Assembly (NCBI GenBank): GCA_002269645.1
Contig: NIVC01000504.1
Coordinates: forward strand, 62,001 to 126,000
Length of the DNA stretch: 64,000 bases
Direction of reading: 5' to 3'
Source of the DNA: Macrostomum lignano
Taxonomy: Eukaryota
Below the pieces are notes generated by a model that worked only from the letters and a program-made list of their open reading frames with translations, searched no databases and was not told the origin of the DNA. A program made the translations under genes and the position numbers. This document shows, piece by piece, positions 1 to 64,000 of this stretch (within the stretch, counting starts at the first letter, position 1; each line of letters begins with the position of its first letter).

Positions 1-2122
1 ATTCATAGCAGACTAGAGTATATAGCTGTTTGCAAGACTACATTTCTTGCAAGAATAAAAAATATAAGACAAGAAAATGTCTTATTTATAATAAATAATT
101 ACATTTAGAGTCAAACATAGATAATTCTACAGAATATCAGGCTGCATTCATATGTACCATATATTAAGATGTCCAAACTCCAATATTCCATGCATATTTA
201 CAATGCAACAAAGCTTTTTGCAATCATATTTCATTTCTGTGCTTGATTTGTTTTGTCTCTTCTTTCCAGTTTTTGCATCTTCTTGAACTTTTTGAGACTA
301 TACACAATGCACACGAATTTTCTCAGCTCTTTATATGCCATGTGTGCTATATTTAAACTGCCTTTGTAATTTCATACTTACTATAAAGCTTCTCTATTAT
401 ACACTCATGCTTTAATTTTTGCTGTAGATGTATAAATATATTCTTTTTCCGTCTGAAGCAGACTTCTGAGTTAAAATATGAGTACATATAGATCTTCCTA
501 TGGATGTTTGAATCATCCAAAAGGATTATGTGATACATAAACTTTGCAATCATTCTTGTAACCACAGATATGAATTAGCGCCTAGCGGGATACTAAATTT
601 CGCGCATAAATGCACATATCAGTCGTTCACGCTAAGAAATGTAGCTAACAATTTTCAGATAATGTTTTGAATTACTATATTTGCGTTATCCAACGCAATG
701 CGCATTGTAATTAATTTGTAAATAGCTAGAAAATGTCACGAACAAAGCAATGTAATACTTGAGATAGTACCCTCAGGTTGCGCGACGCACAAATTGTTCA
801 AAGTTAAACGAATGCGTATCATAGGTATACAGTCATATTATAACAAAATATGTTTATTTAAGGGTTCGGCGCTCCGTAAACAGAAAACTAATTAAATGAA
901 ATTATTATCTATTTTAAAAGAATAAATTACTCTATAGAATTTGACGATGATATGCTGGTGTATTTCTAGTTTTCGTGCAATAAAATAATTCCGATAATAA
1001 TATTTAAACAAAGCGGCATTCCATGCTGTCCTGACATTTTGTTGTGGTTTACGACACAAAATACGTTTGTTGCATCTATAATTCGTTCTTAGGTAAAGAT
1101 TGAGTCACGAATTTTTAAAGAAAAAAAACGGAAGCATAAGCAGTGCCTGATTTTGAGAACGACCCAGGAACATTGATATAGAAAAAGATTTCAAATGTGT
1201 GAATTTCTGGCAATTGAATTATTGCAACTCGTTTAGATTCGGGAGCTCCTTAAATTAAAATTGTACGGAGTTATTCATTTATGTAATTCTAATTCAGAAG
1301 AATCTGTTTCTTTAATGTATACGTAAAGATTTGTTAAATGTAGCTGCTACAGTTTTTACTAACCAACTTGATTTAATTTCTACCGTCAGGCACATCGACA
1401 CGGATTTCTAGCTGCAAAAAAAATCGTTGCTATTTAGGCCTACTGTTTACCTAACTTTCTATTTGACTTTTTGTTTAGCTTTTTATTTGGTTTATTGCAT
1501 GTTTGCTTAGCTTTAAAGTTGGCATAAGTCGAAGGCCTAGAATACAAAAACGTAACTAAAATTAATTAGATAAAAATCTGTTGTTGCAAAGCTCTTCCTA
1601 CTACACTAGCCCTTGAATTTAAACTTAAAGAACATAAAAATATTATTGCCTAGGCCTTAGCCTGGCTACTATATTAAGTTGGGAATGCCAGTTTTTTTGT
1701 TTGCTCCTGGGATTACAACCATAGCTTTTTTTGTTTACTTGATTGTAACTTGCAAAACTACCCAAGAGATAGACAAAGATCAAGTTGAACCTGAAGTTGC
1801 AAATAATCAGGACCAGGCCCTTAGTGGTCTAGCATCTAATATTGTATTTTTGTCTGGGCCATCTGCTTCTGCACCTACTCTAAGTGAAGACACAGTTGTT
1901 GTAGGTAAATAATAATGTAATGAAACTCTGTTTCTAATATATATTTTTTATGCTTATCTAATATATAAAGTATTTTGATTATGTTATGCTTAGCCTTATT
2001 TAGGCCAAACATTTGTTAGTATAGGCCTAATACTTAAGGTTAGTTAGTATAATATGTTGCTAGGCCCTATAATATAAATATAATACAAACTCATGTTGTT
2101 GGTATAAATATGATTATATATA

Positions 2123-3648
2123 TGGGGAAATCCAAAAATCGGGGGCAAGTTTTATGAAAATTCGTTTTTTGGCAATTTAAAAGCAATAAAGCTATAAAAT
2201 AAATTTATTCATGTTTTTAAAAAGTAAAAAAGTCTATTAAAGCACAAATTATTTTCGTATAGCTTTATTTTTAATAAAATGATTTGTTAAAACGGTAAGT
2301 TTAATTACGACCTAAAATGAGTCTAATGAAAATGATTAAAAAGCTATAATAATGTATTTTATTAACTTTAACTATCTTATAATGTTACACTTTATAATTC
2401 TACAACATATTTAACATTATTTTAAGGTTTTATTTGTTTATCACTTTCGTTACTCTTGACAACGTGTATTTTGTAGAGTTCGTTTGCAATAAATTGTATT
2501 CAACGTAAGTTTATTATTTAAACATACAAATTCCCGTAAGGATCGGAAAATTGCATTTTACTCAGCTTCTACTAAAGCGATTTGGAAAATTCTTTTTTTC
2601 CTGCATATACGCCGCGATGATACATGTTTTAGTGTAATTTCATTGTTCTTCGTCGCTTAATAAGCATACAGTAAGCATCTGATTTGGAAGCCGGGTAACA
2701 CATTGGAATTCCCATAAGGATTGGAAAATTGCATTTTACTCAGCTTCTACTGAAGCGATTTGGAAAATTCTTTTTTTCCTGCATACACGCCGCGATGATA
2801 CATGTCTTAGTGTAATTTCATTGTTCTTCGTCGCTTAATAAGCATACAGTAAGCATCTGATTTGGAAGCCGGGTAACACATTGGAATTCCCATAAGGATT
2901 GGAAAATTGCATTTTACTCAGCTTCTACTGAAGCGATTTGGAAAATTCTTTTTTTCCTGCATACACGCCGCGATGATACATGTTTTAGTGTAATTTCATT
3001 GTTCTTCGTCGCTTAATGAGCATACAGTAAGCATCTGATTTGGATGCCGGGTTCACATCTTGTGGTACCATTTTTTACCCAAAATTTTTAAGTCTAAATA
3101 TAGGCATATTACAAATACTATTACAAATAAGTTGATATTTAAATGAAAGAAAACAACTTAAAGATTATTTTGCAACAAGGAATTAGCGATATATTTACTT
3201 TTAGAAAAAGATGTTTGCTGGCAAACTTTGCACTTTATATTAGTATGAATTTTTGCGAGTTTATATGGTTTTAGAAAAACTTTGAAATCCTTAGAAATAC
3301 TTCATCTTTTTGAATTGAATAAAAAGTAAAACACAGATTACTTTCTGTTTTGTAATTAGTAAAAAAATTAGCCTTCTCTAAGGCCTACAAGTCTTAAAAT
3401 TAATTGTTTAATAATGAAAAAAAGTGAAACAAAAAATTGCAAATCGGTCAACTCGGACTTTCAAAATGCTTTTTTGTGGTTTTTTCTTATTTATTCAACA
3501 ATACAAAGCATGAAAACAATAGTTTTTATCCAGAACTATTTTCTAAAGACATATCTATCTTTCAAAAACCTTTTTTAGATACATTACTTTCCATCGAATG
3601 TCCGCAGATTTGTTTTACCGTTTTATCCCACGTTTTTGGATTTCGCCA
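2123..3648. mobile_element. Non-autonomous TIR DNA element (~1.5 kb) flanked by TA
   Basis: Left end TA|TGGGGAAATCCAAAAATCGGG. The right end read on the minus strand is TA|TGGCGAAATCCAAAAACGTGGG, followed by a (TA)n run. No coding capacity seen. Confidence 0.6.
2530..3055. repeat. Tandem triplication of a 178-bp unit
   Basis: The unit attccc(g/a)taaggat..gccgggtaacacattgga starts at 2530, 2708 and 2886; the copies are nearly identical. Confidence 0.9.
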
Positions 3649-5201
3649 TATATATATATATATATATATATATACTAACTATTTTTAGTTCAAGTTTGCC
3701 TCAATTATATACCATTTGGTATAGTCTATTTATATATCTATATTAGGCCTATTGCTCTATATCATAAAATGTTTGTCTAAACATTCCTTTATTATAAGAA
3801 GTAAGACTAAGACTGCCAAAATAAAGATTAAAGTGTAGATTGCAAATATCAATAAGTTTTTTTGCATTTTGGATGTAAAATAGACTTAGAAATGATTAAA
3901 GAGCAAATTTCAACTATAAATAAAAAGTGTTGCAAATCATAGATTTTTTGTATAAGATCTATAGTTCAGAACACTATATGTGCCCCACAAAAAAACTGTC
4001 AACATTCTTTTAATGCCAATATATACCATTTATAATACTTTACACAAAACATCTAAATTGCTAGGAATAAGTGATGGAACATGATGGGTGATTTAGATAT
4101 TTAATTTAAATGAGATGAGCTAAAAACTAAAAATAACAGTTATAGTTATATTTATATAATGTTATATATATTAAAAAAACAAAAGTAAACTTTGTGCATT
4201 TTTGTTAAAAATCATGACTTTTAACTTATAAAAAACAGAATTCAGTTTTGCATTAATTTTATATCAAATTTTATAGTAATGTATGCATGGACAACTATTG
4301 TAACAATTATTAATAACATAACTTTTCATTCTTTGTGTGTCACAAAAATATTAAACATATATGCCAAAAGCCTTAGAAAATCACTTTTTGTGTATGCCAA
4401 TGTATGCTAAATTTCTTGAGTGTACCCTAGAAATTTCTGGGGTACAAGATGCCTTCTTCTGGACTATGGTATAAGATTGTTTCATAAGAAATGTTATATT
4501 TAATAACTAGCTAATGATAGCTAAATTAATTTAAATAAAACAAAATTTATTGAAAAGTTATTTGTTGGATATGAAGTGCTAGTCAAAATTCAAGAGACTT
4601 GAGTATCAAGCTTAAAAGTATATAATGCTGGCTATTTGTATTCAACCTAATTTGTTAATTTTTATATATGCTCCTAAAGACCCTATATTAGTTTTATTAT
4701 TTATTATATTTATTAGTTTTAGTTCTACTATATTAGACCCTAAATCAAACCTTGCCTATAAAAATGTTTGCTATGCTAAATGATGAATTTGGTGTATTTG
4801 GGATTTGTTCATAATGATAATTGTCAACTTGATTTATTTTTGCTTTTGGTAAAACTTTGAGTAAATTTTTTTATCTATAATGCTTCTGTTTGGAGAAAAT
4901 AAAGCTTGCAATGTTGTTAAACAATTATTATTTTCTTTAAAGCACAAGATGCAAGTTTTAGGAAATTTGTGGATTGTATATTAGATTTGTAATATAAACA
5001 TATTTTTTGCTATAATTTATATTATATATATGTTGCAATAAGCATATACTTATGTTGAGTACTCATTATCAAGGGTATGATCTTGATACTCTGACAGTTT
5101 CTTGCTAGGTCTTGCTCAAGGTATTGAAGGCATAGAAGGCTTCATTATGCTGGCGTAATTATGAGGCTTTCATTTCATCCATTTCTCTATAATTTGTCTA
5201 G

Positions 5202-7538
5202 GTTTTTCCTCAACATCTGTTCATGGAGCCAGTAAGCGAACAGTCCAACGACATATTAAGAGAAGCTACGAGGAAGCTGCAGTTATGCTGCATTGCCCAT
5301 GTCACACTGAAGATCCAAGTCAACAGCCAACTGAGCCTATGGCAGAGCTTGGAATTCATGCTGCTCCTGAGCCCACAGAAGAGTCTCAAATGGAACTTGA
5401 ATACCAGGAGATGACTAGTGATGATGTTGGTAAGATTGAATGTATCTATTTTTTATAATAACCCCTAATTGCTTTCAACACTTTTTATTGACATCTTAGT
5501 GTGCTTGATCCTCTAAACTGAATATGAACCTTACACCATCCATTATTCATTTCTGCTTTACAAATAAATTAACTTAAATTTTTTCTGTAACTTTGAAAGT
5601 TAAACAAAAATTTAGAGTAAAAATGTGATTTTATCAACAAGTATGTGCATAATCTTTTTAATAGTTTTTGATAATACTCTAGCTATTTATTTCTTACATT
5701 TAGGAAACCTGACTTCTTCAACGATTGAATCAGCCCTTCATTCTGATGACAACCAATGTGCGAGACTCGAGGCCATGCTTCGAGACTGGGTTAAAGCAAC
5801 AGGCCCAGAAGTGCCGTGCGTGAACTACTTGCTTCAGAATCTACAAGACGAGTTTCCTGGTCTAGCTGCTGACTATCGTGGACTAATGACTACACCAAGG
5901 GAGCTTACTTTTCGCTATGTCAACCCAGGGCGATATTATCATTTTGGCGTTAAAGCTGGTCTTGACTTTCTCCTGAGCAATATTGGATCACGCTCTCGTC
6001 TGGATTCCTTGAACCTCCACCTTTTTGTTGATGGTGCAAAAGTGCACAATAGCACTACCTATACATTGTGGCCTGTGTTGGGTAGAGTTTCGAATTTGTC
6101 TCATTCTGTTTTTATAATCGGGCTTTACTATGGAACTGGCAAACCCCTCTCTGCTTCGGACTTTCTTGCCGACTGTATTACTGAATTGCGTGATTTGATG
6201 GCTGATGGATTTGTCTCTACTGTCACTTCAGAGTCAGATCTCATATTACCTTTTAAACTTTCAATGATTACCTGCGATTCACCAGCACGCAGCTTTGTAA
6301 AAGGAACAAAAGCATGTTGGGGATACTTTGGTTGCGACAAGTGCACTGTTGAAGGGGACTTTTGTAATGGAAGAGTGACATTTTCTGACCTAAGTGCTGC
6401 ACTACGAACTGACTTTGGCTTCAGAGGTGATGTATACCCAAATCATGTTCTTCTACCAAGCCCTTTTTTAAGTTTGCCCATCGACATGGTTCATGATTTT
6501 CCTCTGGATCCAATGCACTTAATATACGAGGGTATTGTTCCTAAATGTTTAAAATTCCTCGGTAAGGGACGCTTGCCCCATCGAGCATCTGGACCTAATA
6601 TTCGTCAGATAAGTGCTGATCTGTGTTCTATTTCGTCTTGCATTCCGCATGATTTTGCACGAAAGCCACGGTCGATTGAGTGCGTGGGTCTTTGGAAGGC
6701 AACTGAGTTTAGATTGTTTATTTTGTACTTGGCGCCAATTGTTTTAGCTGGAAACGTCCCTGAATCTGTGTATCAATTATTTCTTTCTCTGCATTCGTTT
6801 GTTTTCCTATTGTCGCATCCTTTGGTTTGTCAAACGTACTGCTCTTATGCCGAAGATTTGGCAAAGCACATTGTTAATGAATGTGCAATTATTTGGGGTG
6901 ACGAGTTTATCGTGTACACTGTGCATTCAATAATTCATATTCCTTCAGAAGTTCGTCGACGTGGTCCGTTGGATAGTTTTAGTTGCTTTTGGGGCGAAAA
7001 TTTTATCCGCTTTATTACCCAGTTTGTTCGCAGTCCACGTTTTGCTCTCGAGCAGACTGTGAAGCGAATTCTGGAGAGAGATGTGACTCTCGGTTTTTTT
7101 CCTAAGCACATGTGTTCTATTCAGTCGCCTTTTGAATATTCCGGTCCAATTGCATCTTCGAATGTAGACTTCTCATTGCAAGGAGTTCAGACATTTGGTA
7201 TTTACCGTAAAGTTAGTCTTGTATTGCGTGGAACGTATATATCTGTTGCTAATCCAGACTGCTATATTTTAACTCGAGATGGATTTGCAGTTGTAGTCAC
7301 TCATATAATTTCTACTGATGTCGGTTGTATTTTCGTTGGCAAGAAATTTATTCAGCAAACCGCCCTCTACGACGAAACTTTCGACTCAATGTCTCTGCAC
7401 ATTTCCGTTGTCAATACTTTAAGCAACTCACTCGTAACTGTACGATGGACTGATTTCTATGGTAAAGCGATGCTTGTAAGTCTCAAAAATCGTTCCTGCA
7501 TTCTCCCTATTTTACATACATTGGTCGACTGTGCGTAG
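5202..7538 (+). CDS. CMC (CACTA/EnSpm-Mirage-Chapaev)-type DDE transposase, spliced; 5' exon(s) unresolved
   Basis: Exons 5202-5429 (phase 1 to 1, AG/GTAAG) and 5704-7538 join in frame with no stops. Motifs LFVDG (D), ITCDSPAR (D), GYFGCDKC (CxxC), LDPMH (DxxH), WKATEFR and WGENF (E) match the CMC signature from established knowledge. A phase-1 candidate upstream exon ends at ~1903. Confidence 0.85.
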
Positions 7539-8037
7539 CTTCTACGCACATCAAGCATTTCTCTGCAAATGTTTGGAAGCAACTGAATGAACTCTCTGTC
7601 TGACTTCTTCTAGCTAGCTGCTTTCTCATTCAGCAAATGTTGGTTTCATTTTTAGCCACTCCCACTGAGTAAGCAGGTAATATTAGAAAATATAAATGTT
7701 TGTGGGAAGAACATACTATCATTTCACGCTGTCACTAATTTCATGCTTTCATATTAAATTCTTTCCAACAATCGCATATAGACCTAGACATGATTAGGCA
7801 TAGACATGCGAAATATATGACAGTCCCTTTTTAGATGGTTTTCTTTGCTTCGCAAAATGGTTTTGCTGTTTGTTAACAGATTTTTAGTGAAGGTAGGCTT
7901 CTGAAATATATGCGTTGCGTTTTCACCCATAGTACTATAAAATAATAAAGGAAAATGTGTTCCGATCCGATAGCTTTTCTAACTTTGCTTTGTTTCCCTC
8001 CAACTTTTATTTCAGCATATTCGGGCCAAGTCTATGA

Positions 8038-10947
8038 ATGAGTCTAAACGACCTGAATGCATTTGTTGTTGTTCGCTTCAATGAAACTGAAGAAATTGAA
8101 ATCGTTCGTCGTTCCTGGCTTCAGGGCAGCGACAGCGTCTTGTGCCCTCCCCTGAAAAAGTTCAAGGCTTGCTTGACAAACCAGTCGAAGTCAGTCCCAG
8201 ACGATAGTTGGTTGCCTTACAAAGTCGACATCATTGGATCGAGAGGTGAGTTTATGTGCTAATGCAGAATTATTTTCAAATAGGTAGATTATATATGATA
8301 TGCCTATGATTACATATGAAGCCAGTCTTAAGTGCAATTATTGTACTATTTTCTTGTATACATTAGAAAAAAGTACTTCAATGTGGCTCCTATTATCTAC
8401 ATCGGGGGGTTGATATTTTTTCTTGTTTAATTAGATGTGGGATGACTAAGTCCCACGTGAAAGCGAATTTTCATAGCTAATAATAAAGGATGTAATTTTA
8501 TATAGTGTACATGTACATGTGTCTATTCCCCTTCATGCAGATCAATTTCCCGCTGCTGTCAACCTGCGGAAGCGGTACGAGAGTCGGGGAGAAGTTGATT
8601 CTACTGATATAGATGCTCCACGAAGAATTCAAGTTGTCGACCACTATTACAATGAGAATTTCGACATTGAGACTCGAAAAACCGGCCGAAAGAGAACGAC
8701 AAAGAGCAAATCCTCTACACTGGGTAACAGCCGGAGTGCTGGACAGTCGTCAGCGCCACCAAAGTTTCAACCTGATGGCACGAGGCCACCTTTGACAATA
8801 AGCAGCAGTTCGAATTTGGCTTCCATCCAACATGAAGCCATCTTGGCAAGCGCAGTTCATGCTACTACATCGAGTCTGAGCCCGTTTTCACAGTCTTCTT
8901 GTGGCAGCTTCAGCACCAGCACCAATTTAGCTGCAGCTGCCGCGGCCTCTCCGATGGGGCATGGAATCCAGCACCATCCTGCTTCTGCTGCAGCTGCCGC
9001 GGCCTCTCCGATGGGGCATGGAATCCAGCACCATCCTGCTTCTGCTGCATCTGCCGCGGCCTCTCCGATGGGGCATGGAATCCAGCACCATCCTGCTTCT
9101 GCTGCATCTGCCGCGGCCTCTCCGATGGGGCATGGAATCCAGCACCATCCTGCTTCTGCTGCATCTGCCGCGGCCTCTCCGATGGGGCATGGAATCCAGC
9201 ACCATCCTGCTTCTGCTGCATCTGCCGCGGCCTCTCCGATGGGGCATGGAATCCAGCACCATCCTGCTTCTGCTGCATCTGCCGCGGCCTCTCCGATGGG
9301 GCATGGAATCCAGCACCATCCTGCTTCTGCTGCATCTGCCGCGGCCTCTCCGATGGGGCATGGAATCCAGCACCATCCTGCTTCTGCTGCATCTGCCGCG
9401 GCCTCTCCGATGGGGCATGGAATCCAGCACCATCCTGCTTCTGCTGCAGCTGCCGCGGCCTCTGCGATTGGCGTTTACGACGCGAGCCGTGCAGACATAT
9501 TGGACTTTCTAGTGACAGCCGTGCGGCGGATTGAAAGTAAGCCAGCTAAAAAAATTTCTTTCGCTACTGAGGCGCTGATATAAGAAAATTTAGAAGTTCT
9601 AATCCGAGCTCTTCATTTCCAGAATTAAGTAAAGTTACGATTTAAATTAAAATGGCGTAATGCACTATTAAACATTCAGCTCCGCATGATTCTGAGTTTT
9701 GCTGCGATTTACACTTTTTAATTTGTACTTAACGTTTCGGAGGTTCATCTGGTTTGTATAGAGAATAATCTATTTGAGTCACTAACTGACTATTATCCCT
9801 GACTGGCTGATACATCTTCTCGATAATTTTCTTCATTTTAGCAACCCAGCGCGCGATGCATGGTGCGATTTGTGGCCTGGCTACAGAGGTGAAAGACTTT
9901 CACCTGCAGTTTCTTGCTCTGCAGAACTCTTCGTCTCGTAGTACAGGTGCAAACTCCAGCAATGCCCAGCACGGCCAACAGCCAACCGACAGGCCTATAC
10001 TTCAAGATCTGCCATTTACCGAAGTCGATAAACTGACTGAGTGGGCCACACGACTAACAAGTGATCGAGGCTGCTTAAATGATGCAGTGAGTGCTAGTAT
10101 TTTGTATGATTTTTATCATTGCACGATTTACAAAAGCGACTGGATGCCGCTTAACTGCCGCATGTATTTTATGAGAGAATATAACACATTACAAGACATG
10201 ACTATTAATGTGTAATGTCTTGTAGTTTATTAATTCAATTTCTAGTCTACCATTCGAATTCATTCCACACATTTCAGTTTCTGTTCTTCAAGCGGCTTAC
10301 CAGCAAAACTCTAATGAAGTCCGTCGCTAATATCTTATACCACATCATGGATGACAAGCTTGCTCATCAGTTCAGTCTCCGTGGTGCCAAGCGTTCTGGC
10401 GTTTCCAAGTATTGCTTTGAGTCAACTGGCCTGCTGCCTTTTATCAAAAGTAAGCAACATAATGGTGCTTAGGATTTTGTCTCTTCTATGATAAAATGTG
10501 TATTTAAGCTGCTTAGTTAAATATATATCAATTCTGTACGTCCATATCTAGATACTAATCTACTTTGGGTAAGCAAAACTAATGGGCAGTATTTACCTAC
10601 TTTTAGACGTCGTGTGGAGTGTTCACAAAGACGCCAAAGGCGAGGCCATTGAATCCGCGGTGGGCGAACATCTGCGCCACTCAGGCACTCGGTTCCGCCG
10701 AAAAAGGTGCTCACAGCAGTCCGCACAGCGTCCGACTGGAGAACTTCGGAACTCGGCTGCAGGCCCAAGGAGCACTCGGCAAAGCGGAGGTGACGGCGCA
10801 GACATGAACACTGACGGCGATGCAAGTGGCGAGAGCGACAGCAGTTCTGACGACGAGGGCGCTCACGACAGCAGCGAAGATAATGACAATGGCGGCCAAC
10901 GATTTGAAGTCATCAACGTTGACGGTTGTACACTTACTCAACTTTGA
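8038..10947 (+). CDS. Transposon companion protein (DUF4806-like C-terminus), 5 exons
   Basis: Exons 8038-8245, 8541-9536, 9842-10086, 10278-10449 and 10607-10947 all have GT-AG junctions and join in frame. The N-terminal VVVRF..IEIVRRSWL and C-terminal LP..EVDKLTEW..L / ILYHIMDDKLAHQFSLRG motifs resemble, from memory, the second ORF found beside this transposase family. Confidence 0.7.
8929..9463 (+). repeat. 57-bp in-frame coding minisatellite, 9 units of A(S/A)AAASPMGHGIQHHPASA
   Basis: Period 57 (cgcggcctct at 8941, 8998, 9055...). The copies are almost identical and lie inside exon 2 of the companion gene. Confidence 0.95.
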
Positions 10948-11719
10948 GTAAATAGGAGTTCAGACTTCACGGGATTGGTGGCTTAATAAAACTAGTTGTT
11001 CTAAGTTCTAAGAACAAAGATCAGTATAGACTCGCTCTAGGTTAGGTGAATCTCTTTGGAGGCTATAGCTGTTTTTAATCATCGCCATCAGATCTCTAGT
11101 TATCTTTGCATCTTTTCTGAACGACATGTCTGTTTTGCCAGCATGCAAATAGCAGTTGCCATTAATAATAGTTTTGCGAATCTCTTATTTTCCTGCTAAC
11201 TTTTTTATTCATTAAAAGAAACACTGCAGGTTGCAGCTTGCAGTCACACACAAAGATACACATCATGCGCATCTAATGTAGTAAATATTTTTATTGCTTT
11301 CTTGACCTACTATAATGGTAACCGTCTGATCTGATGTGTTTACGATAAAACAAAAAAAATTAATGGTGCTCATTAGCTAATCTTCGCAGACCTTTAAATC
11401 GAAACGTTTTTTGCTATTTTACTTATTCTTTTTAGCAAATGCTAAGTCATGGCCGTATTTTCGTATTATTTCAAGATGTAGGAGTCTCGATTTTTGAACC
11501 TGTGTGCAAGCTACAGATTTTTTACTATGTAGTCAGTGTTACTACCGGTAGAAGTTCCTTAACAACAATCCAAAATTAATGCATGGCATGCGAAAGAAAG
11601 ACATAAGCAAGTGTAATAGTAGAGTCGTCGTATATTATAGAATGAAAGTGATACGAAATATATGTAGTATATAGAATAATACACATACATTAGATACTAC
11701 TAATAGTAGACACGACGAC

Positions 11720-11881
11720 TACATGTTGCACAGATGTTGATGTATGTTGATTTTGCAATGTTGATGCGTCAACCATTCTGCAACGTTGTTTTGCGCGACA
11801 AACGGTCGCTTCTAGCAACGTTTACCACTTGTTGCGCGTCAACATTTGTACAACATTCCCGCAACATAAATGGCACTAGGG
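11720..11881. mobile_element. Probable right terminus and subterminal repeats of the CMC element
   Basis: Dense ATGTTG/CAACAT/AACGTT motifs end in ...caacataaatggcactaggg (reverse complement CCCTAGTGCCATTTATGTTG), resembling the CCC-starting termini of animal EnSpm-like elements. No matching left TIR was found in the window. Confidence 0.45.
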
Positions 11882-11964
11882 GTTATACTTCGTAACCCAC
11901 TTAATTCAATACTTTTGCTTTTCCTACCGCGGCTGGTCCCTGTGCATGTTTAATTTTTCCTTTT

Positions 11965-12681
11965 TGTGGTCCAGCCGAGGTAGAGTTTGAGGCAATTATA
12001 TATTGATGTTCGTTTCGGTGTAAACTAGCATCCTTCTCCGCCTCCTCGTCCTTTTCTTAGTTTTCTGTTTCTAGTTTTGTCATCCGATTTACTTGTGCGC
12101 CTATCCAGTTTATTTATTTATTTAGCCGTTAGCACCGCGGCCCGCAGAATTAACTCGACGTAACCGAGTAATAACATCAATTTAACCTGCTCTCCGTTAT
12201 ATTAATAAAGATATAATAAATCATTTATCCGTTGACTTTAAGCCATAGCCTATCTTGAGTTATTTGCCCGTGGGGCGTAAAACAACCAATTAAAGTTCTC
12301 AGCTCAAAGAAAGCTCAGAGACTTATTCGTTCCGTAATACGTAAATTACGGTGGTGGCAGCTCTACCCTACTGGAAGTAACAAGCTCAGCAAAATCGACA
12401 CGCTCAATTTCGGTGTCTGAATCTACGGTGTCTTATCATTTGAACGACCGCGCCGCTACACAACCGAGCTCCGCTACGATTACGACTAACCTCCCCCGGA
12501 CTAGAGGACCCCGGCAGTCGGAGTAAAACAGGAGAAAAAATTCCGTTGTAATTCGTCTGCGCGATAATTTCCGGCTTTATTCGTGCGAACGCAACGTCGA
12601 CCGGATTCGAAGAAACCCCAATCGAAAACCTCAAGTTTAACCAGTTTCCAATTTTATTTTTTCTTTCTCTGCCCCACCTCA
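11965..12681 (+). mobile_element. Solo LTR of a family related to the neighbouring Gypsy element, opposite orientation
   Basis: Begins TGTGGT and ends CCCCACCTCA. The reverse complement of 12250-12400 aligns with LTR segment 22690-22820, and 12651-12681 aligns with the LTR start. Flanks CTTTT/CTTAT give no perfect TSD. Confidence 0.75.
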
Positions 12682-13518
12682 CTTATTTTTCGGGCAAATT
12701 CAACGCGGCTACTAGTTTACTAATTTGATAGCGCGTATAAAACATAATTTAGAAATATACAAAACTATTACGAGCTCGTATACTATTATAAAAACAGGCA
12801 CATAAGAATAGAATATTATTATTACATAAGACTATGGTAAAATCATATTTTAATGTGTATCTCTATAGTATGTTATATTTAGAAATTAGAATATGCCTTT
12901 ATTGAAGTTTTGTTGTAGGCCTAATTCATCATGATCTCTTATATTTGTAAAGTGTCTCTAGAGTTAACTCTAAGACTAGGTTAATTACTATAAAACCTAC
13001 CTAAATCTAATGATAAACTAGGCTTTAGGCCTATTTTAATTAGGCTGGGGCTAGGCCTATTTTTTAAAGTCTTTGGATGTCTTTAGAAATAATGAATACA
13101 TTTATTAAATTATATTACCATCTACAATATTTAAGGTTAAGATATTTTCCATTCTTTTATAGGGATTAGGGGCCTACTAAACCTTACTAGTTGAGTATTG
13201 GTCTAAGCCTAGACTAGACTAAGGTTAAGATAGGCCTATGTTTTAAAACTATAGGCACTAGGCCTAACAAGTAGAAGGCATTAAGTGGTTCCAGGTCATT
13301 TTGTCAAATACCATTTTGTCAAAAGTTTTTTGTCAAACAGTAAATTTGTCATTTCGTCAAACGGTAGATAAAACAAAGCCCACTGTAATTAATTTTTAAA
13401 TAATTTAATTAGTTTTTTAAATAAATAGTTTAATGTCAAGATAAATCAATATCAAAAGGACTTCACTACCTTTTGTTTAAGCGAAGGGTTTCTAAGAATG
13501 AAACATGAAAAAGGATAA

Positions 13519-14397
13519 TGAGGTGGGGGTAGAGAAGAAAATAAAATTTTTGAAATTGTAAAAAAACTTAGGGTTTGTCGTTGGCATGTAAAGCCAGAAA
13601 ATCACACAAAATTGCTGCGCTGATTCTTCTCCTAGGTTACTCCGTCTGCCGGGTCCTCAATTCTGGGAGGAGGGTAGTCGTAATTGCAGTCGAGCGGTCT
13701 AGTAGCAGCCCAAGTCGTTCAGAATGGGTCCTCAGACACTGTAAACTCATAATTCGTCAAGATTGCTAGTTGTCTTACTCTCAGTAGTAAAGTAGCGCTG
13801 CCACCACCGTAAATGTCATTTTATGGAACATAGAGGGTCTCAGAGCTTTCTTCAAGATGAGACTGATTGGTTATTTTATGCCCCGCAGGCAAATGACTCT
13901 AGAAACTAAAGGCTTCGATTCTGAACAACTGAATAAATATTAAATGTTGGTTGCAAACTTATTATTCTTTTGTTATTATTATTGCGGTTAGTTATTATAG
14001 CTACGCGAGATAGGCGAGACAGGAGCAGAACAAAAAGGAGAAGGGAGCAGGAAGAGAAGGAAAGGAATAAAAAAATGACTCCGAAGTTAACACAAATATA
14101 ACAAATTGGCGTGGAGGATCCCAGGGGTGGGACAGACGATGGGACAAGGGAAGGGACAACGATGGGAAACAAGGAAACCCGGCCACTGGAAACATTAAAA
14201 CAACAGGGGCCAAGGGAGGGAACAGAAAAGGAAACAGACGAGGGAGCAAAGGCGGGAACAACCAGGGGAACAAACCAGGGAACAAAATTAAAACATGACG
14301 TCAATTCGTCATCCTAAGGAATTGGGTGGTATGTCCCGCTGTTGTCTGCGCTAGAGGCCTGCCGTCGTTAACCCCAGTGGTAGACCGGCCTACCACA
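13519..14397 (-). repeat. 3' LTR
   Basis: Direct repeat of 22441-23318 with TG..CA ends. Confidence 0.95.
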
Positions 14398-14447
14398 GGC
14401 GTGGGGGCGCCGGGGCGAATGGCAGCAGACAGACAAACTCCCGGATA

Positions 14448-15193
14448 TCAGGGGCGGTGGTCCTGCTTCGCCAGCCGGCCTCGGCGAGCAGGGGCGTTTG
14501 GATCGGACGGCAGCAAGCTTGCGACGCGTGCCTGATGGCTCAGCTGGAGCAGCGCAGTGGTCAGGCCTTGCCCCAGGGTGGCCGTGTGGTCAACATGTAG
14601 GCCAACCAATGCGCAGAAGGCGCCGTACGGCAGGCCGCCTGGTGCTTGCCGGTGTCGCTCGCAGAGCACTGCGGCCGCTAAGCTGATGGCACGGGCGACT
14701 GTCAGTTGGCCGAACGTGTTGGCGTAGCCATGCCAGTGTCGACAGTCGCTCATATGGCGGGCGGTTTGATCGCCTTCTAACTCGCGGAGCAATAGAGCGG
14801 CCAGGTGCTGCACCTGGTCGGGCCTCGGTCCTGGCGCGGCTGCTCCCACTGGCAACGGCTGGCTGGAGCCACTGGTCCAGTTTGAAGGCGGGAGAGGCGG
14901 AGTCACCTGCCGGTCTGGCTCCAGTGTGCGGACAGGTTCCAGCTCCGGCGCAAGCTGTTGCGCGCCCACAAGGTTCATGAGTCCGTCCACCCATACATCA
15001 GGGCTGTTGGTGGGCACGGCAGGCTCGGGGAGCTTGAAGGTCTCCAAAGCTGCCTGATCGATTTGTGCAGCCCTGCCGTGGGTCGGTACTTGGCCGCGCT
15101 TGTCCAGCTGCTCGAAGGCCAGGCGGATTTTGCGACTGATCGGCGATTCGACCTCCGGGGAACCGTTGGAGTAATTTGACCAATGACTTGCCA
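14448..15193 (-). CDS. Extra (third) ORF of the Gypsy element, ~248 aa from ATG, function unknown
   Basis: Uninterrupted GC-rich ORF (MASHWSNYSNGSPEV...) between the pol end and the 3' LTR, in the element's sense orientation. No signal peptide or transmembrane segment is obvious, so it is not called env. Confidence 0.55.
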
Positions 15194-16128
15194 TAGTCAA
15201 AGTGACGGAGCGCAATGTGATAGTCCGAAATTTTCCAGTTGGCAGGTCGGATCAACAGAATTGGAGAAAATAAAAAAAAATTGAAGATGGCTCCTTAAAT
15301 AGGGTGCAAAATATTCCAACTGGTAGAATTTCAAACCAACCAGAGGAAATAAAATTCAACCACTGGAATTGAGCCATCATCCCCGTGCACTCTAAGGTGG
15401 CACACAGAGTTGGGGTGGGCGCATGAATCAAGGAGTCATAAAATAGATAACCGGCGGCAGGGGTCCAAAAATCAAAATGAATGAATGGGGCGCCTCACAC
15501 GGCTCACAAACAGGCTAGCGGTTAGAGAGAGAGAAGGGGCCGAACAATCGCATAAACAGTAGTTTAGAAAAATAGTAAGAACATAGGTAGTTCCTAAAAA
15601 TTAGAATAGCAGATAGATACAGGCATAGTGACCGAGTTAGAATTTGGATCTCCATAAGGAGTTACACAAAATGGCAAAAGGCACTGGGAAGGGGCTGGAC
15701 AAGTGCCCTTACAAATTTTCCCAGGCTCAGCTCGGTCAGAAGAAAGAAAAATGGGGGCCGTTCACCTCAGATGCCCTCCGCTGAGGACAAGGCCTAGAGC
15801 CAGGGTGGTTAGACCTGATCGGGGCAAACGACTGGGGCACCAGAGCAACATGGCTTGCAAAAAAAAATAAAAAATACCTTCTTAAGCAAGGACTGCAAGG
15901 TTTACAACTGAAATAAAACTTCGCAAAGTTAATGACACGCAATTGAGCAAAATTAATGAATCGCCTGCGGATAAATAATTGTCGCATAAGTGCTGGCCTT
16001 TTAACAAGCCTAAGGCCAAATATCAGAACGCAGGAGTGCGGGTCGCGTTGAATAAATATGACACCAATTGAGCATGAGCACAATGTACAAAGGCTTTTGA
16101 CCCGAAAGCGTAAGGAGCAGAAATTGTA

Positions 16129-16340
16129 AAAATTAGTTGCTTTTGCCCTCAAGCATAAGGAAAGTACAGAAAATTAGTTGCTTTTGCCCTCAAGCATAAG
16201 GAAAGTACAGAAAATTAGTTGCTTTTGCCCTCAAGCATAAGGAAAGTACATTGAGAAACACTGCTTTTTCCATCAAGCATAAGGAAACGGACAGAAAAAT
16301 TAGTTGCTTTTATCCCTCAAGCATAAGGAAAGTACATTGA
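16129..16340. repeat. 41-bp tandem repeat (~5 copies, later ones variant) in the Gypsy pol-ORF3 spacer
   Basis: aaaattagttgcttttgccctcaagcataaggaaagtacag at 16129, 16170 and 16211, then degenerate copies. Confidence 0.85.
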
Positions 16341-16854
16341 GCGGGGAAAATTGAAAATCTGCTTTCAGCACCGAACAGGTGCAGAGAAAGCTTACAGCAA
16401 AATTTAATTCAGAACGCGTTTGCAAACTTGACTACTCATAGTAATGCTTTAATTTAGCTATTAGGCGCAATAATAAATTGCTGGTAAATACCTTTTAGAG
16501 CTCCATCTCCATGCCGATGTCAGGCAAGTCCGGGTCGCCTTCGGCGAGCACCTCCAGGTGGCGCAAGCTGGGCTCGAACAGCTGACTGCCTCGCAGGTCA
16601 GGCTGAACTGTGGCCGGCTGCTCTGGCGCGGGCTGATCGGCTGGGTCGACTTTGCTGTCTTCGCTCGACTCATAGGGCAGCATTGGCTGCTCTGTCTGGC
16701 GCGGCGGCTCCTGTGGTCGATCTGCCATCATCTGCGGCACCTTGATGATGTTGTTACAATGAACTAGCATTTCAGCTGGGCGTCCTCGGTGGTCTGCCAA
16801 CCCGCTCGCTGCCCGAAGTTTGAGAAGGTGAGATTCAGCAGCGACGCGGACAGC

Positions 16855-18308
16855 TCTGCTGACTCATCATCAACTGCTGACCGATCTGAATCTGACAACA
16901 GTGACGCCAAAGCTACCGACGAGGATCGACCTTCGGGCACATCAATGACCCCGCAACCGGCCAGAGTAGCGATCGTGTGGAGGGAGCTCCAGACCCCGAA
17001 CCATGCCGCCACAGCCGAAGCCGCGCCGACTAATTTGACTAATCGACGTTCAACATTGAATCTAACTGATCACATCCCGAGGCCAGTCACACGTGAGGAG
17101 CTCCAGACTCACCAGCGTGCTGACTCTGCCATCGCCATGATGATCAATCTTTTGGAAAGCCAACAGCCGAAGCTGCCGCTGAATCAGCGTTTGAATATGA
17201 CGCGAGACGAACGAAACCTACTAGCGTTCTATGAACAGCTCGAAGTCCGAGACGATGGACTACTGGTAATTCATTTCGACGATATTGGCGAGGAGGAAAC
17301 AGCGCGGATCGTCCTGCCGAAGAGCCTCGACGCCACGGTGTTCGCCAACCTCCACGGTTCACCCTACTGCGGACACATGGGCAGAGACCTCACCATCGCG
17401 AAGGTGCGCGAAAGGTTCTGGCGACCTGCCCTGGCCAAGGCAGTGTCCGACTATGTCGCTTCCTGCCAGACCTGCACTCAGAGCAAAGGACAGCGACGAA
17501 TTCTGTTGCATGTACAATCGTTTCCGGTCTGTGAAATCTATGGGCGATGTGCGATCGATATCCTGGGCCCCACTGGAGACCCGACAGACCGAGGCAACAA
17601 GTACATCCTGACCTATGTCGACACTACGTCGAAATACCCCTTCGCCTTCGCCATGAAGAATCAGCGGGCCAAGACCATTATAACGCTCCTGCAGGAACAA
17701 GTGTTTCCGATCACCGGAATCCCGGCATGGATTCACTCCAATCAATGGAAACAGTTCACAGGACACAAGTTCCGGCACTTCTGCGAAGTTTACGGCATCC
17801 GGCAGACCACGACGCCGCCGTATTCGCCATGGGCCAATGGACAAGCTGAGTCGTGCAAAAAGAACATCAAGAAGGTGCTCACCTGTCTCCTAGAAGACCA
17901 TCAGCAATGGGACAAGATGTTTCCAGCCGCTTTAACAGCTTTAAGATCAGCAGTCAATCGTACAACTGGGTTTTCGCCGCATTATGTCATCTACAGAGTG
18001 CCCTACCGGTATCCGATCGATAACACCCTAGACCGACTAGATGTATCAGCTGATCTCCCGGAGTACATTGCCAAACATCAGCGCAGACTGGCCGAGACAG
18101 AACGAATTGTGCGACAGCGGCTGAGGACCGAGATCCAGCGCCGAGAGGAGTACTACGAGAACTGGCCGAAGCCTGTGGAGCTGCAGCTTGGAGACTTGGT
18201 CTGCCTGGCCAACCCGAAGCTCGAACTGGGAGAGCTGCCCAAGTTCCACCGGCCGTACAAGAGTATGTACAAGGTCATCAGGAAAGTCGGAGAAGCTGCG
18301 CCGTGGTT
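16855..18308 (+). pseudogene. Gypsy integrase (HHCC zinc finger, core, GPY/F-like tail) inverted relative to the rest of the element
   Basis: Plus-strand ORF with LH..GHMG..C..C, AIDILGP, YILTYVD and TPPYSPWANGQAE. The second catalytic D reads N (HSNQW instead of HSDQG). Confidence 0.9.
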
Positions 18309-20884
18309 GCTGTCCGTGTCGTCCCCAGCTAGTAGTCGGCGGCTCCCCGACGGGCAACATGTCGTGCTATTGAAACTGGTAGGTGACCTCTGCGAGTCAT
18401 CGTAATGGCTGGCTGATGGCCTCGGCTTCGTCGCCGGCGGGTGCAGCTCTGTCAGCGGCTTGCTGTCGGCTGTCGGTGTTGCTGGCGGCGTAGCCTCGCC
18501 GTTGGACTCCTTCGGCTTAGTCGGCAGTTTCCATCGCTTACGGCGGGTCGACGGCTTCTTGCTCGGTGGAGGACTAGGGTGGCTGCTGTCGTGGACCTTC
18601 GGCGCCACTGCGCCAGTTATCGCGGCTGGCTGCTTACTTTGGTCCCCTTCAGCTGCCTCTCGCTGAGCCTCCTCCAAGCATTCGGCGTCGTCCTCCGGCC
18701 GTCTTGAGAGACCGTCGGCGTTTTGATGCTGACTCGATTTGCGATGCTGGATCTCGAACTCAAATTCACTTAGCCGCTGTAGCCATCGTCCGAAGATGCC
18801 TATTTGTTGAGTTCGCCAGAGAATCCAGGTCAACGCTGCATGGTCGGTTCGACAAATGAACTTCTTGGCCAGCAGGTAGAAGCGGAAATGTCGCATGCCA
18901 TCTACGACTGCCAAGAGTTCTTGCTTAGTAATTGGATATCGGGCTTCAGCCGGTTTAAGTCGCCGGGAGAAATAGCCAATTGGGCGCTCGATCCCGTCAG
19001 CTTGGCGTTGGCTCAGGCAGGCTCCGATTCTGGTCGCAGAAGCATCCGTGTCCAGGATAAACATTACTTCCGGATCCTCGCTGAACTGCGGATACGCGAG
19101 CACTGATGTCAAAGTCATGGCTGCTTTGAGCAGATCGAACGCATCTTGCTAGGCTTTTCCCCATAGACAATTGAAATTTCTAATCTTCTTTTCCTTGATT
19201 AAGTCGTGGAGTGGAGCTGCAAGTTCTGCATAGCCAGGTACAAATTTTGCATAGTAAGCGCACGTGCAGACAAAACTTTTAAGTTAATGAGCTGTTCTTG
19301 GTCTTGGCCAGGTCTGAATAGCCTCGATCTTCGCCAGATCGGTCTTGATGCCGTCCTTAGTAACTACATGTCCCAGATAGTTTAGACTTGCCCGAAATAA
19401 ATGGCACTTCCTGCCTTTGAACTTCAAGTTGGCCTCTTGAATTCGCTTAAATACTTCCTCCATATGCTGTAGATAGTCATTAAATTTCTTAGAATAGATG
19501 ATTATGTCATCCAGGTAGGCTATTGCACCTTTGTAGGCGATCCCGTTGAGCACAGCGTTTATGAGGCACATAAAGCTGGCTGGCGCCAAACTTAATCCCA
19601 TAGGCATCACATTGTAGGCGAATTGTCCGCGGTGCAGCGTGGCGAAGGCCGTCAGATCTTGATCCTCTGGATGCAGTGGAATCTGATAGTAGCCGCTATT
19701 GAGGTCGAACGTGCTGAATAGCTAGCTTCCTTCAAGGCTGGCGAATGCTTCTTGAATATTCGGTATCGGGTACGGAAAGTACTCGCACTTTTGGTTCAGA
19801 CTCCTGAAGTCTTGTACAATTCTCAGGCTGCCGTCCTTCTTCGGGATGATCACCAGCGGGGTGTTGTAGCTGGAGAAGCTCGGTCGAATCACGCCTTTGG
19901 CAAGCAGATCGTCAAGCAGCTGGTCCACCTTGGGCAGCAGATGCGGCGGAATCCTTCAGGTCGGCAGATGTACAGGATCCTTGTCCTTCAACACGATGTT
20001 GTGGGTGACCAGGTGAGTTCGGCCGAGATCGTGTGGCCCCTGCGAGAAGATGGTCTTATACTTCTTCAATAGCTCGATGACTTGAGCGCGCTGGTCATTG
20101 GACAAGTCCTCGCCAATGTCGATCTCTTTGATCCAAGCGTCAGGATCTTCGTCTTGAACTTGATTAACTGAAGCTTCTGGCTTCGGCAGTGGAAAGAATT
20201 GTAACTCGGGCAGTCTGATTGGTCTAGCAATCCCAACTAGGGCATTCGCTCGCACTTTGATGGAAGTAGTGCCTCGATTGATCATCTCAATGGCGCCTTC
20301 TCCATTGGCCATAGATATTAAGGCAGGCGCGGCGTCCAGTTGCTGCACATCTTCTTCACGCCGAGCCGGTTTTAGCGGCTCGATCACAGCAGGTGTGCCC
20401 TGGTTTTCTTCTCGTCCTTTTGCTAGTTTAATCTTGATTCGGGCTGATGATAACGGCGGCACGGTTGTGCTCTCAGCTGTGTAGATTCTGCACGTAGTAG
20501 CTTCGGTTCGCGTATAGCGCAGTGGTGCAGCAGTGCCATCCTTGAAAAACAGCATCCCGGCGGCGAGTTCCAGTGATGTACTGTACTTCTCCAGGAACTC
20601 AAAGCCCAGGATGTTGTCATGAGATCCCTTCGCTAGGAGGAACTTGACTGTAGGCTTGAAACTTCCAATTTTAACTTTGATTGATAGTTGGCCTGCCATT
20701 TGAATAGGCTCTCCATTGTAGGTCACAATGCGTTGCAGGCAGGGCTCGATTTGGCCACGCAGGGTCGGGTCATCGGTACATAGTCGGTGCCAGGTGCTGA
20801 ATCCTAGGACTTCGCACTTGGAGCCGGTGTCAAGCAGAAAAGCAAAATAACGGCCCTGAATCTCACCAGTTAGAAACGGATCCC
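18309..20884 (-). pseudogene. Gypsy pol: protease, reverse transcriptase and RNase H, with stops and frameshifts
   Basis: FLLDTGS at ~20830. RT motifs PSFSSYNTPLVIIPKKDGSLRIVQDFRSLN, DLNSGYYQI, MPMGL and YLDDIIIYS. RNase H motifs FILDTDAS and TDHAAL. In-frame TAG at ~19722; split across several ORFs. Confidence 0.92.
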
Positions 20885-20885
20885 T

Positions 20886-22373
20886 TCAGGGTCGCTTGGG
20901 TGCAGAGTTATGTACAGGTGCAGCGGAGGCAGTCTCAGCAGTGGCCTGCTGAGCGACTAAAGTCCTCAGCAGGGACCTTAGTGCTGGCTCGGCTGTTGGA
21001 TGGCGCTGCCCCCGTTGGCGCATCCAGCCGTCCCATTTCCCGAGCTGCCGTTGCGCTGGGGCGTGGTGCTGGCCAACCACTGGTGCGGGCACTCATCGGC
21101 GCGGTGCTTGCGATTGCACCTGTAACACATAGCGCTCTGTCGCCATAGCTGATAGGGCGGCGGGCGTGAACCCAACTGTTGCTGCCGCTGCGGCTGCTGC
21201 TGCTGCTGCTGTCAACATTGACCTCCTGCTGGCGGCATCCTTGGCGGCGGGTTGCTGCCATCTCGTGGTTGCTGAAGTCGATGGAACTGCTCGTGCTGCA
21301 CAATCCGTGTGCCGGGTGTCTTGAATTGGGCGCTCTCATCGGTGCTGCGGCGAGGAGTCGAGGGCACCAAACATCTGTTGCGTTGGCCCCAAGAGTCCTG
21401 CGGCTGGTGGCGAGCAGAGTCCCAATGCTCCTGGGTGTCATTATTGCGCGATCCCAGCGAGTGGAACTCTCGCAGCTCATTGCTCAAAGCTTCTAGTAGA
21501 CGTCGCAGGTGTCTCAGTTTGCTGTTCCATCACTTCACGCAACCAATTCTCCTCGGGCCGAGATGACTTGTTGTGTTGCACTCCAGTTGGTGACTGACCA
21601 TCATCATCCTCGAGAACCCGGACATGTCTTGCTGCTGGCGGCGGTGCTACCCTCTGAGCCAGACTAGCTGCTGTCTCCAGGCGTAGCACAGCCCTTCTTG
21701 CTGCGGTCAGATTCTGCGGTTGCGCCAGGATTAGCTGTTCTCTGGCTGACTGGGCAATTCGCACTCCCACGGTGAACTGGTCCACTAGCTCGGCCTGCTT
21801 CTGAACCGGGGTGAAGTGTGGGAATGCTCTATTGGCCAGAGCAATTAATCGATCGCCGTAGTCATCCACACTCTCATTCTTGCCTTGCTGGCAGCACCGG
21901 AATTGCTCACGGTACTCCAGCGTATCGGCCACGTGCGTGAAGCGCTCGGACAATCTCTGCTTGAATTTGCCAAATGTCAGATTGTCTGGCAGTTCCATCC
22001 TAATGACTGCGGGATAGGTTGTGGCGATGTCCAAATTCACTAGGACTTCCGCCTTCTTACATCTGTCGTCCACGATCCCGTTGAGTTCACAACGCTCCTC
22101 AAGAGCCTAGATCCAGACGTCAAAGTCCAGGTTCGGGGTGTACCGCAGAATTTTGACCGGTTTCGGCGCCAGAGCTCGGTCAGGCTGTTGGGGCGGCTGA
22201 TACACGTGGTGATGGTGCTGCGGCTGTCCCAAGTTGGCCTGATCCAGTCACCATCTCACCTCTTCGGTCACTGCTCAAATCATCTCGTCGTAGGTTGGCC
22301 TAGTAGTTGAGTTGTTGGGGCCCGCGGCGTCGGCTGTCAAATCTGTGGCCGTTGAGTTAGTTGTCGAAGCCAT
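20886..22373 (-). pseudogene. Gypsy gag with nonsense mutations
   Basis: ATG at 22373 (MASTTNST...). In-frame TGA/TGA/TAG in the first 100 codons, then a retrotransposon gag-like core (QEFRCCQQGKNESVDDY) and a CYRCNRKHRADEC knuckle. Confidence 0.85.
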
Positions 22374-22421
22374 GACATAAATTTTGAACGACTCATTGAA
22401 AGGATTTTGGCGTTTCGTTAT

Positions 22422-22439
22422 CCCACTTAGCTGACACCA
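22422..22439 (-). promoter_or_regulatory. Primer-binding site, probably tRNA-Leu
   Basis: TGGTGTCAGCTAAGTGGGA begins 1 nt inside the 5' LTR and resembles the complement of the tRNA-Leu 3' end (..CCCACTTCTGACACCA; established knowledge). Confidence 0.75.
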
Positions 22440-22440
22440 A

Positions 22441-23318
22441 TGAGGTGGGGGTGGAAAAGAAAATAAAATTTTTGAAATTGTAAAAAAACTTAGGGTTTGT
22501 CGTTGGCACGTAAAGCCAGAAAATCACACAAAATTGCTGCGCTGATTCTTCTCCTAGGTTACTCCGTCTGCCGGGTCCTCAATTCCGGGGGGAGGGTAGT
22601 CGTAATCGCAGTCAAGCAGTCTAGTAGCAGCCCAAGTCGTTTAGAATGGGTCCTCAGACACCGTAAACTCGTAATTCGTCGAGATTGCTAGTTGTGTTAC
22701 TCTCAGTAGTAGCACTACCACCACCGTAAATGTCGTTTTACGGAACGTAGAGGGTCTCAGAGCTTTCTTCGAGATGAGACTGATTGGTTATTTTACGCCC
22801 CGCGGGCAAATGACTCAATAGGAACTAAAGGCTTCAATTCTGGACAACTGAATAAATATTAAATGTTGGTTGCAAACTTATTATTCTTTCGTTATTATTA
22901 TTGCGGTTAGTTATTATAGCTACACGAGATGAGCGAGACAGGAGCAGAACAAAAGGAGGAGTAGGGAGCAGGAGGAGAAGGAAAGGAATAAAAAAATGAC
23001 TCCGAAGTTAACGCAAATATAACAAATTGGTGTGGAGGATCCCAGGGGTGGGACAGACGATGGGACAAGGGAAGGGACAATGATAGGAAACAAGGAAACC
23101 CTGCCGCTGAAAACATTAAAACAACAGGGGCCAAGGGAGGGAACAGAAAAGGGAACAGATGAGGGAGCAAAGGCGGGAACAACCGGGGGAACAAACCAGG
23201 GAACAAAATTAAAACATGACGTCAATTCGTCATCCTAAGGAATTGGGTGGTATGTCCCGCCGTTGTCCGCGCTAGAGGCCTGCCATTGTTCACCCCAGTG
23301 GTAGACCGGCCTACCACA
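22441..23318 (-). repeat. 5' LTR
   Basis: Direct repeat of 13519-14397, adjacent to the PBS. Confidence 0.95.
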
Positions 23319-24454
23319 ATAACCCTAACCCTAACTTTTAATTTTCCTTTTACATCTTGATTCTTAGCTTTGTGATGGACATAGTATTTTACTTAAAGAA
23401 ATTATGCTCTTATTATGTTATTTCATTAATATTAATACCAATAACAGTATGATTGCATGGTTTCGATATTTTACTATGCAATTATGAGTAATCTAACTAG
23501 GAGGCTTTTCATATTACCGATTCCAGAATCAAAATTGGTTTGGATCTTCCAAGAAAAACAGCAGTATAACTATTTAATTCTGTTGAATGTTTGACTGCCT
23601 TAACAATCTCAGCACAATTTTTCACTTTCTTCTTGGCAATTGTCATTCAATAATAAAAACTTTATAGCACGTATCTCCCTCTAGTTATGGAGACAAAAAG
23701 TTATACTTCACAAATTGGTTCTGGTTCTGGAACTAGAACAAGCAATATGAAAAGGCCCTAGCTATTATGATTTGTGCCTTTTCTTAGAAACAGTATTTTA
23801 AACAAGCAGTATACTTTTTTTAATGCTGACCTATTGAGTATACATGCGACTAATCTAGAGTAACTTCAATTTACATTTGAAACTATGCACACACTTTGAC
23901 GAACTGACCAATTGACTATTTGACGAAAAGGCTTTTGATGAAAAGGTTTTTGATGAAATGACCAGTCACCCATTAAGTGGCCTAATAGAAGTCATTGGCT
24001 TTCTTTCATTCAAATGAACTTGTCATTTCTTTAGATTGGGAAACAAATCTTGTTTACATAAAGAACCTTAGGTTTTTAGTCTTGGCTTATATATAGTTTA
24101 GTTTATATGTTGAAAAGGGCAAAGGTATAAGCCCCTATATAAATAAGAAGGTTGAGTATATAGATATAGCCATATAGGTATATATAACAATTGTTTTCTG
24201 ATAGTCCTTATATTTTATAAATATAGACAAGCATCACATGTTTTTTATAGTATCTCTTCTAATTAAGTTATAAAATTCAGACATTATATATAGTCATTTT
24301 TAGAAAGAATAAATTGATAAAGAATTATATCAAATTCAAAATCATTTACTTCATTTGAAGTAAACATATATAATAGCTAAAAGTTGGTCAATTTTAAAAC
24401 TTATTTAATACCTTTTTTCAACTTAGATCAAAAAGAAAATAGATATAAGCATAG

Positions 24455-25040
24455 GTGGCATTGGCAATTGTGCAGTTTCATTCGCGAAATTATTTTTTGT
24501 TTAAATTTGAAAGTTCAAAACCAGAAAACAATAACAACGATAAAAATTGATGTTTTAAACCATTCTAACAATTGTGGCAGAGACCATGGCAGCCATCAGG
24601 TCGCGCGCATTTAGCTCTAGTTGCGGTAGAGCATTTACTGGCAGCACTTCATTCGGCGGAATTATCCACAAGGGTCTTGGTGGTTGTCCAGCCATAATAC
24701 AATATGTTGTCCAAAAGAAAAAGCAGATATTAGCAGCTTCTCAGCTAAAGGGAAACAGTTCAAGTCCCTCCCCACTTGAGCCCCTTTCAATTTTTTAAAC
24801 TATTTTTTCCATAGACAAATTGCATTTCAACTTTCAAGTATCATTAGAGTGTGGCAAGATTTAATGAAAAAAGTATATTAATAGAGCACCCATTTGCTTT
24901 AAAGTTCTGTGACCAGTGAGCTCTGGCACAGTCACTAGAATGGTTTAAAACATTGTTGTTATTGTTTTCTGGTTTCAAACTTTCAAATTTAAACAAGAAA
25001 TAGTTTTGTGAATGAAACTGCACTATTGCCACATAGGTTA
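24455..25040. mobile_element. Degenerate MITE-like element with ~130-bp inverted arms
   Basis: ttgtgcagtttcattc..aaatttgaaag..aaaccagaaaacaataacaac..gttttaaaccattcta at 24468-24570 is mirrored on the minus strand at 24940-25030. Confidence 0.6.
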
Positions 25041-26381
25041 GATTAGTTGTTGTCTTTCTAAAAAACAAACTAACTTTAAAAGTGCATAGTACCATTTAGT
25101 ATTAACTCTAAGGTTCAAAATTTTATATAAAGTTAAAGCCATACAAATAAATCAAAGATTGTTTGTTTAAAATTGGAAAAAAAGTTAGTAAGTTAAGCAG
25201 TGCTATAGGCCTAGTTGAAGATTTTAGTGAAAAAAAATATTACTTTTAACTATTTTTAGCTATGTGCACTTCTAGTTTTAGGTAGGAACTGTTGAATTTA
25301 AGAAATTTTATTTTAAGATGGCCCAAAATTTTAGCTAGAATTTTGGGTACTCAAAATTTTAGGCATTTTCATTGCAATTTTTTGGGTTATAATTTTTTCA
25401 AGTATTACACTTTTGGGTATATTGATACCTGAAATTTCAAGCTCATTCTTATATCTAAAGCTAAGTGGATTGATCAATCAAATGGCCAAGTTTAATGTGT
25501 ATCTCTTCCTAGACGGCTGCTAACTCAAATGCAAAACTTATATGTATGAATAGAGAATTTTCATAACCTTTGGCCAGCCTGCTTCTCTATTAGAAAGGTT
25601 GCAGCCTGTTTGTAATAGCCACCCCAACCTCTACCCACAGGTTGCTGTGTATTGGAAAGGTAGATGCATTCAATGCAAATAAAACCCTTGCATGTTAGAT
25701 GTTCAATTAAATTTAATGATTCCCCTAGAATAGGGGGTTGGGCTTGTGCTTAGTGTATATAGCAATTGTAACAGTGTAAGCAGATAGCTAGGACTATGCC
25801 AAGATTCAATTGGTTTTATTATTGCCACCTTTCCCTATGTATTAGCTAAGCAGTGAATTTGAGTGAAAGCATCACCCTAACACTAGAGTCTAGACTAGGC
25901 ACTACTAGGGCATGGATAGGATACCAGACATAACATAGTCATAATTACGAGTAGTGAATCTATCTATATAAATCAATAATAAGCCCATAAACTTAATATA
26001 GAAAACAAGAGGCAAATCTAAATCTGCCCCCATTTAACTTCTCCCCATTCTCTGTATGTTTGTCACTTTAGCCACCCTTCCTTTCTCTTCCAGTCCCTCA
26101 ATGTTTGCCAATTTAAACTGTCTTTCTCTCTCTCTCCTCAAAATAGAGTTTTATGGGTTTGTTCACCACCTAAACTTGTGGGCTCCACTGATCACCTCCT
26201 TTCATTAGGCCTATTTGACCCTAAACCCCCAAGTTGGCAACCCCCAAACACCAACACCAAAAGCCTAGTCTTTTGCACAGCTTTATATTGACAAATGAAA
26301 TTGAAAAGGTTGCTAGGCACATTCTTGTTGTGCCTGCCTCCAGTGTATTGTCTTCAGTGCTGAGGGACTCATTGTGACTAA

Positions 26382-28068
26382 GGGCAATTCCACGAATGGG
26401 TTACCACTAGGACAAAAATAAAAAAATTGTTGAATAATGACAACTTTATGTTTATAATATAGTTAAACATGTATATTTTTGTCCTTTTTATTTTTTTTAA
26501 TCTGCTGCCTTTTTCATTTGATTTTTTGCTCCCAATGTGCATACCCTTCACCTGGACCTAAATATAATGCTTTTCTTATAATAAATATAATTTCATTCCC
26601 TGGCTGTTTGGTATTTCATTGAGCCATACTTTTTTTTCTATACGTTAAGTGTGTCTTTTGCAGCTTATTGCAATCTTTCTTTTTAATGTAAAGTTCATAG
26701 GACAATGAATATTGGACTTCAAAGTTAAAAAACTGTAGTACAGCTACGACCATCACAAAAAAATCTAAAAAGGTTTTTCTTGGCTTTCCTGTAAGACCTA
26801 CTATTGTAAAAATGCACAAAAAATTAGTCTTTCATGTGTACTTTTATTTGGTAAAATTTGGTTCACATAAGTCTTAAGGGCTAGTAGAAAAAAGTCTGCA
26901 AAGTTAGCTATGACCGTCACAGGAATTTTGTATCTAATGACACTCTATGGTATACCAGCTGGTATACTTTCATATCATTTTCTTTTACGAATTGAAATCA
27001 AGTTAAAGGCATTATTAAACTTTCAATGTACCATATATTCAGTTTTGCAGCATCTTTAGCCCCCCACGCCCAAGAACAATCGTGGGCACTTTGAGTTCCC
27101 CATCCCATTTTGAGTTTGACTATAATTTGTATCCCGACTGGGTGGCTATATGTCTGCAGCTGTCTGATTAAATAACTGTTCACTATTGGTGTGTATCTGC
27201 CCCTGACTATACGTGACTAAATGCCCTTGACTTTGTTCACCTGGGCTAATGATTGTTCACCCCAACTACTGTTGATTTTGCTGTCAGCGTTTTGCTGTTC
27301 CCCCAGTTGCTCATAGCAGTTACTTTCCTAGTAGTCAATTTACCATTTTCTAATTCAAATGCATTTTCTAACTCATTTTATAGTTAAATTGCACACATGT
27401 TTTAATGTTGGATTAGCGCCATTTACCAGATGGATGCCAGGGGTCACTTGATAGGATAGCTAACTGGGGTCATTGTCCAGCAGCCTTCCATCGGAAGCTC
27501 CAACGATGACCCCCATAATAATGATTTTAGTCACTTATAATTACTGTTGAAATACGTAACATTGGTGTACAATTTGAATTATGACCTTTAGTAGTCTTTT
27601 TTTGTTTGTGTTACATGCAGTTTTCAATTTTTCTGAGTTGGTTAGAGTGGGTAAATTGAAGGCTACAACCGTCACGCTACGACCGTCGCAACAAAAAATA
27701 ATCATAAAAATTAATAAAAAAAGAGTACTATGCCTAGCTTTGTCTCTTTTTTTCAAGGTGCTAGTGTTTTTTATCAGAAACAGGAACAATTTAGATACCT
27801 AAGCAGTTGTAATTCTCAGGATTTAAAATTCTTTTTTTCCAACTGCACCTGTGGTTTTTCCTGGCACCTGTGGCTACGACTGTCACACCCACTAAATCAT
27901 GTCCCATTTGTTTAAAATAAATTTCTGTGTGCAGAAATGTTTGTTTTCCCTAGACTGCATTACAGAATTGTTCTTTTGAGACAAAAAACTCTGGTATAAG
28001 TATTTTTTTGTGTCAGAATTAAAGTTCAAAGTCATCAAGCTACGACCGTCACACTCATGGAATTGCCC
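26382..28068. mobile_element. Non-autonomous TIR element with 4-bp TSD CTAA
   Basis: Ends GGGCAATTCCACGA and TCATGGAATTGCCC, with CTAA on both flanks. Internal dispersed GCTACGACCGTCAC motifs at ~26742, 26907, 27661, 27871 and 28038. Confidence 0.75.
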
Positions 28069-28410
28069 CTAAGAAGAAGAATAGGCTTTCAGCTGAAACT
28101 TCACAATAGCTTTTGTTCATCAAAGCTAGATTGCTTTGCCTTTGTTGGCTTTAAAATTTTGGGTCATTTTCAGGTTTCGGGTAAATATCAAATTTCAATT
28201 TCGAGTTTTGGGACATTAGGTGGTAGCAAAAATCACTTTCGGTCATCTCTAATTTTATTAAAGTAAACCTAAGACTTTCTATATTAGTGAGTTAGGTGTA
28301 GGTGTAAAATTTGTTGTCATTTTGTCATTTTGTCAATTTTGTATTTTAAAACTGTATACAAATGTAATTAATAAAAATTGACAAATTATATTTGTAAATA
28401 ACTTTTTCAG

Positions 28411-34661
<6,251 letters not shown>

Positions 34662-35108
34662 CCTGCCTCTGTTGACCTGTTAGTCTACATGTATCCCCTA
34701 CGATCACATCTGTATTAATAGCATCATCAAATTAATGTTACTATAAATTAAATATATACTAAGAAATTCTTTCTATTCTTTTTTTTCATATGTACATCAA
34801 AATTGGATTCAGCCTGGATATTTTTTCATATCAAACAATATTTTATTTTTTTACAAAACAATCATGCAGAAAGGCCATAAAAAGTAACACCGAGATTACA
34901 ATACTTTTAACAAAAGATTAAACAGGAAGGCGGTGTAATTGCCCTTCTGAATAATGTTAAAAAAGTATTAAGCAAGATGATTTTAATAAACAAGCAAATT
35001 ATGATGATACAAATGATACAAATTATACCGAAAAAAAAACAGAAAGGCGATGTCATTGCCTCTCTGACATTTTCCCGAACCGAAACTTGGCCGAACAGCT
35101 GGCCAGCA

Positions 35109-38100
35109 TCAGATGAAGCTGGCGTCCAGATCAGCCACCGGTCTGTTGCGCCGGTCCCACAAGCTTGGTGGAGCGACAATCGCCGACGAACTGCCGCTGG
35201 TCCAAATTGGATCCATTGGCAGTTGAATAATGATTGTCGACTGGATATCTTTCCATTCGACTCCATTACTGTTGCCATGGAGACAGATAGTGACAAAAAA
35301 GCGTTCGACGTTTGTAAATTCCTGATGGTTGTCGGTGCATTTTGTCAGTTTTAGGCGAAGTCGGTGCTAAAATAGATTTAAAGATAAAGACAACTTTATT
35401 TTAGTTTATTTGTCTTTTATTTCCTTCACTTAATTTTGGGTTAGAAATTAAAATAAAAAATTACCCAATTGAGTTCGAAATTGACCAGAGATACTTTATC
35501 CGAGTTGGTTAGCGTGACGCCAGTGAGATTGTCGTAACCTAAAACGTTACAAGTTTTTACGAGCATATTCTTTTTAATAACCAATGAGTGAATGACATTG
35601 ACATACTGCATATTTGCAAAAAAGTTTTGGCAACGGGGCTAGTCCATGCCCAGCCAGACGCTCTGTCAACTGTAGAAAGGCTTCAAGTCAGGACTGTAGG
35701 GTGTGTATCATGTGTAAACTAGGCCGAAGGCAGGCTGAAGCTAGTCTACGAAGTGGTTAAAGCCAAGCAAGATATTTTACCAATTTTTTAACTATTTGAT
35801 GGGGCTTGGTCACCGACAATCTGTGTGCTCCAGTATGAATTTTCACAGAGTTGTGATGGCATAAAAATAGGTAAAAAACGCACATTTTCAGAACTGAACT
35901 TTTCTTTCTTCAGTCATAGGTTGGAAGTGAGGCTTGATTATTAGGCAGATATATGGAGCTGTAATTTTCCCAATACAGTTAATGCCTCTCTACCTCTTTA
36001 TGGCAAAAGTCTGCTGTCATAGAAATGTTATTAATAACTTTATTAGTACTGAGGTACGGAATGCTATAAAAATCGCACGTGTTCTCAATGCCTGCCGAAT
36101 TGGTACGAGCGTACTAGCATGTGCTCCGGCTTATGCTTAAAATAGAATTGGCGTCATAAATTGGTTCCATGTTGGCTAAGGCAGAGGGAAAGGGATTTAG
36201 TGCAGGCTATTTTACTATACTCAACAGCTCAAAACGAACACTCACCAGTAATTATAGGCCGACTAAAATGTACCAGTACTTCAACGATATCCCCATTTTT
36301 AAGTGTAATATCGTATGGTTGAACATCCGATACAGTTGGAGGCTTCGGCAAGTCTACAATCGGGCACAATTCGATTCATATTGTCAATAGTAGCTCAAAA
36401 CTTCAAGTTAAAAAACACCTTATGTGGCAGGTACTCTGATAATCATGCACATCATTAATAGCTGTATTCACGTTGCCTTTCTTTTACGCACAAATTTTGT
36501 TCTTGATAAAAAAATTTGACATCTATAAGCGTAAAATATTATTTTCTTAGCCATAAATACTCACGTGCCATTAATACTAGTAAGTATGTTACCTAGCGGA
36601 AATTTTGTTTGAATGTGACCGCCATTTTTGCTGAAAATCATTTAAATATAAGCGAAATAATTGACAGGAGAGTATACTCCTTGCCTAGCACTTTCTGTTA
36701 GTCTAGCAAAGGTTTTAATCGAACAGTTGTTCTAAAAATAGATCTGACTCTGTGTCATTTCTTTGAAGGCCTTCTCTCTCCCCCAAAGGTTTTGTTTAGC
36801 TATAAGCGTACAGCCTTTCCCCTTCTCCCCAAGAGAACGTACAGTCTCTTCCCTAGTAATTATCCTAAACCCCTCCCCCTTCCCTTTATCAGTTGGACAG
36901 GCGTGTTGCCTTCCCCCCTCTTTCCCAGATCTCTGGTTAACCTGGCGATTTGCCAACTCCCCATCCAGGCGCACTGTTTGCTCAGGCCTTAGCCTATCTA
37001 CAGACCCTTCCCTTAATATCATTTACTTTGTCTCCCTATCCCATTAGGCATTCCCTAACCATTTAGCTCCCAACTATTAGGCAACCATTAGGCGCTCTGC
37101 CCTTATCTAATTCCCTATTAAGCGCATCCCCCACCATGTCAGCATTCCCTACTAGCTATTAAGATTCCCCTATAGTGCGCCCCGTTTCTCAGGCAACTCC
37201 GATCCATCGCGTAGCCCTCCCTTGGATTAGTTTAAGTTAATATAGACAGTGTCTTGCCGCTCGGACACTTCCACGCTCCGGGAGTTACAATAAGCATACT
37301 TCTTTCAGTAATAGAATTTGCGTATTTTCCCCAAATCCCCAAGAAACTTCCGAAATTCCCCAGTAACCTCCGACCCCACAACAGAATTGGTGACAAACAG
37401 TGAGATTAAACTGGCTACCGGACATTTGCCCTCCGGAATTTGCCCTCCCGACATTTGCCCTCCGGCATTTGCCCTCCGGACATTTGCCCTCCGGCATTTC
37501 CCCTCCGGACATTTGCCCTCGAGGACATTTGCCCTCGGGGACATTTGCCCTCCGGACATTTGCCCTCCGGACGTTTGCCCTCAAGACATTTCCCCTCTGG
37601 AAATGAAATTTCTCCACAATCATGAAACAAAAAAATTTCCCTTCAGTGTGTGTCCAAACAAGTAAGTAATAATAAATAAATGATTACACCTGCCCAATGG
37701 GCAGATGTGCAACCGACAGCTCAGCCGCAGCTATTGCGCGGCGCATCTGAAGGCTGCGTACGGCTGTTCAGTCCAAGGACTGGGGGGTCGCCACACACAC
37801 CCTCAATTACCCCAGCTAATGCTGGTACCCATTTTACAGCTGGGTAAACTGAAGCAACGCAGAGTTAAGTGTCTTGCTCAAGGACACAAATTGTTGCAGA
37901 GGGATCGGGAATCGAACCCCCGACCTTCAAGTCGTGAGTCCGACGCCCTAACCACTAGGCTACAACCCCTACCAACCCCTACACAAATGTACAAGAATTA
38001 CGAGAGAAAAGTCTAAAGTCTTAAGCTTTTGAGACACTTTTAAGTTTTTCTTAACGGTATTATTGTTTTATTTATTAATATAACGGTTTTCATCAACTTT

Positions 38101-41100
38101 TTAACAGCAAATGTCCCCGAGGGGAAATGTCCGGAGGGCAAATGTCCGGAGGGGAAATGTCCCGGAGGGCAAACGCCGCCGAGGGGAAGTGCCGGAGGGC
38201 AAGTGCCGGAGGGCAAATGTCCGGAAGCGGATTAAACTATAGATAAACACCCCTGTAACACTTATAGCTACGATTTACTTTAAACACTTACAGACCAGGT
38301 CTTCTGATGACAACTCAGCCCAATGCCACTTGTCAGTATTGCCATTGCTGTGTAGCTGGTAACGACACAGCAGTTTCAGTTGTAGGGAGTATGGATTTGA
38401 ACTTGGCTTTGGCTTGATTGAACTTTGCAGTCCTGTATTTGCGGATAGAAAAATAGTAAGGCATGATTGTTGAGTAGTGAAGACCAATTGTAAGTACAAA
38501 TACTTTTGGAAAATACGTTAACAAATACAATCAATGATAATATGCTTGATATAGCTACTCGTAGCTCTTACAAGCTATATTACTGCCCTACAAAAAGTAA
38601 ACTTTGAACAGTTAACAGTTACGCATAAAATAACATCCCCCCTCAGATTTGCTTCTTTGGCATACAGAATGGCTGAGGATCGCCGAGGCCTAGAAGCAAT
38701 GGATAAAGGAATAGAAAGGATTGCTCGTCTAAAACAGAGTCTATGGTCAAGGCTTCCTAAAAACTGGGATATCCCCCCCCCATGAATTTTACTGGCTGCT
38801 CTAATTTAATAATAGTCCCAGTTCTTACTGGCTGAAGCTTGTACGCGGGAGAAATTCCAAAGTCACGATTAACGCACATACTATGCTGTAGTATATTAAA
38901 CACAGACAACCTTTTGTTTTAAATGCTAATTTCTTTCCCTTAAGCCGTCGTGGCCCAGAGGAAGAAAACAGTTATAGATGTCCGTATAAAGAATTCTATT
39001 TCTTCGTCCATTCAACAAATAGTTTTGTTTTTGTTCTGTGTAATTCCTTCATCCATGCTAGAAGCCCAGTCCGAAGCCATTCTTTACGCCATAGACAGCA
39101 AATCGGGGGGGGGGGTGTGTGTTATTATATTTTTGAACCTAAGTGTGGCTCAGCCAGGCGCTGTTCTGCCTTCTGCACTAGCTGATTTCACGGCCCGGCC
39201 GTGAAATATTTCTTGGCCCCGCCATTATATAAAAAGCGTTATACATACCATAGACTTTAATTAAGACGAGAACCACGGGCGTGGTGTGAGTTGTGTTACA
39301 TGAGGGTGAGATCTAAGAAAAGTTGACCAACTGGTTTTGGGTGTGAAAACTTTAACATATTGATGAGTGTATGATTGTGCTGTTTTGCTTGTCTTTGCCT
39401 TGATATCTTACAGCCAGAGCAGGAATGACAAGCATGGCCCAGTGTAGGCCTGATTATATGAATAGATGTAGAGACCAGGCAAAGGAAGAGGCAGTGAAAC
39501 AGAAAATGCAGACTGCTGTCATGCCACTTACAGAAACTTGACATTAAGAAATGAATTGAACAGTAAACTGTTTGCTGCCAACATCTGCTTTTGTGCAGTG
39601 CAATTCTAAAGATGTTAACTGACAAATCGTCGAGTGTAAGGTGGTTGTAGCTTAGTGGTCAGAGCATCGGACTCGTGACTTGAAAGTCGAGGGTTCGAAT
39701 CCCGAACCCACTCGGAACAATTTGTGCCCTTGAGCAAGACACTTAACTCTGCATTGCTTCGGTTCATCCCCAAGATGTAAATGGGTTCCAGCATTAGCTG
39801 GGGTAATTGAGGGTGTTTGTGGCGACCCCCAGTCTTTGACTGAACAGCCGTACGCAGACGCAGCCTTCAGATGCGCGGAGCAATAGCTGCGGCTATAAGC
39901 TGTCGGTAGCACATCTGGCCCAAATGCAAATGCAGAGCTTGCAAAAGCATCATCACTCGTCGTGAAATCTTTATCACTAGAGGGTTGACGCCATGTGACA
40001 GCGAGAGTCAGTAGGGGGTTAGCTGTTTCTGATAGTCTATTTAAGTTTTTATGCCAATTGATGTTTAAGATAAGTAGCAATCTGAAAATTAGAAGACAAA
40101 GAAGGCAATAAAATCAATGAAGAACAAGTTATACAGACTTAAGAGTTGGAGACAGATTCATGTGAAAGATTTTTTAATGGAATTCTGAAAAATTGTGCCC
40201 CAATAGCAATAGGCAGATGTGCAACCGACAGCTCAGCTGCAGCCATTGCGCAGGCGCATCTGAAGGCTGCGTACGGCTGTTCAGTCCAAGGATGGGGCCG
40301 GGGGGTCGCCACACACAGCCTCAATTACCCCAGCTAATGCTGGCACCCATTTTACAGCTGGGAGAACTGAAGCAATGTGGAGCTGTGTCTTGCTCAAGGA
40401 CACAATTATTCAAAGTGGGTCAGGAATCAAAGAGATGTAACCTAGTCACTGGCAGAGAAAGTTAATATTTCTATCATTTTACTTTAGTATGGATGTATTT
40501 TGTTCTTTTTTTAAGGTCTATAGCAATAGTTTTTGTTTTGTGAAAATTTTAAGCTTATAAAATATAAGTATTACTGGTGCTTCAGCTTCAAAAAGCTATA
40601 TGCTGGTCAGGAAGAATTAAGTGGGTCCTATTATTAATAAAAGTTTTAAATGGCATATGATACAAAATAAACTTACCAGGATAGCCAAGCTGGGTTATAA
40701 ACTCTTGATATTTCAAGTGGCTTGTCTCATCTCGTTCTCCAATAGTCACAAAAAAGATTTCATTAATTTCATTACTAAAATATTAACAAAAAAATATTTA
40801 AACTTGAATTGAAAAAAATCTAACAGCATAGTTTAAATAGTCCAAAAATTATCTTACCATTTCATATCACTTGGAGTATAGTCAAAGACAATGATGCCAA
40901 CATGATTGTGGCATTGCTTACTATCAAGATAGCATTCAGAGATTCCAGAATTAGTTTTATCAAACTGACAAATAATTAGAAAGCATTCAACTTTTTTAAC
41001 AGTTCCAGTAAATCTAATACAGATATGTATTTTCAGTTTTTCAGATGGGTCTTGTGAATTGTAGATATTCTTGGATGTCTTGATTGTGCCCTAAAATAAA

Positions 41101-41254
41101 AGTTAAAGCAAATAAATAATAAAACAAGTCTTAGAAATATTTGTCAATGAAAAACAAATGGTTGAAACTAATGGACTTACAAAAATAGAAGGGCTTTGAT
41201 TAGCTCTTTGTATTTCTTGGAGCATTTCCATTTTAGCAGACACTAGCTGTTTAC
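35109..41254 (-). CDS. Second divergent Rel-homology gene (paralog, tail-to-tail with the first); start and one internal exon unresolved
   Basis: In-phase GT-AG exons 41254-41181, 41090-40858, 40774-40677, 38432-38292 and 36353-36246, then last exon 35366-35109. The last exon aligns with gene 1: HRLRLKLTK/NLLKLQLTK, ERFFVTICL/EQFMAKLCL, PSLWDRRNRP/PSLHNRAKRP. YLDSKQCHNHVGII..PSDM resembles the RHD LVGKHC..GI..PKDM segment. Several intron positions and phases are shared with gene 1. Confidence 0.65.
37413..38229. mobile_element. Mutator-like non-autonomous element (9-bp TSD) containing a SINE
   Basis: Arms of ~15-bp GGACATTTGCCCTCC repeats in inverted orientation (37413-37600, 38105-38229). 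GATTAAACT lies at 37404-37412 and 38230-38238. Confidence 0.8.
37665..37969 (-). mobile_element. tRNA-derived SINE, copy 1
   Basis: A box TAGCCTAGTGG, B box GGTTCGATTCC, core GTGTCCTTGAGCAAGACACTTAAC and a TTA-rich tail; homologous to three other copies in the window. Confidence 0.85.
39641..39925 (+). mobile_element. tRNA-derived SINE, copy 2
   Basis: Same head (TAGCTTAGTGG, GGTTCGAATCC) and core as copy 1. Confidence 0.85.
40205..40420 (-). mobile_element. SINE copy 3, 5'-truncated (tRNA head lost)
   Basis: gcagatgtgcaaccgacagctcag..tgtcttgctcaaggacacaa matches copy 1. Confidence 0.8.
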
Positions 41255-44200
41255 CTAAAAAACAAAAAGGGTTATTAATATTAGCATAGAAAAATTTATT
41301 TATGATAGAAAGTATAACATACATATTAATAGTGCCACAATTATTCTTGAGAATATTTTACTTAGAAGGTTTTTCTACTCTATGCTTATGCTTGTACAAG
41401 CTATATTTAGAACTAAATATTATATGGACTATAATGGCTCAAGTTACAAGGGTTCTAATTATTTGGGTGAACTGAAAGTTTAGTCTATTGTAAAGAAAAG
41501 ATTGGTTGTCAATTTAGGTTTAGTAGCTCAACTTGTTAGTCTTTGGCAATTGGGTTGGGACCCTAAATGTTTCAATCAAAAGTAATTCTTAAACAATGAA
41601 TGAGGTAGCCAGGAGCTAAGAGAGGCAATGGCAAGAATGGTAAGGAGGCAAGCTTTTTGCTTGGTTTAAGATATAAGGTAGAGATTGAGAAATTGTGCTT
41701 CTATCAAAAGTACCATTAATTTGCCTACCAGAATGGCACTTAGGTCTTAAGAATGGTAGAACATAGCAACAATAAAACTACCATGCTACCAGTGCTTGTT
41801 ACTAACTTACTAAACCATTACTAAGCCAAGACACTGCTTTATATTATTGAGCAATATCCATAGTTCAGATCATGCTAGGTGCATGCCTAAATGAAAATTG
41901 AACAATTACAAATGTACACCTATGCATCAAAAAGTTTTGAGTGCACACTAGGGATTTTGACCCCAGGAAATGCTCCTTGGGGCCCTAGGGAGCTTGTTGG
42001 AGAATACTCTCTAGGGAATTGGACCAGGGACCCTATCCCTAGGGAGAAAAATATGTATTTGTAACCTAATTTTTGTCATTTAAATAAGAAAATGATTCAT
42101 AGAAAGCTGATTGAAACTCTGTCTATGCTCTTTTATTGCAAAATTGCTTATTTTAATGTATTATTTCAAGCATAACACATAAACACAATAGTATCATATA
42201 TATATTTCCAAGAGTTCTATAGCACAAAAAGTTTTTATACCCTTACTTGTAACATTTCTAATGTTTGTACCTATATCAAAAGTGATTGCCTGGCCTACCT
42301 AGCATTGATTATAAGTTTTGCATAATCAATTTTTTATATTGTAACAATTAAACGTTTGAACATTATTTTGATGTCTGCCATTGGCATTATCTATGTTCTA
42401 ATAGTTTTATTGAATACGTTTTTCTAGTTTGTTTGTATGAAATTGAGCTAACTGAATAAAACTATATTTATACCCTAAAAAGCTTAATGATTTAGATTAG
42501 GGAGTCTAGTGAGATTTTAATTTTTTTGAATTTGTCCTCTATTTCAATACCATATGATAGATATTTGTTGTATAAGTAAAATGACACATTACTTTTGAAT
42601 TTTGGTTGAGTAATAAAAAAGTTATAGCACTTTTAGTGTTATATTTTTTGACATTTTTGTAATGCAATTTTCCCATAAGGCACTGTGATCATTTTTGCTC
42701 AAAAGGTCTAATTTTCCGAGTTATAGATAACATAACTTTTGAACAATTCAATGAATTTTCATTCCTAATATGTCATTTTTTAGCATTTTTTATTCTCAAA
42801 AAATAATATGCCATATATAGAATTTTAATCATTAAACCATAATTATGCCACTTTTGTCCTTATATAGATCATCCAGATACAACACCAAGTTGATCTAGCT
42901 GGCTGGCAAGGGGCCCAGCCAAGATAAACTGCAAAAATGCCCATTCAGAAAACTCTAATAGTACTAATTAGATGATGAGGCATTTAGCCCTTAAAATACA
43001 ATTATAGTTACTCCTGCCGTTTACCCAAACATTATATTAACTTTGATTATGCTTCTTTCATACTTAAGTTGCTTTTTTGATCAAAAAGTAATTCATACAG
43101 CCAGTGTATTCACATACATGCATGCTTATATGCACATATAATGTCCAATGCAATGAAACTTAATAGTAAAATTAAAATCAACTTGACTAATAAGATGATG
43201 AGTCACTTTATTATGAAACAATGGTAATAGTTACTCTTGCCATTTACCCAAAAATTAGTGCCATTACTGGAGTTGCAATAAGAGCTAGTAATGAGATCAT
43301 TGTTTTGTCCTGTTTGTATGCCATTTCGGATAATACAACAGAAAAAATAAACACCATCGATGCATATTTGAAAAAATTACATAACATTTTCTATTTTAAA
43401 TAGAAGTTTATGTGTATTTTGGATCCAACTTTGAATAAATATTATGAAAATGCGGGAATACATATGAACAAGCAGTTTTCTACATTGGAAACAATGTGGC
43501 TAGTATAATAGAAAGCATCATTCAAAAGTTCCATCAATGGTTTTTTAAAGGACAACAACTCAAAGCAAAAATTGCTGGCTTACTATAAGGGTATATTTTT
43601 CAGTTTTTTGTATTCAAATATATTTATATTCCATTATGTTTACTACCTTTTGTTACATTCGATCTAGTGTGCCTTGTTTTATAATATAGAATGCCTTCCA
43701 GTACAGATATGAACTAATCAACTATATTTACAAAACTTTTTCTTAGAAAATAGTATTTAAATTTATGCTAAAATGAAATTAGCATAATTTTTGTTTAAAT
43801 GCTGTGAAAGCAAATAACAGTTTACAAAATAAAATTTGTTTTAAATATATTGTGCAAGCAATATAAATAGAGGGCCAATGAGAGGCCAAGAAAAGCAACT
43901 TAAGCTTAGATGATTCTGTCTGTTGCCTTTTTTTTCCACAAGTCTTGTGAGTACAATCAATTTAGTCTTATTAAATTGCTATTTGCAGTGTTTGAAAGAC
44001 TTATTTATTTCCTTTAGAATATCAGAAATCTGCTAGAAGCAAGAATTGCCTGAGGGCAAAGAAATCACCTCATGGTAGAAAAATTGTATAAAGGCTGTAA
44101 CCCTCTGATCTAGGGAATTCCTAGGACTAAGAGAGAATCTCTATATGAGTAAATAGTAGGAACATATAGTGCTAGAAGACTGCTCAGGCCAAGAGTGCAA

Positions 44201-45908
44201 TATATGTATGCAGGGCCCGTCCTGATTTCTTTATAAAATAGTCACCGTTTAGTCAATTTGAATTCACGCCAAAACTAAGAAACATATTTTGTTTTAATAC
44301 TTGTATTTTCTATAATATTTTGCACTAACAAATTTTTGTTTAAAACTATAGCAAATTTTAGTATAAATAGAAGCAATTTCAGCAGAGGAGGAGACCAACC
44401 TCACGTATCACGGTTCCGCAATAAGTGATTGATAGCAAATAGTAAGAGTTCCGAGAAAATAAGAGTTAAAGAAGTGCTTTCTGTGTTAATTCCTTTTACG
44501 AAGTAAGAGTGAAATAGACTAAAGCGTATACAGTACATACTATTAAGAAGCAGCAGTATTGAGTAGCAAGAGAATACAAAGTAGATCTGAAGTGATATGT
44601 GTAAGAATAACTGGAGGCTGTGACCCTCTGATCTCGGTAACACCCAAGGACTTGCAAAGTACATGGAATACATATACCAGTATAGCCAATAGACCACTCA
44701 GGCCAAAAGTACAGTAAACACTACCGGAATCAGAATAAATGCTACTAGAATAACAGAGGAATAAAATCTTTAAGGGCTAATAGTTTTCTAAGAATAATAC
44801 TCAGACTAAATACTAAGATATATACTCAGATCAATTCTAAGAAACATTTTCAGATTATTCTAAGATTAAAACTCATAATTTATTAATAGGATAATCCTGG
44901 TGGCAGCTACCAACTTAACAAGAACACTTAAAGATTAGTATAGGAAGTTAGCCCAAGAACAACTTGGTGACTTAGTGATAGGATTTACTAGAGAGAACAA
45001 TAACCACTGTTACTACTTTTGGTGGCATTTAGTGATAAAGTAGGAGGAAAAAGGCCTGTTACATATGTACAAATGCTACCAATAGATACATATACACTAC
45101 GAGTACAAAAGAAGATAGACAAATAGATATGCTACCAGTAAAAATAAGCAAAAGTACATGCAAAGTACATTATTAACTATCAATAAAAGAACATAGGTAT
45201 TACCCTAGCACTACTTGGTGACAGTTTTTAGGACATTTATTAGTGAGAGCAATTAGCACTACTAAAACATTAGTGGCATTGATAGGATTATTCCAAGGGA
45301 TAGAAGTTAGCCTTATGTCATATTCCTGTCCTTATACTATTATACAAATTAATTTGAAATGTTTTTCAATCTTTTAGAAGTATATCTTTTCCGATTTTGG
45401 GCTTCATTTTAAAATTTTAGTATAAAATATAAAAAATTTGACTAATTATAACTTTTTTCATATTTGCAAAATTTAAACACTTATCAGAAAGCAGCATTTA
45501 TCAAATTTTTTAGTTTATATTGTAGCTTCTTTATATTGTTTTTTATTAGAGGCAGAAAGGTTGTAGGCACATTGGTGCACTTTAAGCAACATAGGCACAC
45601 AACTGGCAAGAGGCATTACTGCCCATTCTACCAACTCCCCTGAGCAGGCATATAAGCGCACAGATATGTACACAGGCACACACTCACACAGGAGTGTATA
45701 GCGGCCCTAACTTTATTTTATTGTTAGGCATGCATACTTCACTATGCCCTGGCCCTTGGGGGGTTGGCTTTCAAGGCCGTTAATTGCATAAGCAGAGCCA
45801 AGCTGAATTTCCAATTTAGCCCCAAATTAATGTGACTGCACTTGGAATCAAGCCTAGGTTGCTGGCACACCAGAGCCTGTGCTATTGCTAGGCTATGGCA
45901 CCCTCACC

Positions 45909-46390
45909 CCATAGTCCGGATCATGCTGGGTGCACGCCTGAACAAAAATTGAATAATTACAAATGCACGCCGAAAAAAATTTAATGTATGCCCATTCTAA
46001 AAAATATGCCGGTATTGCGACAATAAAATACCTTTTTTAAATTGCGTAATAGACCCTTAATATTAGATAATTTTGTTGCTTTTAAAGCTTTTTTGGTGAT
46101 ATTATTAACAGCGGAAAGTTTATACATGCAAAGATTTGTTTAAATAGTTTTTTATGAGCTGGAAAACCCGGAAAACTTAAAATTTGCGCTTGAAAATGAA
46201 CTTTTTTCATCTTTTTTATACTTTACAATAACTTTTACACATGATTCTATAAAGTGCACGCCAGGTGTGCACGCATACTATTTTCTTAGGAGTGATGCAC
46301 GCCAACTGTGCACGCCTAATTTTGGCATGCAAGGTCAATGCACGCCCGAATTTTCGGGTGTATAGGCCTACTATATGATCCGGAGTGTGG
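45909..46390. mobile_element. MITE with an imperfect 8-bp TSD (hAT-like)
   Basis: Ends CCATAGTCCGGATCAT and ATGATCCGGAGTGTGG, with flanks CCCTCACC/CCCTCACT and internal TGCACGCC repeats. A related left end lies at ~41857. Confidence 0.55.
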
Positions 46391-48560
46391 CCCTCACTTT
46401 TATATTGTTTAGGCCTACTGTTTTTATTTTAATCACTTCTAAAGTTGATAGGCCTACTTTATTTATGTTTTTTTTCAATTTTTTCCTCCTTGTATTATTG
46501 TATATAGCTCATGGAACTTGCTATTTAGATAATTTAGGCCAAAATTTAGATAAAAGCCTCTTAATCTCAATCAAGCTTTCATTGGGATTGGGAATTTGAT
46601 AATAATAGCCTAAACTATGCCAACTTATTCTTTTTTTATAAAAGACAAGTTTAAAAATTATAGGCCCTATTTAAAACTAAAAATTAACAATACAATAGCC
46701 TATTGTCTATGTAGACCTATGTCTACGCCATACATAGGTCTAAAGCCATGCCCATAGGCCTACCTGGCTCCATCTAGACTTTTGTATATTTTTACAATTG
46801 AAGTAGACCTAAAATGGTAATAATTTCTTCTAGCATAAAAAAGTCAGTATAAAATGCAAAGCCAATAAAAACTTTATTATTCTTAACTATTCTTCTAGCA
46901 GAATGGGCGCCCGCGCCTTCCCGCTGTGTCCCCTCCGGGACAGCCCTGCAGCTAAGTAACTATTCTTTGTATTACTAATACTAATAGGGGCCTATAGATA
47001 TACTTAATAGAATAGCTTGAAAAAATTCTTAGTTCTTACTTTTCAAAAGATTAGCTTTGTTGACCCCGGTCAGGAAAAAATTTTTAATATGCTGAATTAC
47101 ATGTACCAAAGGCCAGGGTGGGGGAATAAATTTAAGGCTCTGGCGATGAGCGTATGTTTATAGGCCTAGCACGAGATTAGTTCGAAGGCTCTCTCACAGT
47201 CTGTCTTGGTGGGTTTCCTTTAAAAAGAAGTAAAGATTATGATGAAACTCTCTTATTGCTGCATACTGCATAGCTATTCAAAAAATAAAATGAATATCCT
47301 CAAACATTTTAATCGCGTAAGTTGCAGTTTACAGTCGGCTTGCACACACATCTTTTAAAGATATTTGTTTTATTCTGTAATTCTACTTAGACACCGGATT
47401 TTGTTATCGGAAGTGTGGGTAGATAAGTTAAAATGTGACTCAAATATGGATAAAACATCTTCGACGAGTTGATACAAAAGGCCTGATCACTCCCATTAAA
47501 ACTAGACGAGCTAGCAAACTTAGCGATAGTAGCTCGTATCTATGCATTTTTGCCCATAGACATGGAATTTTGAGCGAGCACTTTCGAAATCGTCAAGTGT
47601 AGCAAAAGCTTCATGAAACAGAAATGACTACAATCTGTCACTTTTCACTTGTCGTACTAGGCCCTAGTCAAACTGTCACTTGTCTCTTGGTACATGTAGT
47701 TGTAGTTTTCTCATAAAATCCACCCCAGACGTAACATTTCATAAAAAGTTAAGGTTAGTTTTTTAAAGAGATTAAAAACTGCAAGTATGGTGTTCTAATT
47801 TTTTCACACTTCTTCATAATCCATGTTTCAACTGTCAAGCACTTTAGTTTTTATAACTAACGGTTCTGTCTATGGATTTGAGGGTTCGCAGACCTCTGAT
47901 TTCGCTATTCCTGCCCGAAAATCTATAGGCAGAGCTGTGCTGTCTCATCATTTCGAAGGCGCCACTAATCATTAACCAATAACCATAGACAAAACTAGCG
48001 CGCGTGCACAGAATGAACTCTTGTCCGCGTTTCAAAACCGCGGGAACACATTGACGATTCCATGGGCCATGGGGCCCGCAAAATCATTGGACAAAACTAG
48101 GCAATCGCCCACCATGCGGGGTCAACCATGGATCTAATACTATGGGGTTAACATAAGAAAACCCTGGTCAGTGTAATCTCAGTCAGCGTTCCACTCAAAG
48201 TCGGAGTTAAATAGTTTAATTTGCTATGAAGTTTGAAATGGAACAACGCGAAGGCCATAGATTATGCATTTGAACGAGCCTCGTACTTTCTTTATCATCG
48301 TGATTTGCGAGTTTTCCTGTCTTGAGTGATAAGACGTCATTGTGTTGTCCTTTAAAACCCTACGCTGTATTGTTATTCTCATTTAAATAAAAAATAAATC
48401 AGGCCAAATGCTACGCTTACCAAACATTTATTATAATTTGGTGCCTTTTGAACCGCAGCTTGTTACGCTAGTTTATTTACATAACACATCTGGACTCAAA
48501 TAGTCTCATCAATAGTAGTAGTTCGTCTATTAACAGTCACCGAATGTGCATCAATGTAAT

Positions 48561-49238
48561 TTACAAAGCCAAAGTATCTTTCAGAATCTTCTTAACGGCG
48601 CCGCCCATGGTAGCTTGCACTGGATCGTCGTTACAAGTGGAGTAGTGCACCCGGAAATGATGCGGCGTCAACAGTGGACATTGCATATCCAAGATCTGAT
48701 CGAAATCGCCAGTTCTAGCCAGTTTAGGCTTATAGGTGTCCGGATTCACCATAGTGTCGTTAATATAAAATATCGCATCTGTGACGGCTTGAGTGAGCTT
48801 GTCGCGATGAGCAGATCTGGCAGTTTCGGTGTCAAACGAGGTCAAATTAACGTGAACAATCCAGATCTCCCAGGGCACCGGATCGCTAGCGAAGACGCCC
48901 CATTTGGCTCGCTTCTGCTCGTGAAATTCCAGTGCAACACTGCCGGTGCCTCGCTCGGAACTCTGACCAGACCGGAGCTGCTTGACAAACGCCTGAATTG
49001 GTTGATTGACTTTGTTAACAACTTCATCGCAGGATACTCGAGTGTAAGTGACTTCGATTGATTCGCAGTCCTCGTCAGTCAGTCCAGCGGCTCCCACAGT
49101 CCAGGTGTTGCCGCCCTCTTTAACAGAGATTTTAGCGTAGCAACGGTGTAGCAGAACTGTGTGGAATACCGAACGGACCACTTCTTCAACTTCCATGCCC
49201 TCCAAGTCGAAGGAGAACGTGTGCTTTTGAACGTTCAT
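48561..49238 (-). CDS. ATG101: Autophagy-related protein 101 (HORMA), intronless CDS, 225 aa
   Basis: VFHTVLLHR, TYTRVS, LEFHEQKRAKW..F...VPWEIW and the C-terminal KDTLAL match the ATG101 family. Confidence 0.95.
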   Translation of the reverse strand: MNVQKHTFSFDLEGMEVEEVVRSVFHTVLLHRCYAKISVKEGGNTWTVGAAGLTDEDCESIEVTYTRVSCDEVVNKVNQPIQAFVKQLRSGQSSERGTGSVALEFHEQKRAKWGVFASDPVPWEIWIVHVNLTSFDTETARSAHRDKLTQAVTDAIFYINDTMVNPDTYKPKLARTGDFDQILDMQCPLLTPHHFRVHYSTCNDDPVQATMGGAVKKILKDTLAL

Positions 49239-49364
49239 GTTTTTTCTTCAATAACTGCAATGAGGAGTTTGCATCCATTAACCGATTGGAATATTTGGAG
49301 GAATTTAATTGTTGTTCTATCAAAGGGAACTATGGGAATAATTAATCCCGTGGAAATATTTCCT

Positions 49365-50230
49365 AATGAGAACAGATTCTCAATCTCTCCATCAGAACAG
49401 ATCCTCGATTTCCTCATGAGAACAGATCCTTAATTCATTCATCAGAACAAATCCTTAACTCTACCCATGAGAGCAGATCTTCAATTCTCCCATGAGAACA
49501 GATCCTCAATTCACCCATCAGAACAGATCCTCAATTCTCCCATGAGAACAGATCCTCAATTTCCTCATGAGAACAGATCCTCAATTCTCCCATCAGAACA
49601 GATCCTCAATTCTCCCATGAGAACAGATCCTCAATTTCCTCATGAGAACAGATCTTCAATTCTCCCATGAGAACAGATCCTCAATTCACCCATCAGAACA
49701 GATCTTCAATTCTCCCATGAGAACAGATCCTCAATTCACCCATCAGAACAGATTCTCAATTCACCCATGAGAACAGATTCTCAATCTCTCCATCAGAACA
49801 GATCCTCGATTTCCTCATGAGAACAGATCCTCAATTCTCCCATGAGAACAGATCCTTAATTCCTTCATCAGAACAAATCCTTAACTCTACCCATGAGAAC
49901 AGATCCTTAACTCCCTATGAAAACATATCAACTTCCCAGTGAGAACAGATTCAATTCTCCCATGCGAACAGATCCTCAATTCTCCCATGAGAACAAATTC
50001 TTAAGTCCCTTATGAGAACAGATCCTTAATTCCATCGTGAGAACACATCTTTAATTCCCTCATGAGAACAGATCCTTAATTCCATCGTGAGAACACATCT
50101 TTAATTCCCTCATGAGAACAGATCCTTAATTCCATCGTGAGAACACATCTTTAATTCCCTCATGAGAACAGATCCTTAATTCCATCGTGAGAACACATCT
50201 TTAATTCCCTCATGAGAACAAATCCTTAGT
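49365..50230. repeat. 25-bp minisatellite changing to a 50-bp dimer, between NAT10 and ATG101
   Basis: catgagaacagatcctcaattctcc units; 50-bp period at 50041, 50091, 50141... Confidence 0.95.
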
Positions 50231-50527
50231 TTCCTCCCAAGATGCCTAAAACTTTTCTGAGAAATACATATTTAAGCTGCAATAGAACTAAAAAACCAGA
50301 ACTAAACCACAGACCCTAAAATGCTAAATTTCAGTTTAAAACAAAAGCAAAACAGCATTGGTTTTTTATCCACAAACAACAAAAAAGTAGCCGAGAGAAA
50401 TGCTGCAGACAGATGATGAAGCAATCAAACAAAGCATAAAATGCCATATATTTACTAGCTGGCTACTTTCAGTAAAGTAGTCAATGCACTTTTTAATTTC
50501 TAATCAATTTGATGAAAACAATTTTAT

Positions 50528-53500
50528 TCATTTAAACTTCGGCTTCTTTTTCTTTCCGCCTCCGCCGTGACCGCCGCCGCGTTTTTTGCCGCCAGGCTGC
50601 TGCTGCTGCTGCTGCTGCTTGCTCTTGGCGCTGTTCACCCGATTCAAAGTCGGCAGCGCCGATCCCGGCGCAGCATCGGCCGGTATGGCGAACTCCTCAG
50701 CGCCGCCGTCGGCTAGTAGGAGTTCCTGAAGTCGGCGACGATGCTCGGCTTCGACTTCGGCGGCTCCGGTGTTGAGCTCGTCGGCTAGGCTTGGCTGCTG
50801 CTGACCCGACCCGACCAAGGGCGCTTCGGACGGTCGAAGGTCGGGCAGTAGGCGCTCAGCAACGCCGGCCTCTTGAAGTTCGCGCAGAGTTCGTTCGGCT
50901 TTACGAATTATTCGATTAAATAGGCCGAGGACCTGATTGGTTGAAAGGCAGGTGTTTTCAATGTCATTTAAAAAAGAAATTTCGATACATATCGGCTTTT
51001 TAAAAACTATCGATTTCGATACATATCAGCTTTTTAAGAACTAGGGATTTCGATACATATCGGCTTTTTAAAAACCTAGAGATTTCGATACACGTCGGCT
51101 TTTAAAAAACTAAGGACTTCGATACATATCGGCTCCCAATAAAATAGAGATTTCGATACATATCGGCTCCCAATAAAATAGAGATTTCGATACATATCGG
51201 CTTTTTAAAAACTATCGATTTCGATAGATATCGGCTTTAAAAAAACTAAGGACTTCGATACATATCTGCTCCCAATAAAATAGAGATTTCGATACATATC
51301 GGCTTCTAAAAAATAGGAACTTCGATACATATCGGCTCATAAATAAAAACAGGGATTTGATACAATTCAACTTTTAGTAAACTATAAGTTTCGATACATA
51401 CCGGCTCTTAAAAACCTAAGCTTGGAATGAAATATACTTCATTGTAAAGAAAGTCAATGCAAACTGACTTTTGAACTTTTGAACAATACAAACTAAATAA
51501 ACACTTATCAAACAGTTATTCGATAACTAACTTCTAGCTGAATATTTACCTGAGAAACCGGCATTGACAGGTCGGCGGCCACAGAATCGGCGGATTTCAT
51601 TTGCAGTCCGCAGCCCAGCAGAATGGCCTGCTGAGTGACGGTTAGGCCGCCCATCTCGCCTAAGTCGCCAGCGAAATACAATCGAGCCAGTGGGCAGAGC
51701 AAGTCCGTGATTAGATAATGATCGGCCTGAATAGAATGCGTCGGTTTTCTTATAGTTGGCTAATTGTTAATTTCGATACATATCGGCAACTTGACTTAAG
51801 TTAGTTCGCAAATAAACAGTGCGATCTAAATAGGTACAATTAAAACTAGAATAAAAAACTAGAATACCAAACTTTTAGATACGCATCCAATGCCAGTGCT
51901 TATTTCGATACATATCGGCTTCTCTATCTTGAAATACCGAAAAATATAATTTTCGATACACATCGGCTACCTTATCTTAAGAGACCGAAAAAGAAAGTCT
52001 TCGATACATATCGGCTACTTTATATTAAAAGACCGAAAGTATAGTTTTCCATACATATCGGCTACTTTATCTTAAATATAGTTTTCGATAAATATTGGCT
52101 ACTTTATATTAGACCGAAAATTGGTTCTCCATATATATCGGTTACTTTATCTTAAGTATAGTTTTAGGTACATTTCAGCTACTTTATCTTAAATATGGTT
52201 TTCGATAAATATCGGCTACTGTATCTTAAATATTGTTTTCGATACATATCGACTACTGTATCTTAAATGTGGTTTTCGATACATATCGGCTAATGTATCT
52301 TAAAGATGGTTTTCGATACATATCAGCTACTTTATCTTAAATATTGTTTTCGATACATATCGGCTACTGTATCTTAAATGTGGTTTTCGATACATATCAG
52401 CTACTTTATCTTAAATATTGTTTTCGATACATATCGGCTACTGTATCTTAAAGATGGTTTTCGATACATATCGGCTACTGTATCTTAACAGACTGAAAAT
52501 ATAGTTTTCGATACATATCGGCTTTCTAACCTGAGCAGCGGCATAGTCGCTCAGCCGACGCAGATCGTAGGCGCTGAACGATTGCTCAACTCTGGCCGAA
52601 TTCAACACCGGCGGTCGACGCGCCTGCAGCTGACGGTGCCGAACCAATTCGAGAGCGAAGGCGACTGGCAAGCGTCGAAGCGAATCCCCGGCTAGCAGGT
52701 AAATCAATCGACGCCTAAAATCGACAAAATAGTCCAATAGCCAGTCGGGATGCGGAGCGTCGTTAGTTGCTAGGTGACGCAATAGTACAGCCGAATGCTC
52801 GCCAGTGATGGCGTTGGGAGTCTGGCGCAGGTACAGCGGAGCGAAGCCGGCCCGCTTCCAGAAACGGGTGAGATCGTGCGTCAGGCCGAAGCTGACGGCC
52901 AGGTAGTGCAGCGGCTCCGGACGGCGCTCCGTCAGAGCGGACAGCAGGGGAGGCAGCTGGGATCTAGCGGCGGATTAAGGCCAAAGGAAGTGTCAATGAC
53001 GCTTTTGGGTAAAAGCGAGTGGAAAGTTAACAAACACATGGGATTTTAGATACAGATCGGGATCAGAAAGTTGGGATGGCAAGGGGATTCATTTGGAATT
53101 AAAGCAGGATGGGGATTTGAGCAAGGATTCGGGATCATGTCAGGATGGGGTTGTAGGGAGGGATCTGGGATCAAATCAGGATAGGGATTTAGGGAAAGAT
53201 TTGAATGAAATCAAGATGGGGATTTGGGGCTTGCAGCCTAGTGGTTAGAGCGTCGGACTCACGACTGAAAGGTCGGGGGTTCGATTCCCGGTCCCACTGG
53301 AACAATTTGTGTCCTTGAGCAAGACACTTAACTCTGCATTGTTTAAGTCCACCCAGCTGTAAAATGGGTGCCAGCATTAGCTGGGGTAATTGAGTGTGAG
53401 CTGTCGGTTGTACATCTGCCAATTAAGGCAGGTGTAATCAATTGTTATTAATATTATTATTATTATTACTACGGTAGCAACCAACAGATGGGCTAATATT

Positions 53501-56500
53501 TACCTAGACTTGGGCACCAAAGTCTCCGAGCTCAAGAAGCCGCCTTCATCTTGATCTCCGTCATCGCTTTGGTCGGCAGTAACCGCCCTGGATGCTGACA
53601 CTGCTTCCTCCTTCTCCGCCGCTGACTCCTCAGCCAGGAAGGGAAATTTTCCTTCATAATAATCAGCCAGCAACTGCAGCGCCCTGGATCCGTAGCCCAT
53701 TCGCTGATAATCCGGATGGGTGGCAACTCGAACCACCCGAGCACCGGATAGGGAAGGGAAATCCGCGTCCGAGAACTGCTGCGACACCGTCCAGGGCACC
53801 AGGTCTCCGGCTGGTCGGCGGCCTTGAGCTAGGGCGCGGTGCACCGAGTCGCGATTGATGGCACCTTCTAGGCACACCTGCGATATTGGAGTTTCAGGTT
53901 TGCTGTCTTTATCATTAATCCTTAACCCTCTCAGATTGCGATCTCCATCGTTAATCCTTAATCCTCCCAGATTGAAATCTCTATCAATAATCCTTAATCC
54001 TCTCAGATTGAGATCTCTATCGTTAATCCTTAATCCTCTCAGATTGCGATTTCTATCGTTAATCCTTAATCCTCTCAGTTTGAGATCTCTATCGTTAATC
54101 CTTAATCCTCTCAGATTGCGATTTCTATCGTTAATCCTTAATCCTCTCAGATTGCGATCTCTATTGTTAATCCTTAATCCTCTCAGATTGCGATCTCTAT
54201 TGTTAATCCTTAATCCTCCTAGATTGAAATCTCTATCAATAATCCTTAATCCTCTCAGTTTGAGATCTCTATCGTTAATCCTTAATCCTCTCAGATTGCG
54301 ATCTCTATTGTTAATCCTTAATCCTCTCAGATTGCGATCTCTATTGTTAATCCTTAATCCTCCTAGATTGAAATCTCTATCAATAATCCTGAATCCTCTC
54401 AGTTTGAGATCTCTATCGTTAATCCTTAATCCTCTCAGATTGCGATTTCTATCGTTAATCGTTAATCCTCTAAAATTGAGATCTCTATTGTTAATCCTTA
54501 ATCCTCCCAGATTGAAATCTCTATCAATAATCCTTAATCCTCTCAGATTGAGATCTCTATCGTTAATCCTTAATCCTCTCAGATTGCGATCTCCATAGTT
54601 AATCCTTAATTCTCTCAGATTGAGATCTCTATTGTTAATCTTTATTGATTTCAGATTGAGATCTCTATCATTAATCCCTAATCCACTCAGATTGAGATCT
54701 TTATAGTTAATCCTTAATCCTCTCGAATTGAGATCTCTATCGTTAATGCTTAATCCTCTTGAATAATAAATGATCCATATAATGACTCCCTAATCCCAAA
54801 CATGATTATGCCATATTTTGTATCACCTGCAGCACGCTGAGAATCTCAGGCAGCTGATTCGGTCCTGCCTGTTTATCAAACGGGCCCAATAGCACAAAAA
54901 TGTGATGCGCAGGTGCGTCCGATAGCATCTGCAAATCGTTAGGCGAATTCCGATAGTGACTGGACACGTACAGAGACATCAGCCGGTGTAGAAAGTTCTC
55001 AGTGAACTTGTGATAAGCAAACAAAGTGTCCCGATTGACGTAGTAGAGCTGGCACTGTGATGGGCTGGGGCAGCCGGAGTGCAGCATCGGCACTGATGAG
55101 CAGTCTAAGCAGAGCAGGTCGTTCAGCCAGGACTCGATTGGATCGCCTGGCCCGTAGCTGAGGGAGATAGTCGTTAGGGTATATATTTAATACACTAATA
55201 GTCAAGTATATAAAATCCTAATATGTAATCCCTTATTCTCCTACTAGCGCACTAAGCCTTCCATGGGGGGCATTCAAAATCATAATATTTGACCCCTAGT
55301 ATGGGCTTTATTTCTCTTGTTTCATATTTTGCGATACATATCGGCTTTATTTCTATAGTTCCAAATTTTGACTGGATCTTACTAATCCATTTAGCCTAAC
55401 AATGACTAAATCTTGCTAATCCATCTAGCTTAATCCTGACTGGATCTTGCTAATCCATCCAGCTTAATCATGACTGGATCTTGCTAATCCATCCAGCCTA
55501 ATCCTGACTGAATCTTGCTAATCCATCTAGCCTAATCCCGACTGGATCTTGCTAATCTATCTAGCCTAATCCTGACTGGATCTTGCTAATCCATCTAGCT
55601 TAATCCTGACTGGATCTTGCTAATCCTCCTAGCCTAATCCCGACTGGATCTTGCTAATCTATCTAGTCTAATCCTGACTGAATCTTGCTAATCCATCCAG
55701 CCTAATCATGACTGGATCTTACTAATCCATCCAGCCTAATCCTGACTGAATCTTGCTAATTTATCTAGCCTAATCCTGACTGGATCTTGCTAATCCATCT
55801 AGCCTAATCCTGACTGGATCTTGCTAATCCATCCAACCTAATCCTGACTGAATCTTGCTAATCCATCTAGCCTAATCCTGACTGGATCTTGCTAATCCAT
55901 CTAGCCTAATCCTGACTGGATCTTGCTAATCCATCTAGCCTAATCCTGACTGGATCTTGCTAATCTATCTAGCCTAATCCTGACTGGATCTTGCTAATCC
56001 ATCTAGCCTAATCATGACTGGATCTTGCTAATCCATCTAGCCTAATCCCGACTGGATCTTGCTAATCCATCTAGCCCGACTGGATCTTGCTAATCCATCT
56101 AGCCCGACTGGATCTTGCTAATCCATCTAGCCTAAGGTTCAACCCCAGTATCCAGCTTACCGAATAGACTCATCCAAGGTGATCTCCTTCAGCTGACTAG
56201 ACGCATCCTGCCTGAGCTGCGAGATCAGCTTCAACGATAGCGACCTACCAGTGCCTTCGTAGCCGTTGACAGTAGAGGACAGAAAGCACAGATTCGAGCC
56301 CATCATGGCTCGAACGGTAGCCAAGGGGATGGCGGCTGCTTCATCAATGCACAACAGTTCGGCAGAGTCTGGCTTTGAATTAGCCGAAGGCGCCAAGTAG
56401 GCGATGGTGTACCGATGCTGCTGAACCCGAAGACAGATTTTAACGATACATTTCGCACTGTCGGGATCTGAGCTTTCAACTATGGTAAAGTCAGTGTGCT

Positions 56501-59500
56501 GCTCCCAGCCCATCGCCTGCAGGCCTTTGACAGCGAACTGCATCAGAGTGGCGATATTTTCAGGACCAGGCGAGGTCACGCACACGTTGGCGACACCTTT
56601 GCCGACCGCGGCAGCGATTGCCAAGCCGAGGGCGGCTGATTTGCCTCGACCGCGTGACGCTGTCAGAGCGGCCACTCGCATCTGCTGCTGTTGTTGGGCT
56701 GTTGCTATGGGGAAAGGGGGTGAGCACAGATATTTACAGTACTTGAGCATAAGTGGTATGAGCACAGGGGAATGTGCACTGTGATCTGAACACGGGTGTG
56801 AACATAGGGGTGAAAGAACACGGTTCAGGTTGTGAGAGAACACGGTTCAGGTTGTGAGAGAACACGGTTCAGGTTGTGAGAACACGGTTCAGGTTGTGTG
56901 AGAACACGGTTCAGGTTGAGTGAGAATACGGTTCAGGTTGAGTGAGAACATGGTTCAGGTTGTGAGAGAACACGGTTCAGGTTGTGAGAACACGGTTCAG
57001 GTTGTGTGAGAACATGGTTCAGGTTGTGAGAGAACACGGTTCAGGTTGTGAGAACACGGTTCAGGTTGTGAGAACACGGTTCAGGTTGTGTGAGAACACG
57101 GTTCAGGTTGAGTGAGAATACGGTTCAGGTTGTGAGAGAACACGGTTCAGGTTGTGTGAGAACATGGTTCAGGTTGAGTGAGAATACGGTTCAGGTTGTG
57201 AGAGAACATGGTTCAGGTTGAGTGAGAATACGGTTCAGGTTGTGAGAGAACACGCTTCAGGTTGTGAGAACACGGTTCAGGTTGTGAGAGAACACGGTTC
57301 AGATTGTGAGAGAACATGGTTCAGGTTGTGAGAGAACATGGTTCAGGTTGTGTGAGAACACGGTTCAGGTTGTGAGAGAACATGGTTCAGGTTGTGAGAG
57401 AACACGGTTCAGGTTGTGAGAACACGGTTCAGGTTGTGTGAGCACACGGTTCAGGTTGTGAGAGAACACGGTTCAGGTTGTGTGAGAACACGGTTCAGGT
57501 TGTGAGAGAACATGGTTCAGGTTGTGAGAGAACATGGTTCAGGTTGTGTGAGAACACGGTTCAGGTTGTGAGAGAACATGGTTCAGGTTGTGAGAGAACA
57601 CGGTTCAGGTTGTGTGAGCACACGGTTCAGGTTGTGTGAGCACACGGTTCAGGTTGTGTGAGAACATGGTTCAGGTTGTGAGAGAACATGGTTCAGGTTG
57701 TGAGAGAACATGGTTCAGGTTGTGAGAGAACACGGTTCAGGTTGTGTGAGCACACGGTTCAGGTTGTGAGCACACGGTTCAGGTTGTGTGAGCACACGGT
57801 TCAGGTTGAGTGAGAACATGGTTCAGGTTGTGTGAGCACACGGTTCAGGTTGTGTGAGCACACGGTTCAGGTTGTGAGCACACGGTTCAGGTTGTGTGAG
57901 AACATGGTTCAGGTTGAGTGAGAACACGGTTTAGGTTGTGTGAGAACACGGTTCAGGTTGAGTGAGAACACGGTTCAGGTTGTGAGAGAACACGGTTCAG
58001 GTTGTGAGACAACATGGTTTAGGTTAGCGATCATTCTTACCATTAGACTTATTATAGTCGCTAAGCAGGTCCAGAAAAGCTAGCAGTGTCCTAGCCTGAT
58101 CCAGAGTCCTGCAGAGGCCAACCAGTCTAGCGAATCGTTGATCACTCTCAGGGTCAGTCAGCATTGACTCTTGCAGCTCTTTAAGCTGGCGACCACTGGC
58201 TGACAGGCCATCTAGATTAGCCACTGTGCTAGTGGGTTTAATAGTAGCTAAAGTAGACTCAGATAACGGCAGTACGTTAAATTTGTCGTCCAGTACAAGG
58301 CAGCGACGGCAGTTAGCCAGTGAGAGCAGGAAGCGCTCGTTAAAACGGCCAACCACATCCTGGTGGGATTCTGTGCGATACCTGCGGATAGGAAAGTGGG
58401 ATGTAAGGCTTTAGAAGCGGGAGAGGGTGAGAGGGAAGGGGAGAAGCGGGAGAGGGTGAGAGAGGAAGGGGGAGAAGCGGGAGAGGGTGAGAGAGGAAGG
58501 GGGAGAAGCGGGAGAGGGTGAGACAGGAAGGGGGAGAAGCGGGAGAGGGTGAGAGAGGAAGGGGGAGAAGCGGGAGAGAGTGAGAGGGAATAGTTTGAAG
58601 TGGGAGAGGGTGAGGGAATGAAGAGAAGCGGGAGAGGGTGAGAGATAAAGGGTGAGAAGCGGGAGAGAGTGAGAGGGAATAGAGAGAAGCGGGAGAGGGT
58701 GAGGGTGAGGGAAAGAAGCAAAAGAGAGAAAGAGAGAAGGATAAAACCCAGTGTGGCATCAAGGACGACTTAAATAAGGGCCAGGTCGGTAAACTTTGTT
58801 TCTTAGAAAAACATTTGAAGGCGGGTTTGTCGCTAAAAAGGAAATCAATGCAGAAAATCGAGTAAGACAACAGGTATATCACAGAATTAGATAAGCATTC
58901 AATAAAAGTATTTTATGATTTACTAGTGCGAGCTACTAAGGAGCAGCAAAATCAGAGCTATTTCTAAGAAAAGAAAGTTCCTAAGAAACTGAGACAGTCC
59001 GCATACCTGGCATGCACATCCATAGACATGGTGGCAAGCTGCCTAAGCGAGTCCATGCTATGCAGCAGCAGTACAACCAGACCGCCGCCCTCCACAGTCT
59101 CAATAGTCCTAGCCAGAGTGTTGGGCGTCAGGGCTTCAAAGTCTTGCAGTACGCAGGCGCCGAAGGTGTTGCCGAGGATCTTGTGCGTCTCGCTATAATA
59201 GCACCAGCGAATCTCCGTGGCGCAGACAAACAATTCGAACGGATTGTCTTCGTTAACGTCGAGTTTACCGGATTTCTGCTTTTTTCTGCGAGGAAAATAA
59301 TATAGTACTGATATTGATGCGTTAAGTACTAACAGTAGTATTAAATTGCCTATCATTAAAGTCACGTGATTGAAAAAAAATTAATTATAATTTGAACTAG
59401 AAAAAACAAAATCACGTGATCTAAAGTAATTATGACTTTAACTACTGATAAAAAGGCACGTGATTTAAAACTAATTATAATTTAAACCAAAATTCACCAG

Positions 59501-61404
59501 ATCACATGATATAAATGTAATTAAATTACAATTTAAAATACTTTTCATCAAGGTCACTTGATCTAAAGTAATTACAATTAAACCCACTAATCAACAAAAT
59601 CCCGTGATTTTAAAGCAATTATAATTTATAATATCAACAAACAAGGCCACGTGATCTTAAAGTAGCTATTATTTAACCTACCAACCAATCAACCAGATCA
59701 CATGATCTAAAGTAACTAATATTAAACCTACACATCAACCAGATCACGTGATCTTAAAGTAACTATTATTTAACCTACCAATCAACCGGATCACGTGATC
59801 TAAAGTAACTATTATTTAACCTACCAATCAACCAGATCACGTGATCTAAAGTAACTATAATTTAACCTACCAATCAACCGGATCACGTGATCTAAAGTAA
59901 CTATTATTTAACCTACCAATTAACCAGATCACGTGATCCTAAAGTAACTATTATTTAACCTACCAATCAACCGGATCAAGTGATCTAAAGTAACTATTAT
60001 TTAACCTAGCAACCAATCAACTAGATCACGTGATCTAAAGTAACTATTTAACCTACCAATCAACCGGATCACGTGATCTAAAGTAACTATTATTTAACCT
60101 ACCAATCAACCAGATCACGTGATCTAAAGTAACTATAATTTAACCAAAAAATCAACCAGATCACGTGATCTTAAAGTAGCTATTATTTAACCTACAAATC
60201 AACCAGATCACGTGATCTAAAGTAACTAATATTTAACCTACAAATCAACCAGATCAAGTGATCTAAAGTAACTATTATTTAACCTACAAATCAACCAGAT
60301 CACGTGATCTAAAGTAACTAATATTTAACCTACAAATCAACCAGATCAAGTGATCTAAAGTAACTATTATTTAACCTACAAATCAACCAGATCACGTGAT
60401 CTAAAGTAACTATTATTTAACCTACAAATCAACCAGATCACGTGATCTAAAGTAACTAATATTTAACCTACAAATCAACCAGATCAAGTGATCTAAAGTA
60501 ACTAATATTTAACCTACAAATCAACCAGATCACGTGATCTAAAGTAACTATTATTTAACCTACAAATCAACCAGATCACGTGATCTAAAGTAACTAATAT
60601 TTAACCTACAAATCAACCAGATCAAGTGATCTAAAGTAACTAATATTTAACCTACAAATCAACCAGATCACGTGATCTAAAGTAACTATTATTTAACCTA
60701 CAAATCAACCAGATCACGTGATCTAAAGTAACTAATATTTAACCTACAAATCAACCAGATCACGTGATCTAAAGTAACTATTATTTAACCTACAAATCAA
60801 CCAGATCACGTGATCTAAAGTAACTAATATTTAACCTACAAATCAACCAGATCAAGTGATCTAAAGTAACTAATATTTAACCTACAAATCAACCAGATCA
60901 CGTGATCTAAAGTAACTATTATTTAACCTACAAATCAACCAGATCACGTGATCTAAAGTAACTAATATTTAACCTACAAATCAACCAGATCAAGTGATCT
61001 AAAGTAACTATTATTTAACCTACAAATCAACCAGATCATGTGATATGAAGTAATTACAATCAAATACAATTAATCAGGTCATGTGATTTAAGGTCAAGTG
61101 TATGATAATAAAAATACGTTACACTACTACTATCAACACGATCACGTGACTTGCACACTTACTGCAGCTGCCTCATCAGTTTCTTTCGATGAGTTGAGAA
61201 GCCTAATTCTTTCTTGTAGCACCACAGCACCGAAGGCCGGGCCTTAACAACCGCTTTGGACAAAAGATGATGCAAGATTGGCACCTGATCTCGACCTTTA
61301 TCGCCCACAATGACAAACATGCTGCGATGATGGTCGCGGATGCCATTTTCAATTAGTGCTTTGATTCTAGGGTCCAGCTTCTTCCATTTGGTCTTCTTGT
61401 CCAT
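50528..61404 (-). CDS. NAT10: RNA cytidine acetyltransferase NAT10/Kre33, 9 coding exons, 1041 aa
   Basis: Exons 61404-61163, 59285-59007, 58381-58041, 56704-56161, 55157-54827, 53877-53504, 52963-52531, 51726-51550 and 50932-50528 (3126 nt, in frame, GT-AG). Motifs LWCYKKELGFS, QDFEALTPN, Walker A ASRGRGKS, DEAAAIP, STVNGYEGTG, RVATHPDYQRMGYG and a basic C-terminal tail. Confidence 0.97.
50985..51415. repeat. NAT10 intron 8 repeat: TTCGATACATATCGGCT core with variable AT-rich spacers
   Basis: ~12 copies at ~33-37-bp spacing. Confidence 0.85.
51770..52525. repeat. NAT10 intron 7 repeat with the same core (~37-bp period)
   Basis: ttcgatacatatcggctact(t/g)tatcttaaa... units. Confidence 0.85.
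53226..53470 (+). mobile_element. tRNA-derived SINE, copy 4 (internal deletion), in NAT10 intron 6
   Basis: tRNA-like head, shared core and (TTA)n tail; lacks the middle segment seen in copies 1-2. Confidence 0.85.
53905..54765. repeat. NAT10 intron 5: 36-bp minisatellite
   Basis: ttaatccttaatcctctcagattgcgatctctatcg, ~23 copies. Confidence 0.95.
55368..56133. repeat. NAT10 intron 4: 34-bp minisatellite
   Basis: cctaatcctgactggatcttgctaatccatctag, ~22 copies. Confidence 0.95.
56812..58025. repeat. NAT10 intron 3: 22/20-bp minisatellite
   Basis: gagaacacggttcaggttgtga units fill almost the entire intron. Confidence 0.95.
58410..58740. repeat. NAT10 intron 2: ~31-bp purine-rich minisatellite
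   Basis: gggggagaagcgggagagggtgagagaggaa units. Confidence 0.9.
59390..61150. repeat. NAT10 intron 1: 46-bp minisatellite with a palindromic AGATCACGTGATCT core
   Basis: Period 46 (60381, 60427...), homogeneous over ~59690-61040 and degenerate at both ends. Confidence 0.95.
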
Positions 61405-61469
61405 TGTTGCAGAGCACAGCTGGAAACTGAAAATAGAAAGCCTTTGATTAAAATAGGGCAAACTGTCTG

Positions 61470-62050
61470 TGGACTAGCATTGAATATTGAGTCAGCTAAT
61501 GACCCAGCATTAAGAATTGAGTCAGCTAATGACCCAGTATTGAATATTGAGTCAGCTAATGACCCAGCATTAAGAATTGAGTCAGCTAACCCTGACCCAG
61601 TATTGAATATTGAGTCAGCTAATGACCCAGTATTAAGAATTGAGTCAGCTAACCCTGACCCAGTATTGAATATTGAGTCAGCTACCTCTGACCCAGTATT
61701 GAATATTGAGTCAGCTACCTCTGACCCAGTATTGAATATTGAGTTAGCTACCTCTGACCCAGTATTGAATATTGAGTCAGCTACCTCTGACCCAGTATTG
61801 AATATTGAGTCAGCTAATGACCCAGCATTAAGAATTGAGTCAGCTACCCCTGACCCAGTATTGAGTATTGAGTCAGCTACCCCTGACCCAGTATTGAATA
61901 TTGAGTCAGCTACCCCTGACCCATTGTTGAGTATGGAGTCAGCTACCTCTGACCCAGTATTGAATATTGAGTCAGCTAATGACCCAGCATTAAGAATTGA
62001 GTCAGCTACCCCTGACCCATTATTGAGTATTGAGTCAGCTACCCCTGACC
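61470..62050. repeat. 30/33-bp minisatellite just upstream of the NAT10 acceptor
   Basis: gagtcagcta..gacccagtattgaatatt units. The 211-aa ORF here is an artefact. Confidence 0.95.
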
Positions 62051-62864
62051 TACTAATGAGTAAGCTCTTACTGAGCTAGCTTAAAAGTGCATTAAAAAAA
62101 ATATTTTGTAATAAAGAATGGCTAATCAGAAAACACAATATTATTCAATAAAGATGCATTCATTTCATAGTTTTAATCGTGCAAAATTATATCATTTAAA
62201 AAAATTATAATAACGCTCATATGAAATAGATTAAGCAATAAATCTAGAACTAACAAAATTATCGATGGATTTCAATAATTAATTAATGAGCTAATTTTGA
62301 TACCTGGGCATAGAGTGTTTGACAGGTCAGTGTTTAGCAAATTAAATGAAACAAATAAACGCAAAATAGCAAACGATTTTTAAAAACAAATTTACTAATA
62401 ATAACAATTATAAGCATTAAGTAGCGATTAGCGATAAAGCCAGAAGCACAGCCAATGTACTAATAAAAAATAAATATTGTTTCCTTATAAATAAATTCAA
62501 CTGACCAGTCCAAACATAGCTGAATAATAAAATCCAGACTACACTACTGCTCAAATCCGAAATCAGTAGTAGGCAACGACGAATATTGTAGTGATTTATT
62601 TGGAAAATTGGCGCAGAAACTAACAGAAAATGAAACAAAGACTAACGCACATTCTGCATAAAGACTTTGATTTTAAAGTGGGCATAGGGAGGGGCGCGAA
62701 AGGCAGTACTTGCGGTGGAAGCAATAGAATTAGAATTAGAAATTAATTATTAGTTTACTAAAGTTGATTTGAGGCACTGGATTAAAATTGCAAACAATTT
62801 AGTTTTGAAACTATTGATTCTTTAGCATAAAATGTTAACACACTAGTTACTAGTTACTAGAAGA

Positions 62865-63375
62865 ATGGGGACTCCTCAATGAAGAATGGGGACTGTTCAG
62901 TAAAGAATCCGGACTTCCCAGTAAAGAATCGGGACTACTCAGAAAGAATCGTGGCTCCTCAATGAAGAATCGGGACTCCTCAGTAAATAATCAGGACTCC
63001 TCAGTAAATAATCGGGACTCCTCAGTAAATAATCGGGACTCCTCAGTAAAGAATCGGGACTCCTCAGTAAAGAATCGGGACTACTCAGAAAGAATCGGGG
63101 ATCATCAATGAAGAATCGGGACTCCTGACTAAAGAATCGGGACTCCTCAATGAAGAATTGGGACCCCTCAATGAAGAATCGGGGCTCATCAATGAAGAAT
63201 CGGGACCCCTCAGTAAATAATCGAGACTCCTCAATGAAGAATCGGGGCTCATCAATGAAAAATCGGGACACCTTAATGATGAATTGGGACCCCTCAATGA
63301 AGAATTGGCATTGGCACCCCTCAATGAAGAATCGGGGCTTATCAATGAAGAATCGGGGCTCTTCAAACGAGAATT
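62865..63375. repeat. 21-bp minisatellite downstream of the EXOC6 stop
   Basis: ctcctcaatgaagaatcggga units. Confidence 0.95.
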
Positions 63376-63518
63376 GAAACGGGAAAGTTAATAAGCAGTA
63401 ACCGGCACACTTTAAAAGTCAGAACTTTATAAGAACATTTAGCCGTCAGAAAATTGCAGGTTATAAAAATCCGATTTGACCAGTGCTTAAGCCGCTAATT
63501 AACTACCGATAACAGAAG

Positions 63519-63968
63519 TCAGTGAGCAGTGCCACCAGGTACCAGAGTGCGCAACTGCTTGAGCACAACCTCAGTCTCCTTGCGCTGCTTGCTACGGAAA
63601 TTAGCCAAAAAGCTGCCCTTGCGCCGGTCGAATTCTCGAACTTTCTCCAACAGCTGCACAGCCTTGGAGACGGTCACTCGATCGTAGCGGCTCCTCGGAC
63701 CAGTCTGGCACTCGCGCAAAAACACATGCCAATCGTTGCTGACAACCAGGCGCAACAATTGACTCAATTCTTCGAATGCCATGCACAGGGTCTCGGGTTC
63801 GAGTCCTGGCACCGGTGAATTAGTAGCGAACGCTTTACAACAGGCGATATCAGATGAGAGCTGCAGTAGTACAGCTGGGCCTATCGACCGGACCTGAGGA
63901 TCCATCACCAGGCCTAGCAGCTCCTCATGTACGTGCTTGCACGAGATTAGGCAGGCTGTTTGAGCCAC
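63519..63968 (-). CDS. EXOC6: Exocyst complex component 6 (Sec15), last exon
   Basis: Acceptor CAG at 63969-63971. AFEELSQLLRL..DW..FL..Y.RV....AVQLLEK..F.ANFR...ETEVVLKQLRTL matches the Sec15 C-terminus; the gene continues beyond the window. Confidence 0.85.
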   Translation of the reverse strand: MAQTACLISCKHVHEELLGLVMDPQVRSIGPAVLLQLSSDIACCKAFATNSPVPGLEPETLCMAFEELSQLLRLVVSNDWHVFLRECQTGPRSRYDRVTVSKAVQLLEKVREFDRRKGSFLANFRSKQRKETEVVLKQLRTLVPGGTAH

Positions 63969-64000
63969 CTGAAATTCAAAATTAAAAATTAGTATGAACT

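Follow-up and report, generated by a model that had tools for sequence, protein, structure and literature searches.

Is the gene that lies tail to tail with a Rel-like gene of Macrostomum lignano itself a Rel-family gene, and do the two amount to a new transcription factor system? The question arises from a 64,000-nucleotide stretch of assembly Mlig_3_7, here called the window, in which the original prediction placed two divergent Rel-like paralogs in convergent orientation, derived from an ancient inverted duplication. We refer to the plus-strand member as gene 1 and to the minus-strand member as gene 2.

Gene 1 specifies a protein of 432 aa which is identical to P0001 (BOX15_Mlig027372g2, "RHD domain-containing protein"). 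Its structure is as follows:

28411–34661, plus strand: gene 1
28411–28488, plus strand: gene 1 exon 1
28571–28672, plus strand: gene 1 exon 2
32068–32456, plus strand: gene 1 exon 3, the large Rel N-terminal exon
33172–33311, plus strand: gene 1 exon 4
33407–33550, plus strand: gene 1 exon 5
34001–34129, plus strand: gene 1 exon 6
34215–34321, plus strand: gene 1 exon 7
34452–34661, plus strand: gene 1 exon 8

The intron phases are 0,0,2,1,1,1,0. Gene 1 matches Pfam RHD_DNA_bind at 25.6 bits [E 1.4e-5] against a cut-off of 27 bits, aligns by hhalign with eight M. lignano Rel paralogs [prob 75%, E 2.6e-5], and carries in YRHRSDGE a remnant of the Rel recognition loop. A phmmer search of the PDB with gene 1 did not find Rel chains. 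Judged from its sequence, gene 1 belongs genuinely to the Rel family, though as a divergent member.

Gene 2 is composed of seven coding exons on the minus strand (41231–35109), separated throughout by GT-AG introns, which together give an intact CDS of 963 nt specifying 320 aa:

41181–41231, minus strand: coding exon 1, MEMLQEIQRANQSPSIF; ATG at 41231–41229, donor GTAAGT, phase 0
40858–41090, minus strand: exon 2, 77 codons plus 2 nt, leaving in phase 2
40677–40774, minus strand: exon 3, NEINEIFFVTIGERDETSHLKYQEFITQLGYP; entered in phase 2, left in phase 1
38292–38432, minus strand: exon 4, LQSSIKPKPSSNPYSLQLKLLCRYQLHSNGNTDKWHWAELSSEDLV; phase 1 on both sides
36246–36353, minus strand: exon 5, LPKPPTVSDVQPYDITLKNGDIVEVLVHFSRPIIT; phase 1 on both sides, start of the predicted C-terminal beta-sandwich
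35465–35538, minus strand: exon 6, YDNLTGVTLTNSDKVSLVNFELNW; entered in phase 1, left in phase 0
35109–35366, minus strand: exon 7 (last), 85 codons plus TGA at 35111–35109; motif string HRLRLKLTK..ERFFVTICL..SNG..PSLWDRRNRP

The start originally placed at 41254 is explained by an acceptor-like AG (41256/41255), which precedes the ATG by 23 nt and may serve gene 2 as a (trans-)splice acceptor. A candidate exon at 35886–35812 (minus strand; SENVRFLPIFMP), which resembles SVRLLFAFVP of gene 1, was dropped: the phase of its acceptor is incompatible with exon 5, the donor is a poor one, and the transcript-derived model described below does not contain it. Introns 3 and 4 of gene 2 hold repeats (37680–40465), which are not coding. 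The repeats located within introns of the gene are:

37418–37601: 15-nt tandem array
~37680–38016: tRNA-headed SINE-like element, first of three copies
~39640–39920: tRNA-headed SINE-like element, second copy
~40178–40465: tRNA-headed SINE-like element, third copy

Gene 1 ends at 34661 and the stop codon of gene 2 ends at 35109, in agreement with the predicted tail-to-tail pair 447 bp apart. The intervening region contains the following:

34662–35108: spacer between the stop codons of the two genes, 447 bp
34747, plus strand: poly(A)-signal hexamer ATTAAA
34917, plus strand: poly(A)-signal hexamer ATTAAA
34985, plus strand: poly(A)-signal hexamer AATAAA
34987, minus strand: poly(A)-signal hexamer ATTAAA
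34847, minus strand: poly(A)-signal hexamer AATAAA

Based upon the hexamer positions alone, use of the proximal signals on both strands would give transcripts without overlap, and use of the distal ones an overlap of approximately 150–190 nt. Experimental poly(A) sites exist for M. lignano (PMC5730564). Antisense cross-regulation through overlapping 3' UTRs of the two genes is speculation.

The exon chain of gene 2 is 98% identical to GenBank P0004 ("hypothetical protein BOX15_Mlig023151g1, partial"), which is annotated on contig C2012, a duplicated copy of the locus. The M. lignano annotation, this entry included, was built from RNA-seq transcript assemblies (PMC5730564). Since the exon chain reproduces a transcript-derived model, the co-transcription of the exons on which the original prediction depends is supported for the sister copy on C2012. 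The tail-to-tail pair is kept in all three copies of the locus. The CDS is intact and its splice sites canonical both at the present locus and on the C31 copy; the two copies compared at the DNA level thus each preserve the frame of 320 codons and the full set of 12 splice sites, and the third (C2012) carries the annotated ORF. Between gene 2 copies dN/dS is 0.63 (7 synonymous, 16 non-synonymous), a ratio drawn from too few changes and indistinguishable from neutrality. The genome as a whole shows massive recent redundancy, 180 Mb of it lying in blocks of 95% identity or more (PMC5730564). No mention of the locus tags of these genes was found in the literature or its supplements.

At the level of sequence the last exon is the only part of gene 2 measurably similar to gene 1 and to the Rel family. 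The three motifs on which the prediction of paralogy drew, L.L.LTK, E.F...CL and PSL..R..RP, occur in both last exons, as LKLQLTK, EQFMAKLCL and PSLHNRAKRP in gene 1 and as LRLKLTK, ERFFVTICL and PSLWDRRNRP in gene 2. The last exon of gene 2 stands out from shuffles against gene 1 [p ~0.0015, 2000 shuffles] and against a Rel family HMM [p 0.009]; exons 2–6 score no better than shuffles against gene 1 or the family. Semi-global alignment of the two proteins gave z 4.6 [p 0.0025], which fell to z 0.9 once the last exons were removed, and that of gene 2 with the M. lignano Rel family gave z 1.5. Overall identity is low, as had been noted, full-length BLASTP of the pair returning an E of 0.14.

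Profile searches were no more productive. The hhalign comparisons of gene 2 with gene 1 [E 0.1] and with the Rel family [E 0.75] were both non-significant, the sole alignment with gene 1 being the collinear last exon, and the whole-protein Rel family HMM ranked gene 2 only 69th among 2000 shuffles [p ~0.035]. Pfam returned no match at E<=10 for P0004, for single exons, or for X-joined three-frame pseudo-proteins of 35000–41400 (minus strand), and six-frame pseudo-proteins spanning the locus yielded none for gene 2 either; contig C504 was not flagged when exons were scanned genome-wide with PF00554; and a tblastn comparison of every gene 1 ORF with the region of gene 2 gave low-complexity repeat matches only. 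Among 1.84 billion (1.84e9) representative proteins phmmer found no homologs of P0004 outside M. lignano. Four extra matches were to long repetitive bacterial-type proteins (CHU_C and similar) through many short stretches, and were rejected as compositional and spurious. A phmmer search of the PDB with gene 2 found nothing. On the Pfam, hhalign and HMM results, and on the structure models described below, the label "Rel-like" is not sustained for gene 2, and since the profile alignment with gene 1 is not significant the claim of paralogy formally fails by the original prediction's own criterion; it survives only via the evidence of gene structure.

In a MAFFT alignment of gene 2, gene 1 and six Rel paralogs, gene 2 was without the Rel recognition loop (R-x-x-R-x-R-Y-x-C/S-E-G type), the RFRYESE/YRHRSDGE region having no counterpart in it. 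In the same alignment HRLRLKLTK of gene 2 sits on the KKHLLqVRTP strand of the Rel family, which the Rel-family profile pairs with RQIAIVFKTP of RelB. AF2 models of gene 2 had a mean pLDDT of ~40, whether made from the single sequence or with a 9-sequence family alignment; in the latter, which is not independent of the paralogy hypothesis, residues ~196–290 are predicted to form a beta-sandwich [pLDDT 53–68]. Foldseek found nothing at E<=1e-3 with either model, the best matches of the family-alignment model being generic Ig-like sandwiches [E>=0.011]. With the alignment-free model TonEBP/NFAT5 ranked 4th [E 0.016] and p50-RelB 50th among two-sandwich proteins, none of them significant. The Pfam RHD_dimer/TIG domains are unseen in gene 2, and are equally unseen in unambiguous Rel proteins of M. 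lignano.

It is in the introns that the two genes agree. The series of phases in gene 2, 0,2,1,1,1,0, is that of gene 1 from its exon 3, the large Rel exon, onwards, so that the internal introns share phases and both genes have a phase-0 intron before the last exon, as stated in the original prediction. P0009, a Rel gene on contig C109, has phases 2,1,1,1,0 at the places corresponding to gene 2. In a naive, unguided MAFFT alignment of gene 1, gene 2 and P0009 the phase-2 intron falls at columns 271, 271 and 272, respectively, and the last phase-0 intron at column 475/476 in all three proteins. If phase frequencies of ~0.48/0.28/0.24 are assumed as typical of metazoans, the chance of six phases matching in order is ~1e-3. 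Exon sizes are similar as well: 98/141/108 nt in gene 2, 140/144/129 in gene 1 and ~100/138/102 in P0009. Exon 2 of gene 2 is the positional counterpart of the gene 1 exon at 32068–32456, and is 52 codons shorter. Intron phases and positions thus link gene 2 to the M. lignano Rel genes.

Gene 2 is, then, a real, intact, lineage-restricted protein-coding gene, transcript-annotated on its sister copy. The combination of intron skeleton, last-exon similarity and adjacency makes an old inverted duplication the best explanation of its origin, either of gene 1 or of the gene, itself part of the enlarged Rel family of M. lignano, from which both descend, and we consider this somewhat probable. The ancient duplication originally proposed stands, therefore, on phases, intron positions and the last-exon match [p ~0.002], and goes without a significant profile match for gene 2. 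One might instead suppose that gene 2 is an unrelated lineage-specific orphan of non-Rel function that happens to lie beside gene 1, its phases and last-exon likeness being coincidental. Every profile and structure search of gene 2 was negative or non-significant, five of the six exon pairs score like shuffled sequence, and all signal is gone once the last exon is removed, as an orphan would predict. Such an origin nevertheless needs three independent coincidences, namely six ordered phases, two intron positions within one column of both gene 1 and P0009, and a collinear last-exon match, and these fall between immediate neighbors, where the prior for duplication is high. We regard it as unlikely, if still a serious alternative.

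The restriction of measurable similarity to the last exon might also be accounted for if gene 2 were chimeric, with only its 3' end (exons 5–7 or the last exon) stemming from an inverted duplication of the 3' end of gene 1 and joined to 5' exons that are unrelated or arose de novo; the C-terminal sandwich is, moreover, the only moderately confident predicted structure. Against this, the 5' introns, too, follow the shared phase series (0,2,1), the unguided alignment places the phase-2 intron together with those of gene 1 and P0009, and the sizes of exons 3–5 resemble those of both genes, which leaves a chimera quite improbable. A further reading accepts the Rel duplicate but takes gene 2 as its transcribed, functionless relic, drifting, and open by chance and through the recent origin of the three copies. 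The dN/dS which does not differ from 1, the loss of the DNA-recognition loop, the lack of relatives elsewhere and the extent of near-identical blocks in this genome (PMC5730564) would all be in keeping with it. Yet divergence from gene 1 is near saturation, and the seven-exon frame is still open, with every splice site intact in both copies compared and an ORF in the third; because an intact frame and splice sites would not last, this argues against a long-dead gene, and we think a relic very unlikely.

Under an old inverted duplication, gene 2 would have retained the exon-intron skeleton of the family, the last beta-strands of a C-terminal Ig-like (dimerization-type) domain and a degenerate basic tail (RRNRP versus KRPRQ), while its N-terminal half would have diverged past recognition and lost the stretch bearing the Rel DNA-recognition loop. 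Its product would presumably be soluble, with two beta-sandwich domains, and we infer that it could not read DNA by the canonical loop. If still in the Rel pathway the protein would act by C-terminal protein-protein contacts, for example as a partner and modulator of the gene 1 product or of further Rel paralogs. Such a partner or modulator role is doubtful. Slighter still is the chance that gene 2 specifies a natural "loop-less" Rel-derived subunit, that is, a dimerization-type domain without the recognition loop which heterodimerizes with the product of its neighbor or with other flatworm Rel proteins and serves as a modulator or dominant-negative. A heterodimeric gene 1/gene 2 transcription factor system is speculation.

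If the paralogy is true, the pair shows how far a Rel duplicate can drift while still expressed, spliced and open: the recognition loop of gene 2 would have been lost, and Pfam, HMMER and profile-profile methods would be blind to it. Flatworms have an expanded and little understood set of Rel proteins, within which gene 2 would then be a candidate for a partner that does not bind DNA. The locus would also offer a practical example of ancestry traced from intron phase and position after the sequence signal is lost. If the paralogy is wrong, gene 2 is one more Macrostomum orphan gene. At most it represents a known family in degenerate form; neither a novel kind of system nor, in particular, a new transcription factor system has been demonstrated here, and the locus is a modest curiosity.

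Several known systems bear comparison. Natural antisense pairs, in which convergent genes overlap in their 3' UTRs, share the tail-to-tail arrangement and short spacer seen here; use of the proximal poly(A) signals would keep the transcripts of gene 1 and gene 2 separate. The planarian Schmidtea mediterranea possesses seven RHD transcription factors that are highly divergent, form long branches and are difficult to place in NF-kB classes (PMC13563047), and the phylum has been reported to be without p50/p105-type proteins (PMC11432056). The planarian factors, compared here as flatworm Rel-domain genes, are recognizable as RHD proteins, whereas gene 2 is not. Within M. lignano the expanded Rel family P0009–P0014 (e.g. 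BOX15_Mlig011721g1) lies in tandem arrays on contigs C109, C475 and C1505. Its members match Pfam RHD over the full length [E 1e-14 to 1e-16, 53–59 bits; P0009, 5.9e-16], and their closest PDB chains are RelB, c-Rel and p65 [E 5e-9 to 1e-5]. Gene 2 resembles them in the phases 2,1,1,1,0, in a last exon opening H-x-L-x-(V/L), in the "SNG" turn and in the basic C-terminal tail, and differs in that they have an intact RFRYESE loop and the full-length RHD match. Gene 1, the immediate neighbor, is like gene 2 in intron phases, internal exon sizes and the LxLxLTK, ExFxxxCL and PSLxxRxxRP motifs of the last exon; unlike gene 2, it keeps its RHD_DNA_bind and Rel profile matches and the YRHRSDGE remnant of the recognition loop.

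Two genes lie tail to tail here, with stop codons 447 bp apart:

28411-28488, 28571-28672, 32068-32456, 33172-33311, 33407-33550, 34001-34129, 34215-34321, 34452-34661, plus strand: the eight exons of gene 1 (432 aa), intron phases 0,0,2,1,1,1,0
41231-41181, 41090-40858, 40774-40677, 38432-38292, 36353-36246, 35538-35465, 35366-35109, minus strand: the seven coding exons of gene 2, intron phases 0,2,1,1,1,0

The spliced gene 1 model and P0001 (hypothetical protein BOX15_Mlig027372g2 [Macrostomum lignano]) are 100% identical, and UniRef names the latter "RHD domain-containing protein". A further UniRef entry, P0002 (307 aa), is an alternative gene 1 model which omits the end of exon 3 together with the whole of exon 4; its automatic name, "Integrin_alpha2 domain-containing protein", is unrelated and probably an annotation artefact. 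For gene 2, three exons (the last and two further upstream) were read straight from the sequence and served as the scored region of a padded query. The match was P0004 (hypothetical protein BOX15_Mlig023151g1, partial; 322 aa), the model of a duplicated copy on contig C2012, which is 98% identical to gene 2. Mapping P0004 back onto the window and reading the junctions gave the exon chain, with GT-AG introns throughout and an open CDS of 963 nt (320 aa). The factual statements of the original prediction all hold, including the stop-to-stop distance and the three motifs shared by the last exons of both genes. The start which it placed at 41254 is the base after an acceptor-like AG (41256/41255), 23 nt 5' of the gene 2 ATG; an acceptor-like CAG likewise immediately precedes that of gene 1 (window 28408-28413). 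Judged from the sequence, such sites would agree with trans-splicing of a spliced leader, a common process in M. lignano (PMC5730564).

The entire locus, introns included, is also found on contigs C2012 and C31 at 90-99% nucleotide identity, consistent with the heavy redundancy of the Mlig_3_7 assembly, where extra large chromosomes account for 180 Mb of non-repetitive blocks that share at least 95% identity (PMC5730564). The pair is kept in all three copies, and the C31 copy of gene 2 is likewise intact, with the same splice sites. GenBank already lists both genes as hypothetical proteins, its annotation having been built from genome-guided RNA-seq transcript assemblies (PMC5730564), and our literature search found no paper mentioning either. 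New here is only the plausible reading of the unannotated neighbour of gene 1 as a degenerate Rel-family duplicate.

Gene 1 is Rel-like, yet divergent. Its product matches Pfam RHD_DNA_bind (E 1.4e-5, 25.6 bits) slightly below the 27-bit cut-off, and its big exon resembles Rel exons elsewhere in the genome (E ~0.009, 35% identity). Aligned by hhalign with eight Rel paralogs from M. lignano, the protein reached a probability of 75% (E 2.6e-5, 110 columns), and semi-global alignment with the Rel paralog P0009 gave a z of 12.8.

Gene 2, on the other hand, is not demonstrably Rel-like by sequence or by structure, and the Rel identity predicted for its protein was borne out by neither Pfam, phmmer, hhalign, a family HMM nor Foldseek. 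Pfam searches with the protein and with X-joined translations of the entire locus in three frames returned nothing at E<=10. With P0004 as query, phmmer recovered from 1.84 billion representative proteins only itself and four spurious repetitive proteins, and phmmer with gene 2 found no relevant match in the PDB. BLASTP against gene 1 gave E 0.14, in keeping with the low overall identity originally noted. By the yardstick of the original prediction, significant profile similarity to gene 1, the claim fails, hhalign giving E 0.1 with the last exon as its sole alignment; against the Rel family it gave E 0.75. With a whole-protein family HMM the real sequence ranked 69th among 2000 shuffles. Exon by exon, only the last rose above chance (pairwise p 0.0015, family HMM p 0.009), and the semi-global z of 4.6 against gene 1 fell to 0.9 without the last exons.

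AF2 models of gene 2 had a mean pLDDT of ~40 without an alignment and 39.5 when given an alignment of nine family sequences, the latter showing a beta-sandwich at residues ~196-290 (pLDDT 53-68). For neither model did Foldseek return a hit at E<=1e-3. In the weaker hits the family-alignment model resembles generic Ig-like sandwiches, and the alignment-free model two-sandwich proteins, that is, arrestins, transglutaminases, TonEBP/NFAT5 (rank 4, E 0.016) and p50-RelB (rank 50). These matches to predicted models are compatible with a Rel-like two-domain architecture, yet are not evidence for one.

Gene structure tells more. The sharing of intron phases originally noted extends to all six introns of gene 2, which equal the last six of gene 1 in phase and order, and P0009 has phases 2,1,1,1,0 at the equivalent positions. 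When gene 2, gene 1 and the Rel paralogs were aligned with MAFFT without guidance, the phase-2 introns came to lie at columns 272/271/271 (gene 2, gene 1, P0009) and the final phase-0 introns of these three all at 475|476, the remainder lying within 2-46 columns in gappy regions. The last exons of genes 1 and 2 are similar and collinear, and begin at the same structural spot as in P0009: VELKK|HLLVVRTP (P0009), VEVQR|NLLKLQLTK (gene 1) and FELNW|HRLRLKLTK (gene 2). In the match between the Rel-family profile and RelB, this strand lies opposite "RQIAIVFKTP", and a basic tail follows (KRPRQ, KRARP; RRNRP in gene 2).

Could these resemblances be coincidental? The profile scores would allow it; six ordered phase matches have a chance probability of ~1e-3 under assumed typical phase frequencies, and we regard coincidence as unlikely. 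A chimeric gene in which the 3' part alone is Rel-derived would suit the confinement of above-chance similarity to the last exon, while the intron matches extend over the whole gene; such an origin appears distinctly improbable. Least probable of all is a drifting relic: gene 2 has diverged almost to saturation, but the 320-codon, seven-exon frame has stayed open nonetheless, which argues for long-term constraint. Paralogy is favoured because of gene structure, the last exon, the adjacency of immediate neighbours and this constraint. We therefore lean, if only somewhat, towards the ancient inverted duplication that was originally proposed, here of an entire Rel gene, a reading which gene structure and the last exon make plausible and to which profile similarity adds nothing significant.

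Between copies, dN/dS is 0.63 for gene 2 (7 synonymous, 16 non-synonymous) and 1.1-1.3 for gene 1 (C31 and C2012; 3 synonymous, 12-14 non-synonymous, one extra in-frame codon being counted through a boundary set 3 nt too far), too few changes to tell relaxed selection from positive selection. Several changes in gene 1 exon 3 (32068-32456) fall in the loop after YRHRSDGE (NNFNSQGST versus NDFIRRGSS), again too few to call selection.

The recognition-loop region (RFRYESE in Rel paralogs, YRHRSDGE in gene 1) has no counterpart in gene 2 in any alignment, and the gene 2 exon there is 52 codons shorter. If Rel-derived, the product should not read DNA canonically. The most natural suggestion, though a doubtful one, is that it may act through its C-terminal domain as a non-DNA-contacting partner or modulator. 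The heterodimeric system and the antisense cross-regulation of the original prediction are speculative. In the spacer, use of proximal poly(A) sites would give separate transcripts and of distal ones an overlap of ~150-190 nt, going by these hexamers:

34747, 34917, plus strand: ATTAAA
34985, plus strand: AATAAA
34987, minus strand: ATTAAA
34847, minus strand: AATAAA

Gene 1 intron 2 carries a 3-kb insertion (28862-31936), largely CT-rich low-complexity sequence (CT array 29167-29821), which is absent from the C2012 and C31 copies, where 28861 is joined directly to 31937. Other features of the window are:

32500-32974: tandem array in gene 1 intron 3, 30-nt unit x 15.6
33598-33954: tandem array in gene 1 intron 5, 34/100-nt unit, copy number varying among locus copies
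37418-37601: tandem array in gene 2 intron 4, 15-nt unit x 12
37680-38016, 39640-39920, 40178-40465: three copies, in gene 2 introns, of a SINE-like element with a tRNA-like head
48564-49247, minus strand: single-exon ORF, homologue of ATG101 (autophagy-related protein 101; Pfam E 2.5e-31)
~52440-59380, minus strand: gene of several exons for a NAT10-type RNA cytidine acetyltransferase (helicase, GNAT_acetyltr_2 and tRNA_bind_2 domains)
~14400-22100: GC-rich (0.51-0.56) retroelement-derived block
16768-18402, plus strand: integrase ORF in that block
18156-22106, minus strand: RNase H/RT, aspartyl protease and gag-like ORFs in that block

The SINE-like copies are 79-90% identical to each other and to those on C31; ARAGORN calls a tRNA-Val (37896-37970, minus) and a tRNA-Thr (39640-39713, plus) within them. 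In the NAT10-type gene the frame of one coding exon runs upstream into a long "LRINDRDLN"-type tandem repeat (53500-54789). The opposite ORF orientations in the retroelement block suggest two fragments or a rearrangement. A 640-aa open frame (5616-7535, plus) has no Pfam match and possibly encodes a transposase-like or other mobile-element protein.

Elsewhere in the genome P0009-P0014 are bona fide Rel proteins, with full-length Pfam matches (E 1e-14 to 1e-16); their profile matches RelB, c-Rel and p65 chains in the PDB via both domains (E 5e-9 to 1e-5). At least 24 exon matches exceed the RHD_DNA_bind cut-off genome-wide. These matches form same-strand tandem arrays with 4-9 kb spacing on C109 (280-388 kb), C475 (52-91 kb) and C1505 (189-215 kb), where P0009-P0014 lie, and also on C85/C103/C278 and C20/C694/C1367, apparently as three homeologous or duplicated copies. 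The Rel-family expansion in M. lignano is thus sizeable, its nearest PDB relatives being RelB, c-Rel and p65; one survey reports p50/p105-type proteins absent from Platyhelminthes (PMC11432056). Flatworm Rel-domain genes are numerous and divergent, with seven reported in Schmidtea, on long branches (PMC13563047).
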